Position numbers and translations under genes: made by a program. The notes beneath the pieces are model-generated. The model was not told where the DNA came from. It did no database searches and saw only the letters and a program-made list of their open reading frames with translations. This document shows, one piece after another, positions 1 through 53,900 of a DNA stretch of 53,900 bases. This DNA comes from Candidatus Bathyarchaeota archaeon (GTDB taxonomy: Archaea; Thermoproteota; Bathyarchaeia; Bathyarchaeales; Bathycorpusculaceae): positions 1 to 53,900 of the forward strand of contig JAGTQT010000005.1 of the NCBI GenBank assembly GCA_018396615.1, read 5' to 3'. Positions within the stretch are counted from its first letter, which is position 1. Each line of letters opens with the position of its first letter.

Positions 1-1056
1 CGCTATGGTGGAGAAGCCCGTTAGCACAGTTTTTACAGAAAGTTCACCGTCTCGCGGGAAATATTGTATCTTTGTTTTTCCGTAGATTTCTACGTTTGGA
101 GCGTGATCCTTGGCTATTGCTTTGATCTGCATTTCTAAGTAGGGCTCAAGCTCTTCAACAACGATGATTTTGCTGTTTTCGTTGAGAAATTTCGCGATCA
201 ATTTTTCTGGGAGTGGATGTGTCATGCCAAGTTTGAGAACGCTGGCTTTCAAGTCCAGTAGACGGGCCGCTTCAACAGCGTAGTTGTAGGCTGAGCCAGA
301 GGTAATTATGCCGTATTCACTGTTCCTTTCTTTCTTTGTAACGACATTGTAGGGGGAAGTTTCGCTTATGTTCTTAGCTTTCTCCAGCTTTTTCAGAAGA
401 ACCGTGTGTGCAGGTCTTGAGTAGGCTGGAACCATCACAAGCCTTGCAACATCTCGGATAAACTTGCCTTTTTCTTTTAGTTCTGCAAGCTTGCCATACA
501 CCACTGGTCCACGTGCATGATTTACGCGAGTCGTGGTTCGCAAAAGCACTGGAAGCTCCAGCTTTTCCGACATCTCAACAGCCGAAATCACCATGTCCTT
601 GGCTTCTTGCGGGTTGGATGGCTCCATGCAAGGAAGACTTGATAACAACGCGTAAAAGCGGTTGTCCTGCTCATTCTGCGAGCTGAAACATTCCGGATCG
701 TCTGCGGTGACAATCACGTAGCCGCCTCTTACGCCTGTATAAGCCAAAGTCATCATCATGTCCGCAGCAACATTGAGTCCGACATGCTTCATGGCTGAAA
801 GGGCTCTGACTCCGCAGGTTGCCGCTCCCGCCGCAACCTCTACCGCAACCATTTCATTCGTAGAATACTCCATGTATACTCCAGACTCTTTTGCAATGGC
901 GGACACAGAATCACCGATCTCTGACGCCGGCGTTCCCGGGTACGTAGTTACGACATTTATTCCTGCTTCTAGAATCGCCCGAACAATAGCTTCGTTTCCA
1001 AGCAAAAGCATTTGTTTCCCGGCGTTATCTTCTAGCAGTAGTCTTGGGTCAGGCAC
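1..1056 (-). CDS. iorA: indolepyruvate:ferredoxin oxidoreductase alpha subunit-like (2-oxoacid:ferredoxin oxidoreductase); the 3' end runs off the window
   Basis: This gene is absent from the ORF track because it is open at the window edge. My minus-strand translation is open for all 352 codons from 1056 to 1. It reads ...LLLGNEAIVRAILEAGINVVTTYPGTPASEIGD...AAGAATCGVRALSAMKHVGLNVAADMMMTLAYTGVRGGYVIVTADDPECFSSQNEQDNRFY...GIITSGSAYNYAVEAARLL...IIVVEELEPYLEMQIK. That is the N-terminal pattern typical of IorA. The start is either GTG 1056 or ATG 1011. Confidence 0.7.
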   Translation of the reverse strand, partial: MPDPRLLLEDNAGKQMLLLGNEAIVRAILEAGINVVTTYPGTPASEIGDSVSAIAKESGVYMEYSTNEMVAVEVAAGAATCGVRALSAMKHVGLNVAADMMMTLAYTGVRGGYVIVTADDPECFSSQNEQDNRFYALLSSLPCMEPSNPQEAKDMVISAVEMSEKLELPVLLRTTTRVNHARGPVVYGKLAELKEKGKFIRDVARLVMVPAYSRPAHTVLLKKLEKAKNISETSPYNVVTKKERNSEYGIITSGSAYNYAVEAARLLDLKASVLKLGMTHPLPEKLIAKFLNENSKIIVVEELEPYLEMQIKAIAKDHAPNVEIYGKTKIQYFPRDGELSVKTVLTGFSTIA

Positions 1057-1129
1057 AAAGTTTCTCTCCGGAATCTTGAAGATGTTGTAACCCTTGTTGT
1101 TTCACATAAACTTTTGGTACCTAAAAAAC

Positions 1130-1154
1130 GGTTCTTAAAATTTAAATTGATAGG
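1130..1154 (-). promoter_or_regulatory. possible third, weaker copy of the acyl-CoA-block promoter box (GGTTC..TTTAAA..TTGATAG) upstream of iorA
   Basis: The plus-strand text ggttcttaaaatttaaattgatagg resembles the boxes at 2897-2922 and 4515-4537. It has an AT-rich TATA-like core. Confidence 0.25.
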
Positions 1155-1194
1155 AAAAAGGAGGTGCTGGAAAGATTTGTTAGTGCGAATTCTG

Positions 1195-1977
1195 CTATCT
1201 GCCTTTAAACACTGGTTTGCGTTTCTCCGTGAAAGCTGCAACGCCCTCTTGCAAGTCTTCTGTGGATGCGACAACTCCGAAGCCTTCACGCTCCAACGCT
1301 AGTGCCGCGTCTAGACTGATTTCTGCGCCCTTGTTTATCAGTGCTTTAGCTACCTTAATAGCTACAGGTGCCTTTGCAACTAGTTCCAGCGCGAGTTGAC
1401 GAGCGGTTTCTCTAAGCTTGTCTGCGGGAACAACCATGTTGACAATGCCAAGCTGCTCAGCAGTTTTCGCGTCTACAAGCTTTCCGGTGAACACCATCTC
1501 CTTAGCCTTTCCCGGGCCGACAAGTCTGGTAAGCCTCTGGGTTCCTCCCCATCCCGGGATTAGTCCTATGTTGATTTCGGTTTGCCCCATGCGGCTGGTT
1601 TCTGACGCTATACGGAGGTCGCATGACATTGCAACTTCTAGGCCGCCTCCAAGCGCGTAGCCGTTTAATGCGGCGATTACTGGTTTTTCCAAGCTCTCTA
1701 GTGAGCAGCAGAGTTTTTCACCCATAAGCGAGAGTTCTCTGGCTTTAAGCGCGTTCATTCCTTTCATGGCTTTGATGTCTGCTCCCGCTGAGAATGCTTT
1801 TTCACCTGAGCCAGTTAATATGACAGCGCGCACATTTTCGTCTTGCTTTATGTCTTCTATTGCTTGGAGAACTTCTTCAATGACTTCCTTGCTGAAGGCG
1901 TTAAGTGCTTCCGGCCTGTTCAAGGTTATTGTCGCGATTTGGTCGCTTCTTTCGTAAATTATGAATTTGAAATCCAC
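1195..1977 (-). CDS. enoyl-CoA hydratase (crotonase family)
   Basis: The product has a crotonase fold: ITLNRPEALNAF, FSAGADIKAM, ALNGYALGGGLEVAMSCDLRIA, GLIPGWGGTQRL. I moved the start to the in-frame GTG at 1977, which sits 6 nt after GGGAGG. The longer track ORF (to 2037) would overlap the upstream gene. Confidence 0.85.
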   Translation of the reverse strand: MDFKFIIYERSDQIATITLNRPEALNAFSKEVIEEVLQAIEDIKQDENVRAVILTGSGEKAFSAGADIKAMKGMNALKARELSLMGEKLCCSLESLEKPVIAALNGYALGGGLEVAMSCDLRIASETSRMGQTEINIGLIPGWGGTQRLTRLVGPGKAKEMVFTGKLVDAKTAEQLGIVNMVVPADKLRETARQLALELVAKAPVAIKVAKALINKGAEISLDAALALEREGFGVVASTEDLQEGVAAFTEKRKPVFKGR

Positions 1978-1990
1978 ATGTTTAGCCTCC

Positions 1991-2863
1991 CTATTTCTGC
2001 GTCCACTCGTAGTAGCCTTTCCCCGTCTTCCTTCCAAGAAGCTGCGCCTTAACCATCTGCTTCAGTCCCGGAGACGCGTGGAACTTAGGATCGATCTCCT
2101 TTGCGAGAACCTCGGCGATGGCCAGCGTTGTGTCTGCTCCAATGTAGTCAAGAAGCATAAGCGGCCCCATAGGCCAGTTTAAACCAAGTTTGACCGCCCT
2201 GTCGATGTCGTCTCTGTCAGCTACTCCTTCCCAGTGGAGCGCTGCAGCCTCGTTTAGAGCGGGTATGAGTATGCGGTTTACGATGAAGCCCGGGCTGTCT
2301 TTTTTGACTAGTACGGTTTCTTTACCTAGTTTGTGGGCAGTTTCTGTGATGGTTTGAATTGTTTCGTCGCTGGTTTTGGCGCCTTTTATTATTTCCACGA
2401 GTTTCATAAGCTGTGGAGGGTTAAAGAAGTGCATGCCGCAGACTTTTTCAGGTCGGCCAGTTGCAGAAGCAAGCTCAGTTATGCTTACGGACGAAGTGTT
2501 TGAAGCGATTATGGCATGAGGTGGCGCCCACGCGTCAGCCTCTTTGAAAGTTGTTCTTTTTAGTTCAACGTTTTCAGGTATAGCTTCGATGATCAGGTCG
2601 GCGTCAGATACGGCTTCTCTAAGGTCAAGTGTGGTATGGATCCTAGCTAGGATCTCGTTCATTTCTACCTCGGTCATCTGGCTTTTCTTGACGAAGCGTT
2701 CAAGGCTGTCTTTAATCATGTTCATGCCGTTGTCTATGAAGCGTCGCTCCACATCTCGCATGGTTACGTCGTATTTGCCAATTTGGGCTGCTACCTGAGC
2801 GATACCGTGGCCCATTAAGCCGGCGCCTAGAACGGTTATTTTTCTTATATCCATGTTTACCAT
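1991..2863 (-). CDS. hbd: 3-hydroxyacyl-CoA / 3-hydroxybutyryl-CoA dehydrogenase (NAD-binding)
   Basis: The product has an N-terminal Rossmann motif (ITVLGAGLMGHGIAQ), the signature region SNTSSVSITELA...HFFNPP, and a C-terminal 3HCDH domain. Confidence 0.85.
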   Translation of the reverse strand: MVNMDIRKITVLGAGLMGHGIAQVAAQIGKYDVTMRDVERRFIDNGMNMIKDSLERFVKKSQMTEVEMNEILARIHTTLDLREAVSDADLIIEAIPENVELKRTTFKEADAWAPPHAIIASNTSSVSITELASATGRPEKVCGMHFFNPPQLMKLVEIIKGAKTSDETIQTITETAHKLGKETVLVKKDSPGFIVNRILIPALNEAAALHWEGVADRDDIDRAVKLGLNWPMGPLMLLDYIGADTTLAIAEVLAKEIDPKFHASPGLKQMVKAQLLGRKTGKGYYEWTQK

Positions 2864-2896
2864 TCACCTTTGTTGATGGATGAGTATTTGCTGACG

Positions 2897-2922
2897 GTTC
2901 AATTTTAAACCTTTGCAATAGA
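2897..2922 (-). promoter_or_regulatory. promoter box copy 1 (TATA-like GTTTAAAATT plus upstream CTATTGCAAAG on the minus strand) about 40 nt upstream of hbd
   Basis: The plus-strand text ggttcaattttaaacctttgcaataga matches 21 of 29 positions with the element upstream of the acyl-CoA dehydrogenase gene (4515-4537). Confidence 0.45.
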
Positions 2923-2945
2923 CATGTTGCTTTTGAATGGGGTTC

Positions 2946-4484
2946 CTAGAAAACCATGTCCCTGTCAAGCCAATCGGGGAACCACCTGTATGTTTCCGGT
3001 TTCTTCGCCTTGTGCAGCCCGCTGTATGTAGCCTTAACAAGCGCGATCAAACCTTTAGAGTCTCGGTAAAGTTTGGCAAAGCCTTTTTTGTCAAGATTAG
3101 TCAGCATCTCATCAAGCTTGTCATCGGCGACTGTTTCAAGTCTTTCCTTCAAATCTTCCCTGCTCATAAACAAGCCAGGGTTCACCATGTAGTCTTCCGC
3201 CAGCAGTTCGAGGATGCTGTCTTCGTTTGGCTTGAGTTTCGGAAGCTTTTCTCCCCATGAAACTGGGACACCGAGTTTTTCGTGCAGTCTTCTTTGAGGC
3301 ATTTTTAGGTCTTTGCCTAGGGCTTTCAGTCCGCCTCTGAAGATGACGAGTTTCATGATGTCATTTGTGCCAGCGCCTATCTGGTTCACCTTCGCGTCGC
3401 GGAGGTAGCTTTCAACCGGATAGAAACGGGTCCAACCGTCTCCGCCCATAACCATAATCGCATCGCTAATAAGCCGCTCATAGGTTTCTGAGGCAAAAAG
3501 CTTTGCAGTTGCTGCTTCAACCATTGCCTCACGGTGCTCATCCAGCATTCTTGCCGCGTGATATACAAGCAGCCGCGAGGTGGTTAACCCGGCAAACATG
3601 TCTGCGATCTTGAACTGGTTTGTTGGTAAATCAACCGTCGGTTTGCCGAACTGCATGCGCCTCTGTGCGTATGCCACGGCATATCGGATGGATTCGCGCA
3701 TCGGTCCAAGCATTGCTGCGGAGTAAACAACTCGCTCGAAGTTTAGTCCCGCCATCATGACTTTCCAGCCGATGCCTTGTTCGCCAATTATGTTGTCAGC
3801 CGGAACCTTTGTGTTATCAAAGCTTAGAATCCCGTTTGGAAGTCCAAACCAGCCTGAAAGCTCATTGATCTTTTCGACAGAAAAACCTTGCACACCCTTC
3901 TCGACGAGGAATGCGGTAAGATGCTGATATCTGCTCTTGTCTTCAGGTTTCTCGCTTGTTTTTGCATAAACGACATAAATGTCAGCTAGCCCTGCGTTGG
4001 TGATAAAACGCTTTTTTCCATTAAGGACAAAACAGTCTCCTTCTCGGCGAGCAGTTGTTTCCACCCCCGCTGCGTCTGAACCTACAAAAGGCTCGGTAAT
4101 GCAGACCGCTCCAACAACCTCGCCTTTCGCTATTCTCGGTAGCCATTTTCGCTTCTGAGTCTCAGTTCCAAATGCCAGAAGCTGTTCAACGCCACCGAAC
4201 ATCGAAACCGCGTAAGCTTCAGACAGCCCTGAACATATCCTACTAAGTTCCTCAGCAACTATGGCGACGCCTGTGACTCCTGCGTCGATTCCGCCATAGG
4301 CTTCAGGTATTGCTGCTCCAAACCATCCTTTGCGAGCAATTTCCTTGAGCATATCCATCGGAAACTTTTTCGTCCAAAAGACTTCTTGGCCTCTGCCAAG
4401 GTTTTGATCAGCAAAAGCTCGTGCCTCTTCCATCAGCCGCTTCTGCTTGTCGCTCCACCACTCGAAAGGCTCCATAACGTGCAC
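2946..4484 (-). CDS. acyl-CoA dehydrogenase with a C-terminal extension of about 120 aa
   Basis: ACAD hallmarks are present: GAVCITEPFVGSDAAG, FITNAGLADIYVVYAK, and YLRDAKVNQIGAGTNDIMKLVI near the canonical C-terminus (about residue 390). A further ~120 residues follow, encoded at about 2949-3314. Confidence 0.85.
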   Translation of the reverse strand: MHVMEPFEWWSDKQKRLMEEARAFADQNLGRGQEVFWTKKFPMDMLKEIARKGWFGAAIPEAYGGIDAGVTGVAIVAEELSRICSGLSEAYAVSMFGGVEQLLAFGTETQKRKWLPRIAKGEVVGAVCITEPFVGSDAAGVETTARREGDCFVLNGKKRFITNAGLADIYVVYAKTSEKPEDKSRYQHLTAFLVEKGVQGFSVEKINELSGWFGLPNGILSFDNTKVPADNIIGEQGIGWKVMMAGLNFERVVYSAAMLGPMRESIRYAVAYAQRRMQFGKPTVDLPTNQFKIADMFAGLTTSRLLVYHAARMLDEHREAMVEAATAKLFASETYERLISDAIMVMGGDGWTRFYPVESYLRDAKVNQIGAGTNDIMKLVIFRGGLKALGKDLKMPQRRLHEKLGVPVSWGEKLPKLKPNEDSILELLAEDYMVNPGLFMSREDLKERLETVADDKLDEMLTNLDKKGFAKLYRDSKGLIALVKATYSGLHKAKKPETYRWFPDWLDRDMVF

Positions 4485-4514
4485 CCTATGTAGTAGAGGC
4501 TTAGGTTCTGCTTT

Positions 4515-4537
4515 GAATTTTAAACTTTCGCAGTAGG
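4515..4537 (-). promoter_or_regulatory. promoter box copy 2, about 35 nt upstream of the acyl-CoA dehydrogenase start
   Basis: The plus-strand text gaattttaaactttcgcagtagg shares the core AATTTTAAAC-TT-GCA-TAG with 2897-2922. Confidence 0.45.
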
Positions 4538-4681
4538 CAACGTTAATCCAAGATTCACTTCGCTATGCAGCCTTATGGCATGAACTTTGTTGTCTCGGTT
4601 TTGCAGAATGTGCTAATTCTTATATTAAAGACCGAGAAATAGAGACTGTACCATAAACTACTTTATGGGAAGGCAGAGCCT

Positions 4682-6007
4682 TTGAGGAAAACCATATTCA
4701 AGAAACTTGAAGCACAAGGACTTATCGCCAACTATAACCGTCTAAGAAAGAATCTGCCGCCTAAGCTTCCTGACAGAGTTTTTGTCTGGGACGAGACCCT
4801 AAAGGAAGCGACGCAAACTCCCGCAGTGTTCCTAACGTACGTGGAAAAAGTGAAGCTTGCAAAAATGCTTGACGAAGTCGGCGTCTCAATCATAACCGTA
4901 GGCTTCCCCGCGCACTCAGAGGAAGAAAAGAACACCGTGCGAAGGATCGCTAATGAAGGCTTTCAAAATGCAAGCATCGCTGCAGCAGCGCGCACCATAA
5001 AAAGCGACGTGGACGCTTGCCTCGAATGCGGAGTAAAAGAGATACCCGTCTTCACGCCATTCAACGAACTCAACTTAAAGTATGCGCTAAAGATAACTAA
5101 AGAACAGGCTCTTGCAAAGACAGCGGAAACCGTAGCGTACGCGAAGAAACACGGCGTCATCGTAGACTTCGTTTTAGACGACGCCTCAAGAACCCCTCCA
5201 GATGACATTCTGCGAATCGTCGAAACAGCAGTCAAAGCAGGAGCCGACCGAATCGTAATCGCCGACAGCGTAGGTTTCCTTCGACCATTATCCATGCGTT
5301 ACTTGATTTCACATATCAAGAAGGAGCTTGATGAACGCACCAAAAAGAGTGTTCCACTTTCTGTCCACTGTCATAATGATTTTGGATTGGCTACTGCGAA
5401 CACGCTGGCAGCGGTGGAGGAAGGCGTGACCTACGTGCATACATGCGTCGCGGGATTTGGCGAGCGCTCCGGCGGCGCGCCTCTAGAGGAAGTTGTAGCT
5501 GCATTGGAGCTGCTTTACGACGTAGACACGGGAATAGATCTAGACAAGATCCAGAGGCTTTCACAAATGGCGGAAAAAGCCTTCGCATTGCCCATACAGT
5601 TTCACAAGCCTATAATTGGGGAGCACGCCTTCTCATACGAAATTGACGAGCAAACTAAGCCTATGCTGAAGGTTCCCATACTAAATGAGCCTTTTCCACC
5701 AGAAATTGTTGGAAGAGAAGCCCAATACTTTGTAGGCAGAACCGTTGGAAAACAGCTTCTCCAAGAACGGCTAGCCGAGGCGCAGATCAAAGCGTCTCCA
5801 ATGCAGATAGACGAGATTGCCAGAAGACTGCGGGGAATGCATGAAAGCCTAGACAAAGGCGAGGCACAGATGACTTTCTACGAAATAAAGAAGCTTATGA
5901 AAGACCTACGCAAGGGGCTAACAGAAGAAGAATTCTGGAAAATCGTAGAACAAGTGACAAGGCAGAAGCCGAAGCTTCAGCCAAAAGAGCAAATACTCCC
6001 TACTTAG
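4682..6007 (+). CDS. 2-isopropylmalate / homocitrate / citramalate synthase family enzyme (DRE-TIM metallolyase, short form without the LeuA regulatory domain)
   Basis: Family motifs are present: VWDETLKEATQTPAV (cf. DTTLRDGEQ), SVHCHNDFGLATANTLAAVEEG, and GERSGGAPLEEVV. The start is TTG at 4682, and a TATA-like cttatattaaag lies at about 4618-4630. Confidence 0.7.
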   Translation: MRKTIFKKLEAQGLIANYNRLRKNLPPKLPDRVFVWDETLKEATQTPAVFLTYVEKVKLAKMLDEVGVSIITVGFPAHSEEEKNTVRRIANEGFQNASIAAAARTIKSDVDACLECGVKEIPVFTPFNELNLKYALKITKEQALAKTAETVAYAKKHGVIVDFVLDDASRTPPDDILRIVETAVKAGADRIVIADSVGFLRPLSMRYLISHIKKELDERTKKSVPLSVHCHNDFGLATANTLAAVEEGVTYVHTCVAGFGERSGGAPLEEVVAALELLYDVDTGIDLDKIQRLSQMAEKAFALPIQFHKPIIGEHAFSYEIDEQTKPMLKVPILNEPFPPEIVGREAQYFVGRTVGKQLLQERLAEAQIKASPMQIDEIARRLRGMHESLDKGEAQMTFYEIKKLMKDLRKGLTEEEFWKIVEQVTRQKPKLQPKEQILPT

Positions 6008-6791
6008 TCCTCGGGATGTAAATTCCGTTAGGATCGATCGCTCTAAGCAGGGCAAGCTCATCAAGCGTCGGCGGCTCTGTTGAAGGGACATTCTCTGGAA
6101 TAATAAGGTCGAAGCCTGAGTTATCCTTAACCTGCTGCACGGTTACACCTGGATGAAGTGTCGCCAGCCTTATTCGCTTTGTTTTTGGATCGAAATCCAT
6201 TTGGCAAAGGTTAGTAACCACAAGCAACGGTCCGCCTCCAATAAGACCGGCTTTTTCACGTGCTGCTGGTCCATTTAGAAATCCAGGGCTGGTTAAGTAG
6301 TCAAGCTTCTTTACCATCTTGCGTTTTTCATGTGTCATTATTATGACTATGTGCTTGGCTGAGGAGACTATGTCGTTTCCTCCTCCGCTTCCAGGAAGCC
6401 TTACGGATGGTTTTTCGAAGTCTCCTATGTAGGAGGTGTTGATGTTTCCGTATTCGTCGATTTGTGCTGCTCCAACGAAGCCTAGGTCAACGTGTCCTCC
6501 TTGCAGCATGACTCCCAGTGTTTCGATAAGTCCTATGGCTCCGGAGGCACGGTAGCCTAGTCGAGAATCGGCTATGGAAAGAGCTATTTCTTTAGCGTTA
6601 GAGTCAATAAAGCCGGCTTCGTAGACGATTTTGGCTGCAGGTGCGTGTGTCTTTTTCGCTAGCATGGCGGCGATCATTGGTAAGCCTGTTCCTATGAACA
6701 CGACTTGACCGTTTTTTATTTGGCGGGAGCCGCAGACCGCCATAAGTTCAAGGGTGCTGAATTCTTCGGGTTTTGCATATTTCTTGGTCAT
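6000..6791 (-). CDS. acyl-CoA:acid CoA-transferase, subunit B (family I, glutaconate/3-oxoacid type)
   Basis: Motifs include the ...GSGGGNDI... region, IGTGLPM and VVTNLCQMDF. The gene lies directly downstream of the subunit A gene. Confidence 0.8.
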   Translation of the reverse strand: MTKKYAKPEEFSTLELMAVCGSRQIKNGQVVFIGTGLPMIAAMLAKKTHAPAAKIVYEAGFIDSNAKEIALSIADSRLGYRASGAIGLIETLGVMLQGGHVDLGFVGAAQIDEYGNINTSYIGDFEKPSVRLPGSGGGNDIVSSAKHIVIIMTHEKRKMVKKLDYLTSPGFLNGPAAREKAGLIGGGPLLVVTNLCQMDFDPKTKRIRLATLHPGVTVQQVKDNSGFDLIIPENVPSTEPPTLDELALLRAIDPNGIYIPRTK

Positions 6792-6807
6792 GTCTCTTTT
6801 CTTCCTC

Positions 6808-7734
6808 CTAGTAGGGTAAAGGTTTTTTGGCTTTAAGCTCCATCAGTCTTTCCATGCCTATTTTCTTAAGGAAATCAGTGTGACTGTCTGTGCTGGTTAT
6901 GTATTCTTCGCAGTATTTTTGCCATCCTTCTTCAGTCTTGCACTGCTCGTAATACCGCCGTATGTGCTCCATGTCATAATCATAGTAATTGTAAACCATC
7001 ATTGGATATGATCCCCACGGGCATTCAACCACGTGGCTGACGTAAATGTTCGGGATGACTGTTTGATCTGGCTGAGCTCGGATAAATTCAGTATCAACGA
7101 TCTCCTCGGCGAGAATGATTACTTTTTTTCCTGCTCTCGCGCCTTCTATGTCTTCGCCTTTTATTCCGTCAATCTGCGCGTTTCCCTCTTTATCCACGCG
7201 TGAGGCATGCACTATACTAAAGTCTGGACGAACAGACGGAACAAGCACAATTTTCTCTCCAGTAAAAGGACATTCAATCAGCTCAGCCTTCTTGGGTCTA
7301 AACCTCTTTTTTGACAAAAGATCGGTTCCCAGCATGCTTTTGAGAGGCATAAACGGGACGCCTAACGCTCCGCCGAGAAAACGCAGCGCCATCGCCAAAT
7401 TCGTGTAATCTTCAATCTCAATTGCGCCTTCACGAATTCTTCTCTGAATGTTAGGCGCCAAGCCTATTCCCTCTATGGCATAAAACGCCATCTCATAGCG
7501 CGACACCACATAGGCGCCTGACAGTATATCAATGTCCATTTCAGAGCCACAGGTGTATATTGTTAGGTTCCGCTTTTTCTGCCTGACAAGCTCATGTGCA
7601 AAAGCCATTGGCGGACGCTGAAAGCCGAAGCCTCCCCAGAACAGGTGTGCGCCATCTGGAACTAGCTTAACAGCCTCTTTCAGAGTAATTCTCTTGTCTT
7701 CTATGGCAGACTCGACCATGTCATGCACCAGCAA
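6808..7734 (-). CDS. acyl-CoA:acid CoA-transferase, subunit A
   Basis: Motifs are KRITLKEAVKLVPDGAHLFWGGFG and NLTIYTCGSEMDIDIL. It forms a typical A/B gene pair with 6000..6791. Confidence 0.8.
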   Translation of the reverse strand: MLVHDMVESAIEDKRITLKEAVKLVPDGAHLFWGGFGFQRPPMAFAHELVRQKKRNLTIYTCGSEMDIDILSGAYVVSRYEMAFYAIEGIGLAPNIQRRIREGAIEIEDYTNLAMALRFLGGALGVPFMPLKSMLGTDLLSKKRFRPKKAELIECPFTGEKIVLVPSVRPDFSIVHASRVDKEGNAQIDGIKGEDIEGARAGKKVIILAEEIVDTEFIRAQPDQTVIPNIYVSHVVECPWGSYPMMVYNYYDYDMEHIRRYYEQCKTEEGWQKYCEEYITSTDSHTDFLKKIGMERLMELKAKKPLPY

Positions 7735-7869
7735 GATTAGGCAACTGCATTAGCGCTTATCATGCACTTAGATTTTTCGACCGCTAGAAACCATTTTTCT
7801 GAAATGTTTTCACTTGAGATTTAATGGTTGGCAGTATGTAAAAGCATATAAGCTGCTTGTAGAGAACTA

Positions 7870-8352
7870 GTGTCTGGGATAAACTTGACATTTGATGTTA
7901 GGTACTTCTGTATTTCCTTGATTCTTGCACTTTTTGCTGGCTCTATAAGCAATTTGCTGGAATGGTTAATCTTCCTTCATCTGTGGACACCAATGCTTTT
8001 TTCGTGGTACTATGTTGCATGGGTGCCAATTCCATTCTTTGTAAGCGTTTTTCTTGCGTTTGGAGTTATGTACGCTATCAGTAAAGATGTTGAACCGCCA
8101 TCCATGTATTGGTCAGCAGTGCTCTCCACGTTTCTTGGTTGCTGGCTAGGCAATATTATCATAACTATTGTTACATATGTTTTGTTATTCTTAGACGGCG
8201 GTACCACAGAGCCTTGGTATGCTGCACTTTACATAACTCTGCAACTAATCACTTCCGCATTTTCTCTAGTCTTTTTTGTCAGCTTCTCTGCAATCATGCT
8301 GGCCTATTACCGAAAAACTTTGAAGCAGCCTCCCTCTGTGCCAGGTCCATAG
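7870..8352 (+). CDS. hypothetical integral membrane protein (4-5 TM segments)
   Basis: The ORF is hydrophobic with several predicted TM helices, and a TATA-like aagcatataag lies about 25 nt upstream. I recognise no family. Confidence 0.4.
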   Translation: MSGINLTFDVRYFCISLILALFAGSISNLLEWLIFLHLWTPMLFSWYYVAWVPIPFFVSVFLAFGVMYAISKDVEPPSMYWSAVLSTFLGCWLGNIIITIVTYVLLFLDGGTTEPWYAALYITLQLITSAFSLVFFVSFSAIMLAYYRKTLKQPPSVPGP

Positions 8353-8364
8353 GGATACCGCGTA

Positions 8365-8796
8365 TCAATCGCGGTTTCTAAGTATCTCAGCCAGCTTTAC
8401 TGCAATCCCGATTTGCCTTTTAAGCTCGCTCATTGTTGGTGCGGCGCTACGGTAGAGCTCAACCGCTCCTCGATCTTTCGTTCTAACCAGTATGAGGTTG
8501 GTTGGATAGAAATAGTGTGCGAGAATATTTTTGCTTCTCGCCGATTCTTCCTCCCTGTCTTTCCTGTACTTCACATGTATTCTTGTGAAGATCACTGCGT
8601 CTTTATGGGTTGCTGCAGCGGTTTTGGCAAGCTGTTCTAGTTTCGGCTTTTGTCTTTCGCATGCTGGGCAGCCGTCTCTGGTTATGGCGATTATGTATGC
8701 TTTCCCCAACTCAGGCGCTAAGGCTTCTTGGAAGCGTTTTCTGGTTGCGGATAATTCTTTCTCCAGATCAGTGAACTCTATTGTTTTGATTGGCAT
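8365..8796 (-). CDS. thioredoxin-fold protein (CPAC active-site motif)
   Basis: DGCPACERQKPKLEQLAK is a CxxC redox motif in a thioredoxin-like context. The gene lies downstream of PolB on the same strand. Confidence 0.5.
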   Translation of the reverse strand: MPIKTIEFTDLEKELSATRKRFQEALAPELGKAYIIAITRDGCPACERQKPKLEQLAKTAAATHKDAVIFTRIHVKYRKDREEESARSKNILAHYFYPTNLILVRTKDRGAVELYRSAAPTMSELKRQIGIAVKLAEILRNRD

Positions 8797-8851
8797 AGAA
8801 GAAAATTATGCTGGAAACTATATAAAATGTTTCAGGCTAGGCACTTGTGTG

Positions 8852-10789
8852 TTAGTTGCGTTTGTTTCCTCCATTGTTTGAGCCAAAGTATGCTGTTATC
8901 TTGGCGTTCTTTGAGACGTCGGCTTCTTTCTCTGCTTCCAGCTTGATATCCATAGGCTCGAAAGTCTGATTAAGTGCTGTAAGCAGGTTGCGAACATAGT
9001 CGGCTACATTTATCTCTGCAAGGTTTGGCGCAAGCTCTACAGGCTTTACAGTAAAGGTTTTGCCCTTGTACGGAAAGGGCTTAACTTTAACAAAGGAAAC
9101 AGTGTCTCCTCTCTTTAGACGTTTGCCTGCGTCAATAAGCTGTAGAGCGCACTGGTAAGGCTGATGTGCAGTCTTCATGTCAACGACTTTTTCATTAGGA
9201 TCAAAATACAGCCTAACAGAATAAGTCAGCTCCTCAAGCTTGACTTTGCGGCTTCTAAGGTCTTGAATGGCTTTGGCAACCACTTGTTTAATCCTCTGCT
9301 TGGCTTGCTCGTATTCCTCTCTGTTTCTTACTGAAGATAGTTCTTTAACACATTGCTGAAAAACTTTGGTCACATACACCGAGGTGTTAGACTTTGCTGC
9401 AGTAACACCTTTAATGTCTGGGCTTCCATCAGGCATTATGCCGAAGTACGCTTTTTTCGCCTTAGGCAACACGCAGAGACTGTAGCGTTTGTCAACAGCC
9501 AAGTCGAGACGAAACCTTTCTTTTGCCGCATTAATCAGCCACCTAACTTGCTCGTCATTTGCATTGTCAAGGAAAAGCGAGTCAGTATCCCCATACAAGG
9601 GGCGCAGTCCTTTTTCTTCAGCTATTTTCCAGCTTTCCCGCAAAACATACCGTCCGTACCCAGTTATCGCCTCAGCTAAAGGCGGACACGCAACACCATG
9701 AATCCGCACAGTAACGCCGTAGCTTGAGACAAGAAACAGTTTCAAAAGCTTCGCCGCTGTACTCGCGGTTTCCCGCTCCTCTTCCTTTAGAGAGTTATCC
9801 TTTGATGCTGGCTTGAATATTTTGATGCGAAGCTCCTTCAACGCACCAATAAGTACAGAGTAGAAGCCTCTGCGCAGAGTACAGACGTGACTATCAACAT
9901 CAGGTATCCTGTTACCCCTACATTCTAGGTGAGGGCAGTCAACAGTCTCATAAGACAGGTTGAAACTATCAATGCAGCTGGGATACAGACTTTCAAAATC
10001 GCACACCACAGTGTTGAAGTATATTCCTGCTTTAGGTGCAACCGTAAGGGCGCCGACGACTCTGTGAGGCTGCCTTCCTCTAAGCAGTTCATCAGCAGTT
10101 GGAATGAGAATGCTGTTTCTTCTTAGATAAGTGTGAATCATGGAGCGTATCCAGTCACTCACCCGCCTACTTACAAGCGCCTCAGTCACCGGAATGTTTG
10201 CCACCCTCGCCAACATCCACGCAGCGTAGACTCTGCTGGAATCGACATCACGATCTTTGAGAAGTTGAAAATCAAGCTTGGGAACAGGCTGATTTAGCAG
10301 ATTAAACCAGTAAGCTATCTGCGCGTACTTAAGCGGGTCTTTGGACTGCATCTCGCCGAAAGCGCTATCAAATCTAGCCTTCGCGGCTTCACTGACTTGC
10401 AGAATAGGTTTTAGATCATTTTCTGAATGCATTGCGCCAAAAGCCAGACCCTTGTCATATACATAGGATTTCACAACGTCTATCTCGCTTTCCCAGCACC
10501 GGTCAAGTTTACTGGCGGCTTTCAAACCGATAGCTGAGTTCGGCCAGTTAACCTGCCCTAAAACTCTTTTTTCGTTTGTAAAGAGGTCAATTTTCTGGGC
10601 TATCTGGGCGTTACCGCTGAATTGTAGAATTATTTCTTTGTCTTTTTCAGAAAGAGGATAGGCAACAAAGAAGTAAGGCTTGTAGTCCTTATCGATAATC
10701 TCGGTTACGTGGCTGCTGCTGTCAACAAACCTTAGTTTTATTGCGTTGGTTTCGGTGAGCATTGCGTCAAGCAGGAATAATTCTGTCAA
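8852..10789 (-). CDS. polB: family B DNA polymerase, short form (645 aa) with a degenerate 3'-5' exonuclease region
   Basis: Polymerase motif A (DFESLYPS), motif B-like (KLFLVSSYGV) and motif C (YGDTDSLF) are intact. Where the ExoI FDIE motif is expected, after ESEIDVVKSYVYDKG, the sequence reads LAFGAMHS. The exonuclease segment is also short. Confidence 0.85.
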   Translation of the reverse strand: MTELFLLDAMLTETNAIKLRFVDSSSHVTEIIDKDYKPYFFVAYPLSEKDKEIILQFSGNAQIAQKIDLFTNEKRVLGQVNWPNSAIGLKAASKLDRCWESEIDVVKSYVYDKGLAFGAMHSENDLKPILQVSEAAKARFDSAFGEMQSKDPLKYAQIAYWFNLLNQPVPKLDFQLLKDRDVDSSRVYAAWMLARVANIPVTEALVSRRVSDWIRSMIHTYLRRNSILIPTADELLRGRQPHRVVGALTVAPKAGIYFNTVVCDFESLYPSCIDSFNLSYETVDCPHLECRGNRIPDVDSHVCTLRRGFYSVLIGALKELRIKIFKPASKDNSLKEEERETASTAAKLLKLFLVSSYGVTVRIHGVACPPLAEAITGYGRYVLRESWKIAEEKGLRPLYGDTDSLFLDNANDEQVRWLINAAKERFRLDLAVDKRYSLCVLPKAKKAYFGIMPDGSPDIKGVTAAKSNTSVYVTKVFQQCVKELSSVRNREEYEQAKQRIKQVVAKAIQDLRSRKVKLEELTYSVRLYFDPNEKVVDMKTAHQPYQCALQLIDAGKRLKRGDTVSFVKVKPFPYKGKTFTVKPVELAPNLAEINVADYVRNLLTALNQTFEPMDIKLEAEKEADVSKNAKITAYFGSNNGGNKRN

Positions 10790-10792
10790 AAC

Positions 10793-11830
10793 CTATTCCC
10801 CGCTGACTCCCAGTTCTCGCTTGATGTCTGCAATCTCCGTTTCCGATAATGGGCGTGGGTAATTGTAGATCGGGCCGCTAGGCTTTTCATTGTAGTAGGG
10901 ACGATTGCAATTTGGGCACCCAGACGTGAGGAAAGGCTCACCAGTGTGAATAATGCGCTCAAGCCTTTCTTTTCCAACTCCAAGATCTGCTAGGTTGCCT
11001 GTTTTCTCGAACCGCATGTTTTCAAATCTTGCAAGCTTGTGTAAAATCAAGTATCTAGCCAACTGAATCCTTCTGTATCGTTGAAGCGGTGGTTGATCAG
11101 CTTTCTCTAATGCAGTGCCGCGGATAGGAGTGAACGCAAAAAGCGCAGGCTGGACACCCATATCTACGCATTGCTGAATGGCTTTTATCATCTCTTTCTC
11201 GGTCTCGCCAAGCCCAACGATTAGATGCGTGCTTACCTTGTTTTCTCCAAGGAGCGTCACTGCTTTGTGAAGGAGCTCAAGTTGCTGCCTCCATCTGTAA
11301 GGACCTCCAGCAGATCTTCCCTTGACTTTGTTGAATATTTCCTTGGTTGCAGCGTCTAAGGGGATTCCTACTCTTTCTGCACCAGCATTGATTAAGTGCG
11401 TAATATTTTCTATGTTCAGTGGCTGGCAAGAGACTGAGATTGGCACCGCAACTTGTTTGTGGATTGCTCCAACGAGACTTTCAACGTCTCTTAGTGCTTC
11501 TTGATAATGCAGTGTTTGGATGCAGATACGTCGTATCTTTTCGTCAGCAGCGGCTTTTTGAAGCCTACTTGTTACTTGGTCAAGCTGGAAAGAAGGCCAC
11601 GATATTCTTGAAAGCATGTCTTCTCTGCCGGAGCTTTTTCTGGCTTGGGGGCAGAAACCGCAATTTGCGTTGCATCTGCCTTGCTTATGCGTCATCAAAT
11701 AAGCGGTTGTCGGTGCAGCATCAAGCTTGCCTTTAACCAAACCTATCGCTATCGCCGTCCCAAGTGAGACACGGACAAGCCCCGGCGCAGCGTTGCCAGA
11801 AGGATTTCTTGGATTCACCTTTATCAGCAT
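10793..11830 (-). CDS. radical SAM enzyme (BioB/LipA-like superfamily)
   Basis: Motifs are CNANCGFCPQ (CX3CX2C), LIVGLGETEKE and FAFTPIRGT. The stop lies 3 nt before the PolB start. Confidence 0.8.
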   Translation of the reverse strand: MLIKVNPRNPSGNAAPGLVRVSLGTAIAIGLVKGKLDAAPTTAYLMTHKQGRCNANCGFCPQARKSSGREDMLSRISWPSFQLDQVTSRLQKAAADEKIRRICIQTLHYQEALRDVESLVGAIHKQVAVPISVSCQPLNIENITHLINAGAERVGIPLDAATKEIFNKVKGRSAGGPYRWRQQLELLHKAVTLLGENKVSTHLIVGLGETEKEMIKAIQQCVDMGVQPALFAFTPIRGTALEKADQPPLQRYRRIQLARYLILHKLARFENMRFEKTGNLADLGVGKERLERIIHTGEPFLTSGCPNCNRPYYNEKPSGPIYNYPRPLSETEIADIKRELGVSGE

Positions 11831-11942
11831 GTATTGTCAGATTCGGCAAATTAAAAATCTTACCGCACCACATGTGCGCGATTAGGCTTAAATAGCGTGC
11901 TGAGTCAATTGCCTTGTTCAACGTTAGCGAGGTAAAAAATGG

Positions 11943-12395
11943 TTGATGACAACCAGTGAGATGAATTTAGAAGAGATTAAACAGTTTCTCACGTGTAGCA
12001 GAGTTGGCAGAATCTCAGTGTCTCTTGAAACCAGCCCATACATCGTTCCAGTGGGCTACGTATACACTGAAGGTGTCATAGCTTTTCACACATGCATGAA
12101 GGGATTAAAAGTAGAGGCAATCAGAAAGAACCCCAATGTCTGCTTCGAGGTAGATGAATCTGCATCTGACGCGTCATGGTTCAAAAGCGTCATAATCTTC
12201 GGAAAAGCAACCATAATCGAGGAAAGAAGCAAAATGGTTCCCTACCTGCAAAAACTCATCGACAAATATCGTGTACCCACAGATTTTGACGAATACATGA
12301 GCAAACCGGGCAGAGACAAGGAGAAGGAGCTTCAGGCAGTTAGGATATGCATCATAACACCTGAAAAGATTACAGGACGAAAACGGTGTGCATAA
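11943..12395 (+). CDS. pyridoxamine 5'-phosphate oxidase-like FMN-binding split-barrel protein
   Basis: The pattern ...GRISVSLETSPYIVPVGYVY...IAFHTCMKGLKVEAIRKNPNVCFEVDE... is typical of the PNPOx-like family. ATG at 11946 is the likely start. Confidence 0.65.
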   Translation: MMTTSEMNLEEIKQFLTCSRVGRISVSLETSPYIVPVGYVYTEGVIAFHTCMKGLKVEAIRKNPNVCFEVDESASDASWFKSVIIFGKATIIEERSKMVPYLQKLIDKYRVPTDFDEYMSKPGRDKEKELQAVRICIITPEKITGRKRCA

Positions 12396-13431
12396 TCTGT
12401 TGAACGCAAAGATCTTCAGTCAAGACATTAATGCGGTTTTCAGCACAAATAACCTAGAAGAACTAGAACAATGGCTCGACGCCGCTTGGAAGGTCAAGCA
12501 GGAGAATTTTGGCAACAAAATACGCTTCTACGCACCAAGCTTCACACATTATAAGACCAAGAAGTTCTGCAGCTCCTCCATCGATTTTCCAACAATTTCA
12601 GTAACAGGCAAAGGCTGCGCACTGAAATGCAAGCACTGCGGCGGCTTGATCCTTGAAACGATGTATCCGGCAACCACTTCCAAAGAACTCTTTGACCTAT
12701 GCGCTAAGCTGAAGAAAAAAGGTGCGTTAGGCTGCCTTATCAGCGGAGGCTGTCAGCCAGATGGTTCTGTTCCACTCGGCAAGTTCGCAGAAGCCATCGC
12801 CAGGATTAAGCGTGAACTGGGACTGGTGGTCTTTGTCCATACAGGCATAATCAACCAAAGGACGGTTGCCGCACTAAAAAATGCTGGAGTCGATGCTGCG
12901 CTTATAGACGTCATAGGCTCCGACGCCACAGTTGAAGAAGTCTACAACATGGAGATAACGGTAGACAGCTATGCTGAATCCCTGCGGATACTGCATGAAG
13001 CGGGTATGGTGTTCGTGCCCCATGTCATTGTCGGGCTTCACCACGGGATGCTTAAAGGAGAATTGAATGCATTGGAAATGATATCGAGATACTCTCCTTC
13101 TGCGCTTGTCATAATTGCCTTCATGCCAATACGCGGAACAGAAATGCAGCACATTAAGCCACCGAGCCCGCTGGACATAGCGAAGGTTATGGTTGCCGCG
13201 AGATTGATGTTTCCTAAAACCCCTCTAGTTCTTGGGTGTATGCGACCAAAAGGAGCGCACAGGAAAGAAACAGACATGCTAGCCATAAAAGCAGGAGTGA
13301 ACGCCATAGCCTTTCCCGCTGAAGAAGCAATAGAGCTTGCAGAGGAAAAGACATGCGAATGCTCTTTCTCCTTGTCCTGTTGCGCGCAGATCTATTTTGA
13401 TGCGGGTTCCCTAGCGGTGTCCTCTGTATGA
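12388..13431 (+). CDS. radical SAM enzyme, paralogous to 10793..11830
   Basis: Motifs are CALKCKHCGG (CX3CX2C), ISGGCQPDG and IAFMPIRGT (compare FAFTPIRGT in the other gene). The GTG start overlaps the stop of the PNPOx-like gene by 8 nt. Confidence 0.75.
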   Translation: MHNLLNAKIFSQDINAVFSTNNLEELEQWLDAAWKVKQENFGNKIRFYAPSFTHYKTKKFCSSSIDFPTISVTGKGCALKCKHCGGLILETMYPATTSKELFDLCAKLKKKGALGCLISGGCQPDGSVPLGKFAEAIARIKRELGLVVFVHTGIINQRTVAALKNAGVDAALIDVIGSDATVEEVYNMEITVDSYAESLRILHEAGMVFVPHVIVGLHHGMLKGELNALEMISRYSPSALVIIAFMPIRGTEMQHIKPPSPLDIAKVMVAARLMFPKTPLVLGCMRPKGAHRKETDMLAIKAGVNAIAFPAEEAIELAEEKTCECSFSLSCCAQIYFDAGSLAVSSV

Positions 13432-13647
13432 GAACATGAAGGCACTTATTACTTCCTTTTTCAGTTCCTCATACTGGTGGCTGATTCTGTGGGCGTCCTT
13501 TTTAGACATGCCTTGGCGGATCAGTTCCTTTTCAAAGGCTTTGCGAGTTTTTCGAACCTTCCAGCCGAAAGTAAGCCACAAAGCAAACACGCTGAAAAGA
13601 AGCTTAGCAGAATGAAGCATTGCCATTACAAGGCTGCCGAGTTTCAT
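13411..13647 (-). CDS. small membrane-anchored hypothetical protein (78 aa)
   Basis: The product has an N-terminal TM helix followed by a charged helix. It is the last gene of a co-directional string of four. Confidence 0.35.
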   Translation of the reverse strand: MKLGSLVMAMLHSAKLLFSVFALWLTFGWKVRKTRKAFEKELIRQGMSKKDAHRISHQYEELKKEVISAFMFSYRGHR

Positions 13648-13680
13648 AGCAGTTCCTCACATTTGCTTTGCAAAATAACA

Positions 13681-14067
13681 CTAGTCTTCGTCTTCCTCAT
13701 CTCTTTCTCTGTGCTTTTCATGTAGTTCGCGTTTGAGGGTTTTCCGAATTTCATCACCTATCTCTTCGCCCTTGAACTCGCCTCGTCCACTCATGCTTCC
13801 CTTCATTACATCTTTTAGACTGGAGAAAACTGACATGTAGTTTTCAGTCATCTTGACTGCGGTGTCCTCAGGCATGCCTGCTTCTTTCAGCTCCTTGTAG
13901 AAAGCTGCTGCGGCCTTGCCCATGTCTCTGCCTGCTTCTTCGGAGAAGACACTTCCCATTATGGCTTTTATTAGTGCAGGTAGCTCTCTAGAAAGGGTTC
14001 CAAAGATTTCTCTGATCTCTTCGGCGTCGTCTTCCCATTCTTTTCTCTCTCTTTTTTCTTGGCTCAT
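13681..14067 (-). CDS. hypothetical highly charged helical protein (128 aa)
   Basis: The ATG is preceded by GGAGGTG, which lies in the 3' end of the upstream ORF. Both termini are acidic or basic. I recognise no family. Confidence 0.45.
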   Translation of the reverse strand: MSQEKRERKEWEDDAEEIREIFGTLSRELPALIKAIMGSVFSEEAGRDMGKAAAAFYKELKEAGMPEDTAVKMTENYMSVFSSLKDVMKGSMSGRGEFKGEEIGDEIRKTLKRELHEKHRERDEEDED

Positions 14068-14068
14068 T

Positions 14069-14308
14069 CTATCTCACCTCCATTAACAAAGGTGTTTTTC
14101 TAAACTGAAAACCTGTCAACATGCTAGATGATTCTGTTTTTCCAAGAGTCTTCTTAAGTTGCTCTAGCTTAGAGTTTGAAATGGCGGCTTCTATCTTACC
14201 AGCTAAGCTTGAGTAAAACAACTTTGTTTTTGCCTCTGGTCTGGTTCCTGAAACCTTTGGTAAGGCGTTGTTTGTTTCTTTCCCTATGCTTATTTTTGTC
14301 TTATTCAC
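14069..14308 (-). CDS. hypothetical Lys/Ser-rich protein (79 aa)
   Basis: The ORF is tightly packed between its neighbours, and its stop lies 1 nt before the next ATG. I recognise no family. Confidence 0.35.
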   Translation of the reverse strand: MNKTKISIGKETNNALPKVSGTRPEAKTKLFYSSLAGKIEAAISNSKLEQLKKTLGKTESSSMLTGFQFRKTPLLMEVR

Positions 14309-14351
14309 GTGTTTATCGCCTTCAAATACACTTCAGGTGTGGGTAGAATAG

Positions 14352-14825
14352 TTATTTATTATGGGAAAAAGTGTCCACCTCTTGATCACTTACAAGCTCG
14401 TACAAGTTTCCGTATCCCGTGGACTTTCGAACAATTCCTTCTCGTTCAAGGCGTTTGACTCTTTCTCTTACAATTCTTCGCGAGGCTTTTCCACGCATCC
14501 GCTGAACCTGACGCGTTATGGCTGAAATGTTCAATTTTTCATGCAGGGCAAGTGCTTGAACTATGCATCTAGAAATATCGTCTTGAAAAACTGACTGCTT
14601 GCGCACGTATGTTTCTGCTGCTTTGAGTTTAGCTGCAATCTTAAGTGGTTCCCCATACAGCCCCATTCCAGCACGAGTCATTCGCAGATATGGAATAAGT
14701 CTCTCATACTCCGGGTTGTTAACTATCAGCGATTCCAGTGTTTCAAGCCGCTTTATGATCAAGTCAAGTTTTCTGCTCAATTCCTCGATGCTAGACTTAC
14801 TGTTGTTTTCCCGTTTTTCCGCCAT
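14352..14825 (-). CDS. winged-helix DNA-binding protein with an N-terminal coiled coil
   Basis: The C-terminal [46 protein letters not shown] looks like a wHTH. It is the first gene of the four-gene string. Confidence 0.5.
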
Positions 14826-14998
14826 TCTTCTTCAGCTTACTTTTCTTTTTCTGTTGATAAAAGTCTTTATTGCTCTCAGTCTAGCTTTCGGCGAAAATAA
14901 TGTCTGCCTAAGCAGCGGTGCGCTCACCAAAAGAGTATGTTTTTGATGATAAAGATTAAAAACAGCAAATGCGCATGATTAAGTAAGTGTTGATTGAG

Positions 14999-15202
14999 AT
15001 GCCCAAAGTCAAAGTGGATTGGACTAAATGCAACGGCGACGGTGTGTGCAAAGAAATCTGTCCGGTAAACGTTTTCGAAATAAAGAATCTCCCAGACTAC
15101 CCTGATAGCCCGAAATCTGTTCCAGAGCGGGAAAGCGATTGCATAGCTTGCATGGCATGCGTAACCTCTTGTCCCACACAAGCAATAACAGTCGAAGAAT
15201 AG
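14999..15202 (+). CDS. 2x[4Fe-4S] ferredoxin-type protein
   Basis: The product carries CNGDGVCKEICP and CIACMACVTSCP cluster motifs. I prefer the ATG at 14999 over the TTG at 14987. Confidence 0.8.
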   Translation: MPKVKVDWTKCNGDGVCKEICPVNVFEIKNLPDYPDSPKSVPERESDCIACMACVTSCPTQAITVEE

Positions 15203-15205
15203 ACG

Positions 15206-16345
15206 TTAACCGCTGATTTCAGCAGGCACAAACTGTCTCAACCTTCTCAACAACCGCATTTTTTCATCATTTCCAACCTTGGCTTCCTGAACCGCTAGCT
15301 TAAGCATCTGGATCGACTTGTCCATAGATTCTCGGTCAACAGGAAAAGGAACGCCGTCCTTTCCACCATAAGCAAAAGAGTATTTAACAGGGTCTTTCCA
15401 GCTTGGTCTATCGCCATAAATCAGTTCCGCCACAAGCGCTAACCCTCTAATCGTTGCTGGTCCCACTCCCCGAATTGCCAGCAGCTCTTCGTAGTTGCGG
15501 GGTTGAAACTCGTAAATCTGTCTGAGAACATTCCAGTTTATTTTTCTGGGCATAACTAGAGCCCTAGGAAGAGGAGTTCTTTTGCTGACTTCGGTAAACC
15601 AGTCTTGAAGGGTTCTCTGGGCGGTAGGCTCCACCGAAGTCATAAGGCTCACTATTTTGTTAGGGGGCTCTTTAGCGATGTCAACCGATGTCTTTCTACA
15701 AGCTTCGCTTTCTTTCGCAGTCATATCCAGCGCTGTCTGCCGCCGCGTTTCGCCGACGATAGCGCTTTGAGGCTCAACAACGAAGCTTTGCACAGCATCT
15801 GAAATCCAGTGATATCGTCTTGCCGTGCAATCTTGAAGACACATGCCCTGCTGGATTACTGCCCACTTTTTCTTTTCAATTATGAAGAAGCTGTGATGGT
15901 AAAGCTGGTATCCTGCTTGGATGGCGGTGTTGTCAACTTTGGCGCTCATCTTGCTTGCATACTGCAACTTTGTGATCTCTTGGGTTGAGAAACCAAATTT
16001 GTCTCCTACTTTCTGGATTTATTCCGGTGTATGTCTTGACGCGTTGCCTTTGCCGCCACATACCGCGATTCCATGCTCTTCAGGTGTGACTGCCTGCTTG
16101 AGGACACCGGTTAGCACGGTGGTTACGCCAGACGAGTGCCAATCATATCCTAGCACACAGCCCAAAGCCTGAAACCAGAAGGGGTCAGAAATTCGGCTTA
16201 GAAAGGCTTCCGTCCCATATTCCCGAGTGATTATCGTTGTCATTTCTCGGGCAAGCTTGCACATGCGAGTAACCAGCCATCTTGGCGCCTTGCCGTAATG
16301 AAGGGGTAAACTTGCGACACCTGTTCTGTGCATGGCGCGCACCAT
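15206..16345 (-). pseudogene. DUF763-family protein with a helix-hairpin-helix motif, interrupted by an in-frame TAA at 16019-16021
   Basis: Track ORFs 16019..16345 and 15206..15967 are in the same frame. My translation reads through as ...[41 protein letters not shown].... The combined length of about 379 codons fits full-length DUF763 proteins. The HhH-like motif is ELLAIRGVGPATIRGLALVAELIYG. Confidence 0.6.
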
Positions 16346-16379
16346 TGCTAGGAAACAACAAATGAAGGGACGGTTTAAA

Positions 16380-16877
16380 CTATTTTTGACATTTTCTCAG
16401 CAAACGTCCCTCTCGATCGATCTCACCAAGATAAATCCTGGTAGTGGAAATGGGTGAACAATCCTGAGATGGAACCATCTCTATCACAACTATGTCAAGC
16501 GGGCGCAGTCCACGGGATTCCCTTTCTTGATTAATCGCCTTCGCCATCGACTCTGTTTCGCTGCTTACGATTATTGCTTCGACACAGCCTTCAGACAAAG
16601 TCACGCCGTAGGCATCGTTAAGAGGGACGATTTTGGCTCTTTCTGAGAGGGAATGGCTGTCTAGGAAAGCTTTTAGGTCGTGTAGCCTCTGCTGGTATGG
16701 TGCAATTGAATGGGGCTTGTTAAGTTTTTTGGCAAACTCGTCAGAGCAAAGACCGATCATAGCTTTTTCGCTTACATCGAATGCCTTCAGAAGCAAGGCT
16801 TTGTGACCTTTGTGAAGTTCGTCGAAGGTGCCGCCCACTGCGACTGTTTTATATTTACGCGTCATCTTCCGCTTCAA
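16380..16877 (-). CDS. coaD: archaeal phosphopantetheine adenylyltransferase (cytidylyltransferase fold)
   Basis: [18 protein letters not shown] is the (H/T)xGH nucleotidyltransferase motif. At about 165 aa it has the size of archaeal PPAT. It overlaps the upstream GHMP kinase gene by 4 nt. Confidence 0.75.
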
Positions 16878-17803
16878 CTCAGCAGCCTAGCACCGTGAAC
16901 ATCCACGTTTGCTACGAGAATGTTCTCACTGGGCAAGACACGTTTAAAAGCTTGCGCCACTTTTTCGGCATTATCCGATGTTGTCAACGCATGAACAGCG
17001 TCGCCCACCATGTTTTGCGCTGCTCCCACCGCGCCTGCATGCTCTGCAAGCCTAACTAGTCTCTGTAGCCTTTCTGTCATGAATCCTGTTTGGACTGCGA
17101 AACTGTAGCAACATTTCATAAAGTTCTCCAGCGAAGGTTCATCAAGAATCATTTCCAGCGTTTTTCTGCCCCACCTGTTTACTGCAGCACGTTTCTCACG
17201 TGAAGAAAGCACATTTACTGTTGGTATGGGTCCATAAATTCCAGCCACGATAACGTGGTCTTCAGTTATTGGAATTCTATCTATAACCGCAATTCCCGGG
17301 GCTCCTGGCTCAAGGGTTATTATGCATCCGCCAAGCATAAGTGGACCTACTGTGCCTAGGCCTGTTTTGCATTTGACTTCGGCTGTGTGTGCGATTCTGC
17401 CTAGCTGGTTATAGGTTAGGTGCAGGTCTAGCGTTTTGGAAAGTGCTAGGGCGGTGGTTAAGGCTCCTGCGGCGCTTGAGCCGAATCCTGCTCCGATTGG
17501 AATTTCAACTTTATGTTTGATAACCACGTGGTATTTGCGGCTGGCTTTGTCGAGGAGATCTTTGGCTACTGTTTGAGTGGTTTTAGCTTCTGGCGAAATC
17601 TTGTTGTTGATGAAGACTTGGATTTTGTTGTTTTCTGCTTCTGAAACGTGAACGTGGGTGGTGACGCCTTTTTGGATGCCGAATCCGCCGCCTCGAGCGC
17701 CTACTTTTTCCAAGTCCAAGATTGGGTTGCCATTCTTTTTGGTGTCGCATATTTCGAAAAAGCTGGAAATGCCGGCGGGGCTAAATGCTTGGGCTTCTTT
17801 CAC
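16874..17803 (-). CDS. GHMP-family kinase, probably pantoate kinase (archaeal CoA pathway)
   Basis: Motifs are the GHMP motif IPIGAGFGSSAAGALTTALAL and an N-terminal AFSPAGISSFFEI. The call is supported by its operon context with PPAT. Confidence 0.6.
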   Translation of the reverse strand: MKEAQAFSPAGISSFFEICDTKKNGNPILDLEKVGARGGGFGIQKGVTTHVHVSEAENNKIQVFINNKISPEAKTTQTVAKDLLDKASRKYHVVIKHKVEIPIGAGFGSSAAGALTTALALSKTLDLHLTYNQLGRIAHTAEVKCKTGLGTVGPLMLGGCIITLEPGAPGIAVIDRIPITEDHVIVAGIYGPIPTVNVLSSREKRAAVNRWGRKTLEMILDEPSLENFMKCCYSFAVQTGFMTERLQRLVRLAEHAGAVGAAQNMVGDAVHALTTSDNAEKVAQAFKRVLPSENILVANVDVHGARLLS

Positions 17804-17809
17804 CGGTAT

Positions 17810-18571
17810 CTACTCTTTTGCGTGGGGCTTTATTGATGGAAATGCTTTGTAGCATGCTTCGAGGATTAGTGGTCCGAGCAGAAGGATGAATGGGATTTCT
17901 GTGGCGAAGGTCCAAATATAGATTACTGGCATAAATATGGCTGGTACTGGAGCCTTGAAGTAGGCTGTGGGTGAATAGAAAACTTGGCTGTATGCCCAAA
18001 CAGTTACTGCTATAATCACGCTTCCCACGCTTAAGCCAAGCACGGATCCTGCGCCGTAGTTTCTCCATTTGGGCCAAAATTTGGCAACTACAGTTATTGC
18101 GAGTAGGCTTACAACTGTGGTTAGAGCGAACAGAAGAACGATTTCCAGTGATGAGAGAGTGAAGCTGAAGTAGGCAGCTGACTCAGTTGGCAACAGTGCG
18201 GTAGGCAGCAGTAAACCAGTTATGATGGCTGCGGTTCCGAAGCCTGTGCTTAGCGCTATCTTTTTCCAGTCTAGGCTTGCTCTGGAGACATAGCCGATGA
18301 TGAAGAAGCCGGCAAAGTTGGCAGTGACTCCAGCGGACAAGCTCAAAAGAGGGTCTCCGTGGAAAAGCATATCCCTGATGAATATGCCTATTGCTGCTCC
18401 GATTCCTCCAGTCCAAGGTCCAAACAAGACGGCGAATACGGCGGGGATTACTGCGGCAGGCCAGAAGGCTACTCCGCCAACTGTGATTCCGAAGTCTGTA
18501 AGTCTTCCGACTACTGCGTATAGTGCTGCGCAGATGCCTATCATTGCGATTTGGATGGATTTTGTTGGCAC
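17810..18571 (-). CDS. ECF-transporter S-component-like membrane protein
   Basis: About 6-7 TM helices. The pattern IGICAALYAVVGRL...LFGPWTGGIGAAIGIFIRDML resembles vitamin-binding ECF S components. It is the first gene of the CoA operon. Confidence 0.5.
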   Translation of the reverse strand: MPTKSIQIAMIGICAALYAVVGRLTDFGITVGGVAFWPAAVIPAVFAVLFGPWTGGIGAAIGIFIRDMLFHGDPLLSLSAGVTANFAGFFIIGYVSRASLDWKKIALSTGFGTAAIITGLLLPTALLPTESAAYFSFTLSSLEIVLLFALTTVVSLLAITVVAKFWPKWRNYGAGSVLGLSVGSVIIAVTVWAYSQVFYSPTAYFKAPVPAIFMPVIYIWTFATEIPFILLLGPLILEACYKAFPSIKPHAKE

Positions 18572-18700
18572 TCGTTCTCCCTTCTTTGGTGTTTTGGGCT
18601 TTTAGATATGGTTTCTGTAGATAAGAATTTTGTATGAATTGTTTAAACTGGTCTAAACTTCTTGGGTGGGGTGTTGTTTCTGTCTTTTGTTGTTGTACAC

Positions 18701-18751
18701 ATGTGCAGTTATGTGTAGTTTTGTTCTACGCACAAACCATCTTATTTAAAA
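18701..18751 (+). promoter_or_regulatory. pilus-locus box copy A (ATGTGCAGTT ATGTGTAGTTTTGTTCTACGCACA) followed by a TATA-like TTATTTAAAA
   Basis: The imperfect dyad TGTGTAG-N7-CTACGCACA is preceded by a tandem 10-mer. The TATA-like element lies about 35-40 nt upstream of ATG 18785. Confidence 0.5.
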
Positions 18752-18784
18752 TTGGCTGATTCACGACCACGGAGAAAAAGGAAA

Positions 18785-19345
18785 ATGAACGTCCTAAAGA
18801 ACAAGAAAGCTTTGAGCGCTGTAGTTACTACGCTGATCATACTCGTCGTTTCAGTGCTGCTCGCAACTGTCGTGACTTTCTACGCCATCAACGTGACAAC
18901 CACAAGAGTTCAAGAAGAAAGCATTCAGGTCTACAAGCTGCATACATGGCACGATGGCTCAACCTATGCTGAGACAGCGTTCCTGATAATTAACACTGGC
19001 GGTCGTGACCTTGTCATCGACAAGATCGCAGTTAGAGGTCAGGAATGTGATTGGTCTACGGTCTTCTACAACAAGACATCATCTACGATAAATGACGATC
19101 TGCCATATGTTACGCCGACAAACGCCACATACCTAGATAGTTCAGTTACGATTGGAAGCACTGCTTATACTCTGACTCAGGGAAGCACAGATGACTTGAT
19201 CTTGCAGTCAGGCGACAGCATGATCGTCTACATACTTAACCCTGACCACATCTCTGTCAACGACATTGGTGTCACAGTAGGCGTAACAATATTCACTGCG
19301 AACGCTCAGTACTACAAGGAATCTAACGTGCAAGCTTCTTCGTAA
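18785..19345 (+). CDS. archaeal type IV pilin-like protein (class III signal peptide)
   Basis: The N-terminus MNVLKNKKA/LSAVVTTLIILVVSVLLATVV has the typical positively charged segment, a small residue at -1 and a hydrophobic helix. Several N-x-S/T sequons are present. I moved the start from TTG 18752 to ATG 18785, which follows GGAG. Confidence 0.7.
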   Translation: MNVLKNKKALSAVVTTLIILVVSVLLATVVTFYAINVTTTRVQEESIQVYKLHTWHDGSTYAETAFLIINTGGRDLVIDKIAVRGQECDWSTVFYNKTSSTINDDLPYVTPTNATYLDSSVTIGSTAYTLTQGSTDDLILQSGDSMIVYILNPDHISVNDIGVTVGVTIFTANAQYYKESNVQASS

Positions 19346-19406
19346 GCAGCGCAATAGCTCTCCTCTTTCTTTTTTCCTCTGTTTTTATGTTTTCTAACAT
19401 GATAAA

Positions 19407-19430
19407 GAAGCGGGAAAACTGCTAGACTGA
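19407..19430 (+). repeat. direct repeat R2 copy 1 (GAAGCGGGAAAACTGCTAGACTGA)
   Basis: The sequence recurs at 19590-19615 as GAAGCGAAAAACTGCTAGTATACTGA, in the same intergenic region. Confidence 0.5.
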
Positions 19431-19547
19431 AAGTTTTAAACCCCCTTTTATATAGGTAGCCAACGTAGCTTGCATTCGCTGTTGTTATGTAGCTGGGTTT
19501 TCTAGAAGGCGGAGGTTTGTTCATGCAAATATGTATTCTCGCTACTG

Positions 19548-19586
19548 ATGTGTAGTACTGTTCTACGCACACCCTCTTATCTTCTC
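19548..19586 (+). promoter_or_regulatory. pilus-locus box copy B (ATGTGTAGTACTGTTCTACGCACA...CTTAT)
   Basis: It matches copy A (18711-18734) at 22 of 24 positions. It lies about 55-90 nt upstream of the second pilin-like gene. Confidence 0.5.
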
Positions 19587-19589
19587 ATT

Positions 19590-19615
19590 GAAGCGAAAAA
19601 CTGCTAGTATACTGA
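19590..19615 (+). repeat. direct repeat R2 copy 2
   Basis: See 19407-19430. The 19-nt core carries two transitions. Confidence 0.5.
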
Positions 19616-19640
19616 TTAGAGAGGAGACCAGCCGAAAACA

Positions 19641-20480
19641 TTGTGTCCAAAGCAGCTAGAAGGGAAAGCCTCAACGCCAGTTCGCTTTAACAGAGCCTTG
19701 GCAATACCAGTCACCTACTTGATGCTGTTCGTGGCTTTGATAACCATAATATCGGCAACTTACAGCTTTGCCATAATCAAGATAAATGCTAAGGCAAACA
19801 CGTTGAAAGCCTCTCTTGCGAAGCAAAGCATGCAGCAGCTTGACGACGCATTACACGACGTCGCATGGAGCACGGGGGCTTCCAAAACAGTTTATTTCGA
19901 CGAGTATAGTGGTAGTTTTCAGACTTTCCCATCCGCAGAGAACCTGCAGATTACAATAGCTTTCACATCAGAGCCTTCCGAATTGGCGCTTAACGGATCA
20001 ATTGGAAAGGTGGCTTACAGGTTGCAAGCCTCCGAGTACAGCGATGTTGGGCTTTTCATTAAGGGAAATAGCAAGGCAATAGTAAACCAGAGCCTTTCTA
20101 TGGCAACACAGCTTTACGTCGAGGAAAACGGGGGCAATCAACAAGTAACGCTTTGCTACCGACCCTATGCTTTATCAGCACCTATTGGGTCAGAAAACGG
20201 TAAACCCTTGAATCTTGTGCGCATTTACCTCATAAACCTAAGCTTATCGCAAAGTCTCTTACTTGAAGGAGAATTCAACCTAAAAACAACATCAACAAAC
20301 GTTGAGATCACGACAAAACAGTATGAACTTAACCAAACAGTCACCTCGGTCGCGTTGACAGGCAAAATGGGCTCTTGCTCAGACACTGTTTGGCTACCGA
20401 TCTCAAGCAACTTGGATGGAGCATTTGTAGAGCTAGAGATTCTTGTTTGCAACATTTGTATAGAAAAAGCGGAGGCTTAG
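19641..20480 (+). CDS. pilin-like / pilus-associated protein with a class III signal-like N-terminus
   Basis: The N-terminus ...VRFNRA/LAIPVTYLMLFVALITIISATYSF resembles a class III signal peptide. The start is TTG and is uncertain. Confidence 0.55.
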   Translation: MCPKQLEGKASTPVRFNRALAIPVTYLMLFVALITIISATYSFAIIKINAKANTLKASLAKQSMQQLDDALHDVAWSTGASKTVYFDEYSGSFQTFPSAENLQITIAFTSEPSELALNGSIGKVAYRLQASEYSDVGLFIKGNSKAIVNQSLSMATQLYVEENGGNQQVTLCYRPYALSAPIGSENGKPLNLVRIYLINLSLSQSLLLEGEFNLKTTSTNVEITTKQYELNQTVTSVALTGKMGSCSDTVWLPISSNLDGAFVELEILVCNICIEKAEA

Positions 20481-20482
20481 CT

Positions 20483-20938
20483 GTGCCGTCAATATTGCCA
20501 GGGCATCTCTACACTTTCGCTGCACTTCTTGCCGTAAGTAGCCTCCTTGTCTTCTCATTCATGGTTTACGCGGGAACAGCCCGCACTTCGTCAGAAATAA
20601 GGCTACTAAACAAACTTCTAGATCATGTGGCGGCTGACGCAAGCGAACTTCTTAACATAGCTCTTACGGTGAACGCTACCATCGAACGTCAACTTCAGAT
20701 GCCTTCGGCAATAGGTAACCAGCAGTATTGGCTTAGACTTCGCAATGACTCTTCCAGTGCATGGCTGGAAGGCGGGCTTGGAGCCACGCCGATAGAAGGC
20801 TCAGAACTCAAAGCCTACCTTCCAAACGGAGCCTTTGTGTCTGGCAGCTATCTTTCGGGGCATGGATCAGCCAAACTGACATGCTTCCTAGATGACGGCA
20901 TCCTGAGAGTTCAACTTTCAAGCGCGAATGGAGATTGA
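20483..20938 (+). CDS. pilin-like protein
   Basis: I re-assigned the start to the in-frame GTG at 20483, which lies 7 nt after GGAGG. The N-terminus is VPSILPG/HLYTFAALLAVSSLLVFSFMVYA. The track ORF start at 20375 would overlap the previous gene. Confidence 0.5.
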   Translation: MPSILPGHLYTFAALLAVSSLLVFSFMVYAGTARTSSEIRLLNKLLDHVAADASELLNIALTVNATIERQLQMPSAIGNQQYWLRLRNDSSSAWLEGGLGATPIEGSELKAYLPNGAFVSGSYLSGHGSAKLTCFLDDGILRVQLSSANGD

Positions 20939-22539
20939 TGGAGTTGAAGATGAGCAATAAGTCTAAAGCAAAGGCGGAAACAAGCCTTGAAGAAGTAATC
21001 AAGAACGAGGAAGAAGCAGTTGATTCTCTCAATGTTAGAAGGTCGAGTATCCCTGAGGGATATGATGAGATCGAGTACTATCCGCTTATACCTCCTTTTG
21101 CGTACGCGGCAATTCTTCAAAACAGAGAAACACTGGAACACCTTTACGTGCTAGATGAACTGCCGCTCAGCAGAGAGGAGAGAATTGGCTACACCAGCTT
21201 AAGAAACATCTTAGAATACGAGCTACAAGCACCTGAAGGCGAAGAAACACTTGCTGAATCCTTCAGGAGACAATTACCCGCCATCATTAAAGATCACGAA
21301 AAAATCTTTATAGGAATCTCTCAGATTGGCATGCGCAAAATCCTCTACAACCTTGAAAGAGATATCGTTGGCTACGGAAAGATTGATCCGCTTCTGCATG
21401 ACGATAACGTGGAGGACATAAGCTGCGGCGGAGTAAACAAGCCCATCTTCCTTTGGCACAGAAAATACGAAAACATCAGAACCAATGTAGCTTTTCGCGA
21501 TGAGCAAGAACTAGACGACTTCGTAATGCGTGTTGTCCACAAGGCTGGAAAGCACGTAAGCATAGCCTTCCCAATAGTTGACGTAACTCTTCCTGAAAAG
21601 CATAGGCTGGCAGTCTCTTTCGGAAAAGAAACAACTCCTCTAGGCACATCGTTTACTGTGAGAAAGTTTCGAAGAGATCCCTTCACCATTGTTGACTTGA
21701 TTGAGAACGAGACAATAGACGAGTCGATAGCCGCGTACCTGTGGATGCTGATGGAGAATAAGATGTCTGTGATGATCATAGGGGCAACAGGCGCAGGTAA
21801 AACCACAGCGCTGAACGCTGTAGCTTGCCTTGTAAGACCCAACTACAAAATAATCTCAGTAGAAGAGGTAGCGGAAATCAACCTTCCGCATGAAAACTGG
21901 ACATCAACCATTGCCCGCTCAGGCTTCGGCGTCGAAGGAGAAGGCGAAATCTCCCTGTACGATCTGATCAAGTCAGCAGTACGACACCGCCCAGACTTAA
22001 TACTTGTAGGAGAAATTCGCGGTGAAGAGGCATACGTCCTCTTTCAAGCGCTGGCAACAGGTCACGGCGGTTTATGCACTTTACACGCTGAGGATGTTGA
22101 CACTGCCGTGAAGAGGCTCACGCAGCCGCCCATGAACATTCCAACATCAATAATTCCCCTGATGAACTGCGTCATCAACGTAAAACATGTAAGAACGCCT
22201 GTCTTCCTAGAGTCCGGAAAGAGGCTTTCAAGCAGAAAATTCATCAACGTCTCAGAAATAAAAGACGCCAGCAGCTTCCAACAAGTCTTCAGCTGGAACC
22301 CCTCAACCGACACTTTCCAAGAGAACATTGCAGACAGCTATCTGCTTAAGAGAATGGCTACAAGCTTGGACATTCCCATAGAGAAAATCATTGACGAACT
22401 CGAATATCGCAAGCGCGTTTTGCTTCATATGGTCGAGCATAGGATAAGGGACTACAAAAGCGTGAACAACGTGCTAAGCAAGTATTACAACAACCCGCAG
22501 CTGTTTCAAAGAGAGTTCCTTGAAAAATCTAAATGGTGA
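20935..22539 (+). CDS. type IV pilus / secretion NTPase (FlaI/PilB/VirB11 superfamily)
   Basis: Walker A is IIGATGAGKTT and Walker B region is PDLILVGEIRGEEA, with GHGGLCTLHA also present. The start overlaps the previous stop (ATGA). Confidence 0.9.
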   Translation: MMELKMSNKSKAKAETSLEEVIKNEEEAVDSLNVRRSSIPEGYDEIEYYPLIPPFAYAAILQNRETLEHLYVLDELPLSREERIGYTSLRNILEYELQAPEGEETLAESFRRQLPAIIKDHEKIFIGISQIGMRKILYNLERDIVGYGKIDPLLHDDNVEDISCGGVNKPIFLWHRKYENIRTNVAFRDEQELDDFVMRVVHKAGKHVSIAFPIVDVTLPEKHRLAVSFGKETTPLGTSFTVRKFRRDPFTIVDLIENETIDESIAAYLWMLMENKMSVMIIGATGAGKTTALNAVACLVRPNYKIISVEEVAEINLPHENWTSTIARSGFGVEGEGEISLYDLIKSAVRHRPDLILVGEIRGEEAYVLFQALATGHGGLCTLHAEDVDTAVKRLTQPPMNIPTSIIPLMNCVINVKHVRTPVFLESGKRLSSRKFINVSEIKDASSFQQVFSWNPSTDTFQENIADSYLLKRMATSLDIPIEKIIDELEYRKRVLLHMVEHRIRDYKSVNNVLSKYYNNPQLFQREFLEKSKW

Positions 22540-24052
22540 GACCTTGGAGACGCACATCAAGCCAAAATTCTTCAAGCAACTTCTAGGCTATCTGACAGGC
22601 GCAAGCTCAAGCGAAATCGACCGCGAACTGCCATTTGCAGCGCTGCTGTTTACACTGCTTGCGGCAAGCGGCGTGACAATCTACGAAAGCTGGAAGAAAC
22701 TATGCAGAATAAGTCTCCTTCCTAATTTTCAAAAGGAGGCTCGCGAAATCGTCCGGCAAGTCGAAGTCTTAGGCTACGATCCGCTTACCGTGATGTACAA
22801 GCGTTCTGAAAAGGTGAAATCGAAAAGCTACCGTGAATTCCTATTAGGCTACGTTTCCTCAGTAAGAAGCGGAGGAAACACTGTAAACTATCTTAAAAGC
22901 AAACTGCGCTCGATCTTTGACGTGCAAAGCGCCGCCGCCGTCCGCTCAATTGAAAGACTAGGAACCCTAGTAGAGGCTTACGCCGTAATGCTCATAGTCA
23001 CCCTTTGCTCCTACATACTTTTCATCGTCTTTTCCACAACCTCCATCTTTGAACCCATGAAAGCTTCAGGCACGCCCGGCATGTCTCCAGTTGTTACTAG
23101 CGTTCTCGTTTTCTTTGTAACGCCCATGATCTCCATCGTGTTTATGGCGGTAGCGAATGCAGAGCGAAAAAGCAACTTGATAAGTGTTAAGAAGCCCTAT
23201 CAGCTGGCATTGCCTTCAGCAGTAGCCGTTGGGCTATTTCTGGTACTACTTGCGTTTCCAACTCCCCTTCAGTTCTTGGCAGGTCCAGAGCTTTTTCCCC
23301 TCGTGGTCACGGTTTGCCTAGCAATAATCTCTTTTCCACCAATGCTTGCCTACGCAAAGATCGCTAAAATCAACTCAGATGCGGAGACAGCTATGCCCAG
23401 TTTTCTCAGAGACGTGACCGAAGCCAGAAAAACCGGTTTGTCTCCTGAAAAAAGCATAATCCACGCTGCAAAACGCACTGGCTACGGGCGGTTTACTGGT
23501 CTGCTTCACCTTATCCGAAGCCAAATGGAATGGGGGGTCTCCCTTAGAAAGATCTTCGAAAACTTGGGACAAAAAATCCGTTCATGGCCCGTTCTTGTGC
23601 ATTTTCTGATACTTTCGGAGACCATCAAAATCGGAGGCGGCGCAACCACCGCACTAGACATACTTACAGAGTACAGTGAAAAGCAGAGAGATGTTGACGC
23701 CAACAAGAAGTCACTTCTTCGCCCCTACGTCATTCTAGCCTTTGTCTGGAGCATTCTTATCGCGCTTACAACGACCATGGTTGCCATGACCGTCTTTGCC
23801 TTAACTCAGATATCCATGCCCGGCACCGTTCCTATGCCTATCAGGCTTATGCAGGATCAAATTAACATGTTCTCAGTAGGCATAATCTTCCAGTGTTGGC
23901 TTTCAGGATTCTTTGTCGGCAAGGTAAACGAGGGAACCTTCGCTGCAGGTTTCAAGTACTCCGTCATGCTCGTAATCACGGCGTATCTCTCACTTGTGCT
24001 ATCACGCGGACTAATAGGAGACCTATACGGTGTCACAGTGTTTCCGCAATAG
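22520..24052 (+). CDS. polytopic membrane platform protein (FlaJ/TadC/PilC-like)
   Basis: The 510-aa product has two repeated cytoplasmic-plus-TM modules. It lies immediately after the ATPase gene and overlaps it, which is the canonical arrangement. Confidence 0.75.
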   Translation: MKNLNGETLETHIKPKFFKQLLGYLTGASSSEIDRELPFAALLFTLLAASGVTIYESWKKLCRISLLPNFQKEAREIVRQVEVLGYDPLTVMYKRSEKVKSKSYREFLLGYVSSVRSGGNTVNYLKSKLRSIFDVQSAAAVRSIERLGTLVEAYAVMLIVTLCSYILFIVFSTTSIFEPMKASGTPGMSPVVTSVLVFFVTPMISIVFMAVANAERKSNLISVKKPYQLALPSAVAVGLFLVLLAFPTPLQFLAGPELFPLVVTVCLAIISFPPMLAYAKIAKINSDAETAMPSFLRDVTEARKTGLSPEKSIIHAAKRTGYGRFTGLLHLIRSQMEWGVSLRKIFENLGQKIRSWPVLVHFLILSETIKIGGGATTALDILTEYSEKQRDVDANKKSLLRPYVILAFVWSILIALTTTMVAMTVFALTQISMPGTVPMPIRLMQDQINMFSVGIIFQCWLSGFFVGKVNEGTFAAGFKYSVMLVITAYLSLVLSRGLIGDLYGVTVFPQ

Positions 24053-24078
24053 AGGCAAAAACAGGAAGTGCAAAAAAC

Positions 24079-25143
24079 ATGCCAGCCACATCGATTGACA
24101 CGTTTTTCGCCTGTTCCTTAATGGTGTTGCTTACAGTAGTTGCCATGGCAAGCACCTCAAAGGTGATCTACTCGTATATGGGTAGCCGCCAAGAGTTAAG
24201 CGAAGTTGAAAGACTCTACGCGCTATCCAAACGTCTCTTGCTAGACTGCGGAAACCCAGCAAACTGGGGTAAACATGGCGAAGAGGTTCCGGAAAAGTTT
24301 GGTCTAGCAGAAAGCAGTGTAGAAGCCGCGTACGCATTGGATATCGACAAAGTCTCTCGGCTAAACGATAGAAACCATTTTGAAATCACGTATGCGCAGG
24401 CATATTCAGCTCTAGGAATACCCGACCTTTCTTTCAAAATGGAGATACAACCAGTTTTTGGTGTCACTGTAAACCTAACAGCGAAATATGAAGAAGCAAA
24501 TGAAACAACATACACCTTCAAAATCTTAACCGAACGTGGAGGCGCATCTGTTTCCGCGGAACTAAAATGCTACGCAGTTTCAGAGAATCGCCTACAACAG
24601 AGCGATGTCCATGCTTCAAGCGGTCAAGTCTATGTCAACATAAGCATCCCGAACAGCGACGCTGGACCAGCCCTGCTCGTGGCTTTCGCAAGATCCCCCC
24701 ATGATTCCTGCATAGCGTCTTTCAGCGCATACCCTTTTCAACACGGGTCCGCAGAGCCAAAGACCAATGGAACCTATGCGAAGCTAAGCCCGCTAAACCA
24801 TAGCCTCACAGTATCCGTAAACCATCCTTTAACAAATGTTTCCAGAGCATACGCATTAACCTTTAACCATGTATCAACGCTCGCGCAGACAACAGCATCT
24901 AACCAGTCAGCAACCTACCCGATCCCCAGCTTAACAGAGCCAAGCCCCATATTGCTAGTCGCAGCAGGCTACAACTCTACAGACTTTTTTACCGAGTGGA
25001 CAGCCTACCCGCAGATTCCTATTCAGTTTGGCGTCAGCCCTGCAGGGCGCTCAAACACGTTTACTTGCCACTACATTGTGCGGATTAACGCAGTTATCTA
25101 CAGATGCACGATATGGATCGGAGGCTTAGCCGATGAAACGTGA
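24079..25143 (+). CDS. pilus-locus extracellular protein with an N-terminal TM anchor (354 aa)
   Basis: I use ATG 24079 (MPATSIDTFFACSLMVLLTVVAMA...). The track ORF start at 23893 overlaps the platform gene. The product has many N-x-S/T sequons. Confidence 0.5.
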   Translation: MPATSIDTFFACSLMVLLTVVAMASTSKVIYSYMGSRQELSEVERLYALSKRLLLDCGNPANWGKHGEEVPEKFGLAESSVEAAYALDIDKVSRLNDRNHFEITYAQAYSALGIPDLSFKMEIQPVFGVTVNLTAKYEEANETTYTFKILTERGGASVSAELKCYAVSENRLQQSDVHASSGQVYVNISIPNSDAGPALLVAFARSPHDSCIASFSAYPFQHGSAEPKTNGTYAKLSPLNHSLTVSVNHPLTNVSRAYALTFNHVSTLAQTTASNQSATYPIPSLTEPSPILLVAAGYNSTDFFTEWTAYPQIPIQFGVSPAGRSNTFTCHYIVRINAVIYRCTIWIGGLADET

Positions 25144-25558
25144 AAACGCAGGGCAGATCCGCATAATCGAAGCCCTCTTGGCTATGTCGGTTATTTTCTC
25201 GTCCTTAGCCATCTCAACAAATCTGGCAACCGTGCAGAACGACGCAGGTCAATGGGATCTCGGCTCCATGGGGTTCAAAGTTCTTATGTTGCTGGACTCG
25301 GATGGAGCGCTGTACACGCATATAGAAAGCGGAAACTGGACGGCTCTCCGTAAACTTCTGGCTATGACTTTGCCTGCTGAAATATTGTTTAACATGACGA
25401 TCTACGATGAGAGCATGCAGCAAGTCAACACGGAGCTTATCTGCAATGGCGATCTATCTGACAGCGAAACAGTCTGCATAGAGTATGTTGCTGCAAGCCC
25501 AAATCGAGTCTTCCGCGTTTACCTAATCCAGTTAATGCTGGCGGCGATCCATGAATAG
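25133..25558 (+). CDS. minor pilin-like protein
   Basis: The N-terminus is MKRENAG/QIRIIEALLAMSVIFSSLAI, a G/Q-type class III signal. The gene overlaps both neighbours. Confidence 0.5.
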   Translation: MKRENAGQIRIIEALLAMSVIFSSLAISTNLATVQNDAGQWDLGSMGFKVLMLLDSDGALYTHIESGNWTALRKLLAMTLPAEILFNMTIYDESMQQVNTELICNGDLSDSETVCIEYVAASPNRVFRVYLIQLMLAAIHE

Positions 25559-26312
25559 AAGAAACAGAATGCTCGCTTCCAACCACTCGGGGCAGATGCT
25601 CATCGTTGCCGCACTAGCTATAGCCATTCTAATCTCCACAACCGTGATGTACACCTACGAGCTAGCTAGAGAACACTACAGCCAAACAGACAGAGAAATC
25701 AGCGACTTCATTCAACAAGTAAAACAGGCAACACAAAACATGGTAACAAGTTCGCTTGCAAACGCTTCAAACAGCGCAGAAAGCACAGTTTTTCTCTCGA
25801 ACTCCGCAAAGCTTGCACAACTTATCAGAAGCCTACACCTTTACGAAGTGTCTAACTTGAGCCTCACACTGCGTAATGATTCCACTTATAATGAAGGCGT
25901 AAAACTCTCATGGACCGCGGAAGGGGTTGGAACCTCAAGCGCCTGCGTGGATGCAGTTTTGCATGTGAAAGGCTTCTCAACAGATGTGACTGCAACGTAC
26001 AGCGTTAACGTGACCACAACGATGATGATTGAAGGACACTACGTGGTTGAAGGCAGCGAGAAAAATGTTACCCTTAAATGCAGAACATATAATGAGAACA
26101 AGTCTTCATCTGTGGAAAATGTAACTCTTTACTATAATGACAGCGGCAACTGGGCTAAGGTGACTGATTATTCTACGGTCTCTTATGGAAACGGAACTTA
26201 TGTCTTTTCCTTTTTTGTCACTGTTGCGGCTGAAAACGTAGAGGTCTCAGCACATGTACTCGATTCTCGTGGCATTTACGTGCAAGCAAACATGACATGC
26301 TATGCCCAATAA
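25551..26312 (+). CDS. minor pilin-like protein
   Basis: The N-terminus is ...NHSG/QMLIVAALAIAILISTTVMY. The product has many glycosylation sequons. A T5 tract follows at 26325-26329. Confidence 0.5.
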   Translation: MNRRNRMLASNHSGQMLIVAALAIAILISTTVMYTYELAREHYSQTDREISDFIQQVKQATQNMVTSSLANASNSAESTVFLSNSAKLAQLIRSLHLYEVSNLSLTLRNDSTYNEGVKLSWTAEGVGTSSACVDAVLHVKGFSTDVTATYSVNVTTTMMIEGHYVVEGSEKNVTLKCRTYNENKSSSVENVTLYYNDSGNWAKVTDYSTVSYGNGTYVFSFFVTVAAENVEVSAHVLDSRGIYVQANMTCYAQ

Positions 26313-26386
26313 GCTTCAGAGGTCTTTTTCGAGGAACTTAAATAGAAAGCCTCTTACACTAAGGCTTGATGCCGAGTTGAGGCTTA

Positions 26387-27076
26387 ATGGCTGAAAAAAC
26401 CATGTGGCGCCACATGTTCACTCTTTTGAAGCTTGCAGAGCTGGGCGCCCATCGAAGAACCGCAAAAATCTCAACCGAATACTTGGCGGCGAAAATGCAA
26501 ACTTCGCAGCAAACAGCCTCCCGCTACCTTATCGAGCTGGAACGTAAAAGATGGATCACCCGAAACATTACTCCGGAAGGATGCTTGATCAAAGTTACTG
26601 AGGAAGGCGCCAAAGAGCTTAACAAGCTTTACTCAAAACTCAAACTTATAGTCGAGGCTTCGTATCCGCTTTCAATAACTTTGGAAGGCGTTGTCTTTAC
26701 AGGGCTTGGCGAAGGCGCATACTACACTTCGAATGAACATTACCGAAAACAGTTCATAGAGAAATTAGGATTTGACCCTTATCCCGGCACGTTAAATCTA
26801 AAGCTTACTACAGATTACGACATAAAAACACGATCAGAGCTGGAAGCCTATCCAGCGGTCGAAGTAGAAGGCTTCCAAATGCAGGAACGCAGCTTCGGTC
26901 CTGTAAGGTGCTATCCCGCAATAGTTCAGAACACAGTAAAAGGCGCCATCGTTACTGCGTTAAGAAGCCACTATGACAACTCCGTTTTAGAGGTTATTTC
27001 GCCTGTCCCATTAAGAAAACATCTGAAACTCAAAGATGGGCACAAAGTGAAAGTCGAGGTTCTGACTCTACCATAA
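26387..27076 (+). CDS. ribK: CTP-dependent riboflavin kinase fused to an N-terminal winged-helix domain (RbkR-type)
   Basis: The C-terminal half (GLGEGAYYTS...GFDPYPGTLNLKL...AIVTALRSHY...LEVISPVPLRKHLKLKDG) matches archaeal RibK of the MJ0056 type. The N-terminal ~90 aa is a wHTH (TSQQTASRYLIELERKRWI). Confidence 0.8.
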   Translation: MAEKTMWRHMFTLLKLAELGAHRRTAKISTEYLAAKMQTSQQTASRYLIELERKRWITRNITPEGCLIKVTEEGAKELNKLYSKLKLIVEASYPLSITLEGVVFTGLGEGAYYTSNEHYRKQFIEKLGFDPYPGTLNLKLTTDYDIKTRSELEAYPAVEVEGFQMQERSFGPVRCYPAIVQNTVKGAIVTALRSHYDNSVLEVISPVPLRKHLKLKDGHKVKVEVLTLP

Positions 27077-27095
27077 GCAAGGTTGTAAAAGAGCC

Positions 27096-27692
27096 TTATG
27101 GATATTCATAAACCATGTCTTGCCGACGCATGGACGCCAACAGGTAACCAGCCAGCAACCCTGTAACTAGGCCACCTACATGAGCGACAATATTAACTCG
27201 CGCATCCGCACCCATGATCAAAAGCAGAAAAGAGAGAAAGAGTGCACCTACTATAGATTGCCCTACCGCACGCCTAATGTAGATGGCGCACGCTCCGAAC
27301 ACTCCAAATACAGCGCCTGAAGCCCCGACAGAAACTATTTTTGGTCCAAGCAAAAGCGTTGTCAAGTTTCCAGCCAGTCCGCTTAGAAGATATATTGCGC
27401 CGTATTCACGGATGCTGAACAATTCTTCTGCTCTTAAGCCAAATATGAGCAGAAAAAACATGTTACCCACCAAATGCACAATATTGGCATGCACGAATAT
27501 TGTTGTCAAAAGCTGCCACACATAGCCATGTTCAAGAACGAGCAAATTGACTTGGCCATACCTTAAGATGACGTCTTGGCTTGTCGTTATGATATCTCCG
27601 CTTAGAAACGACGTATATGCATATACAAGCACGTTAAACGCTATGATTAAGTAGGTTAAGGGGAATTTGCTTGAAGACCAGCCCACAGTCAT
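27096..27692 (-). CDS. rhomboid-family intramembrane serine protease
   Basis: Motifs are HANIVHLVGNM, the catalytic GASGAVFGVFG, and HVGG in the last TM helix. Confidence 0.85.
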   Translation of the reverse strand: MTVGWSSSKFPLTYLIIAFNVLVYAYTSFLSGDIITTSQDVILRYGQVNLLVLEHGYVWQLLTTIFVHANIVHLVGNMFFLLIFGLRAEELFSIREYGAIYLLSGLAGNLTTLLLGPKIVSVGASGAVFGVFGACAIYIRRAVGQSIVGALFLSFLLLIMGADARVNIVAHVGGLVTGLLAGYLLASMRRQDMVYEYP

Positions 27693-28154
27693 CTATTTCC
27701 TCAACTGCTCAATAATTCTCTGCTTTATCTTTGAGGAGCTATTTAATTCAGCCTCGTCAAATTTGCCTACTTTAACGACTATTGTCTTCAAACCATGGGT
27801 TTTTACATATTTTTTTGCTTCTTCTTCCAAATCGCCTCGGTCGTAGCCAAGCGCTATCACGTCAGGCTTCATCTCTTCTATGATTCGCCCCATGTCAAAA
27901 TTTTCGTGCCCCAGAACCGCCTTGTCAACCACCTTCAAAGATTCAACAAGCGCCACCCGCTGATCCTCAGGCATAATAGGAGCAACGCCTCTTCTTTTCA
28001 AGACCGTAGTGTCCCGCGCAACAATAACTACAAGCCTGGCTCCTGGCCCGCCGATCTTGCGTGCCTCCTCTAAATAGCGAACATGACCTAAATGCAGCAG
28101 GTCAAATACGCCTGAAGCAAGAACCGTTTTCGGCTTCATCTGTTCGTTGGCCAC
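27693..28154 (-). CDS. ribL: archaeal FAD synthase (FMN adenylyltransferase, RibL type)
   Basis: ASGVFDLLHLGHVRYLEEA...VVIVARDTTV...IMPEDQRVALVESLKVVDKAVLG closely resembles RibL of the MJ1179 type. Confidence 0.75.
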   Translation of the reverse strand: MANEQMKPKTVLASGVFDLLHLGHVRYLEEARKIGGPGARLVVIVARDTTVLKRRGVAPIMPEDQRVALVESLKVVDKAVLGHENFDMGRIIEEMKPDVIALGYDRGDLEEEAKKYVKTHGLKTIVVKVGKFDEAELNSSSKIKQRIIEQLRK

Positions 28155-28405
28155 TCGAACCGCACGCCTCCTAGCAGCCTGAGGGCGTCAAGCAAGCCCT
28201 CACAATAAGCGATTGACGTTAAGCTTACGGCAAGTTCCCCTTTTTCCCTATAATACTCTGCATCCTTAAAATAGTCTTTTGCCAATGTGACCACCCGTTG
28301 TAGATCTTCCGCGTTGACCATGATGGATTTATCAGCGATTTCAAGCTCTCTCAAAGCATGTTCCGCAGAATGCATGTACTTTGCGACTAACTTTTCCAAG
28401 CTCAC
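28136..28405 (-). CDS. DUF357-like small helical protein
   Basis: The pattern ...AKDYFKDAEYYREKGELAVSLTSIAYCEGLLDAL... fits my memory of DUF357. The gene overlaps ribL by 19 nt. Confidence 0.45.
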   Translation of the reverse strand: MSLEKLVAKYMHSAEHALRELEIADKSIMVNAEDLQRVVTLAKDYFKDAEYYREKGELAVSLTSIAYCEGLLDALRLLGGVRFEWPTNR

Positions 28406-29200
28406 TTAGACCCCTCTCCGCAGTTCTTCAGGCGCGCCAGCGAGAACTATCAATGCTTCTGCCTCCATAAAGTGAAGTTCTCCGGGGAATATGAGGCTGT
28501 GAGGTGGGTTGCCAAAGTTGAAGGAAAGCATTTCGCCAATAAATCCGGCTTTGACGGTTGGGCTTCTGCTTCCAGCCCTTGCCACGCCAACAACTAGAGT
28601 TCTAGGTGTAGCAACTCCTTTTCCTTCTTTTTTTTCTGTCTTCAAAAGCATTTGCAGGGCTTCATTGGTGCTGAGATATCTTTTTTGAGATGCCTGTATG
28701 TCCAGCAAGCATAGAGTGTGGAGACCTGCGGCCTTGTTTTTGGCGATTACGTTATACGGCGTGGTTGAATGGGTTTCTGGAAAGGGTATGGTTACAGTTT
28801 TTCCAAACTTGTAATTATGCAAGCCAGACAAGCCGATAACCGCTGACACTATTGAGGCGCCGTGAACTATCCTAGTTTTTATTCCTTGTTTTGCAGCATC
28901 AATTCTCAAGGCAACATGGGTAGTAGCGATAAGCGGGTCGCCTGGCACCAAAATCACGGCTTTGCCATTTTTCGCTGCAGTAAGAACTACTTTGCCGTTC
29001 TCGTCCTCAAGCTCTTTGCGAGTTACCTCAATTATAGATTTATCGCACGTTGCTTCAAGCCGCTTAATCGAAAGGTTTGGCATTAAACTGGTGTAAAGTT
29101 CAATAAAAACGCTATCAGCAGTTCTAGTTTCTTCCAGGCCACGAAGACTTATACCAGCCTCGTCATATAAGCCAAGTCCCACAAATACGATTTCGCCCAT
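28406..29200 (-). CDS. dphB: diphthine synthase
   Basis: This is a tetrapyrrole-methylase fold with the typical N-terminus (IVFVGLGLYDEAGISLRGLE), plus ILVPGDPLIATTH and the LHFMEAEAL tail. Confidence 0.85.
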   Translation of the reverse strand: MGEIVFVGLGLYDEAGISLRGLEETRTADSVFIELYTSLMPNLSIKRLEATCDKSIIEVTRKELEDENGKVVLTAAKNGKAVILVPGDPLIATTHVALRIDAAKQGIKTRIVHGASIVSAVIGLSGLHNYKFGKTVTIPFPETHSTTPYNVIAKNKAAGLHTLCLLDIQASQKRYLSTNEALQMLLKTEKKEGKGVATPRTLVVGVARAGSRSPTVKAGFIGEMLSFNFGNPPHSLIFPGELHFMEAEALIVLAGAPEELRRGV

Positions 29201-29595
29201 TAAACCTCACTACGTTACATAGTTATGGCATGCTGTTCGAAGCTATTAATTTTGGCTTATCATAATTATCTATGGGTCTATGATTGGAACTAGAACTTTC
29301 TTCCAAAACTAATATTTATCAGAAGTATGATTGACTTCCCACAGCACAGAAAGAGGATAGCAAGAAGGCATCTGAAAGACGAGATGGAGAGAATAACCTA
29401 CTATCCTTCTTCTTGCTACCCCCTCGCTTCTACTTTTGTTGTTTCTCACTTTTAAATTTTTTTGTATATCCATCATGAGACCAAAAGCAAGTTCAAAAGT
29501 ATGAGTATGTATTGCAACTTCAGTATGATGCACATAGGCTAGCAAGGAGACAAGGCGCCAAAACATACATCAAACTGCAAAATCAACCGCAAGCT

Positions 29596-29606
29596 CTATA
29601 TTTTTT
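29596..29606 (+). promoter_or_regulatory. TATA box for the tRNA-Lys gene
   Basis: ctatatttttt is centred about 35 nt upstream of the mature tRNA 5' end. Confidence 0.5.
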
Positions 29607-29635
29607 GACGAATTCTCTCTCAAACAAGCCTCAAA

Positions 29636-29710
29636 GGGCCCGTAGCTCAGTCAGGCTAGAGCACCGGACTCTTAATCCGGGTGTCGCGGGTTCAATTCCC
29701 GTCGGGCCCG
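29636..29710 (+). tRNA. tRNA-Lys (anticodon CUU), no intron, CCA not encoded
   Basis: I hand-folded the cloverleaf. Acceptor stem: GGGCCCG/CGGGCCC. D stem: GCTC/GAGC. Anticodon stem: CCGGA/TCCGG, with loop CT-CTT-AA. T stem: GCGGG/CCCGT, with loop TTCAATT. Discriminator: G. Confidence 0.9.
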
Positions 29711-29734
29711 CATTTCTATTATATTCTTTTTGGC

Positions 29735-29953
29735 TCATTTTAGCTGTATAGACTTCTTATCAAGGATGTCGGCCAATATCTTTTCTGCGTATGGAATGTG
29801 GTCTCCCATTTCCGGAAACATGATGTGCATGGCTTCATGGAAAATTGTCAGAATAAACTCCTTCAAACAATAGTCAAAGTTTTTTTCCCAATCGCAATAA
29901 CCGACATACACGTGAATAACGCCTTCCGGATGTTTGCTATTAATAAAATACAT
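29735..29953 (-). CDS. 72-aa protein with an HExxH motif (possible minimal metallopeptidase-like protein)
   Basis: The motif is ...TIFHEAMHIMFPEMGDH.... The upstream frame is closed by a TAG at about 30012 with no alternative start, so the ORF really is short. Confidence 0.4.
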   Translation of the reverse strand: MYFINSKHPEGVIHVYVGYCDWEKNFDYCLKEFILTIFHEAMHIMFPEMGDHIPYAEKILADILDKKSIQLK

Positions 29954-30073
29954 TCCTTCAACTGGGGAGGGACATAGTTCTTTGGCAAAGCTTTTTGCTG
30001 TTTTCTTGAAAGTCTAGGAAAACATTCGATCTCCATCATCTAAACCCTTATTTTTCAAAAAACTTTTGTGGAA

Positions 30074-30790
30074 CTAAAATTCTCTGGGCTTTTTTAGGAC
30101 TAGGTAGAATGTTGTGGCGATAAAGAAGACAGTAGTCACTACCAAGATGGCGACAACGCGTCTTGTGTTCTCAAGTTCTATGATACCTTGATTCCAGTAG
30201 GTTTCATTAAGCTTAGTGTAGTTTTTCCACAGTTGCTGATAGGTTTCGTTTAGCTCCAGAAGCCTTCTTTCAAGGTCTTCTAAGTATATGTTTCTCACAT
30301 AGGTTATTGCAACCATCTTGTCAAGTCTTTTAGGCTCGTCGGCAATTCTGTAGGCGCACTGGAGTTCAGCATAGGTTGTGTCCCACACGTCACCTGGGAC
30401 TGTGGTGTCATTCTGATAGCTAATTGTTTGATTAAATTCTAATGGTGTTGCAGAAGTTATGCAACGCCTGCTCAGCAGCACTGTTTTCTCCTTTCCTTCT
30501 CTATACCCGTAGATGCTAACGTTCAAGCTGTCAACGGTGACGTCGAGCGACCTGCATGTGATTGACAAGATGAAGGTAAGATTCTGCCCTGGAACGGTTT
30601 CGCTTGTAGCGTTGAGTTTGACTGCCATTCCCGAATACACTTGGTCTAGAAATATCTGTGTGGAAGACATGCCGGATGCATGTATGTTTCTGAGAGAGGC
30701 GATCATGATGCAGAGAGCTATTAATGTGATCATAAGCTCTTTGGGTTTCATAGGCTTACCAGCTTGAAGTGGTGATGCTAGGTTTAGCAT
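30074..30790 (-). CDS. hypothetical surface protein: signal/TM helix, extracellular domain, coiled coil, C-terminal TM anchor
   Basis: Features are an N-terminal hydrophobic segment (MKPKELMITLIALCIMIASL; the likely start is ATG 30751), many N-x-S/T sequons, and a C-terminal anchor VVAILVVTTVFFIATTFYLVLKK. Confidence 0.45.
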   Translation of the reverse strand: MLNLASPLQAGKPMKPKELMITLIALCIMIASLRNIHASGMSSTQIFLDQVYSGMAVKLNATSETVPGQNLTFILSITCRSLDVTVDSLNVSIYGYREGKEKTVLLSRRCITSATPLEFNQTISYQNDTTVPGDVWDTTYAELQCAYRIADEPKRLDKMVAITYVRNIYLEDLERRLLELNETYQQLWKNYTKLNETYWNQGIIELENTRRVVAILVVTTVFFIATTFYLVLKKPREF

Positions 30791-30859
30791 AGATTATTCT
30801 TAAAGTTTTTTGCTGCTTCCGAAGAAGATGGTGATGTACAACTGTTCTTGCGCAGTGGA

Positions 30860-31099
30860 TTAGCGTATTGACCGAATAAAGCGCAGATATAAAAAGGCAA
30901 AGTATACTGCTGTAAAGAGTGTAAGCGCAGTCTCTACTGTGAGGATGGCTGGGTTTTGCTCTACTGCGGTGAAGTAGCCGTGTTGAAGTATGTCTGTGAA
31001 CACCAGAATTTGGAGGAATATTGCGCCGCCCAGACAGCTTAATCCCAGACTGTGGAAGAGTAGCTGTATTCGGCGGTTGAGTTTGGCTTTGGCTATCAT
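30860..31099 (-). CDS. small hypothetical membrane protein (79 aa)
   Basis: Two to three hydrophobic helices. I prefer it over the overlapping 120-aa ORF in another frame, which has a Pro/Ser/His-rich, random-looking composition. Confidence 0.35.
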   Translation of the reverse strand: MIAKAKLNRRIQLLFHSLGLSCLGGAIFLQILVFTDILQHGYFTAVEQNPAILTVETALTLFTAVYFAFLYLRFIRSIR

Positions 31100-31194
31100 G
31101 GTCTTTCTTGAATAGCAAGAGTAGCGATAACGCTTTATGCGTTACGAATCCACAATATGAACACTAACTAACGAGCAAAAATCCACGATAAAAC

Positions 31195-32535
31195 CTAAGC
31201 AAACACGTATTCCTTCCCCTTCTCCGGCAGACACACGCGACCTTTCCAATCCCGCATAAGCCCAGCAAACAAGTCAGCATGCTCAGTATGAACTGGAAAA
31301 ATCTTTTCAGCATCAAGTTCACCGAGAATGCTGCGAAGTTGCAGCGGCATTATATGTCCCGAAACATGCACATGGTACTGAGGCAGCCCGTAATGCTTAA
31401 GCCAGCTAACCAGTCTATCAAAATCCATCTCCATCTCCTCATTAAAGGGCTCAGACGCAGAAACCACGTAGCAGCTGCCTGCCTCTGGCTTGATGCCAAC
31501 AAGCTGCTCCAAGTCGTAGAAGGACAATGTCAAAGTAACCTTGCACTGGCGCTTCGAAAGCTCGAACACATCAACAACCCTTTCAGGGTACTGCTTAGCA
31601 ATTTTGCTTTCCCACTTTTCATAGCGCTTCTTCGATTTTCGAAAAATCAATATGTTCTCGTCATCTAAGCTTGGGACTCTAAGATTTCTATCACTGCGCA
31701 ACGCGTTCAACAAGTAAGCCTGCCTAATTGAAAGAGCCAAACACCGACCACTTTTCTTGGCAACACGGTAAAAGCTGTTTAAGCGGTCGATGTCGGCAAA
31801 TGCGAACTCTGCCAACATAATTCCCTTTGTCTGATCAGCAATACTGTTAAGCTTGCTCTCAACTTCACTTTCAGAAGAAACAGAAGCCCCAGTCATATTC
31901 GTGGCTTCAGTAACCACGGCAACAGCATCTGAAGCCTTTGCTTTCTCGATGAAATCCCGTGTCATCTCAGGCTTTGAGCCGTGAATTCTGAAATCTCCGG
32001 TATAAGCAACTGAGCCGCCCGAAGTATGAATGACAAAGCCGTATGCGCCAGGAACAGAGTGATCAACGTGGACAGGTTCAACCGTCACGTTGCCAACGCG
32101 AATCTTGTCCCCTGTTCTAAAAGAGTTGAAAGACAAGCCTTCAACATCAAACTCGAGGTCGGTTCTTCGGATTTCATCAAGTGTTTGTAAGATGGTTTTG
32201 GTTGTTTCCCCACAGTGAATGGGAATGTCTCTGTTAACGAATGAGAGGTGGGCAACATGATCTAGGTGAGCGTGGGAAATGAAAACTGCGTCAATCTGAG
32301 GTGCTTTCTCGTCGAATTTGTAGATACCTTCAAGTTCAGGAAGAATCCCGAGCTCCCGCAGGCTTTCTGCAGTTTTCGGAGAGAGAAAGGGAGGCGAATA
32401 AAACCGCTTTTTCATGGCGAAAGATGCGCCGAAATCAAAGAAAATCCTTGTATCTCCATCTCTAAGGAGCATCTTGTTGCCGCCGATTTCGTTCACTCCG
32501 CCATAAAAGGTCAGCGAGACTTCTTTCTTCACCAT
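31195..32535 (-). CDS. rnj: archaeal RNase J (metallo-beta-lactamase / beta-CASP ribonuclease)
   Basis: Motifs are FYGGVNEIGGNKMLL and ISHAHLDHVAH (HxHxDH), with beta-CASP-region histidines (PVHVDHS, HVSGH). At 446 aa it has the size typical of archaeal RNase J. Confidence 0.8.
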   Translation of the reverse strand: MVKKEVSLTFYGGVNEIGGNKMLLRDGDTRIFFDFGASFAMKKRFYSPPFLSPKTAESLRELGILPELEGIYKFDEKAPQIDAVFISHAHLDHVAHLSFVNRDIPIHCGETTKTILQTLDEIRRTDLEFDVEGLSFNSFRTGDKIRVGNVTVEPVHVDHSVPGAYGFVIHTSGGSVAYTGDFRIHGSKPEMTRDFIEKAKASDAVAVVTEATNMTGASVSSESEVESKLNSIADQTKGIMLAEFAFADIDRLNSFYRVAKKSGRCLALSIRQAYLLNALRSDRNLRVPSLDDENILIFRKSKKRYEKWESKIAKQYPERVVDVFELSKRQCKVTLTLSFYDLEQLVGIKPEAGSCYVVSASEPFNEEMEMDFDRLVSWLKHYGLPQYHVHVSGHIMPLQLRSILGELDAEKIFPVHTEHADLFAGLMRDWKGRVCLPEKGKEYVFA

Positions 32536-32537
32536 GA

Positions 32538-34295
32538 TTACACCTTCAGCTTGTCAGCTTTCTTGCAGACATTTGATATAGTAAGCATTATTAGCGGAGG
32601 TGTAAAGACGCTGAAAACTTTGGTGTATTTTGGAGTGCTTGCCTTCATTACGGTTTCACTTTTTCCGCCTGCTTCTACATATCCTTTTACGAACTCGTCA
32701 GCGATAATTTCTGCAACGTGAGCGTTAGTTAGTGGCGGAAGATCGTGCCCCATATAATAGAGAAACTCAGCTACATCCCACACTGCGTCGCCGCCGCGTG
32801 AAGCCTGCTCAAAATCCATTAGAACAATCTCGCCATGCTTGCCTATTACAATGTTCTGCGGTTTGGTATCGCCTAGAGCTATGCCGAGGCGATGCACTTT
32901 AGCAAGTTTTCTGCCAACTCTTCTGAGAACTCTTAGATGCTTTCTTTTTTCTCCAGCGGATTTGGAGGTTGCAATCTTTTTTATGATTTTACTAAGGTTT
33001 TCGCCTTCTACATACTCCATAAAGACGAGGCGGTCACGGTGACTTACATGCAGAATCCTAGGAATATGGAACCCCTTTTCTCCTAGAAACTGGTTTATAG
33101 TGCATTCTCTTTCCAGTCTTGCCTTGCCAGAAACAGCGAAGGCTCTGGTGCCAACGGTCCACAGTGTAAGGGGGAACCATTTGAAACTCGACCAATCTTT
33201 AAACCGCTTCGCCACTATCTTTTTTTCCTCGCCGTCAACCCTTGCTCTAACGAGGTAAACGTCGTTTAAAACGCCGCCTGTTTCGCTGATTTCTACGGGA
33301 ACGTCATTGCCGAGAGAAAGTACTTTTCGGGAAACCGTTTTTATGTTGCCTCTCTCCGCCAATGAGACTAGCCCACGTGCAGTTGGAACAAAAAGATATT
33401 TTTGAGGAGCCTCAAACTGCTCAATGATCCCAGATTCCAAGTTCCTAGTCCTGCGAAAGAGGGGATAAACATCTCTGTTCTGAGAGAACGAGTCTAACAT
33501 CCTTGGAACGATTCTTAAGGTTGACAAAAAGAGGGCTCTCTGCGCTGATCTGAACAGGCTTGTGAATTGAAACTTTCGACTCCGGATCTTATCTGCAAAT
33601 TCTTCCGTAATCTTCACGTATTCGTCTGAGAAGATGATTGCTTTCTCCTTTTCAAGAAGTTTCAGCGCCTTCAGGTATCCTTGCAAAATCGTCTTTTCGC
33701 TTGTTTTCCATGTTCTCTCTTGGCTAAGGAAAAGAAATCCGTAGATTAATGGCGGAAAAAGCCGAACTCTGCTCATTATGGCCTCGTACATGAAGTATTC
33801 AGGCTTTATGCTCATGTCAAGATGCATTGTTGGAAATTCCAAAACGAGATTTTGAAGCATCTCGCTGATAAGTCTCTTTTTAAGTTTGACTTCTTGAGCA
33901 TGCAGATAATCTGGATTTGTCAGCGCGGTGTAGGGGAATATTAACAAGCCGGCTAAGGCTTCTCCTAGGAAACCTCGGTCTACATCTCTTTCAAAGACCC
34001 ATTCGTCCACTACCACGATTACAATGTTTTTTCCTTCCCATGTTTTGAGGTAGCTAATAAGTCTAGGCTGAAAACCGCGAATTATCAGCAAAACTTCTAG
34101 TGTCGTTTTTTTCTCAAGCAGCTGCAGTTCGCAGGTGTCGCCCATGCATGCCGCCGTAATAGGAGAGGAGCCAGCTATGCTTCTGCAGAAACTGAGAACC
34201 CATCTAGCAAGCTTCCTGTTAACTGGCTCTTCTTGTTTGCTCAACATCACACCTAGGAAAGAGACTGATAAGGATAGAATGCCCAGATTCGCCAA
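32538..34295 (-). CDS. atypical protein-kinase-like domain (RIO/Bud32/Kdo-like) fused to an uncharacterised N-terminal domain of about 320 aa
   Basis: The C-terminal half carries GGVLNDVYLV...KIVAKRF (Gly loop and Lys), FMEYVEG (hinge), LGDTKPQNIVI (catalytic loop) and LMDFEQAS (DFG-like). I do not recognise the N-terminal half. The start is uncertain (TTG 34295 or ATG 34247). Confidence 0.55.
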   Translation of the reverse strand: MANLGILSLSVSFLGVMLSKQEEPVNRKLARWVLSFCRSIAGSSPITAACMGDTCELQLLEKKTTLEVLLIIRGFQPRLISYLKTWEGKNIVIVVVDEWVFERDVDRGFLGEALAGLLIFPYTALTNPDYLHAQEVKLKKRLISEMLQNLVLEFPTMHLDMSIKPEYFMYEAIMSRVRLFPPLIYGFLFLSQERTWKTSEKTILQGYLKALKLLEKEKAIIFSDEYVKITEEFADKIRSRKFQFTSLFRSAQRALFLSTLRIVPRMLDSFSQNRDVYPLFRRTRNLESGIIEQFEAPQKYLFVPTARGLVSLAERGNIKTVSRKVLSLGNDVPVEISETGGVLNDVYLVRARVDGEEKKIVAKRFKDWSSFKWFPLTLWTVGTRAFAVSGKARLERECTINQFLGEKGFHIPRILHVSHRDRLVFMEYVEGENLSKIIKKIATSKSAGEKRKHLRVLRRVGRKLAKVHRLGIALGDTKPQNIVIGKHGEIVLMDFEQASRGGDAVWDVAEFLYYMGHDLPPLTNAHVAEIIADEFVKGYVEAGGKSETVMKASTPKYTKVFSVFTPPLIMLTISNVCKKADKLKV

Positions 34296-34301
34296 ATATA
34301 T

Positions 34302-35678
34302 TTAGTGCTTTCCAGTAATCAAGCCATAGGTTCTCAGAACTTTGAGCGCTTTCACGCCCTTTTCAGGAAGATTGTAAACCGGAATATTTGTGTTGACTAA
34401 GACACGCTGCACCAACATAAAGTCCTCTCCTCCAGCAGGAACGTCGACAACCGGCTTGTGCGGATGTCTTGCAGCTATTTTTGGGATAACCTTGGCGTCT
34501 TTCGGCTTGAAGAAGGTTGACTTAAGCATGTTCACAACTACCACGCCGTCTACGTTTCTGTCCGCGAGTACCAGATCTAGAACGTCAGAATACCTTTCGG
34601 CTCGTGCATCGGCGATTAAGTCAATGGGGTTTACAGCATCCACGCCGGGATACTTTTTTTCGATCGTTATCTTAGTTTCTTTGGAAAGCGTTGCAAGTTT
34701 TAAGCCGTTTTTAACAACTGCGTCCGCTGTGAGTATGGCAGGTCCGCCTACATTGCTGACTATTGCCACGTTGTCGCCTTGCATTGGAGGCTGTTTGGAG
34801 AGCGCTATGGCGGCGTTCATCAAGTCCTCAATATTTTCTACTCTGATCATTCCGGCTTTTTTGAATGCGGCGTCAAAAATGTGGTCTGAGCCAGCTATGG
34901 ACGCGGTATGTGATCTCGCTCTATGCGCAGAGGCTTCAGTTATCCCTCCTTTTAGGACAAGGATTGGCTTGTGTTTGACGATTTTCGTTGCTTTGGTTAC
35001 GAGTTTTCTGCCGTCTTTTGTTCCTTCCATGTAAAGGCAGATAACCTTGGTGTTTTTGTCCTTTTCAAGGTACTCTAGCAAGTCGAAGTCGTCTATGTCT
35101 ATTTTGTCGCCCATAAAAACGAGCTTACTTATTCCTACGTCGAAAAAGCATGCCCAATCGAGAAGGTATGCGCCGACTCCGCCGCTTTGAGAGATTACGG
35201 CGATGCTGCCTTTCTTCGGCATGGTGCCCTTTTCAAACGTTGTGTTCAGTCCGTTTGAAGTGTTTATTACTCCCATTATCGTGTTTGGTCCTAGGATTCT
35301 GGCACCGTGTTTCTCTTTGAGCTGCAGTAGCATTTGGCGTTGAGCATCTTTGAAGCCTCCAGTAATTATGACAAATGTTTTGACGCCATGCTCTGCAAGC
35401 TTACATGCGTAATCTACGCTCTGCTTCGGAGGGAGCATAAGAACCCCAAGGTCTGGAGCTTGAAGCAGCTTTTCTAATACGTCCTTGTCGGCGTCAACAT
35501 CCAGAATACACGTCTTTCTCCTGAAAAACTTCCGCATGTTGTAGGCCACGTTTCTAAAAAGTTCAGGAGACGCCATGCCGACTTTCTCTCTAGTTTTGGT
35601 TGAGCCTATTAGAATGACGCTTTTCGGCTCGAAGAGAGTTTTCACCTGATTCATCGACTCAGCCTTCAAGTTGAACAT
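34302..35678 (-). CDS. acdA: ADP-forming acetyl/acyl-CoA synthetase, alpha subunit (CoA-binding plus succinyl-CoA-synthetase-like domains)
   Basis: Motifs are PKSVILIGST, GPNTIMGVINT and the VISQSGGVGAYLLD...ASIAGSD region with a phospho-His loop (SHTASIAG). The product is 458 aa. Confidence 0.75.
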   Translation of the reverse strand: MFNLKAESMNQVKTLFEPKSVILIGSTKTREKVGMASPELFRNVAYNMRKFFRRKTCILDVDADKDVLEKLLQAPDLGVLMLPPKQSVDYACKLAEHGVKTFVIITGGFKDAQRQMLLQLKEKHGARILGPNTIMGVINTSNGLNTTFEKGTMPKKGSIAVISQSGGVGAYLLDWACFFDVGISKLVFMGDKIDIDDFDLLEYLEKDKNTKVICLYMEGTKDGRKLVTKATKIVKHKPILVLKGGITEASAHRARSHTASIAGSDHIFDAAFKKAGMIRVENIEDLMNAAIALSKQPPMQGDNVAIVSNVGGPAILTADAVVKNGLKLATLSKETKITIEKKYPGVDAVNPIDLIADARAERYSDVLDLVLADRNVDGVVVVNMLKSTFFKPKDAKVIPKIAARHPHKPVVDVPAGGEDFMLVQRVLVNTNIPVYNLPEKGVKALKVLRTYGLITGKH

Positions 35679-35736
35679 GGATGAAAGAGAGGGAGAATAC
35701 GTTCTTCATACACATAAATCTAACCTACAGGAGGAT

Positions 35737-36519
35737 TCATTTTCGTTCAATGATCTTCATGTACGCAAAGGCGGCGCTTAAAGTGAAAATTACAGAGAAA
35801 ACTACGACGTTGAAAACCATGGTTGGCGAGAAGGAGGGATAGCCCAAAAGAAATGACCGAATCATGTCGGACGCGTTGCTCAGCGGGTTTATTTCCGCCA
35901 GAGTTATCAGAACCGTTGGAAAGCCGCTGCTTGCTAGGCTCTGAATCAGGTAAAGCGGATAGAAGACGCTGCTGCAGAAGAACAGAGTGTAATAGACGAG
36001 CCCTCGTGCGGTGATGAATTTCTCGAGACTCGAAGTGGAAACAGCTATTGCAATGCTTAATCCAGAAATGCCTGTTGCAAGAAGGAAAAGAACAGCCAAA
36101 ATGAGGAGAAACTGCTCGATTGTCGGGACGTTCGGCAGCAAAATGAGACAGGTCGCAAGCAGTGGAGACATGTAAAGCATGCCGCGAAGCCCGCCGGAAA
36201 GCACGCGGCCCATTGCAAGCTCAAATCTCGTCATAGGCAAACTCAGCATGTAGTGATGAACCTCTCGCCGGCGCTCCATGTTAATTTCTCTTCCAATCAT
36301 AAACGCCGACGCAAACAATCCAGTCACGGTGAGCCCGGGCGCGAAGAACTGGAAGTATCCTCCGATCGTGTTGGTGACGTCTGGGTTCAACATGCGGTTG
36401 TATACTATTGCCATGATAAAAAGGTCGGCAAGATTCATGCTTATCAAGCCTACGAGCCACCATTTGTAGCGGAAGAAGTTTCGGAAATCGTGTTCTAGTA
36501 TGTGGATAATAGCTTTCAA
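35737..36519 (-). CDS. ABC-2 type transporter permease
   Basis: A six-TM ABC-2 pattern. It is paralogous to the adjacent permease, and the two are contiguous with 0 nt between them. Confidence 0.7.
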   Translation of the reverse strand: MKAIIHILEHDFRNFFRYKWWLVGLISMNLADLFIMAIVYNRMLNPDVTNTIGGYFQFFAPGLTVTGLFASAFMIGREINMERRREVHHYMLSLPMTRFELAMGRVLSGGLRGMLYMSPLLATCLILLPNVPTIEQFLLILAVLFLLATGISGLSIAIAVSTSSLEKFITARGLVYYTLFFCSSVFYPLYLIQSLASSGFPTVLITLAEINPLSNASDMIRSFLLGYPSFSPTMVFNVVVFSVIFTLSAAFAYMKIIERK

Positions 36520-37293
36520 CTATTGCCAGCCTCCACCTTCTATCCGCCGGTCATAGATCATAGTGCCCAAGAACATGAACACTCCAAAAAACAGCATTAC
36601 ACCCAACAGCGGCAGCAAAGGGTTGTTAAGCGTTATTATTGCTTCTATGCCTGTGCCCCATCGGAAAAGGTCAGAAGCAAAGGTTACAGGGTTGAAGTTA
36701 GCTATCCATCCATAAAGGGGGTTGGCTTGAGTCACGTATGCCAGCGGGTACATTGCTGTGCTCAGTCTGACGATCAAAGCGTCCAGCACGCCCATTAGGA
36801 TGTCGAAGCGGTCGCTGGACTTTATCATCACGGCGACAGTAATGCTGAATCCGGAGACTCCGAAGGCGAATAGGAACAGCGAGAACAACGCTAATAGAAA
36901 GTTAAGTGGGTTAACCGCGCCAATTACGTAGAGAGATACAGCAATTAGCGGACCGACATAGATGAAGGCTCTCAAGCCTCCTCCAATTGATCTGCCTAAA
37001 ACCAGTTGCCTTCTTGAGACTGGAAGGCTTAGCAGATACTCAAAGACCCCGTGTTCTGCCTCTTCGTAGATGTCGAAGCCTATGAAGATGGCGGCGGAGT
37101 AAAGCGACATAACAGACAGCCCTGACACGTAGTAGGGAAAGTAGTCTGGAACCGCAACTAGTCTTGAGGCAATGATTCCGAAGAGGGCGATTTGGGATAC
37201 AAACCATATGGCGCGCATTATGATTAGAAACTTGTATTGGAAGAAGAGGCGCACGTCTCTTTCGACGACAAATAAAAGCTTATTTGCTTCCAA
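36520..37293 (-). CDS. ABC-2 type transporter permease
   Basis: A six-TM ABC-2 pattern. It follows the ATPase gene with a 2-nt gap. Confidence 0.7.
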   Translation of the reverse strand: MEANKLLFVVERDVRLFFQYKFLIIMRAIWFVSQIALFGIIASRLVAVPDYFPYYVSGLSVMSLYSAAIFIGFDIYEEAEHGVFEYLLSLPVSRRQLVLGRSIGGGLRAFIYVGPLIAVSLYVIGAVNPLNFLLALFSLFLFAFGVSGFSITVAVMIKSSDRFDILMGVLDALIVRLSTAMYPLAYVTQANPLYGWIANFNPVTFASDLFRWGTGIEAIITLNNPLLPLLGVMLFFGVFMFLGTMIYDRRIEGGGWQ

Positions 37294-37295
37294 GC

Positions 37296-38264
37296 CTATT
37301 CACCGCTTTTCTGCGCTTCCTCAATTGTTAAGCCGGTGTAATGTACGAAGACGTCGTCAAGGCTTGGCTCGGTCATGCGCAATGAAACAATCGGCGAATC
37401 CTTTTTGGTAAGCATGTTCACTATCTTCGGGATTACTTCCTCAACCTTGTTAAGATAAATACGTAGATTAAACGGCTTCAGCTGGAGAACGTCAACTACG
37501 TCTTTAAACTTTTTAAGTTCCTGAAAAATGTCTGGTGAAGCAGCCTCTTCAAGCTGGATGTCGATTATGTCTCCTCCTAGGATGCTGTCCTTCAGTTTCT
37601 TCGGCGTGTCGCAGACCAGCATCTTCCCCCTGTGGATGATGCCTACGCGGTCTGAAAGCACGTCAGCTTCATAAAGTTCGTTGGTTGCAAGAATGATTGT
37701 GCTGCCTTCGTCGCGCAGCTCGGTCAGCATATTCCAGATTCTGTGTTTGCCAACAATGTCGATTTGAGCGGTGGGCTCGTCGACTATGGCTATCTTCGGT
37801 CTCTGAATAAGGACTTTAGCCATCTCAACGCGTTTGCGCATACCGCCTGAAAGCGCGTGAACATTTCGATGCCTAGCCTCCCACATTTCGAGCGATTCAA
37901 GCACTTCCTTTACTCTTCGCTTCCGCTCCTCAGTGGAAAGGCCGCAAACCTTCGCATGCCAGTTAACAATGTCCCAAGGCGTGCTTACCCACAGCATTTT
38001 CGGTTCCTGAAAAGCAATGCCCAGCAGCCCGCGCACCTTTTCCGGGTTCTTGCGTATGTCATATTCGCCAACTGTTGCTGTGCCGTCAGTCGGCCGAATA
38101 ACCGTTGCCAGCATCAGGATCGTCGTAGTTTTTCCAGCTCCATTTGGACCTAGAAGGCCTAGAATCTCTCCTTCCTCAACTTCAAGGTTTAGATGGTCAA
38201 CAGCGGTTACGTTTCCAAACTTTTTTGTTAGGTCTGTTATGCGAATTATCGGAGCCATCGGCAT
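37296..38264 (-). CDS. ABC transporter ATP-binding protein (ABC-2/DrrA-like, with a C-terminal accessory domain)
   Basis: Walker A is GPNGAGKTT, the signature is LSGGMRKRV and Walker B is IAIVDEP. I moved the start to ATG 38264 (MPMAPIIRITDLTKKFG). The longer track ORF adds 40 non-homologous residues. Confidence 0.85.
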   Translation of the reverse strand: MPMAPIIRITDLTKKFGNVTAVDHLNLEVEEGEILGLLGPNGAGKTTTILMLATVIRPTDGTATVGEYDIRKNPEKVRGLLGIAFQEPKMLWVSTPWDIVNWHAKVCGLSTEERKRRVKEVLESLEMWEARHRNVHALSGGMRKRVEMAKVLIQRPKIAIVDEPTAQIDIVGKHRIWNMLTELRDEGSTIILATNELYEADVLSDRVGIIHRGKMLVCDTPKKLKDSILGGDIIDIQLEEAASPDIFQELKKFKDVVDVLQLKPFNLRIYLNKVEEVIPKIVNMLTKKDSPIVSLRMTEPSLDDVFVHYTGLTIEEAQKSGE

Positions 38265-38406
38265 CCCAGACAGACCCGATACATGTGTTTTCCAGCTAGA
38301 TAAGGCTAACGAAAACAGCCACCTATCTAAAAGATGGCTCGTTTGCTCTAAGCCGTAGTTAAGGCTTAAATCATCAGTCCCCATTGCCTCAGCAAAGAGG
38401 GAACTA

Positions 38407-39648
38407 ATGGGGTTATTTCAAAGTCTCAAAGAACAATTCTCGTTCATAACAGGCAACTATCGAATTCTCGTGATAAGCTGGATGATAATGGACTTGGCAA
38501 GCGAGATGCCTAACCCCAACTTCCAATACTACGTTGAAGAAGTTCTCAATGGAAAAGGAATAGCTCTAGGAATAATTGGTATGGCAGGCTTCCTAGGCAT
38601 GGCAGCAGTAGCTTTTCCAGGAGGATACCTTGCAGACAAGTATGGAAGGCGGTGGCTGATAACAACCATGACTTTTGGAATGGCTTCCTCTTATTTGCTG
38701 TTTGCCTTTGCCCCGACATGGCATTTTGTTCTCATCGGAACCATTGTAAACGCCCTTTGCCTGATCTATCAGCCTGCACTTTTCGCTATGGTTCAAGATT
38801 CGCTTCCGCCAGAGCGGAGAGGAATGGGTTCCTCGATAATACAGCTTATTCACAGCACTTTTAATACTCCTGGCCCGCTGATTGCGGGATACCTGCTTCT
38901 GCATTTTGGGCTTGAGTGGAGCATGCGGATTATCTATATGCTGGTGACTGCTTTGTTTCTTACGGCTGCGGTTTGGCGGCTTAGACTTAAGGAGACCGTG
39001 GTTAGCACTGAGCCGATCCGTTTTAGATATTTTATTTCAGCTTATCCGAAGGCGATTAAGGAAAGCTTCGGTGTCTGGAAAGTTGTTCCCCGTTCTATGC
39101 TTTGGCTGCTTTTTTCTCAGATTCTTATTATGTTTGGAATGGCGTTGATGAATGTGATCAATGCGCTTTATGCTAGGGACGTGCTTCAGATACCGAAGGA
39201 GCAGTGGTGGCTTGTCTTTGTTCCACTTCTAGTAACTAACATAATTGCATCTATTCCTATCGGGAAGGCGGTTGACAAGTTCGGAAGAAAGACGCCGCTG
39301 ATACTGGGGTTGCTGTGTTTCAGCACGGGCACTTTGATCTTTCTTCAAGGAAACCTCTTCATGGTCATGATTGCGATGATTCTTTTCGGAATCGGCGGAT
39401 TGCTGTTTATGACTGCGATGATGGCGCTTTCCACAGACCTCGTAGCAGCAGAGAGCAGAGGCAAAGTGAACGGCTTCACCAATTTTACTGGATACATTGT
39501 AATGGGCGTGGGCATGTTTCTTGGAAACTATTTCTATGTGAATTTCTTTCCGCAACTGCCCTTCCTGATAACTCTAGCCTTAGCTGTTCCCACACTGCTG
39601 ATTTTGCTGTTTTTTGTCCACGAATCACCCAGCAAGGAAGCAGTTTGA
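38407..39648 (+). CDS. major facilitator superfamily transporter
   Basis: About 12 TM helices, with the MFS loop 2-3 motif GGYLADKYGRR. Confidence 0.8.
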   Translation: MGLFQSLKEQFSFITGNYRILVISWMIMDLASEMPNPNFQYYVEEVLNGKGIALGIIGMAGFLGMAAVAFPGGYLADKYGRRWLITTMTFGMASSYLLFAFAPTWHFVLIGTIVNALCLIYQPALFAMVQDSLPPERRGMGSSIIQLIHSTFNTPGPLIAGYLLLHFGLEWSMRIIYMLVTALFLTAAVWRLRLKETVVSTEPIRFRYFISAYPKAIKESFGVWKVVPRSMLWLLFSQILIMFGMALMNVINALYARDVLQIPKEQWWLVFVPLLVTNIIASIPIGKAVDKFGRKTPLILGLLCFSTGTLIFLQGNLFMVMIAMILFGIGGLLFMTAMMALSTDLVAAESRGKVNGFTNFTGYIVMGVGMFLGNYFYVNFFPQLPFLITLALAVPTLLILLFFVHESPSKEAV

Positions 39649-39694
39649 GAGCCCGTTTCCTTTACACTAATGCTTAAATCTCAAACACAGAAAG

Positions 39695-40987
39695 ATGGAA
39701 GCAATGAGTAGTAAACAGTTTCACGTTACAGGATGTGCGGCAGCTCTGTGTATCTGCGCACTTTTAGTCTTTTTTCAAGTGAAAGCCGCTGAGACCGAGG
39801 GTTACGGAGCGGAAAATCTTGACACGGGGTTGAGCTACAATTCTATTCAACAGGCGATAGATGCTGCTGAGACCCTCGATGGCCACACGATCCTAGTAAG
39901 GGAAGGAAGATACGTTGAGAACATAGTGGTTCACAAGTCTGTGTCGCTTAGAGGTGAAAACCGTAGGACCGTGATCATCGATGGTAGCCTTGGCAACGCA
40001 GTTAACGTCACAGCAGACAACGTAAGCATTTCACATTTCACGATAAGCGGAGGCATAATGTTTGGCGTTTACATAAATGAGAACGTTTCCTTCTGCAACG
40101 TGAGCTACAACGATATAACACATAACTCCTTTGGCATTATGCTTAACCAGTCCTTTTACAGCGTGCTTTCCTTCAACAACATTATAGGCAACTACTGTGC
40201 GGGAATCTGGCTTTATCAGTCCATCGGCAACCATGTGTACGCAAACACTATTGAAAGTGCAGGGCAAAGCGACGCCATCGGGATTGTCCAATTCTCCGAA
40301 GACAACACCATAGAAGCAAATAATATTACAAACAACATGCGTGACTTGAATATCCACACATCTACGGACAACTACATCTATCATAAAAACTTTGTTAACA
40401 ACACGCAGCACGTATTGACTATTGGATCGCAGAGCAAATGGGATAATGGCTATCCTTCTGGCGGAAACTACTGAAGTAGCTACCTCTACGCAGACACAGA
40501 CAACGATGGAATAGGAAATTATCCCTACATCATCGGCGAGGAAGTGGTAGGAGCCATGATCAGAACACACATGGACCACTACCCGCTAATGAATCCCTAC
40601 CACATCCAAGAGAAGACAGCAGACACCGTGCCGCCTCTGGTTAAGATAATCTCGCCTCAAAACACAACCTACTACAGTAGCAGTGTTTCTTTAACATACT
40701 TTGTAAACGAAACAGTGGTCTCGATGGCCTATAGCTTGGACAATGAATCTAGCAAGATAATCACTGGTAACACAACCCTTTCAGGGTTAGCTAACGGAAC
40801 ACACATCATAATTGTCTACGTTAAGGATCACGCGGGCAACTTCGGAGTTTCCGAGAAAGTGCAGTTCACACTTGAGTATCAAGAATCGCATACTTTCTCT
40901 GCAGAGATTATTGCCGCAGTAGCCGGAGTAGCAGTTTCTGCTTCTGCTCTATGCATTTATGTTCTAAAGAAGAAAAAAGGCAAGTAA
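39695..40987 (+). pseudogene. secreted right-handed beta-helix (NosD/CASH-like) surface protein with an Ig-like domain and C-terminal TM anchor, interrupted by an in-frame TGA at 40472-40474
   Basis: Track ORFs 39695..40474 and 40544..40987 share a frame, and the interval between them is open. The sequence reads ...WDNGYPSGGNY*SSYLYADTDNDGIGNYPYII...DHYPL, and the stop sits exactly where GGNYW is expected (TGG to TGA). Other features are an N-terminal signal peptide, repeated beta-helix turns, and the C-terminal anchor AVAGVAVSASALCIYVLKKKKGK. Confidence 0.6.
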
Positions 40988-41009
40988 GGCAAAGAGAGCT
41001 TGCTGTCTG

Positions 41010-42299
41010 CTAGGGCTCGTTTCTATGAAGCTTTTGAGCTGCAATAAAAGCCAAGCCATTCTCAGTAAGAAGACGCGCTGTCTTATTCAAGGCGTCGTGT
41101 TTGTCAAGATAGTTCGCTAGCAACAGCGGCATAAGTCCCTTCTCCATAATGTCTTTTTTCGGCATAAAGTATTCCAGAATATCTGAGGGATGTGCTCGGG
41201 TCTGCTCGACTTCTGGGAGCCCTCCTTCGTGTTTGGCGCTGATGTTCTTTACGTGGTCCGCAAGCTTAACTAGTTCGTTTTGCCGGTTGTAGGGCTGCCT
41301 GACTATGCTCTTATAGGCTTCAGTAATGTGATGCTCGATGCGTACAAGGTCTTCGAAGCCAAAGGTTTTCCTTGCGTAGGCTGAAAGCTCAATTGTTCTG
41401 TTGTCCACGGAGTTTGACAGGTTGAAACCGATCAGCGGCGTGGTTCCGTCTTCGCGGCTGAAGAGTTTGGCTGTCATCAGTGTCCAAAGCACCGAATAGG
41501 GGTTGTCATTGCCAAGATAAACTGAAATCTTAAATTCGATGTCGATGCCGAGTTTATGCATCAAGTAGCCAAGAAGCACGGTGCCCGAGTTTACGTTCAA
41601 AACCTGTTTTACACCATATTCTGTATGGTAATGCAAGTATTCTTTAACCCATTCCAACGAGTAATGGTTTGGCTCTCCAACTCCCCCGAAATAGCCTGTT
41701 ATTGTTTCCGCTCCGCCTAGATGGACATTTACGGGTTTTCCATCAGGCCCAGGCAGCGTTCCTTTGGTATCAAGTGTCTGCACGTAGGAAGCTCCTGTGA
41801 TCTGCGCGGCTGCGGCGAAGGCGAGAATGTCGTCGTCTTCAACCTGCTCTTTCATGGAGCGAACACGAATGTATCTCCCGGGCATAAGTTCCTGTTTGGC
41901 TATGGCGCGTTTGGCTTCTTCGATGAGCCAAGGGAAAAAGTTCATTGCGCTGATTTCAAGTGTAACGGCGAAATCTGGTTTAGGCTTGATGGTTTCAGCT
42001 TTTTTTCCCAAGATTTTTCGTCGATACTCAGGTATGCTGATGAAAGCATTCTGGTCACGTTGCTTAGTTAGCCACTCAAGATCTTTGGCAAAGGGCGATT
42101 TTTTTCGCTCCAGCCTGTTCATGAGGTTTTCAAGTCTGCCTGCTTCTCTGGCTTTTCGGTTAATTTCAGCTACTCCGCCGTAGCTGTCGATAATTTCAAG
42201 CAAGCTGCCAACTAGCGGGTTGTCGCTGCTTAGAAGGAACTTATTGATTTCTTTCAGATTTTTTTCGTTGATTTCTAGTTTTCTCTGAAGGTTTTCCAT
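41010..42299 (-). CDS. hypothetical protein, 429 aa, enzyme-like, family not recognised
   Basis: A long clean ORF with non-repetitive, globular composition. It is divergent from the aldolase::Fae gene. I could identify no motif. Confidence 0.5.
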   Translation of the reverse strand: MENLQRKLEINEKNLKEINKFLLSSDNPLVGSLLEIIDSYGGVAEINRKAREAGRLENLMNRLERKKSPFAKDLEWLTKQRDQNAFISIPEYRRKILGKKAETIKPKPDFAVTLEISAMNFFPWLIEEAKRAIAKQELMPGRYIRVRSMKEQVEDDDILAFAAAAQITGASYVQTLDTKGTLPGPDGKPVNVHLGGAETITGYFGGVGEPNHYSLEWVKEYLHYHTEYGVKQVLNVNSGTVLLGYLMHKLGIDIEFKISVYLGNDNPYSVLWTLMTAKLFSREDGTTPLIGFNLSNSVDNRTIELSAYARKTFGFEDLVRIEHHITEAYKSIVRQPYNRQNELVKLADHVKNISAKHEGGLPEVEQTRAHPSDILEYFMPKKDIMEKGLMPLLLANYLDKHDALNKTARLLTENGLAFIAAQKLHRNEP

Positions 42300-42490
42300 G
42301 GCATAAGCCTCGGGTTTGATAGTCTCTGTTCATTTCTAGCTGATTTAAGCATTTTTCCCTGCCCAGCAGTTTTTTTAGGAAGCAGCCGAGAGCTTGATGC
42401 GCATTGCTATGTGGCTGGTTTAGACGCAAAGGTTATAAAAGAAGCATTGTTGTAGGAAGTCTCCGAAAAGGAAGAGGGTGATGGCTGATT

Positions 42491-43969
42491 ATGTATAAAC
42501 CTGAGGGAATTTTGCCTGCGCTGGTTACACCTTTTACGGACGACGGTTCAGCAGTAGATGAGGAGAGGCTTCGTATTCTGGTAAATCGATGTATAGAGCT
42601 TGGCGTGCATGGAGTCGTTCCCTGCGGTACGACTGGCGAGTTCTCAAACATGTCAATGGAAGAGAAAAAACGCGTGATCAGCGTTGTAGTTGATGAAGTA
42701 AATGGCAGAGTACCCGTCGTAGCTGGCACAGGCGCCAGTGGAACAAGAGAAGCGTTAGAGATGACGAAATATGCTAAGGATGCTGGCGCAATGGCTGCAT
42801 TGATTGTAACGCCGTTCTATCTGAAGCCGGCTGACCGCGGGATATATGAGCATTACGACACAATCGCAAGCAAGGTTGAGCTGCCTATAATTCTTTACAA
42901 CATTCCCCAGTGCACGGGTCTACCGATGCCGTGGCAGATGGTTGAAGACCTAGCTCAGATCCCCAACGTTGTAGGCGTTAAAGACAGCAGCGGACAGCTA
43001 AGTTTCATACTCGCTGTTTTGGAGAAAGTTAGAGACAAGATCAATGTCATGTGCGGGCATGACGAAATCGTTATCGGCGGACTTGCAGCTGGCTGCTCAG
43101 GCGCAATTCTCGCAAGCGCCAACGTTATCCCAGACATCTGGGTCAAAATGTACAACTGCGTTAAGAATGGCAACCTACAGGAAGCCCGTGAACTCCAATA
43201 CAAGATTCAGAAGATAGCACGGATAATAGCTGGAAGCGGAGCTGTAGGGACTAAGGCGGCGCTGAACATGATGAAGATCAAAGTTGGCCCGGTTAGGATG
43301 CCGCTGAGCGTGGGCGGCGAATTAAGCTACGAGTCTAGAGAGGAACTAAGGTTGGACTTGGAGAAAATAGGCAAAATCGAGCCTAAGCCCGTTACCTTCG
43401 AAGTAGTCGAGCAACCTATAGAGCAAAGGTTTATGACGATAGATGTAACTCCCGAAGTCATAAAAGGGTTTAATCTGAAGGTTGGCGAAGCGCTGGCAGG
43501 CGGAGGCGCCGAAGTCGCCCACATAGACCTCCTGATCGGCAGAAAGGACGGGCCGGTTGGGGAAGCTTTCGTTAAGGCTAAGGCTGTGCCTTCTGCTGGA
43601 CATGAGCCTCTGCTAGCCCTCTTGGAACCTAACCTCAGCGTGAAACCTGAAACCCTCATCATTCCCACGGTCACGGTTACAAGCATGAGACAGGCCAGCA
43701 TGATCTTTGGTCCGGCTCAAACCGCCGTTGCCAAGGCGGTGGTTGACAGCGTTGCTGACGGAACACTGCCATCCCATGCAGTCGAAGACCTAGTGATGAT
43801 CGCTAACGTGTTTGTTCATCCTTCCGCTGTCGACCGTCAGAGAGTTTACATCAACAACTATAAGGCAATGCGGCACGCCATCCGCAAAGCCATCGAGGGA
43901 AGGCCTAGCGTTGACGAGCTGATCGAAAACAAGGAGCGATCTAAGCATCCATTCAAATATACGCCGTAG
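42491..43969 (+). CDS. fusion protein: DapA/NAL-family class I (Schiff-base) aldolase (residues 1 to about 295) plus formaldehyde-activating enzyme Fae domain (residues 328-492, nt 43472-43966)
   Basis: The N-terminal domain has GVVPCGTTGEF, ILYNIPQCTG and VVGVKDSSGQ (Schiff-base Lys context). The C-terminal domain (KVGEALAGGGAEVAHIDLLIGRKDGPVGEAF...LEPNLSVKPETLIIPTVT...MIFGPAQTAVAKAVVDSVADGTLP...NVFVHPSA...NNYKAMRHAIRKAIEG...KHPF) aligns by eye along the whole length of Fae. A TATA-like ggttataaaag lies about 50 nt upstream. Confidence 0.75.
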   Translation: MYKPEGILPALVTPFTDDGSAVDEERLRILVNRCIELGVHGVVPCGTTGEFSNMSMEEKKRVISVVVDEVNGRVPVVAGTGASGTREALEMTKYAKDAGAMAALIVTPFYLKPADRGIYEHYDTIASKVELPIILYNIPQCTGLPMPWQMVEDLAQIPNVVGVKDSSGQLSFILAVLEKVRDKINVMCGHDEIVIGGLAAGCSGAILASANVIPDIWVKMYNCVKNGNLQEARELQYKIQKIARIIAGSGAVGTKAALNMMKIKVGPVRMPLSVGGELSYESREELRLDLEKIGKIEPKPVTFEVVEQPIEQRFMTIDVTPEVIKGFNLKVGEALAGGGAEVAHIDLLIGRKDGPVGEAFVKAKAVPSAGHEPLLALLEPNLSVKPETLIIPTVTVTSMRQASMIFGPAQTAVAKAVVDSVADGTLPSHAVEDLVMIANVFVHPSAVDRQRVYINNYKAMRHAIRKAIEGRPSVDELIENKERSKHPFKYTP

Positions 43970-44760
43970 TGAAACAGACCTTGCCTGAAACAGAGATCCA
44001 TGAAGGGGACTATGTTCTCCTATACATGAGCCCGCGTAAGACTTACCTAGCAAGGGCTGAAAAAGGCAAGAGTTTTCACACACACAAAGGCTACGTTGAA
44101 TTCGACAGCCTGATTGGGAAAGAGTGCGGCTCCGCGGTTAAGAGCAGTTTGGGCTTCGAGTTCATCGCTTTGAAGCCTCAGCTTAGAGATTTCATAATGA
44201 AGTCTGCGCGGCAAACGCAGATTACCTACCCAAAAGACGTGGCGCTCATCGTGATGTTCAGTGGTATAGGTCCAGGCAGCCGCGTGGTTGAGGCTGGAAC
44301 AGGAACGGGCGCGTTAACCGCAGCTTTAGCTTATTACGTGAAGCCCGAAGGCAAGGTCTATAGTTACGAGATAAGAGAGGAGTTCATAGCAACTGCGGAG
44401 AAGAATTTGAAGCGTGCTGGCTTGAAGGATTTTGTGGAACTGAAAAACAAGGACATCGTTGCGGGAATCGACGAAAGAGATGTCGACGCAGTGGTGCTGG
44501 ATCTGGCGCCTCCTTGGCTTGTTGTTCCTCATGCTTATAGTGCTCTGAAGCCTTCAGGCGCCATTGTCTCTTTTAGCCCGACAATAGACCAAGTAGTGAA
44601 GACAGTGGAGGCGCTTAGAGAAAACGGTTTTGTTGACGTGGAAAGCGTAGAGTGCTTGATGCGTGGAATGCAGGTTGAGCGAGGAAAGACTAGACCGCAG
44701 ACCCTTATGACTGCACACACCGGATACATAACATTCGGACGAAAAATAACGAAACTCTGA
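43969..44760 (+). CDS. trmI: tRNA (adenine-N1)-methyltransferase (TrmI / Gcd14 family)
   Basis: An N-terminal beta domain (GDYVLLYMSPRKTYL...) is followed by the SAM motif RVVEAGTGTGALT and DAVVLDLAPPW. The GTG start overlaps the preceding stop by 1 nt. Confidence 0.8.
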   Translation: MKQTLPETEIHEGDYVLLYMSPRKTYLARAEKGKSFHTHKGYVEFDSLIGKECGSAVKSSLGFEFIALKPQLRDFIMKSARQTQITYPKDVALIVMFSGIGPGSRVVEAGTGTGALTAALAYYVKPEGKVYSYEIREEFIATAEKNLKRAGLKDFVELKNKDIVAGIDERDVDAVVLDLAPPWLVVPHAYSALKPSGAIVSFSPTIDQVVKTVEALRENGFVDVESVECLMRGMQVERGKTRPQTLMTAHTGYITFGRKITKL

Positions 44761-44847
44761 GAAGCTTTTTGCTCACTGAGCGACTGAGAAAAAAACGCAT
44801 GCTATTCACTTGGTTGCTGAAAAGCATTTATTTTATCCGCATTTAAA

Positions 44848-46071
44848 ATGTATACCAAATTTGAGGAACCCTTGATGGCTAAGCTTTCAATAAGTGAAAA
44901 AGAGCACAAAAGCCGCATAAAACACGTCAGAAAAGTCTTAGCAAGGCGCAACCTCGATGCCTTGTATTTGACAAGCGGCGTAAGCATGTTCTACTTGACA
45001 GGGTACTCGTTCATCTCCACCGAGCGCCCTGCAGCCTTAATCATACCTTTAGACGGCAAAATAACCTTTCTTGGGCCGCTCCTAGAAAAAGACCATGTGC
45101 CCATCGAGACAAGGCTTATCGAAGACGTCAGAACCTACGTGGACTACCCGGGAGACAAGCATCCTATAGAGCACTTTGCCAGCTTTCTAGCCGACATGGG
45201 CTTGGCAAAAGGACGCATAGGAACCGACAACAAGGCAGGCGCCCTTGGCATGTTCGGCTACAGGGGTTTATCACTCTCTAAGAAATTGGCTGAGGCAAAG
45301 TTCGTCGAAATGTCGGACCTAGTTCCAGCCATGCGCCTCACAAAGTCAGCGGAAGAAATAGAGCTGATGAGGGAAAGCTGCAAGTGGGCAAATTTGGCTA
45401 TGAAACTGCTACAAGAGCACTTAGCTGAAGGCATGTGGGACGTGGAAGTAGAGCTAGCTGCTTCGCTTGAAGCCTCTGCAGCTATGAAGAAGACCTTGGG
45501 AGCCGATTACGTGCCCAAGCGAAGCATTCTTCCCGTAAATCTCTGCATCCGCGGACAAGTAGGCGAAATGAGCGCCATACCGCATGCGATGGCGTCGAAA
45601 CGGATGATCCGAAAAGGCGATGTAGTCATCGGAGAAGTCGGCGTCGACATAGGTGGATACACCTGCGAGCTTGAGCGAACATTTATTGTTGGAAACCCGT
45701 CACCAAAACAGGAACGCTACTTCAACGTCGCGGTTAAAGCGCAGGAAGCTGCCTTCAAAGCGTTCACGCCCGAAGCCAAATGCAGCGACATCGACAAAGC
45801 CACCATAGTCCTTTTCAAAAAAGCAGGACTCAGCCACCTAGTAAAACACCATACAGGACATGGCTTAGGCTTAGAAGGACATGAACCCCCATGGCTTGAC
45901 ATAGGCAACAACCAGCCACTAAAAGAAGGCATGATCGTAAGCTGCGAACCTGGAATCTACGAAACCAGCTTTGCAGGATTCCGCCACTCAGACACCGTGC
46001 TCGTAACTAAGAAAGGAGCAGAAATAATGACCTACTATCCCAGAGCCCTAGAAGACTTGATCGTAAAGTAG
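44848..46071 (+). CDS. M24-family metallopeptidase (Xaa-Pro dipeptidase / creatinase-like)
   Basis: A creatinase-like N-terminal domain plus a pita-bread domain, with the metal-ligand contexts VIGEVGVDIGGY, HHTGHGLGLEGHEPP and VSCEPGIY. Confidence 0.8.
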   Translation: MYTKFEEPLMAKLSISEKEHKSRIKHVRKVLARRNLDALYLTSGVSMFYLTGYSFISTERPAALIIPLDGKITFLGPLLEKDHVPIETRLIEDVRTYVDYPGDKHPIEHFASFLADMGLAKGRIGTDNKAGALGMFGYRGLSLSKKLAEAKFVEMSDLVPAMRLTKSAEEIELMRESCKWANLAMKLLQEHLAEGMWDVEVELAASLEASAAMKKTLGADYVPKRSILPVNLCIRGQVGEMSAIPHAMASKRMIRKGDVVIGEVGVDIGGYTCELERTFIVGNPSPKQERYFNVAVKAQEAAFKAFTPEAKCSDIDKATIVLFKKAGLSHLVKHHTGHGLGLEGHEPPWLDIGNNQPLKEGMIVSCEPGIYETSFAGFRHSDTVLVTKKGAEIMTYYPRALEDLIVK

Positions 46072-46087
46072 AAACGAGAAAGATAAC

Positions 46088-46300
46088 TTAGTGTCTTTGA
46101 AAGACAATTGTCTTGTTTATGAGCAAACCATTGCATTTTGGGCAGTACTTGCGGCCTCGCTCAGGCGCGAACCGGTTCCTGCAGTATATGCAAACCTGAG
46201 CTATCGCGATAAGCTTTCCATCAGGCATGCGGTGGTGAATTTCAAGAAACTCTTTTTCGCCAGTTTTTTTCTGTTCGACACACTGCAGTTTGTTTGCCAA
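46088..46300 (-). CDS. small zinc-ribbon protein (70 aa)
   Basis: Cys pairs are present in ...VCIYCRN... and ...YCPKCNG.... The TTG start lies 9 nt after GGAGG. Confidence 0.45.
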   Translation of the reverse strand: MANKLQCVEQKKTGEKEFLEIHHRMPDGKLIAIAQVCIYCRNRFAPERGRKYCPKCNGLLINKTIVFQRH

Positions 46301-46304
46301 AACC

Positions 46305-46445
46305 TCAGTCCTCCTTCTCGTTTTTGATTCTCTTGCTTAATGCGTCAACGAGCCTGCCCATTTTGAAAGCAACGTACACGAGGACAACCGTGAACGCGAC
46401 TTCTGCAAAACTTGCTAAGAGTCGGACAAGATCGCTTATAGTCAA
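46305..46445 (-). CDS. 46-aa single-TM protein (too short for the ORF track)
   Basis: My translation reads (TTG)TISDLVRLLASFAEVAFTVVLVYVAFKMGRLVDALSKRIKNEKED. The start lies 9 nt after taGGAGGc. The stop region carries the RBS of the next gene. Confidence 0.3.
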   Translation of the reverse strand: MTISDLVRLLASFAEVAFTVVLVYVAFKMGRLVDALSKRIKNEKED

Positions 46446-46521
46446 CTCCGCAGCCTCCTATCTCCACTATAAGCGTGGCCGCTGAGTTAATGCTATGTTT
46501 TAGAACACAAACGTACTAGAT

Positions 46522-46812
46522 TTAGAACGGGTAGGGACCTGTAAACCTGTAGTTTCTTCGAGGTGTCTTACGTTTAAACAGCAGATACACTATGGCTGCA
46601 ACAAAAAAGCTGAAAGACAACGCCTCCACATCGGAGTATCTGCCATCATAGGCTGTAGACCGCGTGCCCTCCAGCAGAGTCATCTGCCTCGGAAGAGACG
46701 CAAAAGACAAAGCCTCATCAGCCCGAAGCTGAGCAAGAGCCACTAAAGGCACAAGAACTATGCTTACCCCTAGAACCATCGCCAGCACAACGTAGCCGAT
46801 CAGACGCCGCAT
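46522..46812 (-). CDS. hypothetical two-TM membrane protein (96 aa)
   Basis: Two hydrophobic helices. The ATG is preceded by taGGAGGct. Confidence 0.4.
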   Translation of the reverse strand: MRRLIGYVVLAMVLGVSIVLVPLVALAQLRADEALSFASLPRQMTLLEGTRSTAYDGRYSDVEALSFSFFVAAIVYLLFKRKTPRRNYRFTGPYPF

Positions 46813-46885
46813 CGACTCAGCCTCCTAGTATGGAAAGTGCATTGAAGGCTTTTATGTCTACGTTTTAGAACAAGCAGCCGACCGG

Positions 46886-47344
46886 TCAAAACGGTTTCGC
46901 CCTCCACAACCTAGCAGTCTCAACCCAAAAAATCACGGACGCAACGACACCAAAAGCCAAAGCATAAAAGTTGGGAATAACCTGTCCAGCTACGCAGAAA
47001 AACACGTAGGAAGCAAGCATCGAAGTAAACAAAACAGAAAAGAAGAGGTAGCGGGGCACTAGAAAACTGCCCATACGAGTGAAAAACTTCAGGATGCCGA
47101 CTTTCACTTCTTCCTCCAAGGTGTATTCGCCGGTGATTTTTTTCTGAACCAGCCCCAGATCCTGCAGCTTCTCGAGATGGTGAACCGCTATGCTTGGGCT
47201 TGAGAACTTGAGGGCGCGTTGAACTTCGCGGATGCCAACCGTGTGGGATGGCTGCTGGAGGAGGTACCAGTACACGATTAGGGTTTTGCCTTTAAGTGAA
47301 GACTCTAAAACTGCGGGATCAAGTTCATGCGTGTCTCGTGACAT
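46886..47344 (-). CDS. membrane-tethered winged-helix (ArsR-like) DNA-binding protein
   Basis: An N-terminal wHTH (IVYWYLLQQPSHTVGIREVQRALKFSSPSIAVHHLEKLQDLGLV) is followed by three predicted TM helices. Confidence 0.6.
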   Translation of the reverse strand: MSRDTHELDPAVLESSLKGKTLIVYWYLLQQPSHTVGIREVQRALKFSSPSIAVHHLEKLQDLGLVQKKITGEYTLEEEVKVGILKFFTRMGSFLVPRYLFFSVLFTSMLASYVFFCVAGQVIPNFYALAFGVVASVIFWVETARLWRAKPF

Positions 47345-47413
47345 GCGACCTACCGATGCTTCATTAACGCATTGAGTGTTTAAAAGTCTACTCGCCGTCG
47401 CCGTTTCTGCAGG

Positions 47414-47698
47414 CTATCTGACCATTCTCTTGTTTTTCTGCGAGCTGGTGCCGCGTTTGAACGCGTTTCTCATCTGAAGCAGTTTATACTCCTGATATGT
47501 TATTTTTGAGTAGGGGTAAAGCTGCTTGAACTTCCTGTAGGTAAGCCTTATGTCATACTGCATCTGCTCGCTGAGCTTGCTGCCGGGCATTCTTGTGGAT
47601 TTTGGTTCGTATTTTCCGCGGGGTACTTGTTTCTTTTTCTGGGTTGCTATGAACCAGACTACTATCAGTATAAGGATCAAGTAAATAAGCCACGGCAC
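47414..47698 (-). CDS. hypothetical basic protein with an N-terminal TM helix (94 aa)
   Basis: The N-terminus MPWLIYLILILIVVWFIA is a TM helix and the tail is Lys/Arg-rich. I recognise no family. Confidence 0.35.
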   Translation of the reverse strand: MPWLIYLILILIVVWFIATQKKKQVPRGKYEPKSTRMPGSKLSEQMQYDIRLTYRKFKQLYPYSKITYQEYKLLQMRNAFKRGTSSQKNKRMVR

Positions 47699-47732
47699 GA
47701 AGAGAACTTCAGAGATGGCTCATCGCCTCTTG

Positions 47733-48662
47733 CTACTTGCTTGCAGATGTCTCGGTTTTGCTGCCTGTCTTTACGGGGAGCACTGATGTTCCTTCCAGAC
47801 CTAGTACGTTGAGGATGTCTGCCGATGAGGGGACAACTATCTTGGTTTGCTGCGAGAATGTTTCTTTGATCACGTCAAGCTTTTTGTTTAGCTGGGCGTT
47901 TTCCTTGAAGTACTGGTTTGCGGCTTCTGAGATCAATCGTACTGCTTCGGCTTGGGCTGCGGACACGAGCTCGATGCTTCTTGCTTCTCCCTCTGCCTTT
48001 AATACGGCTGCTGCTTTCTCTCCTTGGGCTCTAAGGATCATGCCTTCCTTGTCTTGGGCTGCTGCTTCTTTTCTTCCAGTTGCCAGCAATCGAAGCTGTC
48101 TTCTTTCCTGTTCGGCTGCCTTCTGTTTGTGCATTGCTAGCTGGATGTCGCTCGGCGGGTCAATGCGCTGAAGTTCGATGCGGTTAACCTTGGTGCCCCA
48201 CTTATCGGTTGCTTGGTCAAGCGCGCTTCTGAGTTCTACGTTGATTTTTTCCCTTGAGGTAAGGCACACGTCAAGAGACATTTCGCCGACGATGTTTCTA
48301 AGCGTTGTTTGGGCAAGTTTAACTATGGCAAGCTCAAAGTCTTCAACCTCGTATAACGCTCTTTTCGGATCGACAACCTGATAGTAAATGACGGCGTCTA
48401 TGGTTACTACGACGTTGTCTTCGGTGATGATTTCTTGGGGAGGGACGTCTATTACCTGTTCTCGCATGTTTACACGGAAAATTCTCTGGACGACGGGTAT
48501 GATGAATCTGAGTCCGGGTTCAACGGTTTTTTCGTAGGCGTGCCAGCGTTCAACTATGCCTTTCTCGTACTGGTTAACCTTCTTGATTCCGGATGCCAGT
48601 ATCAGCACAACTGCCATAAGAATCAGCGTCACGGTTATTGTTAATATTTCCATTTCCCACAT
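47733..48662 (-). CDS. SPFH / band-7 (stomatin-prohibitin) family membrane protein
   Basis: An N-terminal TM helix, an SPFH core (...VDVPPQEIITEDNVVVTIDAVIYYQV...LRNIVGEMSLD...WGTKVNRIELQRIDPP) and a C-terminal Ala/Glu coiled coil. Confidence 0.85.
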   Translation of the reverse strand: MWEMEILTITVTLILMAVVLILASGIKKVNQYEKGIVERWHAYEKTVEPGLRFIIPVVQRIFRVNMREQVIDVPPQEIITEDNVVVTIDAVIYYQVVDPKRALYEVEDFELAIVKLAQTTLRNIVGEMSLDVCLTSREKINVELRSALDQATDKWGTKVNRIELQRIDPPSDIQLAMHKQKAAEQERRQLRLLATGRKEAAAQDKEGMILRAQGEKAAAVLKAEGEARSIELVSAAQAEAVRLISEAANQYFKENAQLNKKLDVIKETFSQQTKIVVPSSADILNVLGLEGTSVLPVKTGSKTETSASK

Positions 48663-49115
48663 TTATCCTTCTACCTCTTCAACCATTAAGCTAACTCCTT
48701 CTATCCCCACGACTTTTACCTTGGTTCCTTCTTTTATAACTTTCTCAGATGTTGGATGCGCCGACCAGAGTTCTCCCCCTATCTGAATTATTCCGCCGTC
48801 TAGTGGATTTATGTTCGTCTTTGCCACCGTGATTTTGCCTATCAAAGCTTCAACATTAGTTCTTGTCGGCCGCACATTCAGCCTATCCAGCAGCCCGCCT
48901 CCATGGATCTCTTTGATTTGAAATGTGCAGTCTTTGATGTGGTTTAGGCGTCTTACGAGTTCGCCGAAATCGTCTGCGCCGATGTCTAGTTGAGTGTAGA
49001 ATTCTCCATTTTGCCTAGTCAGCGAGTAGGTTATCTTGTAGGTTTCTGAGAATTTGGCAAGTAGCTGCGCTAGTTTAAGCTCATCCGCCTTTATCGTGAG
49101 GGTAACTCTCATCAT
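48663..49115 (-). CDS. NfeD-like protein (C-terminal OB-fold) with an atypical soluble N-terminal domain
   Basis: The C-terminal LIGKITVAKTNINPLDGGIIQIGGELWSAHPTSEKVIKEGTKVKVVGIEGVSLMVEEV matches the NfeD beta-barrel. The gene abuts the SPFH gene with 0 nt between them. The first ~85 residues have no TM helix. Confidence 0.65.
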   Translation of the reverse strand: MMRVTLTIKADELKLAQLLAKFSETYKITYSLTRQNGEFYTQLDIGADDFGELVRRLNHIKDCTFQIKEIHGGGLLDRLNVRPTRTNVEALIGKITVAKTNINPLDGGIIQIGGELWSAHPTSEKVIKEGTKVKVVGIEGVSLMVEEVEG

Positions 49116-49838
49116 TACCGATAATAGGCTAGTAATAACGTGTATTTATGCTTATTGCCACTTATCGAAGCTCATTGATACACGCGCACCATATGCAACC
49201 GATTTTCTTCTCGACATATTACACGCTCGGAACACGCCTTTTTATCTATGCTTCGCAGTGAAACATTAAGCAGGCGCGTACAATGGGCTTGTTCAGAAGG
49301 AGAAGGAACGCAGTAAGCAGGTGGCGCTTAAAAGCAATGCTCATAGATCCCCGCAGAACAAAGGTAACCCTCAACATCTCAAACAAGCCTCGACATGTGC
49401 CGCCATGGGTTTTCAAACAGCTCAGCCACGTCGAGAATTAAAAGCAGTTTATCATCGTTGCCGTCCGAGTAACTCTGAGATTTCATCCGATTTGTCAACC
49501 TAATGCCTTCTCATCATCCGGCAAAAGAAATCTAGCTTCATCGCGCAATAAAAACATTAACAAGCCCTTCAGTATTTTAGGCGTCTCAAAAAAAGAAGCC
49601 GAAGGGGCAAGCCTCATATTGCCTCCGAAGGAGAAGGGAGAACGGGTGAACGAGACTTTATTCGACCTGCCCCAAATTAGTTATTCGAAGATACCGGTAA
49701 AAAAAGGTTATAGAAACATTGTTTCAGTCCAACGATGCCAACCCTTACCGTATTTCAATGCCATTTTCCACTTGCAAAAGCGGCAAAACATATTTACATA
49801 AAACTAATTTACCCAAGCCGCCCAAAACAGCAACAAAA

Positions 49839-49852
49839 CCCTATATATAGGG
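49839..49852. promoter_or_regulatory. perfect 14-bp palindrome CCCTATATATAGGG (TATA-box-like on both strands)
   Basis: Read directly from the sequence. It lies in the gene-poor gap about 120 nt upstream of the small ORF at 49973. Confidence 0.4.
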
Positions 49853-49972
49853 GGGTAATTTTTCCACGAGCTTTAAAGCTTAAAACATGAATCCAGAATC
49901 CACATTTCCAATTCATAAGACAGTTATATACTCTTAACCTATTTCTCCGAACATGAAGCTGGAGGATAACCG

Positions 49973-50155
49973 TTGAAACATAAACTAACAATCAAGGAAA
50001 GAAAAGAGCTGGAAGCCAAAATCGGCAAAGCCCTCAAGCCAAACATCAAGCAGCTCTCAACCGAATTACAAAAAATATTGCTAGACGACCTTGTCACCGC
50101 CTTCCAAAATAGAATAAACGTGTTAACAAGAGCACAGCAAAAAAGAAGCTACTAA
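49973..50155 (+). CDS. small helical hypothetical protein (60 aa)
   Basis: The TTG start lies 7 nt after GGAGG. The composition is helical and Lys/Glu-rich. Confidence 0.3.
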   Translation: MKHKLTIKERKELEAKIGKALKPNIKQLSTELQKILLDDLVTAFQNRINVLTRAQQKRSY

Positions 50156-50239
50156 TGCAGACTATTTAGAAAAAAGCCATAGCTTGAATCCATAAAAGCT
50201 TTATATAAAAAACATGGTATTAACCGCAAAGAGGTTTGG

Positions 50240-50536
50240 ATGATGAGACGTTCCAAACTAGAAATGTATATCGACATACTCAAAGTCCTAGCCCATCGAG
50301 GGCCACTAAAGCTAACTCACATCATGAACAAGGCTAACGTAAACTGCAGCGTGCTAAAGGAGTATCTTGACTTCCTCATCAAGCAGAATCTTGTCGAAGA
50401 ACGCACAGTAGGCAAAACCAGAGTCGTCTACGCCGTCACCCAAAGAGGAATCATGGTGCTCAAGTACTTCAGAGAACTCAAACAGGTCCTTCCAATCGTG
50501 GAGGAACTACGCAACAAAGCCCCTGTCCCATACTAG
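50240..50536 (+). CDS. small winged-helix DNA-binding protein (98 aa)
   Basis: KLEMYIDILKVLAHRGPLKLTHIMNKANVNCSVLKEYLDFLIKQNLVEER...RVVYAVTQRG is the pattern of small archaeal wHTH regulators. Confidence 0.6.
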   Translation: MMRRSKLEMYIDILKVLAHRGPLKLTHIMNKANVNCSVLKEYLDFLIKQNLVEERTVGKTRVVYAVTQRGIMVLKYFRELKQVLPIVEELRNKAPVPY

Positions 50537-50897
50537 ACAAGCCATCTCCCCACATCATTTTGCTTCCTGACTATTCCGCCTTTTGACATATTTACGCCGG
50601 TGAAACACGTCTTTTATTCATAGCCTCCTATCTTTCTATTGATGGCTATGTTTGAGCAAATGGCAGTCATAGCAGCAAACTCAGTTAGCCTAATCTTCAT
50701 GATTGCACTTGTGACCATAGGGCTTGCCGGATTCTACTACGCAAAGCTGTTTCAGCAGCGTCAATAAGCAAGCGTAGTAATTCTCGGTTTGTTTTCACCA
50801 TTTGTTTTATCAATCATTAGAGGAGTTTCGTAAGACTTAATAAACTCGGTTCTCCATACCCTACTGTACAAGCGTAAAACACCAAGGAGACAAACCA

Positions 50898-51275
50898 GTG
50901 GCAAGCCAAGAAATCCTAAGCAAAAAACCCCTTCACGTCCTAGAGAAAATCAAAGAAAACCTAGAAAAACTAAACGAAAAAATGGAAGTAATGATCGAAC
51001 TCCAAAAACACGGAAAAAAAGACATAACCCCACCACTAACAGACACACCACTCGACGTAATGACCTTACTTTCCATGCCAGATCACCTAAGAAAAACAGC
51101 CATGACAGTTTGTAGACTTGGTCGTGCTACAGCAGACGAAATCGCTCAGCAAACCCACCGAGCTAGAGCCGTTGAAAGCGCCTACCTCAACCAGCTTGTG
51201 ATAATGGGATACCTAAAAAAGGAAAGAAAGGGAAGAAAAGCATACTTCTACGTAGAAAGAGAGAGCCAAGGGTGA
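50898..51275 (+). CDS. coiled-coil plus winged-helix DNA-binding protein (125 aa)
   Basis: The wHTH is LRKTAMTVCRLGRATADEIAQQTHRARAVESAYLNQLVIMGYLKKERKGRKAYFYV. The stop lies 6 nt before the ATPase gene. Confidence 0.55.
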   Translation: MASQEILSKKPLHVLEKIKENLEKLNEKMEVMIELQKHGKKDITPPLTDTPLDVMTLLSMPDHLRKTAMTVCRLGRATADEIAQQTHRARAVESAYLNQLVIMGYLKKERKGRKAYFYVERESQG

Positions 51276-51281
51276 CAAAAA

Positions 51282-52055
51282 ATGGGCAAAATAATGGCAG
51301 TTCACTCATACAAAGGCGGAACAGGTAAAACCCTTCTCTCCATAAACCTCGCCGCTGCACTAGCTAAAACAGGCAAAAAAGTCTGCCTATTTGACCTTGA
51401 CTTCAGAGCCCCAAGCCTCGCAACCCTGCTAAAAGTCAAAAATCCAAACTGCTGGCTAAACGATTACCTAAACGGATCATGCGAAATCGAAAAGGCTCTC
51501 GTAGATATAAGCGAAAGAATAGGCAACTCAGGAAAACTATGCGTCGCACTTGCCAACCCCAACACGGAAGCAATAAGAGAAATGTCTTCTAAGGATAGAA
51601 AATGGGAAATGCGCGCGTTGGGAAGACTCTTAGCACTCAGAAACCTAATATCAAACACAGGAAACTTCGACTATCTGGTTTTCGACACAAGCCCTGGGCT
51701 ACAGTACTCCTCAATAAACGCCATTGTTGCAGCCGACCTTGTGGTTGTAGCGACAACCTTTGACAGATCAGACATGGAGGGAACACAGCGGATGCTACGC
51801 GAACTCTACGACTTGTTCGAAAAAAAGACTTATCTAGTCCTAAACAAGGTCTTAGAGAACCCTACAAGGCATAAAAGTGATCTGCAAGCCACGGTTAAAG
51901 ATTTCTATCAAGTTCCCCTTCTCGGCGTTGTGCCATGCTACTGTGATATTTTGAAAGCCGAGGGAAGCACAATATTCGCTCAGGACAAGCCTGATCATCC
52001 ATTCACCAGAATGCTTAATGCGCTGGCAGCCGAGATAGAGAAGAACATAGCATAG
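51282..52055 (+). CDS. MinD/ParA-family P-loop ATPase (deviant Walker A)
   Basis: Motifs are HSYKGGTGKTLLSINLAAALA (KGGxGKT), LFDLDFRAPS and YLVFDTSPG (Walker B). Confidence 0.8.
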   Translation: MGKIMAVHSYKGGTGKTLLSINLAAALAKTGKKVCLFDLDFRAPSLATLLKVKNPNCWLNDYLNGSCEIEKALVDISERIGNSGKLCVALANPNTEAIREMSSKDRKWEMRALGRLLALRNLISNTGNFDYLVFDTSPGLQYSSINAIVAADLVVVATTFDRSDMEGTQRMLRELYDLFEKKTYLVLNKVLENPTRHKSDLQATVKDFYQVPLLGVVPCYCDILKAEGSTIFAQDKPDHPFTRMLNALAAEIEKNIA

Positions 52056-52058
52056 CGA

Positions 52059-52178
52059 CTATTTCTCAGCAATTATGTTTACCAGCTGATGAAATCTACA
52101 TGTCTTGCACTTTTCATACTCTTTTTGATCGCAGCGATTACATATCATGCGGCTTAACTCTCTAATTTCAGCGTTCAT
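52059..52178 (-). CDS. 39-aa double-CxxC zinc-ribbon mini-protein (too short for the ORF track)
   Basis: My translation is MNAEIRELSRMICNRCDQKEYEKCKTCRFHQLVNIIAEK. A purine-rich GGAAGG..GAAGG stretch lies upstream of the ATG. Confidence 0.3.
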   Translation of the reverse strand: MNAEIRELSRMICNRCDQKEYEKCKTCRFHQLVNIIAEK

Positions 52179-52325
52179 GAGCCTTCAACCTTCCACATGA
52201 GAGAAAAAAAGGCTCTCTTGCATAATATACCGTATTCCGAAGCCGTAATATTTCACACAAAAAGCTTATACATCCGCATCCTCCTCTGAGAACAACATAA
52301 CCCAATCTAAAGAGACATAACATCC

Positions 52326-52964
52326 TTGAAGAAAACAGCAATAATTTTAGCAGGAGGAACTTCCCACAGGCTTGGACAAGACAAAGGACTCATGCCTCTT
52401 GGAAGCAAGCCCTTGATAATGCACATTCTAGATAGAGTTTGCCCTTCTGTTGATGAGAGAATAGTAGTGATAAACTCTGCGGCACAAATGGAAAGCTATA
52501 CAAAAATCCTTGGCTCTGACGTTCAGCTTGTTGTTCTCAGAAATCGCGTACAAATGCCTTTGGCAGGTGCCCTAGCAGGCTTCGAAAAGTCAACAGGAGA
52601 ATATTCACTCCTACTTCCTTGCGACGCACCATTCATCTCAGAAGAGGTTATCAAAATCCTTTTTGAGCTATGCGTTGGAAAAAGCGCGGCTATCCCAAGA
52701 TGGCCAAACGGTAACCTAGAGCCACTGCAAGCAGTTTACCGAACAAGCAACGCCTGCGTCGCCGCAAAAGAAGCTCTGCTATCAGGTCACACTGACGTTA
52801 GATCCATGATAAGCAACCTTAAAGGAGTGCGTTACATTTCTACACTGGTCATCCAGCAGCTGGATCCGCCGCTTTACACATTTCTCAATGTTAATACGCC
52901 TCAAGACTTTAAAAAAGCAGAGTCTTTGCTTAAGCGTCTAGTAAGCAGTCAGCCTCTGAACTAG
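52326..52964 (+). CDS. mobA: molybdenum cofactor guanylyltransferase-like (MobA family NTP-transferase)
   Basis: Motifs are AIILAGGTSHRLGQDKGL, LLLPCDAPFIS and the LNVNTPQDF tail. Confidence 0.75.
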   Translation: MKKTAIILAGGTSHRLGQDKGLMPLGSKPLIMHILDRVCPSVDERIVVINSAAQMESYTKILGSDVQLVVLRNRVQMPLAGALAGFEKSTGEYSLLLPCDAPFISEEVIKILFELCVGKSAAIPRWPNGNLEPLQAVYRTSNACVAAKEALLSGHTDVRSMISNLKGVRYISTLVIQQLDPPLYTFLNVNTPQDFKKAESLLKRLVSSQPLN

Positions 52965-52970
52965 GCTTTA

Positions 52971-53900
52971 CTATCCCTCTTTTAAACGCGTCACATAGGC
53001 TTCTGTCTCATGGTAAAGTTTTTCCATATCCTCCTTAGAGTGAGCAGTGCTTAGTGCGCCGTTGTGTCCTGGCAAAAAGAAAACTCCATTGACAATCAAG
53101 TTGAGATTGTAGTCAAAAAGCATGTTCTTATCAGTCTTGACAGAATCATTTGCGTTTCTTATTTTTCTACGTGTAAAGTGTATGTTGAAAAGTGAGCTGT
53201 CACCGGTGACTTGCACGTCAATTTTGCCGTCCTCAAAGCATTCTTTTAGTTTTTTTCTAGCAACTTCGCCCTGCTTGTTTAGTTCTGATAAAAGTCTGCC
53301 ATCCTCTAGCTGCTTAAGGGTTGCCAAACCTGCAGTCATCGATATAGGGTTCGCAGCAAAGGTTCCTCCGTGAAAAGAGTGCTCTGGTCTCTCGTAAAGG
53401 CGAGTGTTTATTCTTGCCATGACTTCTCTGCTTCCGCAAAAAGCGCCTATAGGAAAGCCTCCGCCTAGGATTTTGCCGAACACCGCAAGGTCTGGAAGCA
53501 CTCCATAGTATTCTTGTGCCCCTCCAGGAGCCATTCTAAAACCTGTTATCACTTCATCGAAAATTAGCAGAATATCCCTTTTATTGCAAAGCTCCCGAAG
53601 TCCTTTCAAAAACTCCTTTTCCGCTGGAATACAGCCTCCAGCTCCAAGTACGGGCTCTACAGTTATTGACGCTACGTCTTCTCCTGCAAGCTTCTTTTTC
53701 ACGCCTTCTAAATCATTGAATGGTAAAACAATCGTGTCTTGAAGCGCGCCTGCGGTCAATCCTGCTGATTCAGGCACGTCAAAAGGAGGTTTAACGCCTA
53801 TATGCAAGGCGTCATAGCCACCGTGCCAGCCGCCTTCGAATTTCGCTATTTTGTTTCTTCTTGTGTAGGAGCGTGCTAACCGTACTTGGAGCTGGAGGCT
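52971..53900 (-). CDS. hemL: class III PLP aminotransferase, glutamate-1-semialdehyde 2,1-aminomutase-like; the 5' end runs off the window
   Basis: Motifs are ...KFEGGWHGGYDAL... (open to 53900), LIFDEVITGFRMAPGGAQEYYGV, PDLAVFGKILGGGFPIGAF and GTFAANPISM. Confidence 0.8.
   Translation of the reverse strand, partial: SLQLQVRLARSYTRRNKIAKFEGGWHGGYDALHIGVKPPFDVPESAGLTAGALQDTIVLPFNDLEGVKKKLAGEDVASITVEPVLGAGGCIPAEKEFLKGLRELCNKRDILLIFDEVITGFRMAPGGAQEYYGVLPDLAVFGKILGGGFPIGAFCGSREVMARINTRLYERPEHSFHGGTFAANPISMTAGLATLKQLEDGRLLSELNKQGEVARKKLKECFEDGKIDVQVTGDSSLFNIHFTRRKIRNANDSVKTDKNMLFDYNLNLIVNGVFFLPGHNGALSTAHSKEDMEKLYHETEAYVTRLKEG

Follow-up and report, generated by a model that had tools for sequence, protein, structure and literature searches.

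A class I aldolase of the DHDPS/NAL family and a formaldehyde-activating enzyme (Fae) are joined in one reading frame of a Bathyarchaeia contig, and this fusion is accompanied in two archaeal phyla by a gene for a 429-aa protein. The conserved pairing of the fusion with this partner gene is new here. By analogy with a known Fae fusion, Fae-Hps, the two genes point to a putative, undescribed one-carbon reaction. Our tentative proposal, in which we place somewhat less than even confidence, is that the fusion acts as a pyruvate/formaldehyde aldolase coupled to H4MPT.

The fusion protein

The features discussed are listed below with the evidence on which each rests. Positions are those of the window, i.e., the entire 53.9-kb stretch of DNA that was analysed.

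41010-42299, minus strand: partner gene (fam1), 429 aa, with a predicted N-terminal helical bundle and a predicted TIM-barrel-like body (AlphaFold2 model, synteny)
42300-42490, no strand: divergent intergenic region of 191 bp common to fusion and partner (direct sequence reading)
42491-43969, plus strand: full ORF, DHDPS-like class I aldolase plus Fae (ORF reading, Pfam, NCBIfam, orthologues, AlphaFold2 model)
42500-43363, plus strand: DHDPS/NAL-family aldolase domain, aa 4-291 (Pfam, E 4.9e-80; Foldseek)
42911-42913, plus strand: codon of Cys141, the counterpart of DapA Arg138 (aligned with YNVPgRTG in DHDPS structures)
42980-42982, plus strand: codon of Lys164, which corresponds to Lys161 of E. 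coli DapA and is predicted to form the Schiff base (alignment to DHDPS structures; 81/81 sequences)
43364-43480, plus strand: inter-domain segment, aa 292-330 (AlphaFold2 model; length in orthologues)
43481-43954, plus strand: complete Fae domain, aa 331-488 (Pfam, TIGR03126, 1Y5Y alignment)
43520-43522, plus strand: codon of His344, equivalent to Fae His22 (1Y5Y alignment)
43718-43720, plus strand: codon of Gln410 in FGPAQ, corresponding to Gln88 of Fae (1Y5Y alignment)

The first-pass annotation of this DNA, made from the letters alone, described a single ORF with two complete domains. This description was borne out in all its parts. The ORF runs from an ATG start to a TAG stop and encodes 492 aa with no interruption. 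Aa 4-291 match the Pfam model DHDPS (PF00701) over positions 2-287 of 289, and aa 331-488 match Fae (PF08714) over positions 1-158 of 159 (E 1.9e-62; 210 bits against a cutoff of 27). Both parts also exceed the curated NCBIfam cutoffs, the aldolase part with TIGR00674, dapA (248.7 bits; cutoff 206.15), and the Fae part with TIGR03126, one_C_fae (221.5 bits; cutoff 118). Judged from these profiles and the motifs described below, the fusion is probably a bifunctional enzyme in which an intact pyruvate-dependent Schiff-base aldolase is combined with an intact Fae.

An AlphaFold2 model of the whole fusion as a monomer has a pLDDT of 88.4 and a pTM of 0.84. The inter-domain segment is modelled with two β-strands, aa 298-303 and 310-315, at a pLDDT of about 84-89, and its length is conserved in orthologues. 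According to the model this segment is not a floppy linker.

Both domains are present together in >120 protein clusters (84-87% identity). Species-representative genomes, scanned with patterns drawn from a 7-sequence alignment, yielded 80 full-length copies, in Bathyarchaeia and in Asgard archaea. Korarchaeota and Anaerolineae contain divergent copies. No public assembly looked up contained the protein of the window in exact form. The databases name these proteins either "DapA" or "Fae", and in the literature searched no paper describing an aldolase-Fae fusion was found. The architecture is common, but it is without functional assignment in the databases or in the literature found. The host is, as the first-pass annotation had supposed, a non-methanogenic archaeon (Bathyarchaeia). 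A 310-aa protein (P0131) was considered as an unfused orthologue. Its only close relative (L091, 76% identity) is a full fusion, thus P0131 may be a truncation and was given little weight; the 2.7-kb contig that carries it has a ThrC-like gene beside it. About 1.3 Mb of flanking sequence contained no further DHDPS or Fae paralogues.

The aldolase domain

The motifs GTTGE (aa 46-50), YNIPQCTG (aa 136-143) and GVKDSSG (aa 162-168), the last of which holds Lys164, mark the N-terminal half as a Schiff-base aldolase. When aligned with solved DHDPS structures Thr47/48, Tyr110 and Tyr136 coincide with the Tyr-Thr-Tyr relay, and Lys164 coincides with the Schiff-base Lys. The modelled domain superimposes on the M. 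jannaschii DHDPS 2yxg with a TM score of 0.95 (Foldseek). In 81 fusion sequences, comprising those of the genome loci and that of the window, YNIP and the KDSSG Lys are invariant (81/81 each) and GTTGE is found in 80/81 (GTTGES in one). This preservation of the catalytic residues in sequences from two phyla argues for selection on catalysis.

In DapA, Arg138 (E. coli numbering) is situated at the active-site entrance and binds the carboxylate of aspartate semialdehyde (PMC4977564). The absence of this Arg from the YN(V/I)PxRT motif, already remarked upon in the first-pass annotation, extends far beyond the window. The equivalent residue, Cys141 in the window, is Cys in most of the 81 fusion sequences and Val or Ala in the other variants listed, with Arg in none; in the 13 fused representatives of 50% clusters which keep the catalytic Lys it is Cys, Val, Leu or Ala, never Arg. 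Among the nearest unfused relatives 57 of 125 have Arg at this position, and many unfused DHDPS-like relatives share the KDSSG motif and are without Arg. The missing Arg at the position which binds aspartate semialdehyde suggests a different aldehyde substrate, and the loss of this DapA-specific residue argues that the domain is not a lysine-pathway enzyme. Probably, then, it is not the DapA of its annotation. Position 190, in the G-x-D-E motif, holds a bulky His or Trp, which would be compatible with a small aldehyde pocket.

The Fae domain

The C-terminal domain, which contains AHIDL (aa 343-347) and ends with KHPF (aa 485-488), aligns with the Fae from Methylorubrum extorquens (1Y5Y) over residues 5-166 of 169 (E 1.6e-36). 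AHIDL, with His344, is shared by all the motif variants listed for the 81 fusion sequences. FGPAQ, with Gln410, and the C-terminal HPF arm also align with 1Y5Y and are conserved in the variants listed for the orthologues. Acharya and coworkers reportedly proposed His22 of Fae as the acid catalyst in 2005, and Gln88 is said in the Fae structure paper to rearrange on H4MPT binding. Fae is a homopentamer with the H4MPT site located between adjacent subunits. There are tandem paralogue pairs with strongly diverged Fae-type domains in which one copy is without the His22 equivalent and the other without the Gln88 motif; such complementary motifs hint at a fit to the inter-subunit site.

The partner gene

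Across two phyla the most conserved neighbour of the fusion is the partner gene, which must belong in any mechanism. The first-pass annotation had considered it a divergent orphan. It is divergent in the window and the search for a family confirmed its isolation, as the 429-aa protein has no match in Pfam (E up to 1), in NCBIfam or, with single sequence and profile, in the PDB. Yet its position is not incidental: it is part of the fusion locus in 63 of 79 genomes, usually as the adjacent gene. The orientation is divergent in Bathyarchaeia, with a median gap of 188 nt over 32 loci, whereas in Asgard archaea the partner lies on the same strand about 22 nt upstream of the fusion. The pairing has thus been kept despite rearrangement. 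Partner orthologues from Bathyarchaeia and Asgard archaea share 59-67% identity and many invariant polar residues. What emerges is a tightly linked and highly conserved family of uncharacterised, enzyme-like proteins whose members number in the thousands.

The AlphaFold2 model of the partner (pLDDT 75.7, pTM 0.81) gave weak TIM-barrel matches alone in Foldseek, all with E > 0.02 and non-significant. In other Bathyarchaeia the upstream slot is held by a second family, fam44, which has neither a name nor a Pfam match. Weak profile similarity (hhalign E 4e-4) makes it a possible relative of the partner family.

In the intergenic region shared by the two divergent genes, positions 42433-42440 read as a TATA-like TTATAAAA, and the ATG of the fusion is preceded at a distance of a few nt by a purine-rich GGGTGAT; the region is a candidate promoter region.

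The downstream neighbour, trmI, had been suspected of being translationally linked to the fusion, and this claim did not hold up. The 1-nt overlap requires the GTG at 43969 as trmI start; the trmI of the closest complete genome begins 10 nt past the stop of the fusion. Further, trmI is located 3' of the fusion in Bathyarchaeia only, never in Asgard archaea, which argues for lineage synteny and gives no evidence of coupling. H4MPT-pathway genes were found neither in the window nor within 10 kb of the fusion at 80 loci.

A proposed reaction

The aldehyde that we propose is formaldehyde, i.e., a C1 aldehyde. Against it count the C2 to C6 range of the aldehydes known for DHDPS-family enzymes and the lack of H4MPT-pathway genes in the window and within 10 kb at the 80 loci. 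The aldolase domain would interconvert a 4-hydroxy-2-oxo acid, in the simplest case 4-hydroxy-2-oxobutanoate (HOB), with pyruvate and formaldehyde. The fused Fae would condense formaldehyde with H4MPT to methylene-H4MPT or, in reverse, release formaldehyde. In the proposal, formaldehyde made by the aldolase is handed to the fused Fae, so free formaldehyde would never be released. The fusion would work together with the adjacent TIM-barrel-like partner, which might make the aldolase substrate, e.g., as a metal-dependent dehydratase or isomerase, or might use methylene-H4MPT. The scheme presumes that the aldehyde is formaldehyde and that it is channelled between the domains, and it likewise presumes a direction of flux and a role of the partner.

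That the aldolase domain may make or use formaldehyde is proposed by analogy with Fae-Hps (NF009833), in which Fae is joined to hexulose-phosphate synthase, an aldolase-type enzyme that releases or consumes formaldehyde. The NCBIfam library names no Fae fusion besides this one. A fae-hps gene has been reported in a Lokiarchaeota MAG (PMC7495880), and Bathyarchaeia possess an H4MPT Wood-Ljungdahl pathway with fae being widespread (PMC10321748). In the literature found, an aldolase reaction of pyruvate with formaldehyde is represented by class II aldolases, in RhmA as a promiscuous activity (PMC8879981). Extending the proposal, Bathyarchaeia and Asgard archaea may share a natural two-gene module consisting of a class I pyruvate/formaldehyde aldolase, a fused Fae which exchanges the formaldehyde directly with methylene-H4MPT, and a new TIM-barrel enzyme family, fam1 with its possible relative fam44, that feeds or drains the pathway. 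For the module in this complete form our confidence is low.

Alternative explanations

The two activities could be independent. The aldolase would then cleave or form a larger 4-hydroxy-2-oxo acid, e.g., a keto-deoxy sugar acid from the partner, Fae would be a housekeeping formaldehyde detoxifier, and the fusion would provide co-expression or an oligomer scaffold (Fae pentamer plus DHDPS dimer) with no shared metabolite. This is possible, if rather doubtful. Divergent copies speak in its favour. The catalytic Lys is missing from both aldolase domains of a tandem paralogous pair in one archaeal lineage (L087-L089), yet its two Fae-type domains, taken together, still have both catalytic motif sets. 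This indicates that the activities are separable and that an aldolase fold can act as a scaffold, and it weakens the case for obligatory coupling. Another pair (L084), on an Anaerolineae-like contig, is set among a sugar ABC transporter, GH42, a Gfo/Idh/MocA oxidoreductase and a xylose-isomerase-like gene, a sugar-uptake and -modifying context which would fit ordinary keto-deoxy-sugar-acid cleavage equally well. The many unfused relatives with KDSSG and without Arg are also in line with independent activities, and in Bathyarchaeia general detoxification has been regarded as the role of fae (PMC10321748). On the other hand, the fusion is stable in at least two archaeal phyla and in bacteria, the inter-domain segment is structured and conserved in a model of high pTM, and the sole other named Fae fusion joins Fae to a formaldehyde-handling enzyme. 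Moreover, no sugar-acid genes were found beside the module in the Bathyarchaeia or Asgard loci.

In a second alternative, the Fae-type domain might be an H4MPT- or pterin-binding module for different chemistry. It could condense another aldehyde, supplied by the aldolase, with H4MPT, or partner, aldolase and Fae could act as three parts of one system in cofactor biosynthesis or in a partner-catalysed hydroxymethyl transfer from methylene-H4MPT. The strong divergence of the tandem Fae-type domains indicates that the Fae fold tolerates re-purposing. In addition, the Foldseek matches of the partner include MTHFR and other folate/C1 TIM barrels, and one tandem pair adjoins the archaeal pyrimidine reductase of riboflavin/F420 biosynthesis. 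These matches are, however, not significant (E ~0.03), the riboflavin-gene adjacency is confined to a single lineage, and the canonical Fae residues persist in the protein of the window and in its 80 orthologues, which also reach equivalog-level scores for Fae. We regard this alternative as improbable.

It is very unlikely that the fusion is the organism's real DapA (4-hydroxy-tetrahydrodipicolinate synthase) with Fae as an accessory. NCBI and JGI annotate it as such, the TIGR00674 score is above cutoff, and the best PDB matches by sequence and by structure are all DHDPS. Against this stand the replacement of Arg138 in every Lys-intact fused copy and the motif KDSSG where the aligned DapAs have K(E/D)A(S/T)G. 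Neither dapB nor other DAP genes are located within 10 kb of the fusion at 80 loci, and its conserved neighbour is an uncharacterised protein, not a lysine-pathway gene. An HMGL-like gene at 4682-6007 was considered as a marker of the aminoadipate lysine pathway and set aside as ambiguous between isopropylmalate, citramalate and homocitrate synthase; the literature on the lysine pathway of Bathyarchaeia gave nothing usable.

Finally, a merger of two adjacent genes by sequencing or assembly error can be practically dismissed as the same single-ORF layout recurs in 80 genomes that come from different projects, closed chromosomes included, and in the >120 independent clusters.

Significance

Bathyarchaeia and Asgard archaea rank with the most abundant microbes of the subsurface, and what is said of their carbon metabolism comes almost wholly from annotation. 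In lysine reconstructions the fusion is counted as "DapA", which is probably wrong, and in C1 reconstructions as "fae", which hides one half of the protein. If the coupled pyruvate/formaldehyde aldolase reaction is true, the H4MPT one-carbon pool and pyruvate-derived C4 metabolism would be linked by a natural route that is new; an aldol reaction would tie the C1 pool of the H4MPT Wood-Ljungdahl pathway to the central metabolism of C3/C4 compounds. A step of the engineered homoserine cycle would thereby gain a counterpart in nature, and two groups that rank with the most abundant archaea of sediments would have a C1 entry or exit route that had gone unrecognised. The module would also offer a natural template for formaldehyde-assimilating aldolases in synthetic methylotrophy, which now relies on promiscuous enzymes.

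Comparison with known systems

With DapA/DHDPS (TIGR00674) the aldolase domain shares the fold, 38-40% identity, GTTGE, the Tyr-Thr-Tyr relay and the Schiff-base Lys. It differs by Cys141 in place of Arg, by KDSSG in place of KEA(S/T)G, by the added Fae and by the lack of adjacent DAP-pathway genes. Archaeal KDG/KDPG aldolase, NanA, KdgD and HpaI-like enzymes resemble the fusion in pyruvate-dependent class I chemistry and in having no DapA Arg, and such non-DapA members of the DHDPS/NAL family are often paired with an enzyme which makes a keto-deoxy acid. The fusion scores far below the respective cutoffs (Arch_KDGaldase 125 vs 390, NanA 160 vs 382, HpaI-not-DapA 214 vs 397), and we know of no Fae fusion for any of these enzymes.

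The reaction proposed for the fusion, pyruvate + formaldehyde ↔ HOB, is that of the E. coli HOB aldolase RhmA/YfaU (PMC8879981). RhmA is a promiscuous, metal-dependent class II enzyme of the HpcH family with no link to H4MPT, whereas the fusion is a predicted class I aldolase. The HOB aldolase activity of RhmA has been used in the synthetic homoserine cycle, where HOB was termed a non-native metabolite (PMC8879981).

The stand-alone Fae of M. extorquens (1Y5Y/1Y60) has the equivalents of His344 and Gln410 and the C-terminal arm in common with the fusion. It is a free 18-kDa homopentamer, whereas the Fae of the fusion is tethered to an aldolase domain of a kind that normally forms dimers or tetramers; the quaternary structure would therefore have to differ.

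Closest in design is Fae-Hps (NF009833). Here, too, a complete Fae and a TIM-barrel carbon-carbon lyase are united in one polypeptide of H4MPT-using archaea. The domain order is reversed, Fae being C-terminal in the fusion, and the second domain is a DHDPS-family Schiff-base aldolase, not an Hps of the OMP-decarboxylase fold. NF009833 matches the Fae half only, over positions 2-161 of its 392, with 182 bits against a cutoff of 274. The logic of Fae-Hps, in which the lyase makes or uses formaldehyde and Fae ties it to H4MPT, is the one that we tentatively extend to the aldolase-Fae fusion.

The aldolase-Fae fusion protein

The first-pass annotation described one reading frame that joins an aldolase to a formaldehyde-activating enzyme (Fae).

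42491-43969, + strand: aldolase-Fae fusion ORF, uninterrupted, 492 aa

The description was borne out, both halves being complete by their Pfam matches and above the curated NCBIfam cutoffs. In the window protein Pfam assigns aa 4-291 to the DHDPS family (E 4.9e-80), and aa 331-488 fit the Fae model from position 1 to 158 of 159 (E 1.9e-62). NCBIfam scores are 248.7 for TIGR00674 (dapA; curated cutoff 206) and 221.5 for TIGR03126 (Fae; cutoff 118), and all motifs quoted earlier were found in place. Among solved structures, DHDPS enzymes are closest to the N-terminal half (~40% identity), and the C-terminal half matches Fae of Methylorubrum extorquens (1Y5Y) across residues 5-166 of 169 (E 1.6e-36). 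The AlphaFold2 model is confident (pLDDT 88.4, pTM 0.84) and predicts two β-strands in the inter-domain 'linker'. With this model Foldseek matched the aldolase half alone (TM 0.95 to 2yxg), and no PDB entry with both domains was found. These data support a real bifunctional protein.

In the alignment with the M. extorquens enzyme, His344 (AHIDL) takes the place of His22 and Gln410 (FGPAQ) that of Gln88; the C-terminal HPF arm is kept. Reportedly, in the work of Acharya et al. from 2005, His22 is the proposed acid catalyst and Gln88 rearranges upon binding of H4MPT. The Fae motifs are retained in the variants listed for Bathyarchaeia and Asgard orthologues. The Fae half looks catalytically competent, and the near full-length profile match together with the motifs aligned to 1Y5Y upholds the claim of a complete domain.

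Distribution of the fusion

The aldolase-Fae fusion is real and occurs widely. Both Pfam domains are found together in more than 120 protein clusters (84-87% identity), mostly of ~492 aa and from Bathyarchaeia assemblies produced by many projects. When one genome per GTDB species was scanned, full-length copies turned up in at least 80 loci. Among the matches listed, our own grouping assigns 52 analysed loci to Bathyarchaeia and 27 to Asgard archaea (Promethearchaeota, Thorarchaeota, Hodarchaeota and a few labelled only 'uncultured archaeon'), the latter with 54-64% identity. Clustering at 50% leaves about 16 fusion-length representatives, whose named members include Korarchaeota/Thermoproteota and one Anaerolineae bacterium. 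Databases call the fusion either '4-hydroxy-tetrahydrodipicolinate synthase' or 'formaldehyde-activating enzyme'. A large survey of Bathyarchaeia simply counted 'fae' as widespread (PMC10321748), and a published description of the fusion was not found in the literature. The architecture is common, yet without functional assignment; thus, of the objection anticipated in the first-pass annotation, i.e., common and already assigned, only the first half applies.

The aldolase domain

In E. coli DapA the chemistry is carried out by Lys161, Tyr133, Thr44 and Tyr107, and Arg138 at the active-site entrance binds aspartate semialdehyde (PMC4977564). By alignment the window protein has kept Lys164, Tyr136, Thr47/48 and Tyr110, and has Cys141 at the position of the Arg. 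In the 81 fusion sequences, i.e., the window copy and those from the genome loci, YNIP and the KDSSG Lys are invariant and GTTGE is present in 80; the Arg position is mostly Cys, and the remaining variants listed have Val or Ala there. Thirteen divergent fused representatives which keep the catalytic Lys have Cys, Val, Leu or Ala. The Arg is present in 57 of the 125 nearest unfused proteins of ~300 aa, which places the fused clade among genuine DapAs mixed with DHDPS-like aldolases whose specificity is unassigned. DAP-pathway genes are absent within 10 kb of the fusion in all 80 loci listed. The fusion aldolase is probably active, as predicted from the catalytic residues, and, as proposed earlier from the missing Arg, probably not DapA.

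A conserved partner gene

41010-42299, - strand: fam1, 429 aa, called an orphan in the first-pass annotation
43969-44760, + strand: trmI (GCD14 family), adjoins the 3' end of the fusion

Neighbours were identified by calling ORFs in all loci and clustering them. By far the most conserved is fam1, and this conserved partner is the main new finding. Among the loci listed fam1 occurs in 26 of 27 from Asgard, 23 times directly upstream on the same strand (median gap 22 nt), and in 37 of 52 from Bathyarchaeia, 32 times divergently (median gap 188 nt; 191 nt in the window). In about half of the loci lacking fam1 the upstream sequence is too short to judge. Bathyarchaeia and Asgard orthologues share 59-67% identity with the window fam1; the fusion, ~55-57% identical between the two groups, is less conserved. 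In the window the gene is indeed divergent and without family match, but it is no incidental orphan.

The fam1 protein has no sequence match in Pfam, NCBIfam or PDB, profile search included. None of the 120 homologues listed has a Pfam domain or an informative name; they are labelled 'hypothetical protein', unnamed or, twice, 'DNA-binding phage protein'. Invariant polar residues abound, e.g., TLDTKGT, GPDG, ITGYFGGVG, EFKISV..GNDNPY, EHH, RQPY and SAKHEG. In an AF2 model (pLDDT 75.7, pTM 0.81) a helical bundle forms the N-terminal part, strands and helices alternate in the rest, and these residues lie near strand ends. Foldseek returned non-significant matches (E ≥0.02, TM ≤0.35) to assorted TIM barrels: enolase, MTHFR, class II aldolases, TrpA and xylose-isomerase-like proteins. 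A partner family without characterised members makes the question of the fusion experimentally tractable.

In other Bathyarchaeia the upstream slot holds fam44, a protein of ~310 aa without Pfam or NCBIfam match and with at least 2327 homologues. Three further contigs carry it in the orientation of the fusion.

L038:8052-8987, fam44, directly upstream of the fusion
L091:3406-4344, fam44, directly upstream of the fusion
L171:7001-7933, fam44, directly upstream of the fusion
L172:7001-7915, fam44, directly upstream of the fusion

Weak profile similarity in hhalign (E 4e-4, probability 34%) and the common motifs FK[IV]S..G..NP and EIS suggest a possible remote homology to the fam1 barrel.

Other recurrent neighbours, i.e., trmI, UDP-glucose dehydrogenase, peroxiredoxin and nitroreductase, are ascribed to lineage synteny. 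Among the loci listed trmI follows the fusion in 33 from Bathyarchaeia and in none from Asgard. The translational link to trmI claimed earlier has to be abandoned: the 1-nt overlap is only apparent and hinges on the choice of a GTG start.

Tandem pairs and divergent copies

Divergent family members are tandem gene pairs of aldolase-Fae paralogues, often overlapping.

L084:2777-5735, tandem pair
L085:8628-11479, tandem pair
L087:8544-11449, tandem pair (same in L088 and L089)
L083:1048-3539, tandem pair
L171:8070-11001, tandem pair
L079, tandem pair

A Korarchaeota pair has the consecutive accessions RLG49791 and RLG49790. The type B copy lacks the His22 equivalent and keeps the Gln88 motif; the type A-prime copy behind it keeps His22 and the C-terminal arm and has lost the Gln88 motif. 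The Fae cofactor site sits between adjacent subunits. Together with the complementary losses this suggests a hetero-oligomer with shared, split active sites. In the pairs of L087-L089 (L087, archaeon GCA_003560875.1) both aldolase domains lack the catalytic Lys (ALADSSG, GILDATG) and GTTGE. Judged by these residues they are pseudo-aldolases, and the DHDPS fold in this lineage is a pseudo-enzyme scaffold. In the window clade a single gene encodes the protein, and both of its active sites are intact.

In L087-L089 the pair lies directly behind a gene for archaeal 2,5-diamino-6-ribosylamino-pyrimidinone 5'-phosphate reductase (TIGR01508, 212 bits). In the stretch L090:717-2530 the 310-aa protein P0131 is aldolase-only and 56% identical; a short threonine-synthase-like PLP enzyme follows 12 nt downstream and a cysteine-desulfurase-like gene precedes. 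P0131 may be a truncation, since the relative closest to it (L091, 76% identical) has the normal fusion. In P0140 (757 aa, found in the representative search) the first ~250 residues are fusion-type aldolase (YNIPQCAG, KDSSG) and the C-terminal ~500 aa are unrelated, which indicates either another fusion or an assembly chimera.

Other genes in the window

1195-7734: beta-oxidation-type cluster with enoyl-CoA hydratase, 3-hydroxyacyl-CoA dehydrogenase, a 512-aa acyl-CoA dehydrogenase, two CoA-transferase subunits and an HMGL-like isopropylmalate/citramalate/homocitrate synthase, between which specificities NCBIfam cannot tell
8852-10789, - strand: family-B DNA polymerase ORF, 645 aa; Pfam matches only the polymerase domain (aa 205-611), with no exonuclease domain at E 1e-5
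10793-11830 (directly adjacent) and 12388-13431: radical-SAM genes flanking the polymerase ORF
19641-26312, + strand: co-directional run of genes, among them a T2SSE-type ATPase and a membrane protein of T2SSF type, as in type IV pili or archaellum-like systems; several ORFs nearby lack a Pfam match

Possible function

At the sequence level it is firm that the pyruvate-type Schiff-base aldolase is intact and lacks the DapA Arg, that Fae is intact too, and that the fusion is stable and its partner conserved. Hexulose-phosphate synthase, the one other partner for which the NCBIfam library names a Fae fusion, either releases formaldehyde or consumes it. The reading that follows most simply by analogy is a pyruvate/formaldehyde aldolase coupled through Fae to methylene-H4MPT, which we put forward tentatively. 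The aldolase would interconvert 4-hydroxy-2-oxobutanoate, or a close analogue, with pyruvate and formaldehyde; the Fae domain would link formaldehyde to methylene-H4MPT, and the partner protein would supply the hydroxy-oxo acid or use methylene-H4MPT. The route may serve either assimilation or detoxification. A 'formaldehyde aldolase' is plausible on this precedent. In the literature the reaction of pyruvate with formaldehyde was found only as a promiscuous class II activity, used in a synthetic homoserine cycle (PMC8879981).

The two activities may instead be independent and kept together for scaffolding or co-expression. The pseudo-aldolases of L087-L089 indicate that aldolase and Fae functions are separable. 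We consider independence somewhat less likely than the coupled reading. A different H4MPT-linked chemistry is improbable. A true DapA has the TIGR00674 score on its side and the replaced Arg against it, and is more improbable still. An artefact has next to no probability for a fusion recurring in assemblies of many projects. The fusion has its closest counterpart in Fae-hexulose-phosphate synthase: in both, Fae is joined to a carbon-carbon lyase.
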